This document shows positions 1 through 64,000 of a stretch of DNA of 64,000 nt, in pieces. The notes beneath the pieces are model-generated. The model did not search any database, was not told the DNA's origin, and saw only the letters and a program-made list of their open reading frames with translations. Both the position numbers and the translations under genes were made by a program. Source of the DNA: Trichoplax adhaerens (Eukaryota; Animalia; Placozoa); assembly GCF_000150275.1 (NCBI RefSeq), contig NW_002060958.1, positions 464,374 to 528,373 of the forward strand. Reading direction: 5' to 3'. Position 1 is the first letter of the stretch. Every line of letters begins with the position of its first letter.

Positions 1-1996
1 GAGTCCGATTTCTGTTCCTTGTACTGTAGCGACGTAACGCAAACACTGTATTTGTTCGTCGCTAGTCAATGTCATGGTATCGTAAGTCTTGCATGGGAAG
101 CTATACTGCCGATATGCTTTCTTCTAAGTTAATATGTCACCGATAGGGTAAGGCAGGACATGGCGACCTAAAGGCAATTTTTCCTTCCTATAAGTCTTAA
201 ATCAAATCCAATTTGATCTTTAATGATTGAGTAAATGATCATTGGAAGGCAACAGAACACTGCTGATGATGATAGACAGAGCAAATTTAAATTCTAACTT
301 GAAATGGAATGGATAATTGAATTTTGCTGAATCATCATCATCGGTATTAGGTTGCGTTCGGACAAATAATTCGTTCCATAACTTATGGCCAAATTTGAAC
401 CTTCATTTTAAAAAATGTTACAAGAAATTTCTTGCCTAGATCATTTAGGTTGTTGTCGAGTGAGAAATAAATATATCTGTCATACAGCTACCTCAGCATG
501 ATCTTCTATGGCAGCCCGTATCTTACCAAGAATAATATGGGATGGATGGGACTATCACCCCAACCTGTAGATCTTATATTTGAATTGAAACTTTAATTTT
601 CAATTTAAATGCCAAATTTTGGCTTCTGCCCTTGGCGAAGTGAAGTCGGTACAGTCTAAAGCCAATAAACAGTGTCAAAATTTTGAATACTACTGCATAT
701 AATCATTAGAATATTGTACTAGTAACTTATAACTTATATCAGTCGATTTTAAGTCGTGCTTGATAGGTGGTTTCTATTTTATACCCAATTCAATTTAATT
801 CAGCTGCTCTTGATAAAGGTGTACGTCGCATAAATTAAATAGCATTGACCGTATAACCACAGTAGAAAAGGTTAATCCTTGATGTTTTCTTATTTACCCA
901 CTATTTCACAAATCGTATGAGTCTCATTAAATAATTCTTATACCTATGTATGCGTACTCCAGGGATTTTATATTCGATCAATTGAAAAATCGGTTTCATT
1001 AGTTACTGAATATCAAGATGGACTACGATTGTATATTATTCTTCGAAATGGCTGTTATGGTAGCGTAAGTCATGTTTGGTTAGTTATGTCGTGGGTAGGA
1101 ACGAATATTCAAAACACCTTCCCCTATACGAGGATCTACCGATTGCAAAATTCTTACATCAAGCTAAAATAGGCTAAAAATGCAAGAGTGGATTCTCATT
1201 TAAGGTGCTCTATAGCACTACTGAAGATCGTAAAAAAAGTTAAATTTGCCAGTTCAAATCGAAACATGATTTCTCACATTCTCCATCGATATTCTCGCTA
1301 TGAAAGATTATGTCAATAGATTCGCGCAAGTTACATAGTAACAGAGTATGATTAATTAATTATTAGGCAGGCTACCAGGATAGAACATAAGTTAACTTGG
1401 CAGGCTATCTAGGGCTTCTTTTTGGTTTTAATCATGGGTCAATTCATTGAAATATCTATACTATGGCTGTCATGCTCCGTTACATCGACTATATTATTCC
1501 CTAGGGAAAACTGAACAAGAATATATCCTAATTATGACATTGTGATGTTATACTGCTTGTTAGGTGAAACAATACGCTGGCCACTTTGCTTATAAGAACT
1601 ATCACTATACTTGTACTTACTCGTTTAAGTGATTGTTAACCCAGTACTTCCTAATTTCAAGACATCAAGTAATGCCACATTTGGGAAGATTGCCATTGCT
1701 CACTATTTATTGAAGCTCAATTTTACTAATAAATTGTTAAACAAATGCAATCTTCAATTCAATCTGAACAGTACAGAGGAGAAAAAAAAATCGTTGTTGT
1801 AACGGAGCTATTCGTTATCGAGTTAAAGCGATTTGGTAGTGAACATACTCTTTTCTTATTTTTAGACTAGCTTACACGAGCCTACAATTTTTAAAAACTG
1901 TCATAAAGCAGATTTTGATCTTTATTCAGTTTGACTAACTTTATTGTGAGTTGTAGCAGTAGAAAAGAATAAGATATAATTGACCTTATAACAAGA

Positions 1997-2752
1997 ATTA
2001 GTAAACCAATATAGACTGAGATGTGCCTAGAGTTCATTATATAACGGTACGCGTAGTGGAGAATGGATGATTACGTAAATCTTCTATCACACTTCAATTT
2101 TAGCCATAATCAATTTATCGCTAAAGAAATACGAGTACTTTGCTGGAGCGTCATTAGTAATCATAAAATTAATAAATCAGTATGGATAAATGTGTACTTA
2201 GAGTTCGTTATAAAACCCGCAATGAATGATAAATCAAATCTGTCATCACAATCCAACTTTAATCATAAATCAATTTATTGCTAGAGAAGACTTTACCGTA
2301 GAGGAATTATTTATCATAAAGTAAAATCAATATGGACGAAGGCGTACATAGAGTTCATTATAATACCGGTCGTGGATGATGAATGATTAATCAGTTATCA
2401 CAGTTATGTTTTAGTCATAACCAATTCATCGCTGGCGTAATACTTTGTTGTTGCGGAATCAGTAATCCGAAAGTTAGTAAGTTAGTAAATCAATATGGAC
2501 GAAGGCGTACATAGAGTTCATTATATTCCCCGCAATGGATGATAGATCAAATCTGTCATCACAGTTCAATTTTAGTCATAATCAACTTATCGCTGGAGAA
2601 AACTTTGCTGTAGTGGAATCATGAATTAGAAAACTAGTAAGTCAATATGGACGAAGGTGTATATAGACTTCATTATAAATAGCCTTAGTGGGTGATTGGT
2701 GATCAAGTCTGTTAGCACAGTTCAATTTTAGTCATAATCAATTTATCGCTAA
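1997..2752. repeat. Diverged tandem repeat, about 5 copies of a 150-170 bp unit, upstream of the Apaf-1-like gene
   Basis: The core TAGTAAATCAATATGGACGAAGGCGTACATAGAGTTCATTATA...ATGGATGAT...TCTGTCATCACAGTTCAATTTTAGTCATAATCAATTTATCGCT recurs near 1999, 2170, 2323, 2484 and 2635. Confidence 0.85.
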
Positions 2753-3203
2753 TTGATTCTATATTGCTTGATCGTCCTTACGGTATAAGGGCGTAATTCA
2801 GTAGGACTTTAAGTATACGAGGTTAGCATCTAGACCAGAAGGGTCTATAGCAACGACAAAAAGTAATTCTCAGCAAAGAATTCCCCATGGGGTCTGGCTT
2901 CATGCCGTTGTAGTTATTGTTATTACAAAGGACTGCCTACTTAACAGTAACCGTTGAACTAATAGATTGTAAAGAATGTTGATCTTTTTATTCTTAACGA
3001 TAATCGGGATACACCGTTTGTAAAATACTGAATGGACGTCGTTAGATAATTTTATCCTCGTTAGAGCACCATAACATTCTCAATGTAACTGCAAGTTCGC
3101 GGCTTAGGCTAGAAATAATTGGCTAATCAATATTATAGAAACTGACATAAGAGATCAATCTCAATCTTGGCTGTTTAATTAAAGAAGTCATTGCGGACCA
3201 AAA

Positions 3204-6200
3204 ATGTCGGATTTCATAGAAGATCTTAATCCTTTATCAGGTAAATTCTCTTTTAATTAACCGGTAAGTACACAGTAAATTAATCATCCACTGAAGGCCA
3301 ATAACGATGAAATGTTAGTACTAAAATTAGTGTACTCGAGTATGCATAAGTTTACGAATAGAACGATTGCAAATCTTTCAAAGGCCTACTCAAAAAAGAA
3401 GTAGAACGACTAGTAAGGACGAGAGGCTCAAGTAAATATATCCAAGACCTAGACACCACTCTTATCCGTATTTAGACTAGATAGGTTGTAATTTAGAGCC
3501 CAATATTACAGCAGTATCCTTTAAAATCCTAATCCTTACCATTTGAACTAGAATGACTGTAAATCTTTTGATCACCTACCCGGAAAGATGTTAGACGAAT
3601 AAGAGCGTGTAACCTAAGCAAAATATATCATGGCTTCGACACCAATTTTATCCATTTTTTAGTTGGATAGCTTTAAAATTTTAAAATGTGATACCATAAC
3701 AGCTTAAAATATTATACTACAGCTCAAATATTCACTAACTAATGACAGAATAGGTTATGATAAGTGCGTTAAGTTAAAATAATAAATAAAACTTTCTTAA
3801 TGATACGGAATTAAACTGTTTATTGTTTAGCTATTAGATCATTGTAGATTACTTTAGATCGCTTATTTTGAGCGATTTGTGGCGATAGTAATCAATTAAA
3901 TCAATATACAAACAGATTGCATAACAATATTAGAACTACAATCCATAGTATTGAAAACTAAGTTGATGCAAGAGCCAAACTAGATTGCAGCGACATTATA
4001 AATTTGCCAGGATTGAATTAGCTGTTTATTTACATTACACCATTTTACCATGTTCTTCGTCATTATAGATTTCTTAATTGGAGTCCCTGCTACGCTTACA
4101 AGCTGCTATATAGTTCGAGAGCAATTTGTCCATCAAATTTTTAGACAGTTACAGGATAAGAATTTTATCCAAGGCCACCTATTAGTGTATGGATTGCCTG
4201 GCACGGGCAAAACGATTGCTGTTAGCCAAGCTGTCTCATTATGGTCGTTGTCTGCTCCACAGGAAGAAGATCGGCCGATATTTCGGGTTGCTTATTGGAC
4301 TAAAATAGGTACATTTCGCTTTATACCAGTTATTTACCAACTAAATCTTCATTAAGTAGTAAGAGACATTTGTCTAAACTCCTCTTAGAATAAGGCCTTT
4401 TTCATGGCTTAATCGAGACGACAGAGCTATCGATAACCTTTCTGTCTTACTTTTAAAGTCTGACAGTATTTTATAAATACTATTTTCATATTAGATTGTT
4501 TACAGAAACCAAGTACTATTAATTGCACTTTTATGTTTGTAGAAATATCCCATAGTCGTTACGTTATTCTTATAAGCTGTAAAAGTTTAAAATGGCAGCA
4601 TTTTCCGTCAAGGATTTGCTGCAAAATAGCGTTCAGTAAATAATACACACATATTAATACACATATAGTAGAGAGAATCCACATCTCCTGCTTCTCGATC
4701 ATAAAAAAATGAAATTGATTCATGATACTAGCTCAGTGTTTTAAATTTTGAAATATCTAGTAAGCATCATAAGAATACTTAGCCAAGGATATAATTCATT
4801 CTTTCAAGGCAAATGAAATCCATTTTTCAATACTGTAAATACTTATATAAAGGATTCGCTGCTTAAAACTTGCTTTCTAGGAAATGTCGACAATGGTAAC
4901 TTATTCCACATACTAATTCAGCTATGCATCCAAATGGGTTTAAGTTGGGAAAAACGACCTCGAGATTTAGATGAAGTTACTCCATGCATTGAACAATTTC
5001 TGCAGGGTATGCCAACGCCGTTAACATCCGATTTACTTATACCTATAACATGAATAGTATGAAGAATGCATCGTATTTATCATTAACTAATGCTTAGGAT
5101 CGATATGTATTTTCTAGCTAACAGCCACAAGTTTGAGATTCTTTTCATTTTCGACGATATATGGGATAAATCGCATTTAGACTATCTAACATTTGCTAAG
5201 AAAGCTGTCTTGACTTCTCGTTTTAACTATCCGCAATGGCAAGAAAACTATCATAGTTTCATTAAAGCACCGGTTAGTCATAATTTCTTTCATTCATAAG
5301 TATACTAAATATTCTTCCATAGTCTTTCTATTTATAGTGAATAATCGAACCAAGCTTTAGGTCAAGTAATTAAGAAAGCTCATCAAATAATATTCTCTTA
5401 GAATGGTTTATTCGGGCAAATGTAGATTAACATTAAAGATTTAATCCCTATAGGAGCAATTTACGTCTGATGAAGTAATACAAGTATTGGACGGTTATAT
5501 CTATAATCATAATTCACAAATCGTTCTTGAAAGTGAATTGATGACAAGGGTTATTCAGAGCTGTCAGGGCTTACCTTTAGCCATCTCTTTATTGAGGAGT
5601 TTAACTTTGGAAACAGAGGAGCACTGGAAAGAAGTAATTGACATTATGGAGTCAAAACCAGTGGAGCCCAAATTTCCGGATTATGAATTCAACTTATACG
5701 ACTTTATTATGATGTGTATTAATAACTTGGAGCCTGAAAAGAATGAATTATTTCAATTACTTGGTGTTTTTAAAAGAATTCCCATCCCATTTCGCTCCAT
5801 TATGTGCTTATGGAAACGTAACGAAGCTGAAGTATATGAAATGATGAAAGTGCTGGATGAGAAAGCGCTAATTACTTATTATGATAATGTCGATATAAAT
5901 GCAAGGTATGGCTAATATCCAGTCTGGAGATTTTATTGATTTTATTTATCAATATAGCTTGGCATAGAAATTTTAATCACTTTAACGATCATATCAACAA
6001 AACCGCAGTGTTAATAAAAAAGGATTTGGTTGCATACGTAACCATCTTATGTAAATATAGTTTACTGTATTAAAGAATCATGGCATATTACTAAGTTAAA
6101 TAAAGCAGTGACAATAAATCTGAAATTGAATTTTTAGGTCATAATGAAGAACTCTCTAGCTTTAATCGGCTATACTTCTAATTAATTGATATTGCACTAA

Positions 6201-9200
6201 GCTTAACTGCATTTATAATTAGCCTATCATGATAGTGGATACTGGCTAAAAATATAAAAATGTTGACAGTTATCTTTTTCCATATACCGGCAAATTATTA
6301 GGTATTGCATCATTCACGATTTAATAATCGACTGTCTGCAGCAACATCCAGATCGCCAAGAAATAAATCATATACATATGGCAGAATTAAATAAAAATCT
6401 TGTTGAAAACTATTGGCAATTATGGCGAAAACAGCAGTGTAACTACAAAGATGATGGCTATTTTTACCAGCATATAATTGACCATGCTATAGAAGCTCGT
6501 CATAAAGAAACCCTTCAAGGCCTTATGACCGATTTAAAATGGATGAGAGCTAAAGTTATAGCATGCAACACCCTCCATTGCCTATACGCAGATATTTTGA
6601 AATATATGAAATCTACCCACCTCAGTGAAACTACAGTAAGTTCCCACAAACGGCCTAAAATTTACTCATAGCTAGAAACAATGAATATTCTTAAATCTCC
6701 TTTACATAACTTCATGTTTACAATTTTGTTGTGTCATCTATTAAATACATCATCTAACATTTAATGAGATAAAACTAGTAAATGTCGACGAAATTAATCG
6801 GAATTAATCTCTCCATTGTGTAAGCGTTTATAAACGATAGAAACATCGCCTTAGATTATCAAATTATTAAATTTAAATAGAATTTCGCTCATTTGTAATG
6901 TGTCCTTTGCTGCTAATCCGCTCTATTCACATGTAGATTTCTTTATTATAGGCAATTATGGACATTTCTGAACTATACGACTTTCTACGGCAGAATCAGT
7001 CCTATTTCAACTTGGAGAAAATGGACTTTTCACAATTTCTGTTGAGTTGTAGTAGTCATAATAGCTGGATTCAAGAGAAAGCACTGCAAATTGTTGACAG
7101 TAAAGCGAAAGAAGATAATTTCAAATTCCATGTTATGATGACGGCGTAAGTTAATCATGACAAGATTCTGAAGATTTCATATCTTGTAAAGTTGCACTAT
7201 CATATTAATTAATACGATTTATGGGTACTTATTTACAGCTATCCTACTCCATCCTTCAGCTATCTAACATTTTGGAACAATAACAAACTAATTGGAAGAT
7301 GCTGGAATGATGTATTACCGCGACTTTCCAATGGCAGTATCGATAATTCAAAAATAATCTCCACTCATTATAATGGAACTTTGGATAGCTGTATAGTAGT
7401 AAGCTAGCTTTAATAATGCTATAATAGTGAACATAGATGAAGGCGACAGCTTTAGATCTTGCAGTTAGACTAAAAATAGGGGTACTAATAGCTCTATTCC
7501 TAATAGTTTAAAGATTTTTCACTCTAACTACCGATCATTTCTGTAATTTTCAATTTGAAGGTAATTGACAACCAAACAGGTGATACAAAGTATAAATTGC
7601 CATTGCCAGCAATTTGGGTTGAAGAAGTTCGAATTTCATCAGATAGTAAATTGATGGCCTATTCAAGCCAAGGGGTAAAATATTCATTTACTCATTATAC
7701 CCCTTTAAACATATTAGGTCTTAAAATACAAATTCGATAATCACAGTTTGTACATGTTCTATGTCTACTTTTATCTATTCTCTCCTTTATTACGCACTTT
7801 CCATTCTAAAGGATGAGAGCCTAGAAATTTTTGGAAAGTTATAACATCTAACGATAGTGCATACTGTTTAAGCTTTAATGCATTTACATTTTAATACCAT
7901 CAATTTTGCACTATTACTCTCTTCAGAGTACAGGTTTCTAAAAGTACTGGTAGTATTGAAAGCTACCTAAGATAGTGCAAAAAATAATTATAAGGACCAT
8001 TTCTTTTACTAGACATGGAAAGTATGCTATATTGACTCTTTCGAACATCTTCCCTTTATCGATGAAAGTGGTATAAAGCATGCATTAGAATGCTGTAATT
8101 TCGAATTCTTATCCTGTGAAACTACTCCTGCAATGTTAATGACTTTATCAGTTGACCGGATGCATATAATTGTAAGCGCAATAAAGTAATAAGTTCATTT
8201 CTTGATTACCCTATTTACTTCATTATAGCTCCGATATAGGTAATATTCCTGTAATATAGATTTTGCAGTTTTAATAAATCTGGTAACTGTTTTCATAAGT
8301 CTAACTAGTATAAAAGGATACACTATAATGATAGATTTGATAATCGTCTTACTTGAACAGTTTCGTGAAGAAAAACTCTTCTTAATGCAAAATGTTATCG
8401 TATCTTCGTTATTAAATGTCTAGATATGGGAAGTAAGTGGTAATAAAATCCAACGCACAACGAAATCGATAGCAAGCCAACAAGAGATTACTTTATTCCA
8501 AACCTTACCTAAAGGTGGTAAATTTCTGCTACTGCGTAAGAAATACAATCAGCATCAAGGACAACAGGAGAAAGATTGGGTCAATGAATGTCTGATCGAG
8601 GTACATATTTTATTATTATTTCATGTAAAAATTAGTAGTTATTTCGTAGCTTTGGGCTGCTCACAACAGGATAATGATATCCAAACCTTAACGATTCGTT
8701 ACATGGTTGCAAATCAATTTCACAGCAACTATAATATCTTTAAGGCTGAATTATTATAAATCGAACTTAACCAATACAATATTTTAAATTCAATTCATGC
8801 GATATTGTAAGAAATCAATCAGTTATTGTCAACTAATACTCTGTAATTATCGAAATTTTCGAAGATTTGGAATATACTGCCATTTTTTTGCCATCAATCT
8901 ATTCGAGTTCCAGGACGAATTAAGTGTGATGGAAATTCATATAGCATAAGTAAACATGGAAATAAAGCAATGGAATTAAGTCATGTGCAATACACTTCCA
9001 ATGATTACCTCAATATTGTTGCGCTATACCATTCCAAAGCCTATAAAGGTTCTGTTTTAGGCTTATTAACCATGGTAAACCGTGGAAATACATCGATTGA
9101 TTTTATTACAATGTGGAAAAGACATTTTAAGATAATTCATCATGATCCCAAGTGTATCAACCATTCAGCTATATCCGATGACGGGCAATATTTAGCAATC

Positions 9201-12200
9201 TTGAATGGTCAGGGTAATCTGATGGTAAGCTAGTATGCATACGAGTACACCTACTACATGTTTCTGTAGACGCAGATATTAGGAAATCGTTAGCAAATCT
9301 ATCAAAAAATGAACGTTGGACTATGTATATACATAAGAAAAAGGTGCCGCTTATTTCTGGCTAAATTAAACAGATTAAAGATTATAGACCTTCTCCACAG
9401 TATCTTCAGTAGTACTACCGTTTTATAATTTACATGTCTCGATCCCGATGTTAGTCCTCAACTTTGCGGGTTAGTAAAGCATGAAATTCGCTCTCATAAT
9501 TTGCATTGTCTACCAGCCTACCTTAGAATAGCTTATCACATACATTGATGGAGGCTAAAATATTACATATGAAGAGAATAGAAGAAAACAGTTGTATTCA
9601 TAACAAGCAAAATGTCTGTACATTATTGTTAATACCCCGGACTAGTTTTATTTTAAGTAAAACTCTCCCTTCATGAATCAATTTCTAATAATATTCAGTT
9701 TAATTTCACGATTGCAAGAATATTAACCATATAATTTTGGGATTTAATCTATGCACAAGTGATGCAATAGAACCCTACCTGTACCCATGGTTAATAGTCA
9801 ATTAATTTAATCTCATGATTACAAGAATATGTGAATAATATAATTGCAGGGTTTCGCATATGTGCACGTGATGCAATAGAATCCTGTATGTATCCATTAT
9901 TAATATTTAATTTAATCTCATGATTGGAAGAATATTTGAAGTATATATATTTAGGGTTTTATGCATACGTAAGTGATGTAGATGGGACCCTATCTGCATC
10001 CTTTATGAATAATTAATTTTTATCCTTACGCTTGCAAGAATAGTTGCCCTATATAATTTTATGGTTTCATATATGCTTAAGGTGATACAGTATGACCCTA
10101 CCCATATTCATTATGATTTTAGTGAACCTTTTATAGTTGTAATCGATAGTTGTTAAAAATCTACACTATATTTAGCTTACCAAAATTAACAGTAACTTGT
10201 AATCACTTCTTCAAAACCAACAGGTTTTTCGAATCGACGGCAATAGTATTAGTGAATATGTAATTATAAACTGCATGCAAACTATACGTCAACTGCTATT
10301 TGTTCCCACTGGCTACGATCTATTAACGTACGATTGCTCGTCTCAAAAACTTTATGGATTTACGGTAACAGGTAAAACCGATTTTCAAATACTGCTAATG
10401 ATGAGCATAAAACTATTTAGAAATTATTTAATGAAGCAAAGGATATTATTTATCCATTATACAATACAGATCGTAATTTGAAATGGCAAAAGATGGATAG
10501 TGAAAGCAAAATAGCGTTTCGCCAATGTCATAACGAAGATTACAATTGCGGTAAAGTGCTTGATTCCAGTTGCACCTTTATCGATTGTATTCCATACGTC
10601 ACCAAGCTCATGAAGATGAACGATGAAAGTCTAAGACTAATAGTAAGTTACATGGACTACTTTGGATTACGTTTCATCATAATAAGCAGATTCTGCGTAG
10701 ATTTATTATGATAACTTACCGTTTAACAGCATCTGTAGTCTATTCTTCAGTAATTTGATTTGGAAAATGATAACTTCTGCTGTTTTTAGTATTTGAAAAT
10801 CGAGCGAGCAGCAACTTTTTTAAGTTCCATAATTATGAATACTAAAATAGAAATCATAATCAAATTTACAATACTTGAATGACCTAGAATACGTTCAGTA
10901 CATTCACCTATAAATAATTTAATTACAGCTAAATATTATCAACAGTTAGTTTCTGCATATATGGTCAGTTTAATATTGTATTTTCATCGCAATTCTGCGG
11001 AATTCCTCACGTGTAAAATATTAAGATACTCAAGAATAGGAAAATTTCTAATAGGTCTATACCGGAGAATCTTTAGAAGCTATATCCAAGTGTAACCTGG
11101 GCGAATATAAGTGTGAAAGAAAGTATAGCTGCTTCTTATTTCATAATCTAGATTCAATCGTTGTCGTTCAACGCTATAAATGCAATCAAACACATTGGAC
11201 CAAGCTAGTAACTACTTCTCATTGGCATTTTAGCTTAGTTCAGGTGAGGAGATGATGTCCAAAGCTGAAATGATTCGTCAGCTGTACTATTATGAGATTT
11301 ACTTAGAAACGGCAGCTGCTAAAACTGTAAACACATCTAATTAAGAATACCCATGCTACGGTCAATCCTGGGAATCGGGTACCCATACATCCGAATTATG
11401 AAATAGAAGATATTAACTAATGATGGGGACAGATACTACTAACCTATGTTTACATTAATGCCGTAACTTACCACACAATGTCTTGTCCTAATCTATAAGT
11501 CAATTTTATGATTCAAAAAAACTATCCAGCATCGTCACTTCATTGATCAAAACTGCTAGAAGCGTATACGCTGCTAGCGTATATAGTAATTATCCTTGCC
11601 AAAATAGTAGTACATAATTATTATAATAATTATAATTATAATCAAGAGTATCCGCTTATTCAGATTATAAAATTCAAGATATTAACTTACAGTAGGAATA
11701 AACAACTAATATACCTTAAAACTAGTAATTTAACTTTCAATAGACTTTCTTGTCCCAATTTTATTAACCTATTTTATACTCAAAGAGATCTACCAGCAGC
11801 GTTACTTCATTAGTCAAGATAGCTAGGTGCTGGCACATGCGGCAATTATTCTCGCAAATAGAGTAGTCTAATTAATTATGTAACATTGAAGAAAAAGTTC
11901 CAAAGTGTTTTCTAATCAAAAATAAAATCGCTCCCCTTAATCCGTCATTCGACAGTAGATAATTGATAGAATTTTTACTCTAATTTATATACGATTAAAA
12001 TAGCGCGCTAACGCCAATAACGAATTTCTAAAAGTTAATAGAAGAATATTATTCTTGGAAATAAGTCAAATTATTGTCTTAACATAATCACAGAGACAGT
12101 TAAATTCCCATTCTTAGCTTAATAACGCTTAATGGTACATTATTTTAATATCTATGCAATAATGTATGGTTTTGTTGTTATGTTAAGACTAAATATCATT

Positions 12201-13566
12201 TGTCATGAGTCTTCTTAAGATAACCAAAGCGAACTTTTCTAATGTTATTTATTAGTATGACAACATACAAATGCCAGCAGCTGATTCCAAACAAGTAGAA
12301 CATATCTTTGATAATTCAGATTATAACCTAACGATCACGGAAGCAGTATATAGAGCAAGTGATAAAAAATTGATATTCATTCTAAAAATGCTAGTAAGTA
12401 AATGGATTTCGCTATGACTACATGCACATCATTTTAATACTCTAAATATTTGGATATTAACTAATCCACTTTTAATTTGCTTTTTATAATAATATAGTAT
12501 CCGGATTTATTCCAGAAGTTTGCAATTTTTATTATTGATCGACCTAGTGGTAATAAGGTGATCTACTGTGAAAACGTTCATAATATCCAACTATCGACTA
12601 TGATCTACTGTGACGATCGAAACTGTATCCTCCATCAGTGGTTGATAAATGGAGACCACGCCATCAAGGTATATATATATGTTATATAACTTTACGGCTA
12701 ATTTGTAATAATATAAGGATTAGTTAATAATTTCATTCTTTGCCATGCAGTGGTATAGAATTGGGGATGATATCAACAAAAGTGCGCTAGTAAAGGAGCA
12801 TCAATATAAATACTATAATGGATTAGCTTGCAAAATTGATACACCAAATAAGAAATCATTGCAAGATGTAAACTTGCTCATTTCTCCATGGGACACCATA
12901 AGCATGTTGGAAACCTTTAACACCGCGGATACAGAGCTATTTGTAAGTTGTTGTGGCTATGATTCAAAGTATGCAATATACTGACCAATGTTTTGTTATT
13001 CTCCGAAATTAAATCACTCCTTAATTCCAAGTCTTATTTTTTAAAACGATCAATTTATAATATAATTTAAATTGAAACTTGTTAATACTTTGCCTACCTA
13101 GATTAAATATTCAAATAAATCGAAAGAGTGCTGTATATTGCAAAATGGAGATGAAAAAATGGTATAGAGTTATTTAATAACATTAAGTATCCGAGCATAC
13201 ATTTATTAATCTAAAAAAGAATCATTACCTTAATATAAATCTACCTGTTTCTAGATGTTTCATCTTAGTCGTCGTCGACTTTTTATGAAAAATTACAAGT
13301 GGACAGGAAAATTTTTCGATTTTAATGCAGTTTATCAACCTACGGTCAATTTCCCATCAACTTATTGGCTAAATCAATTTTTCATTGTTCTTGATCGAGA
13401 TCATCGTAGAATTTGTTTTTATGATACTGTCAATATGAATTTAATACAAGTTTATGACTCACCTCTCAACTTTAATTTGATTAGAGCTGACTGCAATAAA
13501 GCCCAATCCTTACTTTTATGCCAGTATGAAAACCATCAATATGGTATTCTTAAACCAGTATACTAG
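3204..13566 (+). CDS. Apaf-1-like STAND NTPase (NB-ARC, helical domains, probable degenerate beta-propeller/WD40-like C-terminus), multi-exon
   Basis: Exon 1 (3204-3240, MSDFIEDLNPLS) splices in phase to 4069 (DFLIGVP...). Motifs: Walker A GLPGTGKT, Walker B LFIFDDIW, sensor LTSR, SCQGLPLAI, MHD-equivalent IIHDL (about 6310) and the Apaf-1-like helical segment DDGYFYQHIIDHA...LMTDLKWMRAK. Later exons carry beta-propeller-like peptides (VRISSDSKLMAYSS, HSAISDDGQYLAIL). The last exon ends at the stop at 13566. Some internal exon boundaries are not resolved. Confidence 0.85.
9697..10115. repeat. Intronic diverged tandem repeat, about 4 copies of about 105 bp
   Basis: TTTAATCTCATGATT(G/A)CAAGAATAT...AGGGTTT...GTGATGCAATAGAACCCTACC...CCAT recurs near 9699, 9806, 9911 and 10018. 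Confidence 0.75.
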
Positions 13567-15000
13567 GAGGAATACTCATTTCCGGAACATCCTTTACAAT
13601 CATGCCAGGAGTTTCAGTTAATTGATTACAAATAATTCAAATTTTATGCCTAGTGTAATTATACTATAAATATCTAACTGATAACTGGAACAGAACGGCT
13701 TTATTGGTTGGTGTAAGATAATTATTGCTCTATTTCTAAACTAATTAAACAACATTCGTATAGTATACGCAGGATTTTGTGAGGCTAAGGTATTCAGATG
13801 TCTATCTTGGCACATGTCAGCAGATGTTATAATGCAAAGAGAAAATGGTAGATATAACCTGTATTGTAACTCGTCTCGGGTATGCAGAATTGAAACTTTA
13901 CAGTATTATCTAACCTGTTAAATAATGTTCTCGTTGTCCGATAGTATCAGAACGTATTTTGCTGCTCAGCTATAGTATCGAAGCCTTTGAAAAATGATTT
14001 TCTTAGTATCATTTTAAAGATGGTTGTTATTTTCACCGTCAGAAGGCAAATAACGAACAGGAATCTATTAAATTATTTGAACTAGCGACATTGTAGTTGT
14101 GAAAGCAATATTACTTCTGATCTGTACATGATATCATAATAACTCATCGCATAATGTATGTAATATTAATCCCACGGTAAAATGTATATAAATTTTCGAC
14201 TTCTAAATCACTTTATTAAATAGTAGTGTATCAACTGGTTTGTTGTATATTAATCCAATGCAAGGCCGATTTAGGCTAATTAATTTAAAAATGATCAAAG
14301 CTTTTTTTATTAAATAAAAGTCAGATTTAATTTATCCATTTTGCTAGGAATAATTATGTAATATTAGTCCATCTAATAAATCTGGAAAAGTAAGTCAGAA
14401 AGTATTTATTCCATCTATACAGAAAACAAGGATAAATAAAGAAATCAATTGAAGGTTGAAGTAATCTAGTAAGAAATTCTACTATAATATTCCTGTGCGT
14501 AACACATAGAATTTCAGAAGTTGAACGTTTGATATCGAAATCGAATCATTTTTATTATGACGCAAAATGCTATATAGTAACGAATTTAGTTAACAAACCA
14601 TGGATCGAATAGCAAGTATGAATGTAAGCTATAACGTAACTGCTTGATTTGGATTTGAAACTAATACAGACTGCCATCTTGATGTTGTAATATAGAACTA
14701 CTTCCAGCCTTACAGTATCTAGTCACACAAGGACATTAGGCCTCTCTGTAGTGGTTAAAAGAATCTATTACTTAAAAAATATTACCGTTAAATTTTACCG
14801 TAGTAGAACTTAAATTGACGCACTTACACACCTACACGCCTAGCTTAAGGTTATCGACCCACTCCCACTCCAAGGAGTTTTATACATTCCTAGAAAGGAT
14901 TAATGATAAACATGTTTTCCCAATCCCTATTTCAATCAGTTCAACTAAGATCTTATTTTTGCTTCCTATACTATTCCTTATTCAAATTTATATTTAATAT

Positions 15001-15240
15001 GGGCCTTGTGAGTGCAAGACCCCAAGCTACGTATGATTGCCATTCCTCACTTTGGGCTAATCATACGTCATCTACTAAGATGTGTCGGTGCCGCCTATCA
15101 AGGCGCCATGTAGTCCTACTTAACCGTACGACTAACATCCCTAGTATTATCCACTAATAATCCGATCGGCCTATTACACCTGATAGAGTGCCACTAACAC
15201 CGCTAATCTACTATCTTATTTACTCGGGGCTCAGCGTAGT
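15001..15240. repeat. GC-richer segment, probable fragment of a dispersed repeat
   Basis: The reverse complement of about 15090-15130 (GGTTAAGTAGGACTACATGGCGCCTTGATAGGC) resembles 146-175 (GGGTAAGGCAGGACATGGCGACCTAAAGGC). GTGC(C)TTGATAGG also occurs near 756 and 33907. Confidence 0.3.
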
Positions 15241-18200
15241 CTAGTTTTCCTACAGATACAATACTAAGGCAACATATAATTTAAATCTAAATCAAAAATA
15301 TTTAAAATCAAGCACAAAATTGGTTAGCTAAACTTTACCAATATTTGGAATGTAATGTATAAAATGTCATGGTATGTTGCCATGAATTTTAAGGCTATAC
15401 AGACGAGGTGATAATTCTAAAACATTACTGCTGCTCTTTTCAGGCCAAAATATTTTAAAATCGAGTACGTCTGTTAATTTAGCTGAATTTTATTAATACT
15501 TAGAACACAATGCAAAAAATGTGAATTATTTATTTTAAGAACAGTCTTGAAATGATTAGATACGATAAATAAAATTCGATCATTTTTCGACCTTATTTAG
15601 AGCTATGTAAACGCAGAGTTTATCGCTTTATGACGTTGCTCATTAAAGGATACTAGTAATGCACAATACGATGATTATCGTCTAGAGTAATTTCTGATAA
15701 CTTTTGAAATTTTAGAATAATTCTGTACCTATTTTTAGCCAATATTAGGTGGTTACACGTATAGCCATAATGCCGCAATACCTTCATATTGTAATGAATT
15801 AAATAAATATAATTCCTATTATGAGTAGATGCCAACACTACCGACTTCTAGAAGAGTTAGGCAAATTAAACAGATCATAGCCAACCTTAGCAAGGCCATT
15901 ACCTGCACGTTTTGCTGTATTAATATAGCATCGATAAAGAAAATTCATTTGATTTCATGATTTAAATTAACCGCGTTAGGATAGAAAGTTTAAAAATTGA
16001 AAGCTATTCTATAATGACATATAGTGACAATAACTTAATCTATCACAGAAATTAAATTCATAGGGAACGGTAGTATCTAATTATAAGAATTAATTATCCA
16101 TAATCCCAGCTTGTATTGTAAGTGTGATGTATGTAGAAAATAGTTAAAAATAAAAAGTGGGTATATAACAAGCTAATGATCACAGTAATCGAATTTTGAT
16201 TTATATTACCGGTATATTATGACTTTAATTGCAGTTATTACAGGAAATAAGTTGATCTTCCACAGTTAACTACAGAATAATAAAATGGCATATGGAAGAA
16301 TTTTAAGGAAGAGGAGATAAAAGTTACTCTTGAAATTTGAGAATTGTTTGCACAATTGTAAAAGACGAAATTATTTAAATTATAACTGAAAATTATCATT
16401 TCCATAATAGATTCTAGGAGAAGCTTTTACAAGCTTTTAATAATTTCTAAATATCTCACGATAATTATATTAGGTATGGTCATGTTATGTTTCTCACTAA
16501 CAATTCAGTTTATAATTTGGACCATTTACATTAAATTAGGAGTAACTTTGCGTATGATAGATATTCTGCGTATCCGAAAAAAATTATTACATATACATGT
16601 ATTGCATGTCTTATTAAATATTGAGCATTGAGGATACCTCAAAACGATATAAATCAAGGAATAAAGGTATCAATATGCATCTAACGCATAGGGATAAATT
16701 ACGAACTACAAGGCCATTCATAGCAAAAGTTTTGAGATTCCGACTAAAGCAGTGTATGCCCACAATACTTTTTATCACCTGAAAGCTTTTATATTAGATA
16801 TATACAGTACATATATATATAAAATTTTGATTATTAATAAGAAACGACTATCTTTGGATACTGAATGTGTATTTATTAATTAATATGCACTAGGTTTCTA
16901 TCAATATAGATACCTATACGTCAATTATAATAACGAATGTTATCGGATACAGCAGCTTTAAGCAGAGAAATTTTAAGACTTCAACGGTAGTTCTCGGATA
17001 CCATTGCTGCAGAATTGTATTGCTCGATAATTTATATTTCAACAGTCTACTTTGAATGAGGAAGCACAGAGTGATATATGCTAACGATAGCACGATGACT
17101 ATAGTAGAAACGGAAGGAAATAGCACATCGATTCCGGCTTAAGAAATTTGCTTATGTTTTATGAATTTGCTCTTTGATTCTAGCTAGAATCATCTAGAAG
17201 CCTAATAATGCAGGCTTATTAATACCTGTTTGCAGTAATTATAACTTTGAGTTTTATAATAAATATATAATTACACCATTTCTATGGCGTTCATACTAAA
17301 CTATAATGATTTTGAATGAAAAGTTAATTGACATTGTATAGAGTTAAACTTCAATAGCTTTGATAATCGCTCTACTAGGCTTAAATTTAAAGTTGAATAT
17401 ATGTATATGTTCTGTAAGTGATCCCGAAAAATCCCAATACAATCGCTATAAGCAGCAATGGAGAGTACGTATCGTGACCACTCGAAAATACTATAATTGT
17501 TAATGCTCCACTTTATAATGCTGTAAATTCGCCGATGCTATTGAGTAGTCCATAAATCTGTTAGTCCTGTGGATTTAAATATCATCTAGAAAATTTGGAA
17601 TGGCAACCGTAGTTGAAATTTAACTAATAGCAGATGCATATTACTACTCATGGCATTAATGTGGTATCATGATAATTTTACGGACAACTTGCTATTGATC
17701 ATTAGTTGGATCAAGATAGGTAATCCAACAAAAGTATTTACTTCGTTACCATAGTAGCATTAATTAGATTGTAATTGCATTCAATGATTAATTTCCAGTA
17801 GGTCATAAATTCATCTATTTGGTCCAATGAGAACATCAATACTTTTCATTTCAAAGATAATGCTTTCTTGTATGCTTTTCCAGTAGAAATTATACTTCCG
17901 TTAGTCATTTTAAATAAGAAAATAATTAAAGCCAAACTGTCATCCATTTTCCGATTTTGGATAAGCGCGTTTTATAATCATTTATTCGGTCCTTTATCAG
18001 AAACTTTCTCGAGACAGCTATCAATTTATCAATTATACATAATAATTTTTGGCTAATTTATAACTAAATATCAATAGCCAATTCCAATACAGATGCAACA
18101 AAGATACGTAGTATTGTTCCATTCTCGCTATTAACGCTGCCTTTGTATCTTACTATTCGTGCTTTGGCCTAAGCAAAAATTTTCTCCTTTTTAGGGAACT

Positions 18201-18327
18201 GATACAAGAATTTTGATTTCATTCTAGTATCGTCGTTAACAATTTAATCGATTTTGCATCAGTACAGACAGAACGCCGATGTCCATATTAAGTCAAGGAA
18301 ACTGAAATATTTTATGAATTTCTAGCA

Positions 18328-19368
18328 ATGTCTGGCATCAATTTATATTCATTTGTCAATACTTCAGTTATGAACCACAGCGATATCACCTTAAGCATCT
18401 TTCCATTTTCATCTTCTATTGCATTTATAGCAATCACTACTAATATATTTGTAGTTGTGCTTATTTTAAGTCAGCGGCATCTAAGGACATCTTGTAACGC
18501 TCTTATATGCAGCAGTTGTATAAGTGCTTCCATGGCCGCAATGACTGAGGTTTTGGCTGGATCGGTGTCCAATTTTGTCGTCAATCCGATTAAAACAACA
18601 TTACTCCAATGCGTACTTAGCATTCCACTTCGAACTACCATGTTTTGTATCTTTACTTTACATGTAACCATGTTAAGTCTGGAACGATTTTATTCGGTCA
18701 TTTATCCCTTTAAATATCGTCGCTTTGTGAACAAGAAAAATGCCACTATCGTGTTATTTCTTACGTGGGCAGTTCCTTTATTTTTTGTCGTTTTACTGAT
18801 TGAATTTATCTCCTATCTTCAATTTGGATACTGTTTCCCATGGAGTAATATGGGAATATTTGCTCTGGTTCTTGTCTATATTTTACCTCCATTGACATTT
18901 TTCTTACCTCCTCTGGTTACCTTTTTCGTTTATCTTAAAATATTACGTCAAATCGATGCCTTAGAGCGTAAAATTTGGTCCGTATCATGTCAAAAAGAAG
19001 AAACCTGTAGATGGACAAGCTATCGGCACATGTTGCGCCATCGAAAAGTCTTATTTCAGATGTTTACCATCTTAGCAGTTTATTCGTTAGCATTTATTCC
19101 TTGTATCGTTGTTTACTTGGTTTATTTTACACATTATGATACTTCCCTTTTACTGCCAATTTTAATAACTTACTTAATGGCGACGTCTTACCTTTTTATT
19201 CATCCTGTCTTGGCTATAATATTTACTGCCGCAATTAAAAGTGAATTTAAGAAGAAATTTGGTCGTCATTACTGGCTATCTGCAGGCCGTTCTTTTTGTC
19301 GATGCCATCGTTATTGGGTAAAAAATAATGCAATTCGTAGTAAAAATACTCTAGAGACAATAGGTTGA
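18328..19368 (+). CDS. Rhodopsin-like (class A) GPCR, single coding exon, 346 aa
   Basis: Seven hydrophobic segments; TM1 Asn (TTNIF), LSLERFYSVIYPFKY (DRY equivalent), TM4 W..P, TM5 FFLPP, TM6 AFIP, TM7 IHPVL in place of NPxxY, and helix 8 EFKKKF. Confidence 0.92.
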   Translation: MSGINLYSFVNTSVMNHSDITLSIFPFSSSIAFIAITTNIFVVVLILSQRHLRTSCNALICSSCISASMAAMTEVLAGSVSNFVVNPIKTTLLQCVLSIPLRTTMFCIFTLHVTMLSLERFYSVIYPFKYRRFVNKKNATIVLFLTWAVPLFFVVLLIEFISYLQFGYCFPWSNMGIFALVLVYILPPLTFFLPPLVTFFVYLKILRQIDALERKIWSVSCQKEETCRWTSYRHMLRHRKVLFQMFTILAVYSLAFIPCIVVYLVYFTHYDTSLLLPILITYLMATSYLFIHPVLAIIFTAAIKSEFKKKFGRHYWLSAGRSFCRCHRYWVKNNAIRSKNTLETIG

Positions 19369-20223
19369 GCTATAGCTCTAAAGACATTCGTCATGGCTAC
19401 CGAATTGGGTATTTACAACTGGATTCACTTCAAACTATATCAAGGTACAACCTATGTAATGTAATCCGACTAATTTTAAGTTGGATTTTAGCCTATTGGT
19501 CAGAATCGATCAGAACATTCAAGAGCTGCTGTAGTTAATATCACGATGGGTTGAAATAGTTATACCGCCTAACAGTTATCGGAAAGTCTATTTAGTCATC
19601 CTAGGATGATATTTATTAAAGCTTAATAGTCGAATTTTGAACCTTCGACTTCATTCATGCACTCGTATTCAATTTGTCAAGACTGACAGCAAAATTTTAC
19701 CCATGAAATTATGAAATAACCAGAAATTAGCATATTATGCGCATCAAGATAGCCGTATAAACATCATATCAAAGCCAACCTTCGATAATATAGATATATA
19801 TGCTGTTTAAATAAAGTTTGCTATAATTGTTTACTAGTGCGATAAACTCTAAAGTTTATCTATTTTTCGATATTTAAAACATGAATATCATTCAATTCGT
19901 GCCTAAAATTTTAAAATAATCAAAAAATTGATATATTTTTAAAGGCGAATTGCTATGTTTTGGTCCTTATTATATCGCTCTTCGATCATATCGCTTGTCA
20001 AGATGAGGTATAATGGCTAAAATTAATATCACCTTGTCATTACTTTGAACTTAGAAAATGGCCAATGGAGCAAATTCACATTTAAGGCTTGTTACTCTAC
20101 AACATAATAATCCAAAAGTATACGATCTCATTCAAACACAGAAGTTATCTATTACGAACAGAACATGGTTATTTATTTATTGTTGGGGAGACATTGCACT
20201 ATAATTGCGTGATTTAAAGCTTA

Positions 20224-20500
20224 TGGATTCTATTTTTTTAAATTCCAGTAGCTTACATCTTGACATTTCTTGGAGATTGATAGCACTGATATTTCATGAA
20301 ATTAAAACATCAAGGAGCTTAATCCAAAATTAAGAAGGCATTTAGTTTGTTAGTATTCGTATTATCGTTTTCGGATTCCGTTCTTTTAATTCGAGTAGCT
20401 TGTATGCTCTAGCATTTCAAAAACTTGAAAGAGTTTAATCCAAAATCATGTACGCATTTGATTTGTAGGCTTTCATATTGTCGTTTACAATCATATTTCC
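20224..20500. repeat. Decayed local duplication, 2-3 copies
   Basis: GATTC...TTTTAAATTC(C/G)AGTAGCTT...CATTTC...GAG(C/T)TTAATCCAAAAT...GCATTT..TTTGT recurs at about 20226 and 20374. Confidence 0.5.
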
Positions 20501-23500
20501 TTTTTATTTCATCGCCATCCAATTTTAAATTTAAAAGATTTATTCTTTAATCATGGTGCAGTGATAATATACCCAAATTTTTGAAGACTTACGATTCTGA
20601 TGCTTCATAAAATTTGCGGAGCTAATAACGGTTAATTAAATAAACCTGCAGTTACTGTTTCTACGCTGTTATTTTATACTGTAATATACTGCGATTCCAT
20701 GTTACCGTTTGGAACTGAAGACCAGCTATTTCATGAAAAGCATTCATGCATACATAATTTTCAGGTATAAAATACCGATATAGTAAAGCAAAATTGAATC
20801 TGTCATCTTGTTTATGGCCAGACGGACTTATTGCATCTTATTACACATTTCATGTATTCAATCTCGGATAACAATTCATGCAATTTATTTCTTGTATTAA
20901 ACCTTACTCGTTTCTTACGGTAGACTTATCATATCGATTCTTACAATATGTTAAGGATCAACCTCCTGTATCTAAAGCTTATTTTAATCATGGCAAACAA
21001 TTTTCTAAAATATATGGTAGTAGCGATCAATTACTTTAGTAGAGAAATCAATCTTTATGACTCAAAATTAATATTTCAATATAGAATAGAAGGTGTATAC
21101 CATGTAATAGCTTCAAAACTTTTTCATTAAATACAATACATAAACAAGATTTTATTTACAAACAAACTTAAATGGCTAAAGGTAAGCTTTCTAAAGCAAA
21201 TTATATGTTGTTGTCATTTTTTATATGAGAGGCTGACATTGGCTAAGATTAAAATCATCAATTACTAGACTTCTTCGCTTCCAATGTGAATTTTGTATAA
21301 GGTATCAATGGATAAACGTTTCCTATTATTTCGAAATACTAATTAATCGAAAGTCCTAGGTTAAATTGTTTATATTTTATTGAATAGCTCATCTCAATTT
21401 ATTGCCTTCTCGAATAAATAAGATGATGCATACAATGTGACTACTATAATAAATACTATAACAGCTTGACTTTTTAGAATGTTTTTGTCTAGGAAAGCTT
21501 TTGTATAACGGTAGTTTACAAATGAAATACTTGACGTGATTTAATTTGATCCTCAATCAGTAAAATTTGTCAATCAATAATTTTTGTTTTGAATGTCATG
21601 TCATATAGCTATGGCGTATTTACAAAGCATGTAAAATCATTTGATCTATAATCTATTTTGTATTTTTCCACTATGCACGTATATCGTAGTTTCTTAGCTA
21701 TACAAGCCAATTTTTACTTCTTTTAATTCATGCATTTCTTAGCTATTTCATAGAAAGCGATTAATACATCTTTCATCATCAAAAATATATGCGTGATATA
21801 TTGAGCCGCTTTAATCATACTTATTATTGTATCAATCTTTCATCGCTTTCCACTTAGTATTTATAATAAGATTTTGAAAACGACATTGATAATCTACTCT
21901 TTATTTTAACAATAATATGCTTAAGCATTCGAGTTATGTCGATTTTCATCATTTTGGTGTCTTACAAAGGTTGGATTGAATATCAGATTTTCAAATACGA
22001 CGACCATCTGAAATTTCGTACTGACCCAAATAAGAAAAACTATTCTTTAAATGAACGCTTTGTATAGTAAATTCGAATAAATTTTTAAGCATGCTATTAT
22101 TTGTTCCAGATTTGCACTGGGATCTAAGTTGATGTCAAATCATTACTGCTAGCCCTTCTGAGATCATACTGAGTAAGGAATTTAATGTCGTAAAGAGCTT
22201 ACATTGACGTATACTTACCTAGACAGATTTTAGTAACAAAATCATAAATGATGTTTACTTATGATGAGGTTTAACGCAGTAATTTAAATTACTTGAGAGA
22301 GGGTAGTAACTTATTAAGTTATTTAAAAATAGTAGTAGGGCAATTAATACTGCAAGTAAACAGAATCCTGGCGGACAGAATAATTGAAATCAGCTACGCT
22401 AATATTTCGTGAACAGTTGACTAGATTCTCTAACTATCCTATGATACAAAAATAGAAGCTTAGAGTATATAAATTCTAATCCAAGAAAATTCATAGGAAA
22501 GATTTAATACGCGATAGGTAAATTATCGCCATTATTAGAATTTTTTGTCTGGATGAACAGAAACTGATGTCACTGCATGTCCTTTAATATCTTGCTAAGA
22601 TTACAATCATCGACCGATCGGGATCATATGTACTTAAAATACTTCACGCTCAAAAATGGTGTCAGATTTTACCAGATATTCGATATTCCACACGCCACTT
22701 TGTTTAGATTACCCAAATTTAAAAAAAATTAGTGTCAAAATCACCAATCACAATGCTTCCTTAAATTTCGATGACAACGATTATGGAAAATTAAAGCTTT
22801 TCTTATTTACTCGGTCTACTATGCTATACTTGAAAAATTGTAAGGTATCTTTATTGATAAAAAAATTTCGTTTAAGTATTTTTATTTACTTCAAATCTTG
22901 CGGAAATAAATTATATCATATAGGCTTTGAACATGCAATGATTTTGACATTAAACGTGCGTTTTGAAAACATGGTTGAGAGCTTAGTAATAGTGCGTAGT
23001 ACAGCCGTGTAATGTAGAATAGATAGTTAAAGCTTTTAAAGTAATTACACATTAGCGCTCGAAGTTATTCATGACCTGAAATAATTTCTCTTAATTTTCT
23101 AAATGGGTCATGACATAATTAGTTTTAATCTTACTTTAAATGAGGCTAACATTATTTTCGGTCAGTTATCAAAACAATGACTCGCATGTTGGCATATTTC
23201 ATGATGGAAATCAGAAATTATTAATTAAATCGCTATTAGAGATTCACCTCTTCTTTATAAGCTTGATAATTTGGCAGCATACCTTCGGATATTTAATACA
23301 AACTATAAAAGAATAGCTTATTCTTTAAACTTCATTTTAGGTTGGCAACAAGAAATCATCCGTGGTTTTCAAATGTATGAAGTGCAATTCAATTTTACTA
23401 AAATGTAGTTTCCAAAGCTATGCAGTTGTAAAAGACACTAAAGCTCTTTACACTTATATGCTTTCTCTATTTTCATTATTAAAAAGAGCGAAAGTTCGTC

Positions 23501-26500
23501 GTTATTCATTAGTAACTATAGTTACGAAACAGGAGATCATGCTTGAATATCGTGTCGCAGTTATGCTGATTATTAGATAACTGATTAAGCGGAAATAGCG
23601 TTTCCATCAAACTTCCTCAGGAAAACATCTGCGTCTCACAAATAAATATATAATATAGAATTAATTAGATACCAGCAGATTTAATCAGAATTTAGCGTTA
23701 TCATTACCAAGGGCATGAGAGACAATTATGCACAGGCGTGTTATTAATTCTTAACTTACATCGTACAGTATGTTAGTTTGCATATCATAACTAATCATTA
23801 CTACTATAAACTCCGAACCTTAGACTTGATAGTAAAAGGTGTGGTAGAATTAGGCTGCTGGGAAAAGAAACTCTAAAAAAATTACTAGTTTAATTATGTG
23901 GCCTAATAATGACGAGTACCTTGCAATATATGGGCTATACTGTTGGTACAGAATCTGTTACTTACTTTCTGTTCAACAACTTATTAGTTTAAATTAACCA
24001 GCGATGCATAGCAATAGCAAATGTCCTAAAATTTTAAACTATCTTGAATATTTTACCGTAATAATAATAGTATAAATTGATCTAATTAGAAAAGAAACAT
24101 CCTATTTGCTTATCTAAATAAAAGGATGTAGCAATATCTTCAGGATGATAACAAGTATATAGCGTGTTCAAATTAATTACTAGTGGTTATGCCTTTTCAA
24201 CTATTACTATCCTATGATTTAGAATATTATATTTTAATTAATTTCTATGCTACTACCGAAACACTATTATCAAGAAATGACAATTCTTTTATTTATTTGA
24301 ATTGCAAATATCTATAGCTCACTACACAATACCATAACTCAATTTAATTTCAACCGTTGCGTTAATAGAATTATTAAACAATGTAATTTTAACTAATTAT
24401 GGTATTTTATTCACATGAACTATAATGGAAGCTGTATCTGCATTAATTTAATCGTAATTAGTTATGAGCGTAACATTTAATAATATTCAAGGTATCCACT
24501 GTCCAATTTACCGTAGATCAGAAAAAGTTAGATTCGGTATTCGTAGATAATAACGGCTGTTACTTCAGATATAAAAGACTTTTAAAATATTTATTTTACT
24601 TTTGGTTAGTAATTTATCAGGTGGTCTATCCTGTTATTTATTTGTTCACATTCGTGACTTGACTGTAGTAATGTAGAAAGACTAAATGTCATACTGGAAG
24701 GTTGGCAGAGAGAAAGTACAATTCAGATTGCAGTATAATTATTCTTATATACGATGATACCGTATATCGTCGATATCTTTTAGGACTGAACGTAATTTAG
24801 TGCTAGGGATTCGCCAATGCAGGTATCCGTATAAAGGGAGAAATTCGGTCTCATTTCCTTAGAAAGTACATGAAGAACGGTAATGCTGGTACGTTAAGAT
24901 AACCGTAACTGCCGTAAATTCGATTTAAATTGCTTTACTTTATTAATTACATTAAAGTATACTGATAAGTGGATATAAATTGCTTTTTCTTAGATTGTAT
25001 GCCATTTCGAAATTTTATGTATTTTTCTGACACGATTAAATTGAATATCTTCTAACTAATTCTGTACTTGTAGTTTTTTGACTGTTATAGTTAGTTATAA
25101 AATTAATCGATACATATATGCAAAAAGTACTGACTAACTTAAATCCTGTAACACTTACTGCATGAATAGTATCGAATCGCGTACCTATATCAACATGTTT
25201 TTGTAATTTATGGCATGCGAGTATTTGTCGTATTTGTAGCAGTTGTATCGGTTATGCCCGATCGGCTTGCTGTATTTTGATGAGTGACTGGAATAACTTG
25301 GATTTTTCATCTTTCAAATTGCTAAACTTACTTGCGGCCAAGAAGTGGCATATATAGAAAAATTAGTATCTAGTATATTTTTCGTAAATTAACCTTACAG
25401 ATATAAAAAACCTTCTATTACGCATTAAAATTTTTGCATATTATCTACCGTGATTATAGATAGAGCTTTTTTTCGTAATATTATTAAAAGTAGTTTTAAT
25501 TAGTGTTGGCATAGCTGATGCTTATATATGACATCAAATCGAGCAAAATTCATTCTCTATACTTTAACTACAGCAAGAGAAAGTGCACCATGATTGTAAC
25601 ATCCTGATGATCAGCTTTTAATAAGTATTTAAGTTTTACGGTAGACCTTACGCAAGTATGACGTGGGCATAATTTTGAAAACAATTATAACACAATCCAT
25701 TTGCTTAACTGATCTGCCGTTTCATTATAAACGTAAAATAAGTGCCAAAGGGCACTTTTATACCCTTTAATGGTATTTGAGATATTGTAAATGTCAATCT
25801 TAAATATAGAGATGTAAAATTATCTCTATGGTCATAAATTATCACAATATTAGAGGGTAGGACGCTAAGTTGTGGCTACTAGGAAACAACCACATGGCGT
25901 TGCTGGAGGTCTCCCAATCTTTACTGTATGGGTAAATTACCGTACAGAATAATCTTCTCTTTTTGGATACTGTGTATATCTATGTTGTAACTTTAACGAA
26001 AATGTAGTTACATGCCCAATCGATGATTTAACAGTGTTTTACAATTTAGATATACTACTGCATATCTTACAATAATTTAATACCACAATTACTAGCGATT
26101 TTCACATGATCCATAGTAGTCAGTACTCTTACACATACTCTTTTGTCTAATCTATTGATTTATTCTGAAACTATAAAGCGAAAATATTGCTAATATGGAA
26201 TAGCGATAACCAAACTATGGGTAACAATATATAGAAACCAGAGATTTTATAAATGTACTAAGACTAAGAATAGTCTCCTAATTAAAATCATTTACTAAAG
26301 TTATATTATGTTCACATTGGAGACGCTATTGGTTTTAACAGTAAACTGTTAGCTACCAGCTATATAATATGCCCATTTGCTAACTTAAATACCTTTACCT
26401 TTACATTTATTAATAAAACTATAATACGATCAAGTTGGTTTAAACCAGGTAGCTAACAGAAATCGAAATTAGGAAATGAAACTTTCGGTACTGATAAATT

Positions 26501-27991
26501 AAGCTTATTGAGAAAGCTCTGGATTAGGTCTATACGATTCAAATTGATTTTATCGGCCGTGAAAGTGAAAAAGTATCTCATCTACTACAACCTTTAATTA
26601 GAAAAATTACCTGAAAATGTAAATAATTTTACATGTTATAAATCATACGAATTATATGTGTTTACTTTCAAAAGATTAATGATTAAATGATACATATCTC
26701 TTAATAAATTGAATTTATTACGATACGTAATTGATTTAAGAAAAATAGCTTCGTGCAGTTTAGACTCCATCTGATTTATTAATTATTTCTATCTTTAATA
26801 GTTACTATCGTAGAATCTAATTTACTGCTTTTTCCTTCAAATCTACCGGGCGTATTACCGTTCATTAATAAGAGATATAATTGCTTCGGTGACGTAATAG
26901 TAATTAATGATATTGATAATAATAATAAATAGGAAAAATTTTTTATGCATTTATTTATTGCAAAATATGTAATATCGAACGGTAAATATGCATGAAAAAT
27001 TTTTCTCACTAATGAGACAATGATGTATTATCTATAAAATCTAAAATTGCAGCTCTTTAAAATTTCATTTAAGAATTGGCTACAATCGACAATAAAAACT
27101 TGTGTAACAGAAAAAAGTAAATGATGCTGCCTAGTTACCCTTTCACGCAATAAAGCTTGTTTAAATATTAGTAAAATGATATGTAGCTGATATACTAGAG
27201 ATCATTGCTACGCTAATACTTCGTGATATATGGCTTATAAACTAGAGGTCATTGCTATACTACTAATTTGACTAAAATACCTTAATAATATCATTATCGT
27301 ACCAGATTGGGCCATAACAAAATATGTAAAGTTTGAGGATATACCGGTAGGGAGTAATCCTAAATTGAATCTATATTCGTATAAACGTTCATTTACGAGA
27401 CAATTGACGTGTTAGAGCGATAAGAAATATAGAACTTAATGCAATCGCATCGAACAATATCTGTAAATCGAAATATTTTTAGATCATAAGTCTATTTTTT
27501 TACCCAGGCTAATGTCAAATTTGGGTACATTTTAGCAATTATGTTCATATCACAGTTTCAATACTTTCGTTATATGTAAATACGGTACTAATATAGCATT
27601 AAACGTAATAAGTTCGACAAGGTTTCGTCATATTCATATCGTAGCTATTGCGATGAAATCGATTTAATTCTAATGACGTGCATCATATATTGCCATTCAA
27701 CATAATGCAATTCTTAGGCACCTTGATCGAGTATCGAAGGTTTGTTAGGGTGCGGTAATAATTTTTAGTCCACAATTTGTTAAGCTCTTAAAAACCTATT
27801 TAGAACCAGTTTGTAATAAAAAGAGTTAACCTGTGTCAACTAATTTATTTCTAGAAGATTGGTTCTAAACTAAATTGCTTCCAGCTATCGAAATTGATAA
27901 TAGCCTAAAAGCCTCTTTTAAGCCGTGTGGATCTTGCCTGATTTGAACGCTTTTTCTAAAATTAATTATTTTCTATTCTTGATTGGCGAAG

Positions 27992-28942
27992 ATGCTTTAT
28001 TTAAAATATAACAGCACTTCCTATAGGATAGAATACATTAGTAAAGAATTTAACATCTTATCCGTTACATTTTCAATTACTGCAATTGTTAGTAATATAA
28101 TAATTATTATTTTACTATTAAGTCGACCCTCTCTAAAAGTTCCAAGCTGGGCAATTACGTGTAGCTCTTGCTTTGCAGGCATTTTACTTGCAATGTCACA
28201 CGTAGCTAGTGGCTCAACAACTATCTTCACTGCTGGTCCCTTACAATCTATTCTAGTAGGATGCATTTTTGATGCAATAATGCATTTAACTGCTGAAGCT
28301 ATCTATAATATCCATATTGCATTTCTTAGCCTAGAGAGATTTTATGCAGTCATTTATCCATTTAAATATCGACGTATAGCATCGAAGGCGAACATTGCCA
28401 AACTTTTACTGGCAGTTTGGATTCTGCCTATTCTTTTTCTTCTGCTTCCAGTTAAGATTGCTGCGTATGTATATTGTAAATGCTGCCTCAATTGGTTTCG
28501 AATTCCAGTGATTAGAACGATTATGCTGTATTGTGCCGTGCCAATTCTCTACTTCCTACCGCCTGTTATTACAGTCTTAGTTTACGCTATTATTTTATGG
28601 CAACTTCATCGGAAAATTAATAGTCATGTATCTCCTGATTGCGCCCACTCTCATAAGCGAAAGATTAAATCTTACATACAAAATAGAAAGGCTATAATTC
28701 AAGCATTTATAATTGTATGTTTTTACGCTTTAACTTTTATTCCGGTTGTAATTTTCGCTTATATTATAACTTCTAAAAATTATTACCGACTGATGATTCC
28801 CTTTTTTACGAGTTCATTGATGATAATTGTATTCTTAAACATACATCCAATATTCATCATTTGTTTTAATGCGTCCTTGAAGGCAGAAGCGAAAACTAAA
28901 TTTCAACATTGGTTTATACCTTGCCAAATCAATACCTCTTAA
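27992..28942 (+). CDS. Rhodopsin-like (class A) GPCR, single coding exon, paralog of 18328-19368
   Basis: First ATG is at 27992 (the ORF track starts at an upstream TTG). It shares CSSC in TM2, LSLERFYAVIYPFKYRR, YFLPP, TFIP and IHPIF with the upstream GPCR. Confidence 0.92.
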   Translation: MLYLKYNSTSYRIEYISKEFNILSVTFSITAIVSNIIIIILLLSRPSLKVPSWAITCSSCFAGILLAMSHVASGSTTIFTAGPLQSILVGCIFDAIMHLTAEAIYNIHIAFLSLERFYAVIYPFKYRRIASKANIAKLLLAVWILPILFLLLPVKIAAYVYCKCCLNWFRIPVIRTIMLYCAVPILYFLPPVITVLVYAIILWQLHRKINSHVSPDCAHSHKRKIKSYIQNRKAIIQAFIIVCFYALTFIPVVIFAYIITSKNYYRLMIPFFTSSLMIIVFLNIHPIFIICFNASLKAEAKTKFQHWFIPCQINTS

Positions 28943-31914
28943 GCTACTGGTTGCTAATTTGCTTTTATGACTTTCTTTACAGAGCACATTATTGCCTAAC
29001 AAACAGTTGAGCCCTATCGTAGTAAATATAAATTCCCTAAATGATATCGGAATAGCGTATCGTCTTTATTTACAACAATTGTATTTTATCATATTACTAT
29101 AAAAAATATCGCGATCAGAGATATGTAACCTTATAAAATGGAGCTAATACTGTATAAAATGATTAATAAAGATAACACGACATCTAAAATTTCAGAATAG
29201 GATGGCTTTTACCTTAAATATATACAATATTGATGGTAAAAGAAGTAGTATAGGAACTGATGACAATCTTTGTTGAAATCAAACCAGCGAACAAACAGGA
29301 TGTTAAGGTTATGAACTTTTAGTAGATAATGCGTATTTAAATTTCGTAGTCACTAGCTAAATAGCAAGTTTATTGCTATCATTGTATAAATTGGTGTATA
29401 TTACTGGTCAGCCATTAGCTTCACGACGAATTATTTGTAGATTATTCTTACTGCAAGTAAAATGCTATACCGGCAAGAAAACATCAAATCTGAACAGAAG
29501 AATATAAAGATACAAAAGCAGCGATATTCAGTATACAAAAATATTTTTAATTCTTATTAGTTGCCTAATATTATATCTAATTATAGATTACAAACAGTTC
29601 AAAATTTCACTTTTAGAATCCATGTGTTCTCAAAGTGATCCTTTATTCCACCGTAGCATATTGTATAATAATAAATATATTGCATACCTCATACAAGGTT
29701 CATAACTATGCGATCTATATTATAATATACAGCTGTTATCAATTTTTGACAGCGTAAATTTTGTAATATTCAGTATTATTGTGAAATCCAATACAGGTTA
29801 AATAGCAAGATCACAAACTGAAATTACTGACGTAGCTATGGCTAGAGTACTTTCATCCGAAATACTTACAGTACAGTACGTACACTTTGCATGAGCCCTA
29901 CCTGCTACCACACACTTTGTATGCAAGCATTTACCAATTCCAAATCAGTCCAAGTAGCCTTTTAACCCGCTGCTTTACTGGCAGTGTGCTTGTATTTTTG
30001 CATATGCGTACAAAAACAATCCATCGATTGATCATCACATCCTCGTTTTATACGCATATTTCGAATTGAAGATTCCTTTTTAGTTAGTTAGTCGGTTAGA
30101 TAGTCAACTAGTTTTTCAATTGATATTTAATTGTAAAGACTATAATCTTGGGTGCCGAGATTTCTTCAGTATTAAATGATAGTAAATCTCTGACTTTCTC
30201 GTCTACACTATCTGTGACGCTATAATTATACCATAGTATTCGGTCGTTGGAACTGAATTATTTGGTGATATAGCTAATCTCGCCTCTTAAGTTAGTAAGT
30301 GGCGTTCTCCGCAAGGATTGGCGTGTGTAGACTAATTTGTCACTAGTGGTGTGCGACACGAATACACGATGGTGGTCATGACAGTAACACTAGCTTTGGC
30401 AGGTCAGTCCCCTGATGCAAGCATGATTCATTTACTCTGTTCTATTAGTAAACAGAATGGCTAGTTTTTTTATTCACGCGTTGATGAAACATAACGCCAT
30501 ATGTAAGTGTTTCGGATGAAAGTACTCTACTAGTAGTCATAGGATTGATTTGGGATGCAGTAGTGTAGAGTTACTGTTCCAAATTTTCCATGAAAGTATT
30601 GTGCTGTACAGTACAGTACAATGGATGGGTACAATTAAATGACTTGCTATACAGTAGAATTGAGGTGGGATTAGTGCTTGCATAAAAGGCAAACAAGTTC
30701 CAGATCATACTACTGTTATATATATATATATTGTAGTTTTAAATTACAAAATACCATGAAGCAACCGAACCTTTCTCAGGTCTAGTCTTATCAAATTCTG
30801 GATACCTGTCAAAGCATAGCCAATGACTTGATGTACTTTGCTGCATACCAGCTTTGTTGCTAACAATGTATTATTAAATAAATATAAAAGCCCACAGTTG
30901 TATCAAGATAAATCGATACCAATTACATCAATATCATTGTCATCCGAATAGATTAGCAAATATACTAGTGCTACAGCTGTAAGACTTATTCTCCGATGAC
31001 GTTAAATCCATTCTCAAAGAGAGACAATTACAATTATACTGTAAGTTACACTGAGGAATGATTCAGTCGTGAGTGGGCTGCCAGATAGGGAGTTTAAATT
31101 TTTCGATCTTATATACGAGCAGTACAAAAGGCAACCATCTTGTGGTAAGTCTATGCTTCTTAATATATACGCAAGAAAAGTAGTAACTATCCCCATGCCA
31201 TCTTTGTGTAACTTGCAAATCAGTGTCCCAGAAAGGACAAAGCTAGCAGATCACATCACTAGGAAAGATGACAGTGAGCTACTGTTGATTGCTACCTAGT
31301 TAGAATTTGCTTACAAAGTTTACTGACCTCGAATACGTCAATATAAACTATTATCGAGAGTCTATAAACAAGGATCACAGTTACAGTAGCATCATACACT
31401 TGTTTATGCAGCAACTAAAATTCAGATACTGCATGACATGACGCAGATCAAGCGCAATTCATCACAGCTGTTCCAATCGGTTATGTCTACCGTAGAAAAT
31501 CAGCACGCTTACATCATTAAGGAATGTTTAATCTAGAAATTTAATCAAGATATTGATAACTTAACTTAATAATCACCATCAGCGTCTTAACAATGCACTC
31601 TATCAATGAGACAAGCTAAATAATAGAAATAGTATACAGTAGAGTACAAATGAGTCCAAAAACAGTAAGAAACAAATAAAATTTGCTGTATTTTGATAAC
31701 ATGTTAAGAATTTTGAGTCAGTAGCCCTTCCAGCATTATATTAAAAACTCCTAACATCAAAAATCTTGAAAAAAGACAACACAGTTTGTATGAATAGGTA
31801 ACGTCAAACAGTATTCAACAATAAATGTTGACAACCTTTATGTTATATCATTGGTAATTAATCAGTTATTACACTAGTACAAATACAATAAGAATACCTA
31901 GTTTTTTTTTAAAT

Positions 31915-34075
31915 TTAGATAGTGGCTAAATAATCTTTTACTTCGGATGGTGATAGTCGATTAAAGCCACTAGAATTAACCACTCCAATTTCAATGTTGT
32001 CTTCTGTCATTTGACCATCGAAACTTTCCTATCCAATAAAATATCAATTCGGTAGACAAAGTTAAAATTTTCTGCAAATACGCGTATATCTTTTTCATCC
32101 TCTATCGCGACATACCTTTAACGTTAAAATGGCCGTGTGGATAGCATCTTCTAGTTCCATTTCTTCGTTATACCTTGAAGTAGAAACATAAGTCATAGAA
32201 CGTTTTAATGAATACTCTAAGACGTGTCTATCGGCGATGCAAGAAAGTCTAGTGACGATTATCCTACCGTTTCTCTAAGAATGTTTTACCATTAACATGA
32301 TTTTTTCCAAGAGCTGTAGCTTTCCAAGCAAAGAATGCACCCTAAATAAAGGTTGATAAATCTTTCATGCACAAATTTCGATTTGAATTATACTTTGTAA
32401 GAACAAGTATCGAAACGTACCGATGGATCGCACTGATAAAGATATGGCCCTTCATCACCAGTTCCAGCCATTAAAAGAGATACACCAAAAGGCCTTACAC
32501 CACTAAATAAATACATGTAATTTCGTAAGCCTACACGATTGGTAATATCATTTTAACGTAAGCCTAAACTCTTAATATTGTAAGATTTAGTATCAAACCC
32601 GGATTGAGTATATTCTTGCATGACTGATGCAACTTTTTCTACCAATTGTGACGTTGGAATAGAATCTTGGTACTTCATTTGATATTCCTGGGCCAATTTA
32701 CGAGCTTTACGTAACAGAACCCTAATATGTAATATCATTGCAAGAACAGAAGGATATTTACGTTGGTATGGCTTACAAAATACAACCGGTTTGAGTCAAT
32801 GCTACGAAATGAACTATTCAAGATCGATTCTACAGTATACGCCAAATTGCATCGCAATAGTAGCGGGAATCTACTACTAACAACTACTGGAAGCATCACT
32901 GTAGCAGTTGTTTCGTTAAATGGATGCTTCCGTTGTGATGAAATGATGTAAATCGTGTTGCCTGGATAAAGAGCTAATGTAAGACAGTAAAGCCTTATCC
33001 ACAGGTTGCGAACTGCATTTTACGTACCTATAATCGGGTCCCATTCCACTGTACACCATACCAATTTTATCAGTTATTCTAGCGACCTAAGTGTATATAT
33101 CAAAAATGGACAACAATCTTTTATTTCAACCATGAGTACAGACGAATTAGTAAAACTATGGCTATACTCCTCTCTCATTAGAATTTCTGGTAATAATAGC
33201 AAAGTCGTACGTAACAATCCCTTTTCAACATGTACAATATCAATCCCGTCATTGAAATTGAATACATTACCTTATGAGTACTATTTTCATCGTATAGTTG
33301 AGATTTATATTTTTTTTCCGTGGCTAAAACGGCACCATTGGCAACTATTCAGGCATATTGTATTTAATATATCAGTCATTGTAATATGGCGTTGAATGTT
33401 CAATCAAATGCTGTGCACCTTTATGTAGGTAACAGCTTATCGACATTATGAAAGAGTTTGGAAGGAAGGGATTTATCCAAAGAGAATACATTACTTATTT
33501 ATCTTACCTTTAATACCAATGGAGGGACTGCCGGCAGCAACTGCTGCTAAAGCATATTCAATTTGTACAAGTTTACCGGATGGACTATAATAAAATAATC
33601 ATTGAAAGCAAGATTGAATTATTTTTCGATCCTATTCCTTATCTAGTCGCATACGCATTTTGTCGATACGATCCTATTCACATCGAATCCAATCTACTTC
33701 ATGAACGATAAAGCTTTAATACATTCAAGTGGACTCATAAAAAGTCCGTAGAGGTCTTAGAGGATATTTACTATGATCAACTGACGGCTCGAATGACTGT
33801 TGTGCTCCAAACTGCAAGCACCCGGTATGATATAGAAACTTTGTCAAGACACAGTATAACACAAAGAGAATTGGACGAGTCGTTCTACTCGTCTATGTAT
33901 CCATTTGTGCCTTGATAGGCTCAATAAAACTTATTAAAAGCATTTACTAATCATTGTAGAAAAGATGCTTAAGAATTCAATCAAACATTTACTTCTAATT
34001 TACCATGGAAAGTCTATCAAATGGAGTTCAAAATTACCTGAAGGTAGTTAAACTGAAGCTGTAGCGTTCGGACAT
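31915..34075 (-). CDS. PSMA2: Proteasome subunit alpha type-2, multi-exon
   Basis: Exon 1 (34075-34038) reads [13 protein letters not shown]; later exons give [40 protein letters not shown]...[41 protein letters not shown] and [11 protein letters not shown]...VKDYLATI*. Confidence 0.97.
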
Positions 34076-34831
34076 GACGAAGCAAGACGATTGTATGTTC
34101 ACTTTGCCTCAATGCTTCAACGTGAGATCACTTTAATCCACCGTCACTAACGGCTCAGCGGTACTAGTAGTCTACTCCTACTATCGTTCAAGACAGTCGT
34201 GTCGGTATGGCAGCAAGCACTGACCGTGACCAAGAGGGACATGGTGCATGCGCACAAATCCTGGCATTCTTGTTCTATACAGTCACAGTACTTTCTCCTC
34301 GACAGACATACTGTACACTGTACAGTACGTCTAGTGTAAGACAACATTTTATTTTGGAGAAGTCCGTTTGAAACAAAAGTCCGTTAACAGTAGCTAACTA
34401 TAGTGGGTAAAAATTGAAACTCAAGGATTTCTTTCATACCCAACCGATTAAGGTTTAACTAAAAAATGGCTAGGGAATCTTAACGAAAATCAACTAAGAA
34501 ATACGCACTAAGAAAGTTGAACTTTCATGGTACAGTAGTGTACAGTACTGTACTACTAGTACACTGAGTACAGTCCATGCTGAACGCGCATGTGCTCGAA
34601 GTTAAACAGTCTCTTTCTACAGTGTACAGTGGACGGTACTGTAGTCCACTGTACTGTACTGTACCCTTTCGCGACGTGTCGTAACGGTTCGCCAGCGTCT
34701 GAAGTTTTAGTCTGGCTGGACTTGAGCATACTGAGCTGCTCAGACACACCTACTGCACTTTAAAATTGTTTTGCTTGCAGTCGGTTGCAGCCATTCCATA
34801 ATCCACATCGATAATTTCCATCCACTCAATC
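34076..34831. promoter_or_regulatory. Bidirectional promoter region between PSMA2 and HIBADH, containing TACAGTA/TACTGTA-rich tracts
   Basis: Divergent start codons about 0.75 kb apart; higher GC and CpG content; NRF1-like GTGCATGCGCA (about 34244) and CGCGCATGTGC (about 34585); motif tracts at about 34308-34338 and 34529-34665. Confidence 0.7.
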
Positions 34832-37800
34832 ATGGCTTACTTGTTAAGGGAAGTCGGTAGGAATAACAGCAAAGTGACCAGCAGCTGTAGGTTAATCAAG
34901 CGCTGTATATCAGGTAACTTTACCTTCATCCTTAAAATCTTCTATACGAGTAAACTGTTCACTGCAGTCTCATCTCGCCCAAACCTTGTACAAAATTCGG
35001 GCACCTTTCCGATTCTTCATGCAAAATTGACGATGCCTCTTTTAGTGACTACCGTAGCAACTCTCTCAGGGTCTCTAGCAGTCACTGAAGAGCTGGGGGT
35101 TAATGTTTTTATCTGATACTCGAGAGTAAACTGTATTGATCTGATAAACTGCTTATTGTGGCGCTGTTATCAATGCATAGTCTTGAGAGTAGTCATGCTA
35201 TACGCCTATAACGTAGTTCATTAGCATATTGCAAAGGATTATGCTTCTGTAATATAAGTATCCTTGGTATACTGTACATTCGTATTGCTACCAGGTTATC
35301 TTGTATTTCGAGCAAGACGTATACGCGTACGTATGCTGAAGGACTTATCAACGCTTCATTAATTGAATCAAATTGATGCTACCCTGCTCTAAGTAAAAGA
35401 CTACTGTAATCAAATGCAATTGTGTGCTGTTCACTCATTGATTACATACCGTCGATTACAACATACGCTAGCAAATACGTGTATTATTACGGTGTATGGT
35501 ATATCGTTGCTATACTTAATCTGCACTATTCTGATCGTACACATCTTCAAAACTCCATTCAATACCTTACTAACTATTGGCTGACAGCTCAATCTTGTCT
35601 GATCAAATCATGTACAGAGCTCAGTGACAAGTGAGCGATGATGCTAAATGGCTGGAGTTATTTATTAAACATTGTATGATCCACGCACTATTATAGCACA
35701 TACAATGTACATGTTGGTCTCGTTTATGGTATAGACTTATTTTATCATGTTATCTTTTTCTACTAGGATCCAGCATCAAAAACAAGGTAAATTCGTGTCT
35801 GTCTCTGCAAGTTCAAATTCTACCGTCAATACTATCACCAGAAACAAGACATAACTTTACATTTCAGCTACACGAATACATCACCTGTGTCAAATTCATG
35901 TTATTGTAATCGCCTTATGCTAAGTTATTTATTTTTACTATAAAACTAAACGTTAAAGTCACAGTCGGAAACGGTAGTTGTTACAGCAAAATTGTAAACA
36001 AAGCCTAGACAGTGCCTTGAGTAGCTGCGATTGTACGTATTCGAGATCTGAATAGAGAATTAGGCTTCTTTAAAGCAGTGATGTAACAAAAGCTGTATAT
36101 CTACCAACAACGTCTCACGATAGTCAAGCTCTGTACTACAATACTCTACAGTTACAGTTGTATGCTAACGGTAAAATTGAATACAATACTTGAAAATAAT
36201 AGATAATGAATTGCACTTTAGGATATTGGCTTTATCGGCTTGGGCAACATGGGCGCTTCTATGGCGAGAAATTTAATGAAAAATGGCCATAAAGTCATTG
36301 TTAACGATGTAGTACCTGAATCAGTCAGCGCTTTGAAAAATGACGGTGCTGAAGTTGCTCAAACTGCAGCAGAGTTAGCTAGCAGAACATCAACTATTGT
36401 GACAATGTTGCCATCAAATCCTCATGTACGTGAAGTTTATACCGGCAGTAATGGATTGTTTAGGTAAGTTTTGCATTAAATTGAGATGAAGTTCAATAGA
36501 GCATCGCTATTACACTGTCATTCAAGCTCCATGGATGTTAGTACTTTGCAGATCAAATTTTGTGGTATTAGTGACCATGGATATTGATAACTAGTCAATG
36601 CATGCTTTCATTTGTTGGGTGACATGATTACGTCAATCAAGTGTAGCTTCGTTCAGTTAATGTACAGGAGACAGGTAGAATGGCTAGAGTCGGAGAAAAA
36701 TGATTGCATTATGAACTAGCTCTGATTTGGTTAAGAAATTTGTGCTCTACTTTCTTACATAGTACTGCAAGCCAAGATTCCTTATTCATTGATAGTAGTA
36801 CAATCGATCCGGCTGTATCACAAGAAATGGCTGCAATAGCTTCCGAAAAAGGAAGTACTTTTATGGACGCTCCAGTTTCTGGAGGTACAACTGTTTCTTC
36901 ATATATTGAAATACCGTACTTTTATTTTATTACAGTTGGTTCACATCGTTGATAAGTGATTGCAGATATTGTGTCCATCAGTACAATGTCGTCAAAAATT
37001 TATGCTAGGAAAAGTTTAAAAATAGCTTTTTAATTCCCGTAAATAGGAGTTGTAGCGGCTCGCGATGCGTTATTAACATTTATGGTTGGAGGCCCGGAAG
37101 AAAAGTTTGATGAAGTTAAGAGTATATTAGATTGCATGGGGAAAAATATTGTTCACTGTGGCAAAGTTGGAACCGGACAAGCATCAAAAATTTGTAACAA
37201 TATGCTTTTGGCTATTGGCATGATTGGAACATCTGAAACAATGAACTTAGGAATAAGGTAGCTTATAACCACTGCCTAGTTCGTCGTCGAAATTATTGTA
37301 AATTTATTGTTGCATTTTCTGATTGATGTCATAATCACTCTGTGATACCATAATCCTTCGATAGCAGATCTTAGGGATCATTTACCCAATTCAAAGCGAA
37401 CAGATTATTGTTGATATTTCATTAGTTCATAGTAATGCGTTTCTTTCCAGTACACTAGCGAACGTAAATTTTAATATCAAATGGATAACAAATGTTTTTA
37501 CTATCTACAAAAGGCTCGGCCTAGATCCAAAATTGCTGGCAAAAATTCTTAACATGAGCTCAGGTAGATGCTGGTCTAGCGAGGTATATAATCCATGCCC
37601 AGGAGTAATTGAAGGTATTCCATCCAGTAACAATTATGAAGGTGGATTCGGAACTGCTCTAATGACCAAGGTTTGACTTATACTAAAGTATTTCTACTCA
37701 CTCTTTATGGATGTCACTGAAATATTTTAGTAGTTTAGCCAGGCAATTGTTATAAAATAGATTGCAAACTCCAATGTCTAATCTCTTACGGGAATGATTG

Positions 37801-37979
37801 GGTCATTTGATTATGATCTATTGCAGGATCTAGGTTTGGCTCAGAGTGCTGCAAACGCTACGAATTCTCCTACGCCCTTAGGATCTCTTGCCCATCAGCT
37901 GTATCGCGTACTATGTAACAATGGCTATGGGAAGAAAGACTTTTCAGTAGTATTTCAAACTTTAAAAGAAGAAGAATAG
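34832..37979 (+). CDS. HIBADH: 3-hydroxyisobutyrate dehydrogenase, mitochondrial, multi-exon
   Basis: Basic transit-peptide exon 34832-34913, a 20-nt micro-exon 35767-35786, then from 36222 [11 protein letters not shown] (Rossmann fold). Further motifs: [50 protein letters not shown] and DLGLAQ...KDFS. Confidence 0.96.
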
Positions 37980-39088
37980 AAGCTGATCAATCAAAATCAC
38001 AGAAATGCTGCTTCAAAAGGTTTCCGATAAGAGAAATTCATGCAGGATCTCACTTAGCTAATATCTAACAAATTCTTTTTCAACTATCAAGCGTCCTTAC
38101 GTTATACAGTTTGCTCTTATTACATGTAGATTGTAAGCTAATAATTTGGCCATTAGGATTTATGGACATTGTTTATTTTGATGGTACTTTGAGAATAGTT
38201 GAAGCAGATATTCCAGATATAAATTTGAAGTATTTGAGGAATAAATGTATAACGACGAACTTTATGACTCTTTGAATGATTTCAATGGCATTTTCTGCAT
38301 TTCAGAATAACAACGTATGCTGCTACAGCATTGTTTGCCTATATAAGATTGTATCGATTTATTACAGCATTCTATCTTTTTTGCATTGTATTACACGCTC
38401 AGAAAGTTTTATCAACGTAGGTAAGCTGAAATGCGAGTCTAACAACGCCATCTTTCATTACATAGTCGAATCTGCTCTGTACAGTATGCTGTACAATGCA
38501 TGATACATTTGGACAAGCTTTTGATGAATCTATTGCATGATGAAATACTGTAGTATTGAACGAATAGAATAATGCTATCAATGTGACAAGTATCCATTGT
38601 ACGCACACATAGAAAATGGCCATTCCAACAATCTAGTTGATATTGTTATAGTTGTAGTAGAATAATATAAGAGATGCCTATACAAATTATTTCTTGTCAA
38701 TAGCTGCTTAAGTTAACGCATTCACCATGTGAAAGACCACGAACTCGGCAAACTACAGTACTTTTATCGAAATTATACATGTAGTTCTTGTGCGCCATAA
38801 GAGGTTCGTTTGATTTCAGTCCTATAAAGTGAAGACACCGAAATTGATTAGTAATGCAAGCAAAAGCGATAGAGTACAGTATAGCCATTTTGAGTTTATT
38901 CTCATTGTATAACAATTTCAACATTGCAAATCTCCTCTAATTTTACAAGTGTTTGTAAAGTGTAGCTGAGCACAAGTTGTATATTGATACTACAGCTCTT
39001 ATTTGTATTTCGATTCATGTTTGCAGTGTAAAATAGTCCTATGGAGCAACTTTACCAAATGAGCAGTTATCTATAAAGCTAGCCAAGA

Positions 39089-39582
39089 TTAGTAGAGGCT
39101 CAAATCTGTACTGTCGATACGTAACACACTGTCTTTAGTGTCTTGCAATCTCGGTGGTACTGTCTGAAAAGATTGCACGTCCACTTACTATAGTATCTTG
39201 TAAGATGGCGTACTAAGATTCCTCTTATGATGGAAACTACTAAGCGTCAACGTTGTTGATTGACTAGCTAGCTATACCCGTATATAGCTGTATTCGTAAT
39301 CACTCCAGAGCTATCCTACTGGACTTGATTGGATCCTAGTCACTGTACAGTTACTACGTATGTTGGCGAATATCCATGGGTGAAATGGGAAGTAAGAAAG
39401 ATGCGTAAATATGCCAGCGTACTTACATCGACTTTACTTAAAACTTTGTTAGCACGGCGTCGTTCCAACACATCATAAGAAGCGCGTGATAAGATGTAAC
39501 CACTATAGACGGTTAGTAGAATTAGCGAAAAGGTTACTCCACGTTGGACCTTGGTTAGGAAAGGTATCGGCCGAGTAGCCAT
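39089..39582 (-). CDS. COX14: COX14-like single-pass mitochondrial microprotein (cytochrome c oxidase assembly), probably two exons
   Basis: Exon 1 (39582-39427) MATRPIPFLTKVQRGVTFSLILLTVYSGYILSRASYDVLERRRANKVLSKVD resembles the COX14 core (..LLTVYGGY....R) and ends at a GTAAGT donor. Candidate exon 2 (39163-39089, after TTTTCAG) reads TVPPRLQDTKDSVLRIDSTDLSLY*. Confidence 0.7.
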
Positions 39583-39654
39583 TTTTGTAGGTTGGCAATT
39601 ATGGACGAATGCAACAGACCGGTCCCGGTACAGACCTGACGATAGCGGTTGACG

Positions 39655-39830
39655 CAGTGTACCCGTCATACTGTACACTGTACAGTACTCTTTTTTACGG
39701 TGGATTCTGTTCTGTTCCTTTTTCAGTACTGTACACTGTACATTGTACGGTACAGTATTTTTTTCGGTTGGTGTACAGTACCTCGTACTCTATTGGGCAG
39801 GGCAGTGTACTGTACACTGTACACTGTGTC
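39655..39830. repeat. Dense TACAGTA/TACTGTA/TACACTGTA tract upstream of the COX14-like gene (putative nested Tc1/mariner footprints)
   Basis: Examples: CATACTGTACACTGTACAGTAC, CAGTACTGTACACTGTACATTGTACGGTACAGTA and GTGTACTGTACACTGTACACTGTG. Confidence 0.6.
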
Positions 39831-39892
39831 ATTCGGACCTCCTCAATTTCTGAGCTAAATACTGTCTCAGAAACTCCCAGTAAAAACTTTCA

Positions 39893-40578
39893 GCATCAAA
39901 AACATTGCGAGAAACGGAGGGATTTGCAGTTGCACTTTTGTGGTCATCAATCTTTATTGAAGATTGCAAAAGTTCGATGATCAACTGTCTTGAAAGAAGC
40001 GACTATCCCTATGTCAGGTCTATCCCTACCTGACAATGACCGTGTACAGTAGAGTAAGCAGTTTACTCGTCATACTGTGCTCTACATATTGGACATGTAT
40101 TCAAGGCCTTCTGAATTTCTAGGAAAAAGAGACAACAGACTGATCAAAGATATTGCGAAAAACGGGCGGGGGAAAGATTTGCAGTTGCAGTCCTGTTATC
40201 GTCAATCTTTCTTTATTTAGGATTGCAAAGTTCGATGATATTCTGTCTTGGAAGAAGCAACTATCCCTATATCAGGTCTATCAGACAACAGACTGATCAA
40301 AGACATTGCGAAAAAACGGGCGGGGGGAAGGATTTGCAGTTGCAGTCCTGTCATCGTCAATCTTTCTTTATTTAGGATTGCAAAGTTCGATGATATTCTG
40401 TCTTGGAAGAAGCAACTATCCCTATGTCAGGTCTATCAGACAACAGACTGATCAAAGACATTGCGAAAAACGGGCGGGGGGAAGGATTTGCAGTTGCAGT
40501 CCTGTCATCGTCAATCTTTCTTTATTTAGGATTGCAAAAGTTCGATGATAAACTGTCCTGGAAGAAGCAACTATCCCT
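39893..40578. repeat. Tandem repeat: three near-identical 153-155 bp copies plus one diverged upstream copy
   Basis: GACAACAGACTGATCAAAGA(C/T)ATTGCGAAAAACGGGCGGGGG...GAAGAAGCAACTATCCCT starts at 40131, 40284 and 40439; a diverged copy lies at about 39893-40025. Confidence 0.95.
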
Positions 40579-40593
40579 GATAGTAGAGGATGG

Positions 40594-41750
40594 TTACAGG
40601 ACTGTCATTGATTTGGTTACCGAGTAGAGTATTGTGCCGACACAAGTGTAGTTCAAGACTACTTTTGAACACCGCTGCAATGTTCAAAGTGCCGCTAATA
40701 GGCCGTAGTTGTAGTTGGAAGTTCTTTCAGGTGCCTTTCGGTCAGGACATTTGCCAATGTGGACCACGGCTATGGCGCATAGAGTGTTACTGCTAAAAGT
40801 AGTCAATGTCGATCTCTTGAATAACTTTATACAGTAGCCCACAACGAATGGTGTCCTTGTCGTACACCTGTACAGGCACGCCTCTGATAGCCTGTTGAGA
40901 TGAGAACGATGACCAAACTAATTTAGCGTGTTGTAATCCTTGATTCTGTTTTTGGACCCAAGAGGCATGTTGAATTTTCTCCCAGCACCAACAACATCGA
41001 TCGATCAATGTCAGAAAGCATTTTCTCTCTTTGGCTTTCGCTGAAACATCTGCTTGTGGATACTGTATAGAGAGAGAAGAGAGAGATAGATGGAATAGTT
41101 ACAACATGTAGAGCAATCACTTTCCAACGGGATAGATCCGTCTGCAGACTGTAGTATGCTTTGATTGATGCCTTCACGGAATGCAACTGTCCTGTCAACA
41201 TAGCCACCACTGCCATGGTATGCAGAATGCGCCCTAAATCACACCAACGCAAAGGGCAAAAGGCAGCTTTGATCCTTTTCTCATCATCATGTCCATGTTG
41301 ATCTAGTAGTCCATGCTGACTGGATGAGTCATAAACTCCTTGCAAATAAAGTGGACATTCTTTTGTCGACCGGCATGTTGTCCATCCAAGTATCGATCGC
41401 GCATACAGCCAACAGCGATCCATACTACCGTATACAAGTGGATCTTAATGGCGGAAACGTAAGGCCCACAACCATTTGCATACCAATAGACTATTGGATA
41501 AATCAGGCAAATTGCACATCAAAGGCTGTTACTAGCTTATAGTAAAGCAAAGCCTTGTGGCGTTATAGAAGCGAGCGACCTCCCGCGCTGCACTAGAATC
41601 TCCTGAGCGGTCCATATTAACATCCTATTGACGTTGATGACTAACGTTAGCGAATCGACTGGCAGTAAATTGTGGAAAGTTCATCGATCCTACGTTCATT
41701 CTGCAGTGGCAACTTGCCTAGATCACAGTTTAAACGACTAAAAATAACCT
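40594..41750 (-). pseudogene. Degenerate Polinton/Maverick (adintovirus-like) double-jelly-roll major capsid protein gene
   Basis: Joining minus-strand frames across frameshifts gives blocks colinear with my recollection of Polinton MCP: SRLNCDLGKLPLQNERRID; GPL/EILV; TRLCF/YKLVTAFD; VYWYANGCGPYVSAIKIHL; WLYARSILGWTTCRSTKECPLYLQGVYD (about 41330-41410); KRIKAAF...CDLGRILH (about 41220); RKFNMPLGS (40954-40980); QGLQHAKLVWSSFSSQQAIRG; IDIDYF/SSNTLCAIAVV; LRPISGTLNIAAVFKSSL (about 40655-40705); NYTCVGTILYSVTKSMTVL* (stop at 40594). There are no introns and GC is higher than in the flanks. Confidence 0.6.
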
Positions 41751-41759
41751 TATTACGCA

Positions 41760-41815
41760 CCTGCTGCTACTGACGTAAATTGGACGCCAAAACAAACACG
41801 GAAGCAAATACGATC
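41760..41815 (+). promoter_or_regulatory. Probable core promoter of the Caspr/neurexin-like gene
   Basis: CRE-like TGACGTAA, inverted CCAAT-like ATTGG and ETS-like CGGAAG lie within about 40 bp, roughly 150 bp upstream of the signal-peptide exon. An acceptor TTTTACAG at about 41931 suggests a 5'UTR intron. Confidence 0.4.
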
Positions 41816-41949
41816 ATTCCTTAATTCAATATATTGTACGCTGTATTTTCTGTGCTAGGTCGGTAAAATCAAGCCGTTTCTTTATCCAATCGGTACAAAA
41901 TTTTGTAGTCTATTTTAACTGCCTTTTTACAGTATCAAGGTGGAGAAGG

Positions 41950-44900
41950 ATGATGATGGCAAAATTATCTTGGACGGGCTTCCTATTATCAGTATTGACC
42001 ATTTTTTCCTGCTGGTCCACAGCACGTAAGTACAAGATTGTTTCTTTTAGTCAGTCAAGATTGTAGTCATACTGGCAAGATGGCAATGCAGTTGTACTAC
42101 TACAAATAGTGTCCATTGCTTTGAAAATATAAAAACATAGTATATGGACCGTTATCCAATGCTTACACAGTCATGCTGAGGCAATATTGCGTGAAAAAAT
42201 TCAATCCATGCTTTGCTATCATCATAACTATGCGTTTGGTATGTTACTCACCACGATGAAACAGGAGTAATTGAATCTACTGGCCAACTTTGATCATGCA
42301 TGGCTATATCCAAAGAGCAAAAATTCCAAACATTTTCAATTGGAATTGGATTTAGCCGTTTGATGTACTGTAGAGGGTGTCCTTTTTTTAGTCGCCATTG
42401 GATCGAAATGGCAGTGTTGTCAAAAAAAGGCGGAAAAACCATGTGCTGATTACCGGCCATCATGCATTTTTTCATAAAAATCGACATCATCAATGCGTGA
42501 TGGACGAAAAAATAACTGAAACAAGGAATCAACCATAGTTAATCATATTCGCCTATTTTGAAAGTGTTCAAAATCTGCAGACTATTGGGTAATTGATTTG
42601 GATTGCTCTCTCTGCATCGCAACTACCGTAAAAGATTCTATCAATTTTTTCCTAGAAAATGGATACGTTTCGAACATGATTAACTGTAAAGTTGCTTATG
42701 TACAGTTCGTCATGATCTTCTTGTACAGATACCTTATTCTTATAGCGCAATATTCACATTTCTTTACAAGTACCTAACGAGCAAGCGATATCTTGCTGCG
42801 ATGATCGCTAGGATGGTATTACAACGAATTGTGGATGCCCGCTTTATTCTACAATTTTAAGAGTACTGCGAAAAGGAATGTAGAATACGACTCTTGAAAT
42901 ACATTGATATTTCTTTTGCCCACTATAGAACGACTATAGAATAACACCAAATGCAGCCATATCGGGCTGGTTAACCATGCATTAAACTCCCAAATTGAAA
43001 AGGCGCGTAGTGAAGTATATCAACCAAATGAAACTATAATCATACTGTGCAAGAGTGACTAGTCATTGCTAGGAATATCGTAGGCTCTCAACTAATGATA
43101 ACTGCTCGGCTTGCGATGAGAAATAGGAGAGGGTAAAGATAGTTTTGATAATTTATTGTGCATTGCACATATTACAGATGCTAATTGCTTACATAAACTT
43201 TCAACTCACACCAATGCAGGAAAAACGGATACTTTGGGAAGTAATTCAAAAATTGTAAATACTGTAGTAAACATGTAGTCCGTTAACCTTCTACCCGATG
43301 CTACATAATAATCAAGACATATTACGAATGGTTCATGATTACTTTTGCTTTCAAGCCAGATTACGTTCGCAAATATAGTCACAGCACATTTTGCAATCGT
43401 GTAAAAATGGGCTTGCATACGGCGCAACTTCATGCTTTACAAGTAAACTCCACGTCCTTATGAAGGCCAAGATGAGATAGAGAAGGGTTGGGTTAAACTA
43501 TTGCTACTATAGTTGCTAGACTAAGATTATTACTAACTGCAGTAGTTGCTACATCTTCAGAAATGCTTAGTTCCTTCATCGATTAATTATCTGCTATCAA
43601 TTTTTAGTTTTCATTCTCTCATTATTTAAATAGTGTATGCTACCTACGATTGGCTACTTTTAGTCTATAAACAACTGGTGTAACCGGGTAGGATAATACA
43701 TGATGGATAATAAAGAACTTATGATTAATATTCTGCTGTAGTGAACTCCGAAATGGTGCATGTTTTTATTCTACTGCTTTCTAATGCATATGTTCAAGTG
43801 GATTAACCTTTGCAGTATCGTCGGCCAAATAAAACGTATACAATACTTTACAACAGGATAAGTTTCCTTAACCGATTGTAAACTATATCATTAGGTTGCG
43901 TCTGTAGACTGCTGCCATGACAGTGCTCCATCGTCTCACTGATACAGTAGTTTAGTTTCAAAGTTAACAAGAAGTATAAATCAATTTATTTCTTTCCTAC
44001 CAATATAGATGCATATGGTCACTTTGATGGTTTGGGATATGCGTATTACGATACTACTTCCAGTCGTACCATTTCCTCACTCACTAATACAATATCGATG
44101 CAATTAAAAACTTTTGCTACGGACGGCGTATTGTTGATGGCTACTGGAAATAATAATTATATAGTAGTAGAATTGCATGCAGGTTATGTCAGGCTAAGAA
44201 TCCGATTTAGTGGCACAACTGGAGCTGATTATATTATTAGCAATGGCGTTAAAATTTCCGACAATCAATGGCATCGTGTGGAATTTACACGCGATCGATT
44301 TTTTGGATCTTTGACTGTCGATGGCATTAGGTCTCCTAACGATTACCGAGATCAAGGTGAACGTGCTAGTATCATTATCAACCAGATGATATACGTTGGT
44401 GGTGTCCCTAGCAATATTAACGCAGCCAGTAATTTATACACACTACGCAACTATACTGGTTGCTTACGTTATGTCGTTTTCAATGGAATTACAATCCTTT
44501 CTAACGCACTCAGTAACCAGGTAAGTTATGGTTATGTTGGTAAAATTACGAATAGCACTGATTGTGAAACTACGCCTGAACAATTTGTTGCGGCTCAAGT
44601 TCGATCTGAAACTTCAAGTATTACAACTTCATGGACCCCTTCTAGCCGATGTGACTACTCATTTGAATTCTGGTTTCGCACTACGGATAGTGGAAATAAC
44701 CGTGAATTAGTTTTTCTTGATGCAACGAATAGTATTGTTATTAATTTGAATGGAGGAATTGTTACAATGCTATTGTTTGGCACCTTTAACGTTCACAACT
44801 TTAAACCTAAAGTCGCTGATGGATCCTGGCATTTGCTTAAATTAACAGCATCGTGTACAAACATTCGCGTATACGTTGATGATGATTCTTCGGTTATTAC

Positions 44901-47857
44901 TTTTTCCCAGACTTTGACGACACAACAAAGTCCACAGATAACTATCGGTTTGAAAAATATAAGGAGCTTTACTGGATGTGTACGAGGCATAAAGATAGAT
45001 AATGTCTTAGAGCGAGTTGGTAGTAATAAATTTATCCGCAGTGGTATTTCACTTAATAGTTGCCCCATTCAAAATTTCTGTCAACCATTCTTCCCTTGCT
45101 ATAATAACGCTACGTGTACTAGTTCTTCCACTTCATTTACTTGTAATTGCGGCACTAACAGCAACTACGAAGGTTTCTATTGCCAAACATGTGAGTCACT
45201 TACAAAACCATAACGAAATACTTCACTATTGTAGTGCTCATTATAATCAATTTCTACTGTATACTAAAACGATATAAATTCAATTCAATCATGCTATCAA
45301 TAATAGATAAGTATCGAAGAAATTGCGAAGAAATTTTTATCGCTAACCCTTCCTCTCCAACCGGTTGGTATACAATCGATCCGGACGGACCTCATGGGCC
45401 CAATCTTCCGTTCCCAACTCAGTGCTTTACTGACTCTCGTGCTACTACTCAAGTATCTAATAATCGGGAAGGCTTTGCGAGAGTTCCCGTCTCATCTCAA
45501 TATATTGGTCCCGGCAGTTTCGTTGCAAATATTATTTACCGCGATGGCCCAGCATCATCTATAAAGAATATAAGCATTGGGCAAGCTGCTGCCTTAGCTG
45601 ATATCTCTCAAAGCTGTTCACAAACTGTAACGTATCGTTGTATGAAATCAGTTCTTCTTAATACACCTAACACCCCCTACGGCTGGTGGGTATCAAGAAA
45701 TGACGAAAAAATTGTAAGCTGGGGCGGAGCACCTACTAATTCAATGAAATGTAGTTGTGGTGTTACTAACAGTTGTTATAACAGGACTAAAATGTGCAAT
45801 TGTGACGCCAATCATGATTCAGTACGGGACGATTCCGGAGCTCTGACAGATAAGAGCCGCCTTCCTGTCAAACAACTAAAATTTGGTTACGAAGATATTG
45901 GAAGCAATCCACTCGCACTTTATTCTCTTGGTAAACTAAATTGTAGAAACAGAGGTAATTGCTATGCTTGTAAATATACTGAGCTAATTATTGATTAATA
46001 GTATTATCGAGCGCTGCCTACTAGTGATTCCTACTTGTCTGTTGATTTAATACTACTGAATAAACTAAAATTTTATTAAGTACATTTAAATGCTTTATAT
46101 GGTTATCTAGCAAATCCTAAGCACGTCATTACGTTTACAACACGCGAGTCAACAGTTCAATTCCCGACTTGGCAAGCTGAGTTTAATGGCTACATAGAAC
46201 TAGCGTTTAGATCTAGTATTAGTAACGGTGTGTTATTGAAGAACACTGGTAGATATGGATCTTTCATAAGATTAGCCGTGCAGCCAAAATTGATAACGTT
46301 AAATTACAATCTTGGGCAAGGTGGCGGCAATCAGGTTCTTCAAGTGAAAGCCGTAGGTAACACAGGTTTTGACGATAATGAGTGGCATAGAATTCGACTA
46401 TCTTGTGCGTTATATCGCACTAGCTTAAAAGTTGACGACCAACCGGAAGCTACAAATTCTTCTCTACCTAATTATCAGTTAGTAAGGCTTGATATCGATA
46501 GTCCTCTCGTGCTAGGTGGTGATCTTACCAAGTAAGTTTGCACACATTTGCTTAGTTAAATCTGATCTTCCATACAATTTTATCGTAAAATGCGATAGAA
46601 GTTAATTGTTTTTATAAAATGTTATTTTTTCTGCGAAAATGAGCAGTGGAATGAATGGCTATGTAGGTTGTATTGGCGATTTATATATAGGCGAAAATTT
46701 AAAGAAGTTAGATACTATCGTTGCTGCTATTGCCGGGGTGAGAAGCGGCTGTGGTAAGGCATGCTCCTTAGGTCCGTGCCAACATAATACATCTTGTACT
46801 GGAGATTACCTTAACTTTCAGTGTGACTGCAAGAATACTTTATGGACTGGACGGACATGCCAAGCACGTAAGTTTCAATTATAAAGAACTCGTTATTGTG
46901 ATTATTGTAAGCAGCAATTGCTGAAATGTTTCATTCCTATAAATACATAAATTGAGATGAATGTTATAATGGTTAAATTTCTGAAATGTCATAAGTATTC
47001 TAAATGGTAAAGTTTTATTCTATCGATATTATTTCCTTTCAGCAAAAGGAGCTCATTTTTCTGGTGGTAATATTATCGAATACAAGGCAAATGAAACTTT
47101 AGCTAGCCTTGCTGATGGCACCCAAGACATCAGTTTTAATTTTGTCTCCAATGCAACAACTATTAAAATTTTTGATATTCAGACTAACAATGGGCAAAAG
47201 ATAGAATTTGGACTAGATAACGGTCAGGCATACCTTTCCGTGAATAGCAATCGATCTCCATTACAAGGATTTATAAGCGACGAACAAAGCCATCAAGTCA
47301 TTATTAGCCCAACTACCAATTCAATTTCAATCGATGGAGATCGCAATGTGTTAGGAAGTATTCCTTCTGTTTTAGATTTACCGACAGTCCAAATAGGGAG
47401 TTCTGGCAATAGTAGATTAACCTCGATGTGTGTTTATAACGTTTCATTCATCGGCATACCAATTATGGCTTACGCGTTTAGTAATGCTCAAAATCCATCT
47501 ATTACATCAACACCTAACTCTGGAAATCAAGGAGCAACAGAATCAGTTTGTGTAGCCGGTAATGTCATAAAGACTCCGGCGCCTACTACACCTTCAATTC
47601 GTGCAACATCACTAAGTACGGGAGCTTCTACTACAGCAAGTACTCAATTAGTAGGAATCCCTCCAGGTGGAATTGTAGGTATAGTTATTGGTCTAATTAT
47701 TCTTATGGTCATCATAGCGTGGGCGTACATAAAATTTGCAAATAAAACTAGAGGCAAATATTCGATTAATACAGAATATGGCAAGACTAACGCTTATTCT
47801 GATGCAACTTTGAATACGGTCAACGCTGATAAGAATCCGAAAGAATGGTTTTTATAA
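41950..47857 (+). CDS. Caspr/CNTNAP/neurexin-IV-like type I membrane protein (SP-LamG-LamG-EGF-fibrinogen-like-LamG-EGF-LamG-TM-PDZ ligand)
   Basis: Phase-compatible exons: 41950-42025 (signal peptide MMMAKLSWTGFLLSVLTIFSCWSTA), 44009-45190, 45307-45954, 46111-46531, about 46647-46867 and 47043-47857. LamG motifs DNQWHRV, DGSWH, DDNEWH and FTGCVR; EGF repeats; Caspr-type fibrinogen-like segment YTIDPDGP...CSQTVTYRC...GWWVSRN...WGGA...CNCDAN...DSGALTDKSRLPV; a TM helix; juxtamembrane RGKYSIN; C-terminus KEWFL*. Confidence 0.92.
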
Positions 47858-50800
47858 ATTAATTCAAAACGTTAAAGCTTCGTGTCACTTTTTAATTTTA
47901 TGGCTATTGAAAGATAAAAGTTTAAATTAGTATCTTTTCAAATCATTGTTTTGTGGTAGGCTATTCAAAATCCGAAAAAGAAATGCCGCTTATATCTGCT
48001 AATGTTAAGTCAATGGTGCAGCAGTACATAGTTTAAAGTATTTCATGTACAGTATGCACGCAATCTGCAATTTCATTATGATTGTACCCTAAACCAAGAT
48101 GTATTGTAGTACTTTTTAGTACATTCTTAATTCTTTCATTTATCGTATACTGTGACGCAAATTGTATTACAGGTATTCGAAGTAAAATTATGATATAGCA
48201 GATACAATGGCATAAAATCCACAAATACCTTAATTATTATATCAGGTTCTTTTAAATTCATGTATTCTTTCTATACTCAAAATGAAAGTAAGTAATGATT
48301 ATTGCCGTTATTGCATTTAATAAGCGTTCTTAAATAATATGTAATATTAGAATTTATGCACCTGTAGTACAGTAGTATTAGTGGGCTATCGATAGATAAG
48401 GTTTGATAATACCTTGATTGACTATGTCAAAGTAAATCAGGGCATATTTACAAGTGCAGAATACTTGGTCATTTTTGTGAGTATCTATACCGCCTGTAAA
48501 TGAAAGTAGACACCTTTGCCGTGAAAAATCTTTATGGTGATAACGGCGAGACTTACAATAATGAGAGATTGACATCTTGTACTTAAATTTGTTAAGACAG
48601 CGTATTGTGGTTTGACCATGTTGTGCAATCGATGCTTTTTTGAATTTTCTTTCTTCATTTTTGTCGTCTATTCTGCTTGTTATTTGACTGTATGTCGGCT
48701 TTCTTAAATTTAGAATTGCATATGACCTCTAGTATTTATTTTGTTACCGTTATATGTGCTGAATTTTTCTGGCCAGTTGATATGATAGCCTAGTATACAA
48801 CCAGTACGACAAGAACTACTCTATATCTTATGCCAGTGCTAATTACTGGAACTGACTATCAAACATAACTTTAAAATAATTTGTGCATTATAATTTACAA
48901 TGTGTGCAGTATTATATAACAAATAAAGGAATTTCTTTAAAATAATTGTTTGCCATCTCTTATTACGTATTCTAATTAATGAAGTGTATGAATTTATGAC
49001 ATTATGTATCATTTCTACTGCTTCATGGTTGATTTGTTTTACATTCTCGTACCGAAACCTCATTTTTTCTATTGTTTTGTTTTATTGACAAGTAAGGCGA
49101 TATTCAAATCACTGTTTTTGCAATTTCACAGACTATTAATGGTATCAACGATAATTTAAATAAAAACGGCATAAAATGTGGTAACATTTTGGTGATTCCT
49201 GCTGTCCAACACTAGTATCAGTAAGTTGATGGCCGATTGATTTTCTGGTTAAATCTTGTGGGTCATTCTACTATAATCATTAACTGTGAATAGATAAAAA
49301 TTGCAGTAAATGTTGATTAGATTTTAAATTAAAAATGCTTTAACGATCAGGTAATAACATGCATGTTATCATGATCAATTTCAAATATACCTGATGCTGA
49401 AATTGCAAATATTGAAATAGTCAACGCCTTTTTAGATTCGTAGCGATACTCCTAAAAAACAGGACTCGAGATTCATTTTATTTTCGTCTACCTATTGTAA
49501 TCTCATCGCTTGAATTAATCGAGCTATCTTACGAGCGCAAATTAATATCATCTCTTTGCTATAGATAAAAGCACTTGGCAAAAGCCATGTTACTAAAGTC
49601 AATTTGTAATTGACTAAAGTTTAATTATTGCGAATAATATTTTACGCCAATTAATTGCTAGGGTAGTGAACACTGAGCTGACTGATTACTGCAATAAGCG
49701 AAGATTTCACATTCGTAATAGTTGACTTATCGTGAGCAAACTTTGTCCATTTAATGTTAACATTAATTAACGATCTCAAAATTAAAACTTTGGCGTACAA
49801 CGTTGTACTATTACAATCATAAGACAAAAAACTCCATTATAGTATCTTGGTACAGTAATATTACATATTAGGTACAGTCTAAATATTAAAGCTGTACAGC
49901 ACTGTCTTCGAGTAGCCAGTCTTTAACCTACGGGCTTTTATTGTATCTCCTCGATTTATATGAATCTATTTTTTCAATATTTTATTTTCTTTCTTTCTGT
50001 TAATACGTAATCTAAACTTATCTAACTACCCATTAATTTACACATTTTATTTACAAATTTTATAACTTTTAGATAAAAGCATTATAATTTATTTAAACTT
50101 AGTCTAATTCGCTTGCATATCATCGAAAACTAGAAAGCGTCATTAATGCCAGTAGGAATATTTACAAAAGTATATAGAAATCTAAACTTGCCAATCCACA
50201 GGATTGCTGAATTTCATGTCTTATGCTGATGTCGTAACGTGGCTCGAATTTAGCCAATTGCATTGCATTTTAGATAGCAATTGCAATAGGAAGCGATACT
50301 AATGTGCCGGTTTAGATTGTATGCCAACTCGTATGAAGTAAATTTAATCCAATTGAAATCAAGTGAAATTACGTATCTGCCGTTGAAAGTCTGCAACTGA
50401 ATTCATTTATAATTTACAGTAGCAGTATTCTACAATTTGACAGCTACAGGAACTTTATGGAAAGTTAAGTGGACGCCCATAAATATACTTATATTATTAG
50501 TCGGCGTTGAATGATAAAAGTTCACAATGATTGAAAAGGAAATACTGATTTTAATTCGTGGAGAGATTCCATTTTTCATTTCTAATATTACTTCTGAATA
50601 CTAATTGTAAACACTATCCTGCTTTAAGCCAATTACCAGTTTATACTTGGGAACGCGACCTACAGTAGTAATGGCGACTTCCCCATTACATATCCTTAAA
50701 ATTACAGTAAGTAATTGTATTTCATTGCTGAGATGACTATTGGCATCGTCATACGGTCTTCACAAATTTTAACCGGCTTCATTATTAATAATCGTTAGTA

Positions 50801-51999
50801 TCGTCAAGGTTGCATAATTTGATAAAACAGATGACTTGTAGTCATTTATTGTAGAATAGTAGAGCAGAGCGTTTACTTTGTCCACTGTTAGGAAAGACTG
50901 TTGTCTTAAGTACCTTAATCGAGCAGATTTGCATTTGGCTACAAATAAAGGCATGATCAATTCCGCCTATTTAAGCTAATACTTCAAGCAATAAAAGTGG
51001 ATTCTGGGAAGATTTATGCGTGGCTTCGGCTTAATTGAACAAACTTTTTTCCATTCTTCTATTTTAATCACTATCGCACAATAAATTTTCGAATAAAGCT
51101 TTTTATCATTAAAATTGATCTTTGTTGTTGACCTCGATATTTCCCATGCAGTCCTCTACTGTATGGCTAAAGGAGATTTTTTTTCTCCGTTGAAAAAGTT
51201 TCATTATACAACTAGTGGGCAATTATGGGGCATGAATTTACTATCCATGTTGCTAACACAGCAAGTGAATTGTTACCGACGCTTTCAAATACTTGATAGC
51301 ACCCTGCCAGCTACCAGCTGTAGTCGAAATGATGAAAGCCATGACCGACTGCCGCCATATAGGTAATATCACACGTCCAGTGGAACGCGTAAACTGTATT
51401 ATATCAACATCTATTTCTTCCTATCTGGAAGGAAAAATTGATCCTTTATTGGAAAATAGATAGAATACTTGTAGATGTCTGAAATAGTATAACAATACAC
51501 TACTTTAATGATACCAAACTATCAGCTGAAGTATCTAGAAAGAGACATAGATCACCGACTCAGTTTAGTGCTACACTAGCGATGCCATTAGTTGCATTAC
51601 TGTTTCTTTGTCCTTTAACGCCGTCGGTAGTCGAATGCACATAATGTACAGTGCAGAAAGGGCCCTTGGTTAGTGATTTACGATCGATTTTTAAAATAGC
51701 TATCGCATCGAAATCCAATTTGGAAAAAGCTTTGATATACAGTGATGCTTATTGTAAAGCTTGTTTAATTAAGCTCTTACTGTGTAACCCGCTATTCCAA
51801 CGGCACTGGTATGTCTATAAGCACTGTTCATAGTTGGTAACTTTTATTTCAGATCAAATAAACACCATCAAAATGGCCAAGCAATGGACAATATGTTCAA
51901 TTGTTCCATTTCAGCAATGGTGTAAATGATGTTTGATAAGGATATGGCCACAGCCTTGAGTGTGGCGGCGCACAATAGAACGACGAATTAATCCTTGAC

Positions 52000-52570
52000 C
52001 CTAGTTTATTTTGGAAACAATTTATTTCATTGACCGCGTTTCCTTAACTATCTATCTCGCGCAGGATAGAGGCCCTGTATCTAAAGTAATTATGCACAAG
52101 TGTAATTTTATGATGACAAGAATTGCTTGCCAATTTTTGCAACCTAGTTTATTTTGGAAAGAATTTATTTTATTGACGGTTTGCTGAACTATCTATCTCG
52201 CGCAGGATAGAGACCCTGTATCTAAAGTGATTAAGCACAAGTGTAATTTTATGATGACAAGAATTGCTTGCCAATTTTTGCAACCTAGTTTATTTTGGAA
52301 AGAATTTATTTTATTGACGGTTTGCTGAACTATCTATCTCGCGCAGGATAGAGACCCTGTATCTAAAGTGATTAAGCACAAGTGTAATTTTGTGATGACA
52401 AGAACTGCTTGCCAATTTTTGCAACCTACAGTAGTTTATTTTGGAAAGAATTTATTTCATTGACGGTTTGCTGAACTATCTATCTCGCGCAGGATAGAGG
52501 CCCTGTATCTAAAGTGATTATGCACAAATGCAATTTTGTGATGACAACCATTGCTTGCCAATTTTTGTAA
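52000..52570. repeat. Tandem repeat, 4 copies of about 141 bp
   Basis: CCTAGTTTATTTTGGAAAGAATTTATT...CTATCTATCTCGCGCAGGATAGAG...GCTTGCCAATTTTTGCAA starts at 52000, 52143, 52284 and 52425. Confidence 0.97.
52427..52433. mobile_element. Tc1/mariner-type excision footprint (TA-CAG-TA)
   Basis: Copies 1-3 of the 141-bp repeat read CCTAGTTT; copy 4 reads CCTACAGTAGTTT, i.e. a duplicated TA plus CAG. Confidence 0.75.
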
Positions 52571-53229
52571 TCATTTGCATTTGCATGCATGCAATGCCAA
52601 TTTCTCCATTCTTTGTAAGAGCAGTCTGCAATTTGCTTAAGATGAAAAGTCTTGTAAGACTGTACAAAAGCAAATGAATTGAACATTTGCTAGTTACTAT
52701 TATTAGAATGGTCTTTACTCCTCTTTTTTTTTTTCATCCCCTAACTCAACCTTACCATTGGCCATTAGCCCCGGCGAGAGCCGCATCCATCGTTTTTCAA
52801 CTTTACAAGTCAGCCTGTCAATTTTGAACCATTCTCGGATTGTCCGGCCTTGGAAATTAGCCATACATATCATGTATATGTATGACATTATAATATACTG
52901 TACATGTAGTGAAGTGAAGTCTGTTGGGAGACTTAAGCTGCAATACCTTCTTGAGTAGACTACAACGAATTTTCAATTTCATTGTTTAAGAAAACATTAT
53001 TTTAGGCAATAAAAGATGATTTTATGTTTTTGGGTAACTCTATCCGTAGACTAGTCCCTGTCTTGATGAAAAGGTACAAAAGAAATTTCTTGATATTGTT
53101 GCAAGAGCAATGGCACAGAGCGCAAGTTGAACAAGAAAGACTGTACTTGTAGTTTCCACATGTTCAAGAAACTTGATGCTCTTCTGGCAATGATGCTAAC
53201 TTACACGGCTTGCAAATGGACTAAACTGA

Positions 53230-53730
53230 ATTGGTTTGAGTGAGATTGTCAAGCCCAAGTGGAGCAATGTTTGAAAAGTCGTCCATGGCCGTGTGCTCTA
53301 TCGGTGTTGTTTTGGGCCGACTACCGCCAATCTGAAGGTGTATTGCCACCCCATGTCTGGGACTCCGTCTGGACACTGTCCAGGTTATTGTCAGTGTCAA
53401 ACAGGTGCAGAGTTTTTCTCTCACAGGTACTCCGTCGTCAGCACTCACTGCCTACTGGATACTGTCCATTGTACTGTAGAGTACAGTACTATGGATGGTG
53501 TCCATAGGTACTGTATCCGAATTGACGCCCACATCCCTGAATGGTCAGTAGGTGACACTCGACCACTGGCGTAACCTGTCCCCACTCTCTTCCATGGCTG
53601 TCTGTCCGAAGACCAAGCTTTGGATGCCCCCCCTCCGTCCACGACTTGAATGCTTGCCAACGTCCAAGACAATAAATTGTGGGTAGAGTACGCATACTAG
53701 TGTTGATTTTCCATACGAAAGGCGTCGTGA
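53230..53730 (+). pseudogene. Degenerate adenain/Ulp1-like (clan CE) maturation protease of a Polinton-like element
   Basis: Frameshifted blocks: GLSE..QVEQCLKSRP; SGH(C) at 53371-53379, where TGT is one substitution from TGG (GHW); QVIVSVK/GAEFFS/TGTP (compare GEYFDSYG.P); ACQRP/KTINCG with Gln codon at 53658 and Cys codon at 53678 (7 codons minus 1 nt, the adenain Q-to-C spacing); then EYA/ILVLIFHTKG. Confidence 0.55.
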
Positions 53731-54466
53731 GTGGGGGCACGGATAGCCATCGACTCGGGGTAGACATCTGTAGTTTGGACAACTTGGGTCGATTGCAAAA
53801 GCTGAAGGAGAGAGAGAATGCGAGTTTAGCCAGGTATCAAAAGGCATCAAAATAGCGTCGACAAAAGGCGAAGAAAGATTTGAAAGATGACGTCAGATTT
53901 TCAATCTTGCACAAGAATTGGTAGACAAGAGATTGATGAGCAGAGAGTAAAACCATTTTAAGCTTGATTTTCAACCGTTTTGCTTGTTGACAAAGCGTGG
54001 ATAAAAAAATCTTTTCCATCATTTCAATTGTCAAGATAAACAACAAGAGCAAATTGTTGTTGGGCATTGATTCAATTGGATATCCATTGGGAGACGTATC
54101 TTGTGTCGTGGCAGTCTTGGTGGGGCTGATAGTGGTACACGATAGCCCACACCATCATTCTATTTCAATTTATTACATCAGATTGACCAATCCATGTATC
54201 GATCATCCTTTCCAACATACATGATTCTCTTGTAAATTATTCTTCCTCCTTTCAACCTGCTAAATCCCACCACAAGAACATTGATTACCATCAAGTCCAA
54301 GCGCAATCATACTCCGATCACTACTGGATCGCCATTGATACAAGTTGTCTTGTCATCTTGAATGCAGTAACGTATTGCAAGTGGACTAGCGACGCATCAT
54401 TGATATTCTTATCCTACACCATTGCTCAATCATTGCCATACCAAAACAACACGACTTCATATTGGT

Positions 54467-57400
54467 ATGGATTTAACATCATCGTCTCAATCTTCCACGG
54501 AGGCCATCACCATGGTTCCTATCGGTTGGAAGCGTATTCGAGATAATAATACAATCTACTATGTCAGGTAAAATGATGCAACTATTGGCTCAACTCGATC
54601 GGTCAATTATCTTTCTCCATAGTCATCATGCTAGAAAATACATCAGTGGAACAAGCATGTTGTTAGGCATCATTCTAATTCGACACTACTTGAAAACTGC
54701 TGCACTTTCTACCTATCAGTCTATCACTTTCAATACAATACAATCAATATACACGTCCTTATCATGTTAAGTTCATGCTGAAAGTGGGACGTTTTCAAAG
54801 TACATTTAGTATTGATATTGGCGATCTGTATTGATCGTTGTCCTTTCATCTTTTTCCACATGGTACAGTAAGTAGTAATGGAGTAATTTATCTCCTTGAA
54901 CAGTAGCATGAAGACACTATCTCTCGTACAACTTGACTAGCCTTTATTGGCTAGCCAAATTGAAGTTGTAATCCAACCATCATTTGATATTTTTCTTTTT
55001 TGTTCATAGTGTGTGCTAGTCTTTGTTTCATGTTCTTTCAAAAGAATAATTCACATTTGAAAGCTATATTGAATCAACGTTTTCATATTATTTCATCGTA
55101 TTATAGCCCAACTAAGGATAAACTTTGGAACATGTCCGATGTTATCAAATATGTCACTTCAGACGGGACTTGTAAATGTAACTTACAATGCCCACTATTC
55201 CTAGATCGAGTATTCACATTTAGCCTTGATGTTAAGCAAATGGAACCACCATTTGAAAAAAGCAAAAGCAAACTATGTACTTGTCCTATTATTCGGCGTG
55301 GTAGACCAAGAAAATATGAATTAAAAGAAGGTATGAATGTCTAATGACGCTTACTGAATAGCAGCATTACAGTGATACGATCGATCAATCTACCAGCCAG
55401 TAATCAACATCACCTTTCTACTGTATTTGAAGCAGCTTGATGCGGCTGCTTTAGCAACATATTGAATAATCATCCATTCTAATCATGTTAATATTTATCC
55501 TGTATACAGTAGCTGAATTGCAGCTTTCAAATATCAACTACTCTTGAGTTCAAGAGTAAATTTTAAATTTTGATCGAGTATATACTGTATTGTAGAGTCA
55601 AGGAGTTCTAGGATAATCCAGTACTGTCTACAGTATAAGATTAAATCGAAACTTTCTGCCATAACATCATATCGACTTAACACTACTATATTTGGATAAT
55701 AACTATATGTAGAGTTCATTGAAATTGAATTGGATTTCATCAAGTTATTGCTTGTTTTATCATATTAGGAATGAAAGTCAACTACAAAAAGAAAAAGTCT
55801 TACATTAGTCAAACTGATATAAAGCCAGTGGCTGACGGCGATTGCAACACCAATAGAAGTGATTCGAATTTAAAAAGTATTCTGGAAGACAAGACACAAG
55901 ATAATAAAAGAGTCAAGAAGAAAGGAACCCTCAATGTTGAGCCTTTGATCAAAAGTGAACCCAATTTTCATGATAAAACTAGTACTGAAGGAGATAAAAT
56001 AACCAGCGACAAGGGTAACAATAACAAGCGGGGCAAAAATAACACCAATAAAAATCTACCGAAACAGGACGATACAATCAATCAAATAGACAACTATCAA
56101 TCCTTTGGAAAGATTTCTTCTATCGAAAGTGACGTTTCTTCAGGCAATAAAGGAAAAAGGAAACTCAAAGTGGTAAACACTTCAAATACATCCGCTGACA
56201 ACACTCGTACTCCACAGAAACGGAAAGAGAAAAGATCTGCCAATAAAGCTGGAAATGGCGATACGATGGCTCTGTCTGTGGAAGATATCAATGACGACAG
56301 TCTATTCGATTTAGGCAAAAAATCAAAGGCGAAAAAATCAAGGAAAAGACTTTCTTCTATGGATATTGAAGATGTTTCATTAAGCGATGTCATGAATATA
56401 CCCTTAAAACAGATTCCTACAACGCCTATTAGTACCGATAATCGACCACCTAGCCCATCTTTTGATTACAATACGCATTTAATCATGCCTACTCCGGCTG
56501 CTAAAGTCGCTGTAGCATCAAATCAAGTTACCCCAAGAACTCCCACTATGGTCAACTATACTAATAATTACTTTACAGCCAACTCATCTACTGGATACGA
56601 TGTTGGTACTCATCAGCCTGTTCAACTTGGAGGTATTCAACGATCACCATCATCAAACTTATTACCTACACAATTAAATAATCATTCTTATTCTTCACCG
56701 TCAAGTAATAACTGCCAAATTGGAGAATGTATCGAAGCTTACCGAAATACTACTGCGCCAACTACGCCAATCGAATCTCATAATTCGTATGAGGTGATGC
56801 AACCAACAACTTTAACAAAGCAACAGTTAAATGTACCCCATTGTACAGCAAATATACCTGCAAATAGAGCTATACAGGGTACTATGGGAAATATGAATAA
56901 CATGGATCAACAACAGCAACAAAATTATATGATGCTTGATCAATCAAATCATCCAAATAGAATATTGACACCTCCAGATCTTAATTATGTTGGTATAGAA
57001 AACGAAGCTGAAAATAATCCGGCTGATATGTTCATGAGTGGTGTGAATACGATGGATAGTTCGACGGTAAATTCTATGAACTTAACTCCTCAGCCGCAAT
57101 CTCCTACAGGCAATATGTATTCTTCAGGTAATAATACATGCCAAAATTATTACATTAACTCCGCACAACCTCAACACAGCCAAAATCCTGCTGCAGATGG
57201 TTTATTAAGTAGTGATGTGGCGAATATGCAAAAGCAATTATCTTCTGATGATTGCCATTACTATAGTATGTCACCCTCTGGTTCATCTTATAATTATTCA
57301 TCGCCAACAACTCCACGAATGATACCCGTAACAAGTGTCATGGCAGGCAATCCGATGAATTCCAACACCGTTACTATGTCAAACAATTTGGATAATCAAC

Positions 57401-58047
57401 TTGAATCAACTTGCCCACAAAATCAACAAATTCCACAAGTAATGCATTCTTATGGAAATAACCTCTCAAGAAGCAATTCAGCAGTAATGATCCAAGGCCA
57501 TTCGCAGCTTGTTCGTCAACACAGTACTGGACAGACTGCACAGGCTGGAATGTCAGATTATTGCCTTAACAATAACAACAATAATAATCGCTACAATATG
57601 CAAGTCAATTCTACTGCGTACATGAATAATTCGGGACCAATCTGTACGTCTGGCAGTAATCAATCTCCAGTAACTGGTTATAATCAATCCAATCTTCAAA
57701 TGAATTCACAATCTCAACATTTAATTTACAATGACATGTCTTCTAATCCTCAAATCATGCAACAGCATGATGGGTCATTAAATTATCCTACATCCAATAT
57801 GCAATTATCGACAAATATGAACATTGATAATCAAAATGATAGTATAAATATGATGTCCAACATGCCGATTTTAGAACCTCATTCCGTTGGTATGCGTACT
57901 GATATTCCATCTCAATCAGTAAAGCAATCGAATGTAGTTATGGAACAGCAGCAACAAAACACTCAAAATAATCGCCAATATGTCGGCGTACCTTCAACAT
58001 TACTGGATGGGCAACCAGGCCAGATTAGCCAATTTGATATGTGCTAA
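54467..58047 (+). CDS. MBD5/MBD6-family chromatin protein: MBD-like domain, AT-hook and long S/N/Q-rich disordered tail; three coding exons
   Basis: Exons 54467-54567, 55107-55330 and 55769-58047 join in phase to give VPIGWKRIRDNNTIYYVSPTKDKLWNMSDVIKYVTSDGTCKCNLQCPLFLDRVFTF, matching the MBD5/6 signature VPVGWQR...YVSPSG...TDGTCKCGLECPL...VFNF. This is followed by RRGRPRK, basic NLS-like tracts and a low-complexity tail. Confidence 0.9.
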
Positions 58048-59757
58048 TCAAGAATATCCCTGTATAATTGATATTGTATATCCGATATCTAATTTTCGTC
58101 AATTGTGTAAATTTGACTCCTTAATAATAGCATCGATGATGATTTTGTGATAGAAATAGATAAAATAAAATAGGATGCTTCCTGAATTCTATCTTATAAA
58201 TATTGTTTCAGCCTAACATTAATATTCAGTCTATTAATTCATTAAACCCGATATTTACTATTTCAAGGTGTTCTTTGAACTATAATTGTATTTATAACAC
58301 CGAAAATTGCGTTAAAATTGGCATATAATATAATTAATCCTTCGTATTTTAATCATCAACAATGTCGAATATTATTAAGTCATACCATGATTGTTGTATG
58401 CATTACACTTCGGCTGTGCTACACGTTATATAAAGTTATGTACTGTCATAACATACAGACCGTAGAAGATTGTCTCTCAAGGTAATCATAAGTCCGCTAA
58501 TAAGTCATGATGGATTCTACAAGGTAGATTTAATGCCTCTCTTACGGATTTATCTTGCGAATTGTTTATATTCGTAGAATCATGAATAGAAATACAGTTT
58601 TGCATCGGATACATATAATAGTTAGTATTTCACCAAATTGATAAGTTATTCAATCGTTAAGGTATAGCATAACCTTATACGCTCGTATATAACTATATAA
58701 TACTGATTATAAAATTAATTATTATGAAATATTATTGTTATGTTATTAATATATTACAGATACTGTTAAGGCCGTGATAAAAAAATATTACCGTGTAAAT
58801 TATCTTGGTTAATTGGCAATAAGTGATCCAAAATTTAAATGGAAGTACAATACTTATGGAATAATGCCCCGTTGCACCCATGAACTGTAGTGAATTATAT
58901 GCATTATCTTGTATAATATGGATTATAATTGCAATGATTTAATCTAACCGAAATTTCAATCTGCAACATATGTATGATACTCTGTTGATTCCGTACTTTG
59001 TAGCAATGCTCTACGCTTATGTATTGCTGTAATCTTAATTTATTGATATTGCCAACCTACAGTATCTATTGTAGGAGCATACCATCAACACTTTTCTATT
59101 TAAAAAGGTAAAAGTATTTACTTTTTGCTTGCTAGCTTGTTCTAAGACCATTATATATTATCTTGTGAATTACATTATTTACAGTAATTTTAAGTAATGA
59201 ATTGCTGTTATAAGTAGCATTTTGGATTGTTGCATAGCGCGTTAATGCGCAATAAAAGCCATGTAATAGTACACCGATAAATAGTTAAGTATCCACAGAT
59301 ATCAGATTCCTTACTTGCTAGCTTGTAAAAAATGGATAATAAATATGTATAACCTCGTATGCTTCACAAAGTTACCTAAAATAGCATATTCTAATGCCAT
59401 CAGGCTTTTCATAACATACGCTAGTCTGATAATTATAATTGTTCGATGATAATAAATACACTTACAATGCCATTCAATCAACGTACATATTGGTATCTGC
59501 TTAATTTATCACAAGTATATCAATTTTAATCTATTATAAATTTTTAATTGCATTCGATGACATTACACAGTAATTACTGGATTAACTTTTCGAAGAGTTT
59601 TAGGGATTAGGCACGCATGCATCATTATGCATAAGTAGCAGATTACTGAAAATAAAGCAATTAACATTAAGTATTGGGTAAGCAACAAACTGAATCTAAT
59701 TCTCAACAAATCGAGACTTTCTATTTTAACATTAAAGAGTAATGCACGTTAGTTTAC

Positions 59758-61770
59758 CAGGTTTTAAGTAGATGGGCCAAATATCAGTTAGCAAACAGAA
59801 TATCAGCGGTGCAAATATTGCCATCGCTGCAACATTTTCATCAACCAATTTCCAGTCTGTTTGAATCGTTTTTGCAAAACAGATGTCAACAAGGAAAAGA
59901 AATTTCTAAAGCATGCAACTTACTAGTTGTCTAAGATACTTCAAGCCTAATCATCTACAGGAGTCATGCATGACTTGGTAGTGCTTAATCAAGACACCAG
60001 CGCATTATTTCAATGTATAAATAGTAAAATTATAAATATGTACGCGTATATGTGGCAATGCAATTAAGGAGGTCTAGAATTGAAATCTAAACTTACGTAC
60101 TAGCAGTAAGTAATCATAGCATGACTTTATTGCGTTTGCTACGCTACAAAGTGTAACCTATAGTATAGTCTTCGGGATTTTACTATACGACCTGCTTACA
60201 ATTCATACGAAGTAAAAAGTATGACCAATTCTGTTCACTGGATCGAAAGCTTACAATTGGTAAGTGATAAACTTACTGCCAGATTTAAATTAGATATCGT
60301 ATGCTTTGTGACTAGCTAAGATCCGATGAGGCTGTTAATACTTTACAGTAATATATCATTCAAAGATGAGAACAGATTAGTATTCAAAATTTCTCTAAGG
60401 CAAGCTATCTCTGGCATTGGCTATCTAACATTACAATTACTCAATCGTCCTCGTCAAGAAAGTGCAAACGGGCACCTACCTGGTGATACTGAGACGAATT
60501 GGAATAAGCACAGCAAGATCATTAAGCATCCGATAATCGTAGCCACTGCAATACTTGAAAATGGGATTACTAGTAGCTTTCTCTCCAACAGCCTATATGA
60601 GACAAAGGTTTAAATCATTCATCTCAGCATCTCATAGCATACGTCAACAATTTGGCTAGCCTGACTCTCGTAATCTTAACTCTAGCCAATTAGCCTTCAT
60701 TGTTACTCCACTACACTATACAAGCCATATTTGAAGTAATGATACGTAACCATGCAGGAAATTGCATTGCATGGACGACATATCGATCAAAACTGTTAAC
60801 ATCAATACAGCGTACTAGAGTACTACAATTCAATCAACAGCAGTAACCTGGGAAACATTTCCATCATTCCACCAGCCATTGCTAAACTGAGCATAATATA
60901 AATATAACGGTAGCGGGTAATATTGGCTATCACACGATATTTGTAGATTCTATCCATGAAATGGTTTCTTTCTTTCTTGTAATGCTGCTCATGTAGTGTT
61001 TCTGAATAGGAAATTTTCTCTTGTAGCAATCTTTGGTACGTAATGTTGTTCATCGTGGGCAATTTGGTAGCCTCCATCCTATTTCCATTTGGAAAGTAAA
61101 TCCTTCGACAGTGATGCTATATATGAATTCAATAATCCTTCCACAATGTTTACGTCGGTGTTGACAATGCAGGAGAATGAAATACTGTATGGTAAATAAG
61201 TCATAGCAGCGCAATAAATTGGACTACTCGGATCAGAGCCAAGCGCCATACTGAAACAAGACACGTTAGGCTGTAGGCAACATCAGTATAGAAGAGTCGC
61301 ATAATAATGGCTACTTGGTCTTCCTGATCTATTTTCTATTGACGGTAACTTCCATAGTCAATGCCGGCGATTGTGGTCATTGCTGCTCAATTCAAAGCTT
61401 TTAGAGTGGAACGCAGTTAAAACTGGGAGATAAGATGTTATAACTACTGCTAAATTAAAACAGTTCATTTCCGATCGACGAGATTTTGCAGAACAGGCAA
61501 TGAAAGTGATCACTATTGAGCTCCATAGCAACTGTACTATGGCTGTAGACAAGAAAGGGTCCAGCGCAGCAGAGTTTGCTTTAACACATATGACAGTGTA
61601 TATTAGCTCTGCTACTGTATGACCAACTTGCGCTACTGCACTGTAACTGCCAAGGAATGGTGTAGAACTAATTTCCAAAATGTCCAGCACTCACTCCAAA
61701 TTGGCATTGGAAAAAATCGTAGTATTTTTTCCATCGGCCTAATCCATTTATGGCAACATTCCATGTTCAT
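59758..61770 (-). CDS. Probable multi-exon multi-pass membrane protein (weak CLN3/battenin-like resemblance); structure unresolved, may be degenerate
   Basis: Exon-like blocks with AG/GT borders: MNMECCHKWIRPMEKILRFFPMPIW|GTGAGT; ELIYTVICVKANSAALDPFLSTAIVQLLW; TRYRYIYIMLSLAMAGGMMEMFP|FDRYVVHAMQFPA|WLLERKLLVIPFSSIAVATIIGCLMILLCLFQFVSVSP (the last three join in phase); KFLFLVDICFAK...AMAIFAPLIFCLLTDIWPIYLKP. The true 3' end was not located. Confidence 0.4.
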
Positions 61771-64000
61771 TTCTTTCCTTGTATCTTGTTGTATAATGGA
61801 CTGAGCTTGAGTATAGCGGTAAAGTAAGATCTCCGCTGCGCTAATGCGTCCACCAAGATACTCGTATACTGTGCTAATAAAACGAATCTTGCTCGATTGA
61901 TCTTACAGTTCCGGTTCTGAAATGCGATGGTGCGGTGATGCCTAATTTAGTTTTTAGACCAAAATTTTGGATAAGTCACGTTGATGAGGGTCTATGGATG
62001 ACTACATATTAACTCAAAGCTTTAGAAAACTGTAGAACTACTACTTGTTTATGGGTCCTGTGGCTGTTCTGTATAGTTGGCGTAGTAATACAAAGGTAGA
62101 GACCGCTAATAGTTAACATTGAAGTTATGAAATTACCCACACACAATGCTCCATGCTCAACTTACGGATTAAGCCGTAAATTTCTAGGGACTACGGGTAT
62201 TCATAAGCGATTCAGGAATCATAGATAATTATTAAAAAGAAAAAATTACCTATTTTAATTACAATTCTCAGAGACTCCTCCAAAAATAATAGTAGTTTCG
62301 ATTCATCGTTAGGCATACAATATAAGCGTACTGTAGGCGCAATTTAGAAGGCTGTTTAGCTCAAGATTGGCTTACGTCGATCCTTTCCTATCAAATCTTT
62401 TATGCACCAAGAAAATACTGTAAGTGTTATATGATCAGTTTACCTCATCTTTTTCACTGAAAACATGTTGGCCATTAATATTTCCTACATTATGGCAGTA
62501 ACTGCACTGTATAAATATTATGTTACCAGCCCTTGTTGAAATCTGAGCCACTCATTAATTAAATGCTCATTTTTCAATTACAATGGTTGATATTGGTATG
62601 GTAATCATATAACATTAAATGTGTAGCAGATGTACTTAGGGCAACATACTTGCACTGATATAGTCCTACTCCTACCTGCACTGTTATAGTATGTGTGCTA
62701 CAGACCACGTATACAATCGAAAAGTCCCGGATCATATATACGAGTACATAATCTTCACCCCAAAGTTTTAACATCAGAATCGAGATTATTATCACATCGA
62801 TTGACTAGCAAATAATTGCTCTTGATAGTTCACCTAAATGCACTGCATTACCGAAATGGAAGATTATCTGCAAGTTTCGAAAGTATTCATACTGCAGGTG
62901 CGTTTACAGTTTGAATCATCTCAATGAGGTGGTTTTATGTTCTACGGTATCCAGATCGGTACAACAAGCTACTAACGTAATGATGTAACTAATCGTAAAT
63001 AATAACCGTAACACTCTATACAGTACCGACATACGAATTATACGCAACTACCAATTGAGCAAGCATTAGTTACTTACTGTTGGCAAAGCTACGGATGGTC
63101 TATGAGGATTACCCTAGAAGTGGAACACATAACGACTACATGCTAAACTGCTGACAGCATACTGATTTATTGATACAAATAAAAGTGTACAATACCAAAA
63201 AATATTATACAAACTTTAGCAATGCTATTTATATGGTCATATATTAGTCGTTAACATTCCGACACAGTCTTTACTGATACGAAATAATCATCATTAAAAC
63301 TTTTAGCAGTAGTACGAACACAGCCATTAAATCAATTTGAATGTAGATAAAATCAAGAACCATGCTATAACTTAAAAGATTTACAATAATAAGCTTTATA
63401 AAAAATGTATAGAAGACACTTATACCAATTTTTGCAACAAAATATACAGTAAAGAATAAAATATTATATAGCATGATATTATACAAAGATACCATTTATG
63501 TTATTGATATGGTACAAAACCAATTTTATACAATTGTCAAAAATTTAGCAAAAGTACGCGAATCCTAACTATAGTAACATCGAAGCTAATAATTATAATT
63601 TGTGACTGTACATTAACTTATCCTAGTTTCAATGCCTACTGAGTAGATCCACGACGATACTCGACAATAACATTACCAACCATTAATTATTAATACAAAA
63701 AAATTGCAAAATTTCAATATATAGTATATTATATTAGCTCAATGAACTAAATGTCAAAATTGTACAGAATGCACTAATGCGGTTTATGTATAAGAAATGT
63801 CTATAAAAAGTTGTGGATGTCTATCGTCACACGATAGCCACTAAAATGAAGATCTCAGAGGAAGCTTCATAATATGGAAGTAATCAATCACTTATTAACT
63901 CTTAACAACGACATGATAGCCTTATATTATAATTAATTGTTGAAATTATAAACCAAGTATCTAGCTATCGAGAAAATCTCCAATACTGGCGCTTACAGAG

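What the first reader, a model, noticed from the sequence alone, without database searches (positions are those of the whole stretch)
34281..34665. Promoter built from nested TACAGTA/TACTGTA words: a possible transposon-footprint graveyard marking open chromatin
The PSMA2/HIBADH bidirectional promoter contains non-periodic chains such as TACTGTACACTGTACAGTAC, GTACAGTAGTGTACAGTACTGTACTACTAGTACACTGAGTACAGT and CACTGTACTGTACTGTAC. Each footprint creates a new TA target, so repeated insertion and excision at an accessible site would give this nested pattern. TACACTGTA matches retention of a Tc1-like CACTG end. Selection against retained insertions in housekeeping promoters would leave only scars. 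If general, these scars would record germline-accessible chromatin and might be co-opted as regulatory motifs.
Basis: inference. Interest (0 to 1): 0.75.

Follow-up and report, generated by a model that had tools for sequence, protein, structure and literature searches.

The report
Trichoplax ACAGT repeats, scar-like origin
These are the five-letter ACAGT repeats published in 2010 as crowding the DNA in front of genes in the tiny animal Trichoplax; one clean TA-to-TACAGTA insertion elsewhere in the window suggests the units likely begin as jumping-gene excision scars, but the promoter chains carry extra letters such scars do not write, and no source element was found here.

Summary
The words are real: TACWGTA occurs 76 times against 12.9 expected, 8 times in the finding (0 of 5000 random placements reach 8), in two clusters 230-590 bp from the PSMA2 start and 170-520 bp from the HIBADH start. 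The footprint origin was not found in print and has one clean data point: one copy of a 141-bp array has TA-CAG-TA where sister copies have TA, with no local template. Promoter alleles differ by in-register 5-nt units, which footprints and slippage both predict. Against a pure footprint graveyard: 19 of 24 outer flanks of promoter chains are G (background 20%; 23 of 120 elsewhere), the AT-rich spacer has 18 TA and no scar, and no CAG-ended element or transposase was found. Best reading: footprint-like seeding, then slippage and inverted copying, then likely retention at housekeeping promoters. The link to open chromatin is untested.

The parts
34037..34075 (-). PSMA2 first coding exon, ATG at 34075
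   Evidence: translation [12 protein letters not shown]; Pfam Proteasome on exons at 32391-32795
34307..34328 (.). Cluster 1: 22-mer with two TACWGTA words around the 7-nt unit; 8-bp stem, 3-nt loop; identical copy at 39667-39688
   Evidence: family D14; fold of 34281-34345 not beyond shuffles, z -0.5
34331..34529 (.). AT-rich spacer (33% GC) with 18 TA dinucleotides and no TACNGTA
34530..34574 (.). Cluster 2a: GTAC-W-GTAC chain, TACWGTA at 34531, 34541, 34546; polymorphic (5 nt missing at 34540, centre A/T change at 34534, a +10 allele)
34618..34664 (.). Cluster 2b: 7-nt and 5-nt units, TACWGTA at 34637, 34652, 34657; perfect 11-bp inverted repeat 34624-34634 / 34644-34654; a 5-nt unit added behind 34635 in one allele
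   Evidence: (z -4.2, 0 of 200 shuffles as stable)
34648..34664 (.). 17-bp perfect (ACTGT)n run that fits row 4415 of Wang et al. 2010 additional file 5 (17 bp, 581 bp from a gene start; midpoint 34656 minus 581 = PSMA2 ATG 34075)
   Evidence: arithmetic
34832..34913 (+). HIBADH first coding exon, ATG at 34832
   Evidence: Pfam NAD_binding_2 / NAD_binding_11 on exons 36222-37976
39667..39827 (.). Sister cluster 85-245 bp upstream of a COX14-like ORF (ATG 39582, - strand), same vocabulary and same 22-mer
   Evidence: (COX14 E 5e-5, 23.3 bits, below the 25-bit cutoff)
52427..52433 (.). TA-CAG-TA in copy 4 of a 141-bp tandem array (52000-52606); sister copies carry plain TA (52145, 52286, and 52002 at the array edge)
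   Evidence: (spacing 141, 141, 146)
29845..30527 (.). MITE-like element: 26-nt terminal inverted repeats (25 of 26 alike) flanked by TA on both sides; ends read GAG, not CAG
   Evidence: (I6)

Best explanation
The clusters are the published Trichoplax ACAGT promoter repeats, whose units are likely first written as precise five-base insertions at TA (the scar predicted for a Tc1/mariner-type element with CAG ends), then likely multiplied and rearranged in place by slippage and inverted copying, and likely kept at housekeeping promoters as sites for an unidentified protein. Step 1 (seeding): shown once as a sequence change (52427); the transposase as its cause is inferred. Step 2 (in-place growth): shown as 5-nt and +10 length differences between alleles; the mechanism of each is inferred. 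Step 3 (retention or use): inferred from position and from published genome-wide association; untested.
For: Seeding: TA to TA-CAG-TA in one array copy, joined flanks 26 of 26 identical to two empty sisters, no adjacent template, the only gap of 3 nt or more in that array's alignments; copy 1, which shares three variants with copy 4, is also empty, so insertion is the simpler polarity; random letters would read CWGTA about 0.2% of the time. TACAGTA/TACTGTA are the two canonical SB footprints and rank first of 32 TA-NNN-TA classes. Dispersed copies: 54 vs 11.0 expected after masking clusters, long ORFs and arrays, flanks not different from background TA at 5 of 5 positions (lowest p 0.052 and 0.071), one-mismatch neighbours raised at all 7 positions. 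A TA-flanked TIR element exists in the window. Growth: both indels seen in the common second allele are in-register 5-nt units, one an exact tandem copy, one not; perfect 11-bp inverted repeat. Retention: 10.6 and 12.8 sites per kb at two housekeeping promoter regions vs 0.43 per kb in the left 28 kb and 0 in 600 bp upstream of both GPCR genes; 54% of ACAGT runs within 1 kb upstream of genes genome-wide; word count 6 vs 6 between alleles, and neither substitution that hits a TAC-N-GT word lies off its centre; a Hi-C model picks out repeating ACAGT in T. adhaerens.
Against: Only one clean seeding event: 1 of 72 chains has a true empty sister (two more at 5 mismatches are motif-rich noise), and it lies outside the promoter. 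No TA|CAG...CTG|TA pair with real TIRs among 1349 tested (best 18 of 28); no transposase family in 285 ORF scans (short ORFs of 1-28,900 were not scanned). Wang et al. count 11 mariner/Tc1 fragments and no functional element in the genome. The non-canonical SB footprints are mostly not enriched (TACATA/TATGTA 0.86x, TATA 0.87x, TACTA/TAGTA 1.29x, TACGTA 1.26x). The cluster is not more conserved than its flanks (10 substitutions in 193 bp vs 32 in 2435; flank figure understated because contigs collapse variants), which gives no sign of purifying selection. The same 20-mer sits in 65 independent groups among 98 metagenome loci, so the vocabulary is not placozoan-specific and may come from a more general process.
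Confidence: 0.45

Rival explanations
1. The words are binding sites (TAC-N-GTA or GTAC-W-GTAC dyads) for a general promoter or architectural factor, born by point mutation and multiplied by ordinary slippage, with no transposon involved.
For: Proposed by Wang et al.. The centre is the most tolerant position: TACSGTA 18 vs 5.3, 3.8x after masking, and allele changes at 34534 and 34628 hit centres. G/C outer flanks in promoters. Precedent: Seidl et al. weighed footprint against homodimeric factor for TACATGTA in Phytophthora promoters and chose the factor. In 8 of the 25 metagenome loci inspected a long ORF begins on the near side within about 60-550 bp of the 20-mer, 6 with a Pfam family on that ORF or frame (my reading of the coordinates).
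Against: Neither point mutation nor slippage gives the untemplated insertion at 52427. 44 isolated copies lie away from clusters with background flanks. No excess conservation. Adjacent units mix both orientations (1 of 4 two-unit chains here; 23 of 58 adjacent pairs in metagenome loci).
Confidence: 0.2
2. A host repair or template-switching process, not a transposase, inserts short self-complementary GTAC-based words and builds palindromes; the match to Tc1 footprints is coincidence.
For: Perfect inverted repeats with non-footprint letters; in metagenome loci the palindrome extends 4 or more bases beyond the 19-nt hairpin in 7 of 65 groups (about 0.5 expected by my estimate); same 20-mer in hosts of 28-58% GC; no source element.
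Against: The 52427 insertion has no template in its flanks and duplicates TA exactly; one TA-NNN-TA class dominates, as a fixed transposon end would give.
Confidence: 0.15
3. One reading: the clusters are only nested excision scars piled up where germline chromatin is open, a neutral record of accessibility.
For: Word identity, the 52427 event, TA-anchored 5-nt allele differences and a TACAGTA/TACTGTA switch at one site, which two excisions could give, high allelic divergence, promoter location.
Against: 19 of 24 outer flanks are G (p 6e-10), 16 of 22 with the 7-nt unit allowed; 18 unused TA targets between the clusters; no retained element or half element with CAG ends; non-footprint letters inside the chains and inverted repeat.
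Confidence: 0.12
4. The clusters are worn terminal inverted repeats of the Mutator family that Kim et al. 2025 report at placozoan promoter hubs.
For: Kim et al. find a motif at loop anchors of housekeeping (GP1) promoters that also lies in Mutator TIRs; PSMA2 and HIBADH are housekeeping-type; a 22-mer and a ~30-nt stretch recur between clusters.
Against: Chimaera assigns ACGG, not ACAGT, to that transposable element; TACSGTA is absent from the finding; the many other contigs that match share only the motif chains and run on unlike (220-257 of 276-326 laid only in part), not a common TIR; no long inverted pair brackets the promoter. The motif letters are in figures I could not see.
Confidence: 0.08

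Closest known systems
(ACAGT)n microsatellite of Trichoplax adhaerens (Wang et al. 2010, Biol Direct 5:18, PMC2871265; abstract, passages and rows of additional files 2 and 5 seen)
   Same: Same pentamer, same position upstream of genes (54% within 1 kb); two table rows fit runs in this window (30606-30620 and 34648-34664) by length, spacing and distance to the gene starts.
   Different: Wang et al. treat it as a simple repeat and possible factor site. In the passages read they do not mention TA-anchored heptamers, mixed orientation, 7-nt units, palindromes or a footprint origin.
Canonical excision footprints of Sleeping Beauty / Tc1-like elements, TACAGTA and TACTGTA (bioRxiv 10.1101/659086; passages seen)
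   Same: Identical heptamers; one TA-to-TACAGTA change seen between array copies.
   Different: No source element or transposase found; SB's non-canonical footprints mostly not enriched; TACACTGTA (5 vs 0.76 expected, all 5 in promoter clusters) is not among that paper's eight footprints; promoter chains have fixed G/C flanks.
Placozoan promoter-hub (GP1) loop-anchor motif in Mutator TIRs (Kim et al. 2025, PMC12221973; section 8, passages and supplement 1 part 1 seen; figures and two image PDFs not seen)
   Same: Housekeeping promoters, motif at promoters, transposon link, and the same two alternatives (domestication or targeted insertion).
   Different: Mutator, not Tc1/mariner; per Chimaera that motif is ACGG-type; motif identity with this cluster not testable here.
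Repeating ACAGT motif from the Chimaera Hi-C model (PMC12817080; section 61 and passages seen)
   Same: Repeating ACAGT in T. adhaerens influences predicted chromatin folding.
   Different: A model-derived association; no origin or binder given.
TACATGTA motif-1 of Phytophthora promoters (Seidl et al. 2012, PMC3520976; passages seen)
   Same: Abundant TA-bounded palindrome in promoters, with the same footprint-versus-factor question.
   Different: Different word and lineage; those authors rejected the footprint idea by argument.

Membership tests
Trichoplax (ACAGT)n promoter microsatellite (Wang 2010) | Perfect ACAGT/ACTGT run longer than 12 bp | tested here: met
   34648-34664, 17 bp; fits row 4415 of additional file 5
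Trichoplax (ACAGT)n promoter microsatellite (Wang 2010) | Within 1 kb upstream of a gene | tested here: met
   581 bp to PSMA2 ATG and about 170 bp to HIBADH ATG
Trichoplax (ACAGT)n promoter microsatellite (Wang 2010) | Placozoan genome | tested here: met
   best named protein hit T. adhaerens, 50% identity, next 23-24%; two table rows 4,042 bp apart match window runs 4,042 bp apart
Tc1/mariner excision footprint | TA-C(A/T)G-TA word | tested here: met
   76 vs 12.9; word as
Tc1/mariner excision footprint | Empty sister site with a single TA and no local template | tested here: met
   52427 vs 52145 and 52286; 1 of 72 chains; outside the promoter
Tc1/mariner excision footprint | Same, within the promoter clusters | tested here: inconclusive
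   5 nt missing at 34540 is not an exact tandem copy but polarity is unknown; 5 nt added at 34635 is an exact tandem copy
Tc1/mariner excision footprint | Flanks are ordinary TA target context | tested here: not met
   promoter chains 19 of 24 G vs 19.7% background; met for the other chains, 23 of 120
Tc1/mariner excision footprint | Source element with CAG...CTG ends and TA duplication, or its transposase | tested here: not met
   window only: 0 of 1349 pairs; no transposase in 285 ORF scans; no whole genome held
Tc1/mariner excision footprint | Filled, empty and scarred alleles of one site | not testable with these tools
   only contigs of five runs could be laid, on 3 kb
Placozoan GP1 loop-anchor / Mutator TIR motif (Kim 2025) | Motif match | not testable with these tools
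   letters only in figures and image PDFs; Chimaera names ACGG
Placozoan GP1 loop-anchor / Mutator TIR motif (Kim 2025) | Paired TIRs around the promoter | tested here: not met
   none among the 25 longest of 236 inverted pairs shown
Placozoan GP1 loop-anchor / Mutator TIR motif (Kim 2025) | ATAC and H3K4me3 peak with a chromatin loop | not testable with these tools
   no such data on hand
Transcription-factor binding site cluster | Positional conservation with change by tolerated substitution | tested here: inconclusive
   count 6 vs 6 and centre-only hits in words, but unit indels and 10 substitutions in 193 bp; no other species available
Transcription-factor binding site cluster | A protein binds and expression depends on the sites | not testable with these tools
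   needs DAP-seq, footprinting or reporter assays

The most novel reading that the evidence does not exclude
Placozoans built a genome-wide promoter and loop-anchor code out of transposon scars: a TA-targeting Tc1/mariner-type enzyme, now lost or domesticated yet recent enough to leave differences between repeat copies and alleles, wrote on the order of 100,000 TACWGTA words (about 1 excess per kb here, scaled to 104 Mb), and a host factor came to read their stacked form; the same route would explain the identical chains in unrelated microbial eukaryotes.
Probability: 0.2. Interest if true: 0.85.

Novelty: new variant of a known kind. Interest (0 to 1): 0.45.

Why it matters
Why ACAGT is the dominant simple repeat of Trichoplax and sits before genes has been open since 2010, and recent chromatin work ties placozoan housekeeping promoters to transposon-linked motifs. 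If the units start as excision scars, a genome described as having almost no transposons holds a very large record of past cut-and-paste activity, and a regulatory vocabulary could arise from scars rather than from retained elements. This is testable now with existing placozoan genomes and ATAC data. The feature itself is not new.

Tried and rejected
No whole genome was held, so no genome-wide counts were made. A +10 allele in two runs (87 + 163 - 30 = 220 vs 210 nt) first looked like an exact 10-nt tandem copy; enumeration gave 97 fitting alleles and did not include that one under my constraints, so its letters stay unresolved and it is used only as a length change. A third allele has 17 gap letters (10 out, 7 in by arithmetic), of which only 5 were displayed. 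None of the 98 metagenome loci aligned to the window, so no other placozoan ortholog was obtained. Pfam scans of 129 and 142 short ORFs found only PSMA2, HIBADH and COX14-like exons; the 111 ORFs listed for 1-4000, 13500-18300 and 19300-28000 were not sent, so clusters at 30598-30656, 50661-50709 and 53458-53515 have no assigned gene. Supplements of Kim et al. gave no motif letters; two image PDFs could not be read and may bear on the Mutator rival. A taxon look-up for a metagenome locus did not complete, so those hosts are called eukaryote-like only from Pfam families, and L010 looks bacterial. Folding of clusters 1 and 2a did not beat shuffles (z -0.5, -1.1), so a conserved hairpin is not claimed; two allele changes break the 2b stem without compensation. 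Searches for a published footprint origin of this repeat found none in the listings (library limited to open PMC and bioRxiv). PMC7325037 passages had no mention of Placozoa.

Full report
Setting. The window is placozoan: a neurexin-like exon finds Trichoplax adhaerens at 50% identity and other animals at 23-24%. The finding lies in the 756 bp between the start codons of PSMA2 (34075, minus strand) and HIBADH (34832, plus strand). No whole genome was available.

Observation. The three quoted chains are present. TACWGTA occurs 76 times against 12.9 in shuffles and is the top 7-mer of the window. Eight sites fall in the finding; 0 of 5000 random placements reach eight in 385 bp, and 32 of 76 sites are clustered against 15.8 expected (3 of 5000). 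The chains are partly periodic. They form two clusters split by a 199-bp AT-rich spacer with 18 TA and no motif. A sister cluster with an identical 22-mer lies upstream of a COX14-like ORF. Density is 10.6 and 12.8 per kb in these two regions, 0.43 per kb in the left 28 kb, and zero in 600 bp upstream of both GPCR genes. Only 1 of 76 sites lies in 9,354 bp of long ORFs.

It is already in print. Wang et al. 2010 report ACAGT as 78% of 7,233 pentanucleotide repeats in T. adhaerens, 54% within 1 kb upstream of a gene, and propose a factor site (abstract and passages). Two adjacent rows of their additional file 5 fit this window: a 15-bp run 5,636 bp from a HIBADH-named gene and a 17-bp run 581 bp from another gene. 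These match window runs 30606-30620 and 34648-34664 in length and spacing, and the second distance lands on the PSMA2 ATG. Chimaera reports repeating ACAGT and ACGG motifs as influencing predicted folding in T. adhaerens and assigns ACGG to the transposon of Kim et al.. Kim et al. link a motif at housekeeping promoter hubs to Mutator TIRs; its letters were not visible to me.

Two classes of word. Outside the two promoter regions, 60 chains have G at 23 of 120 outer flanks, the background for TA (19.7%). Inside, 12 chains have G at 19 of 24 (p 6e-10), or 16 of 22 if the 7-nt unit is allowed. Dispersed words thus look like units dropped at ordinary TA sites: 54 vs 11.0 after masking, flanks not different from background (lowest p 0.052), one-mismatch neighbours raised at all seven positions and most at the centre. 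Promoter words belong to a longer GTAC-W-GTAC grammar; all 5 TACACTGTA/TACAGTGTA words of the window lie there, and cluster 2b holds a perfect 11-bp inverted repeat with letters that no footprint gives.

Evidence for footprint-like seeding. An earlier unchecked note on another placozoan window led me to look for empty sister sites. In the 141-bp array at 52000-52606, spaced 141, 141, 146, copy 4 has TA-CAG-TA at 52427 where copies 2 and 3 have TA with 26 of 26 joined flank letters identical. Copy 1 groups with copy 4 at three variants and is empty at the array edge, so insertion is the simpler reading. There is no adjacent template, so slippage does not explain it. The product is a canonical Sleeping Beauty footprint. 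It is 1 clean case among 72 chains, few of which lie in repeats. A TA-flanked element with 26-nt inverted ends also exists (29845-30527) but ends in GAG; TAGAGTA/TACTCTA is only mildly raised (20 vs 11.7).

Alleles of the promoter. Contigs of five public runs were laid. A common second allele differs in 34473-34665 by 10 substitutions and two 5-nt indels: one unit missing at 34540 (not an exact copy of its neighbour; polarity unknown) and one added at 34635 (an exact tandem copy). The TACWGTA count is 6 in both. Two substitutions hit the centre of TAC-N-GT words (34534, 34628); none hits another position of the six heptamers (about 1.7 expected, not significant, my estimate). Two runs carry a +10 allele and an allele with 17 gap letters whose letters were not resolved. 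The cluster is not more conserved than its flanks (10 of 193 vs 32 of 2435 in one run; the flank figure is understated, and a 117-bp stretch with 8 differences was left out of the second comparison). In each run 220-257 of 276-326 laid contigs fit only in part, on the motif chains, and run on unlike: the vocabulary is genome-wide but not part of a longer shared element.

Evidence against a pure graveyard. G/C flanks, unused TA targets in the spacer, inverted repeats, no CAG-ended element among 1349 candidate pairs, no transposase in 285 ORF scans, a genome reported to have 11 mariner/Tc1 fragments and no functional element, and little enrichment of SB's other footprints. The 7-nt unit does not require CACTG ends: it can be read as CA from one 3-nt overhang plus CTG from the other (inference).

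Beyond placozoans. The exact 20-mer of cluster 1 occurs in 98 metagenome loci, 65 independent groups, 28-58% GC, with unrelated flanks. Of 35 ORFs scanned from them, 13 had a Pfam family, several typical of eukaryotes (Sec2p, PI3/PI4 kinase, adenosine deaminase, PB1), and one locus looks bacterial. Adjacent units are mixed in 23 of 58 pairs, and near-identical loci again differ by 5-nt units. The loci were selected by this word, so they show that the vocabulary is widespread, not how it arises. Seidl et al. met the same question for TACATGTA in Phytophthora and preferred a dimeric factor.

Mechanism. Most likely (0.45): precise 5-nt insertion at TA seeds the word (shown once; transposase inferred); chains then grow and turn over in place by slippage and inverted copying (length changes shown; mechanism inferred); stacked words are kept at housekeeping promoters for an unknown binder (inferred).

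Novelty. The feature and its promoter position are known. A footprint origin did not appear in six searches of the held library (listings only unless stated). Several earlier AI notes of this scan raise the same idea; they are unchecked and not independent support. Interest 0.45: a known but unexplained feature, with a specific origin hypothesis that now has one clean supporting event and a direct test.

Noticed in passing
window 29845-30527: MITE-like element with 26-nt terminal inverted repeats (25 of 26 alike), TA on both sides, ends GAG; a two-unit TACAGTA chain begins where the left repeat ends (29867) and another lies 80 bp past the right end (30607).
   Followed up: partly
window 52000-52606: 141-bp tandem array, 4 copies about 94% alike; copy 4 carries the TA-CAG-TA insertion.
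   Followed up: yes
window 30598-30630 and 53458-53515: Two motif clusters share about 26 of 31 letters including a non-motif tail; the second is a near-palindrome centred on TA-GAG-TA. No gene assigned to either.
   Followed up: partly
window 40130-40578 and 39895-40024: 155-bp tandem array (3 copies, 96% alike) with a G-rich core, plus a worn copy next to the COX14-like promoter cluster.
   Followed up: no
window 2003-2750 and 9689-10116: Older tandem arrays of about 152 and 105-109 bp (about 72% alike), upstream of and inside an NB-ARC gene.
   Followed up: no
window 35338-35454: In the first HIBADH intron, alleles differ at 8 of 117 bases, well above the flanks; the TACTGTA at 35402 shows no listed change.
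   Followed up: no
window-wide: TACCGTA/TACGGTA is the second most enriched TA-NNN-TA class (18 vs 5.3), dispersed, 0 in the finding; it may be a second scar class, centre decay of TACWGTA, or the ACGG motif of Kim et al.
   Followed up: partly
window 55771-58044: 772-aa frame with no Pfam family, Q/N/S-rich with a basic start; 4 TACWGTA words lie in the 600 bp before it.
   Followed up: no
L010:2990-3030, L047, L057, L078: The 20-mer sits at the centre of longer perfect palindromes; L010 has operon-like UbiA and kinase genes downstream and looks bacterial.
   Followed up: partly
L051, L079: Contigs with 14-24 TACWGTA words per kb, far denser than the window.
   Followed up: no

Follow-up and report, generated by a model that had tools for sequence, protein, structure and literature searches.

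Organization of the locus

The window analysed here, a 64-kb (64,000-nucleotide) stretch of the Trichoplax adhaerens genome, carries open frames that match the APAF1-like, laminin-G, 3-hydroxyisobutyrate dehydrogenase and COX14 families. Between the laminin-G gene, which ends at 47857, and a long open reading frame at 55729 lies a 141-bp tandem array of 4.0 copies with 94% matches (TRF), whose copies start at 52000, 52143, 52284 and 52425. Pfam returned no match for fifteen short frames, of which 13 surround the array, and Rfam gave none either. The features of the array are:

52000–52142, plus strand: copy 1 of the 141-bp unit (143 bp), starting with CC-TA-G right after the unique flank
52143–52283, plus strand: copy 2, empty site CC-TA-G
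52284–52424, plus strand: copy 3, empty site CC-TA-G, 2/141 differences to copy 2
52425–52570, plus strand: copy 4 (146 bp), bearing a 5-base insertion, 9/141 substitutions against either copy 2 or copy 3
52427–52433, plus strand: TA-CAG-TA, putative excision footprint (gained bases 52429–52433 or, equivalently, 52427–52431)

Copies 1 to 3 start with CCTAGTTT, whereas copy 4 reads CCTACAGTAGTTT at 52425–52437, that is, CC-TACAGTA-G in place of CC-TA-G. Per 141 bases, copy 1 differs from copies 2, 3 and 4 by 8, 10 and 11 substitutions, and copies 2 and 3 differ from each other by 2; copy 3 is a very recent duplicate of copy 2, or possibly the other allele assembled in tandem. The divergence of copy 1 is strongest in its first 50 bases, for which it serves as a local outgroup. 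Of all indels between repeat copies in the 64-kb window that are at least 90% identical, only the insertion in copy 4 is 5 bases long.

The 141-bp unit is single-locus at 85% likeness. A dispersed array derived from a MITE or a Helitron was considered and rejected, as partly fitting contigs (0) and loose ends are both absent at that likeness from all four sequencing runs described below. A metagenome scan for the unit found nothing. Further local tandem arrays occupy 1996–2770, 9689–10125 and 39882–40600, with periods of about 152, 105–109 and 155 bp, respectively; the 2000–2750 array contains three 5-base gaps, none of them CAGTA, in alignments of 71–73% identity that are unreliable. Downstream of the 141-bp array, the segment 53240–53850 is GC-richer, with several overlapping open frames, three TACWGTA words (W, A or T) and no Pfam or homologue match; a search with 53275–53571 likewise returned no homologue.

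The insertion in sequencing reads

Contigs of four runs from four studies (among 20 listed; the run labels include X1, X2, X4 and X7) were compared with the window. Contig 23 of run X4 spans 52340–52488 with 0 substitutions and 0 gaps, and since it crosses the site without a difference, the insertion is no assembly error. X4 is perhaps of the window's own lineage, in which case this match tests the assembly and not independence. In run X7, a contig with two linked variants (52416 and 52420) extends to about 52451, and no gap is recorded for it at the insertion site; from the position of this contig end, we infer that a second, divergent haplotype also has the insertion. A sequencing or assembly artefact might be suspected, in that the four-copy state may partly stem from assembly (copies 2 and 3), but for the insertion itself it is refuted by the difference-free X4 contig together with the gapless X7 contig, and we give it a negligible probability. 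As to the array as a whole, crude depths suggest that the sampled runs carry about three copies, so that the four-copy state is perhaps partly an assembly effect; X4 has a coverage gap at 52252–52315, and X1 and X2 are thin at 52124–52187.

Neither a copy 4 with TA only nor one occupied by an element was seen in any of the four runs, which sample few haplotypes and whose contigs drop rare variants, and between 51100 and 53000 none of the runs has loose ends or partly fitting contigs at the site. The haplotype indels in this interval are six (1, 25, 2, 2, 1 and 8 bases) plus one 3-base joint, and CAGTA accounts for 0/7. Relative to the window, X4 has a 25-base insertion at 51726.

A wider interval, 20100–40099, was compared in the same way. 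The CAGTA unit is involved in one of the 12 displayed indels (of 47), inside an existing double unit:

29867–29878, plus strand: double unit TACAGTACAGTA, one unit absent (5-base loss) in an X4 and an X7 contig, as an allele or a paralogue

Paralogous contigs pile up at this 5-base loss. Substitution-rich contigs cross 11 of the 34 TACWGTA sites of the interval without a gap (11/32 listed pieces used), a weak observation given that the contigs are haplotype mosaics. A steady-state estimate predicts just 1–2 polymorphic footprints per 20 kb if the process were ongoing. We note that an X2 contig is exactly five letters longer than the window over 35425–39765, perhaps by one CAGTA-type event or perhaps by several events. 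The read data are compatible with current activity or with its absence, and more than one haplotype shares the insertion.

Direction and age of the change

Copy 1, which serves to root the 5' segment, carries TA only, as do copies 2 and 3; on this basis, a gain in copy 4 requires one event and a loss requires two. By parsimony, therefore, the five bases in copy 4 were likely gained and not lost elsewhere. The weak point of this polarity is that copy 1 has just two homologous bases (CC) before the site, and copies 2 and 3, which differ at 2/141 positions, count as one, so that there are two independent witnesses and not three. If TACAGTA were instead ancestral, a five-base deletion between the two TA microhomologies would have occurred in the other copies. 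The small number of witnesses and the short CC homology of copy 1 speak for such a course, as does the fact that polarity was judged from the copies of the array; yet it requires two losses, or else either a CC present by chance (about 3%) or a conversion tract that ends at most two bases from the edge of the array, and we consider it very unlikely.

The original prediction, made from the window alone, thus holds in part. The change from TA to TACAGTA in one of four copies is confirmed, by the sequence and by the X4 contig. That three sister copies give the ancestral state stands insofar as all read CC-TA-G and a gain is parsimonious, and has to be reduced to two independent witnesses. The activity proposed as recent is not supported: the divergent X7 haplotype also has the insertion, none of the seven haplotype indels around the array is CAGTA, and a TA-only or occupied copy 4 was seen in none of the four runs. 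The event is not very recent: it is younger than the split of copies 3 and 4 (about 6%), and it predates the divergence of two or more of the haplotypes sampled.

Form of the insertion

The TA is duplicated around CAG, and the pre-insertion site, as reconstructed by parsimony, would be a single TA. TACAGTA/TACTGTA is the canonical footprint of Sleeping Beauty as presented in 10.1101/659086, according to which Tc1 itself leaves a 2-base footprint and TACAGTA arises only from members with a 3-base stagger, such as Sleeping Beauty. With three bases between the TAs, the site lacks the 2-base Tc1/Tc3-type form (TACATA/TATGTA). The proposed Tc1-family footprint is thus right in form for Sleeping Beauty and wrong for Tc1 itself. 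From base composition, a 5-base insertion after TA would take the CAGTA or CTGTA form by chance in 0.2% of cases, a figure that rises to 1.9% once the TA duplication is granted. Neither ACAGT nor CAGTA occurs within 230 bp of the insertion on either strand; the adjacent pre-existing unit that slippage would duplicate is thus absent.

These numbers bear on an alternative in which an imperfect duplication of local sequence (a second TAG and two further bases) resembles a footprint by chance, and in which the abundance of the word elsewhere reflects a selected promoter or insulator motif together with microsatellite slippage. An 8-base imperfect local duplication does segregate 440 bp away (52873), and ACAGT arrays are described as promoter-associated (PMC2871265) and ACAGT as a chromatin-folding motif (PMC12817080) in the text available of these reports. 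Against this are the chance of 0.2–1.9% per 5-base insertion, the inability of slippage to begin from a lone TA, and the numbers of solitary and mixed-orientation words given in the next section. We regard this combination as quite unlikely.

The TACAGTA/TACTGTA word in the window

TACAGTA/TACTGTA occurs 76 times in the window, compared with 13.1, 22.1 and 34.5 expected under models of order 1, 2 and 3, respectively; it ranks first among 7-mers under the order-1 and order-2 models, and the excess amounts to about one per kb. Neighbours of TACAGTA that differ in one outer letter number mostly 12–22 (TATAGTA 34, TACAATA 48), and since most of them are far rarer, the enrichment belongs to the complete TA-NNN-TA word and not merely to ACAGT. 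Splice acceptors were rejected as a source of the word, since TACAG is much rarer when other pairs follow it. In the twelve ORF stretches taken as coding, one of the 76 words is found, versus 67 of the 735 remaining TA-NNN-TA words (p = 0.015, Fisher test). This depletion fits an insertion scar but also a selected non-coding motif. The abundance of the word, which had been noticed in the original prediction, is upheld as a specific over-representation that, with the exon depletion, is what an insertion scar would give.

Solitary words make up 43 of the 76. Their flanks are near those of any TA, with p = 0.05 and 0.035 (uncorrected) at the first two positions and no significance beyond, and among all words the centre letter is A or T in a ratio of 44:32 (p = 0.21). 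Where words adjoin, the mixed-orientation joints CTGTACAG (7) and CAGTACTG (4) are as common as same-orientation joints (7), and slippage alone would not yield them. The following cluster lies about 90–230 bases upstream of the ATG at 39582 (minus strand) of the COX14-like gene:

39669–39814, no strand assigned: 6 TACWGTA words in both orientations

Substitution also creates or erases some of the words, because the TACAGTA at 10086 aligns with its sister copies with no indel.

Among words expected of non-canonical footprints, TACATA/TATGTA occurs 74 times versus 86 expected, TATA 638 versus 736, TACGTA 21 versus 17–25, and TACTA/TAGTA 289 versus 223–304, an excess under order 1 only. Over the whole window, TACAGTGTA/TACACTGTA occurs 5 times versus 0.8 expected and TACCGTA/TACGGTA 18 times versus 5.3; these surpluses possibly stem from variant end joining, from decay, or from scars that elements with other ends have left.

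An existing TACAGTA word could also have been the source of the insert, if a break at the TA had been patched from such a word via microhomology (polymerase theta-type or by ectopic copying) with no transposon at the site. Three 12-base matches to the filled site are present in the window (50658, 43943 and 59053), of which that at 50658, 1.77 kb off, agrees on both sides of the insert; three such matches are found for only 2 of the 43 solitary sites, and templates are plentiful. Repair templates are usually local, and no template of at least 6 bases is available within 230 bp. Moreover, templated repair presupposes the word excess without explaining it, and the near-generic flanks of the solitary sites count against it as well. 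We judge this route unlikely.

Search for a donor element

No TA-CAG...CTG-TA element in the 64-kb window survives scrutiny. A CAG-ended candidate at 7234–7393 with an 11-base inverted repeat (matched in 0/150 block shuffles at a span of 300 and in 5/150 at a span of 1000) was rejected as exon-like: its TACAG, located in the APAF1-like gene, is part of a splice-acceptor-like TTTACAG, after which come a 54-codon open frame and a GTAAG donor. The segment, which has no Pfam match, appears from these signals to be an exon. Other pairs of TA-CA and TG-TA ends were set aside as ACAGT clusters pairing with each other. A hairpin of 29 bases at 34625–34653, CAGTGGAC ... GTCCACTG with TA on both outer sides and TACTGTA in the loop, resembles a Tc1-ended shell of minimal size, or else the product of a template switch.

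That TA-flanked elements with terminal inverted repeats (TIRs) are present in the window is shown by a MITE-like one, whose ends are other than CAG:

29843–30529 including TA (29845–30527 without), no strand assigned: TA-flanked element of 683 bp, 26-bp TIRs starting GAG, 27/28 matched including TA

Such a GAG-ended element would predict TAGAGTA scars. The TAGAGTA-type word occurs 20 times in the window versus 12 expected, and ACTCT forms 61 arrays in the counts of PMC2871265, compared with 9 for the equally distant ACACT; this surplus of ACTCT/TAGAGTA is only a hint of GAG-element scars. Inside the element, a high-copy repeat at about 30080–30480 reaches a contig depth of 12,000–15,000 in X1, versus about 60; as estimated from bin means, it starts near a (TTAG)n run and ends near CTAG and a T run. 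A metagenome scan for this repeat near 30180 found nothing.

In T. adhaerens, 11 degenerate Tc1-, Tigger- and mariner-like matches, recorded as coding parts and none with both an ORF and TIRs, three complete single-copy mariner/Tc1 ORFs without TIRs and one MITE family of about 20 copies are listed in the available text of PMC2871265. Kamm et al. (2018, PMC6057997) give TcMar fragments that we sum to 106 and 121, or 6.3 and 7.6 kb per genome, together with 3.8% 'unknown' repeats. Trichoplax transposons are described in both reports as few and inactive. The DNA transposons chiefly annotated here are Ginger elements; their TGT ends and duplications of 4 bp (PMC2836005, available text) do not predict TACAGTA, and they were rejected as the source of the scar. 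Scarcity of elements would be a weak objection, as a few hopping copies can scar a genome without accumulating; yet an ongoing process should leave some intact copies.

Interpretation of the insertion

The reading we favour, as somewhat probable, is that the insertion is the footprint of a CAG-ended cut-and-paste transposon of the Sleeping Beauty type, with no donor found in the 64-kb window. The form is exactly that of the Sleeping Beauty footprint, and the site is a candidate member of that group. A Tc1/mariner-superfamily transposase would have inserted the element, duplicating the TA, and later excision with a 3-base stagger, followed by end joining of the two overhangs, would have left TA-CAG-TA. 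Many such events over a long period would account for the excess of about one TACAGTA/TACTGTA per kb. Each scar would add a TA, and a double unit may then slip, seeding the known (ACAGT)n arrays.

One footprint by itself would be ordinary; the interest of this one comes from a genome described as poor in transposons, and in inactive ones, in which ACAGT is the dominant, promoter-linked repeat. Wang et al. (2010, PMC2871265) counted tandem arrays longer than 12 bp and reported 5,624 (ACAGT)n arrays, 78% of the pentanucleotide repeats of T. adhaerens, with 54% of the ACAGT arrays within 1 kb upstream of genes; the available text of that report proposes a binding site for a transcription factor and gives ACAGT no origin. 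ACAGT was again recovered as a chromatin-folding motif (PMC12817080, available text). We found no paper in the open-access literature that ties ACAGT to excision footprints. A lone unit at a bare TA offers a mechanism for the origin of ACAGT that is testable with existing data: an ongoing process predicts that about 3,000–11,000 indels between haplotypes consist of precisely CAGTA or CTGTA at a TA, or 3–12% of the 88,142–104,313 indels called (PMC6057997, available text). We put forward, tentatively and as something rather less than probable, that the ACAGT motif, dominant in placozoan microsatellites and promoters, is the fossil record of long-continued transposition by a small, overlooked family of CAG-ended cut-and-paste elements. 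The TACAGTA/TACTGTA scars, on the order of 100,000, would be stacked in open chromatin, and the host, whose genome is regarded as nearly transposon-free, may have co-opted them for promoters or insulators.

Comparison with known systems

Like the Sleeping Beauty footprint, the site in copy 4 has, by parsimony, a single TA turned into TA-CAG-TA, and both centre letters are represented among the words of the window. Unlike the Sleeping Beauty case, in which an engineered element excises from a known donor, the putative footprint here has neither a donor in the window nor an occupied allele in the four runs. In cultured cells, more than half of the Sleeping Beauty footprints are non-canonical (10.1101/659086, available text), whereas the non-canonical TACATA class of the window is not in excess. 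With Tc1, Tc3 and mariner footprints, the site shares the TA target and the form of a cut-and-paste scar; these elements retain two bases where the site has three, and TACATA/TATGTA is unenriched in the window.

The (ACAGT)n microsatellite has the same five-letter unit, and arrays and clusters of it also occur in the window, but copy 4 shows a lone unit at a bare TA. A further parallel is a different motif, found at placozoan promoter hubs and tied to Mutator TIRs (Kim et al. 2025, PMC12221973, available text), which is short, comes from a transposon and is enriched at promoters of placozoans. That motif is of the ACGG type and lies inside retained TIRs, whereas ACAGT is listed separately, with no element assigned to it, in the available text of PMC12817080.
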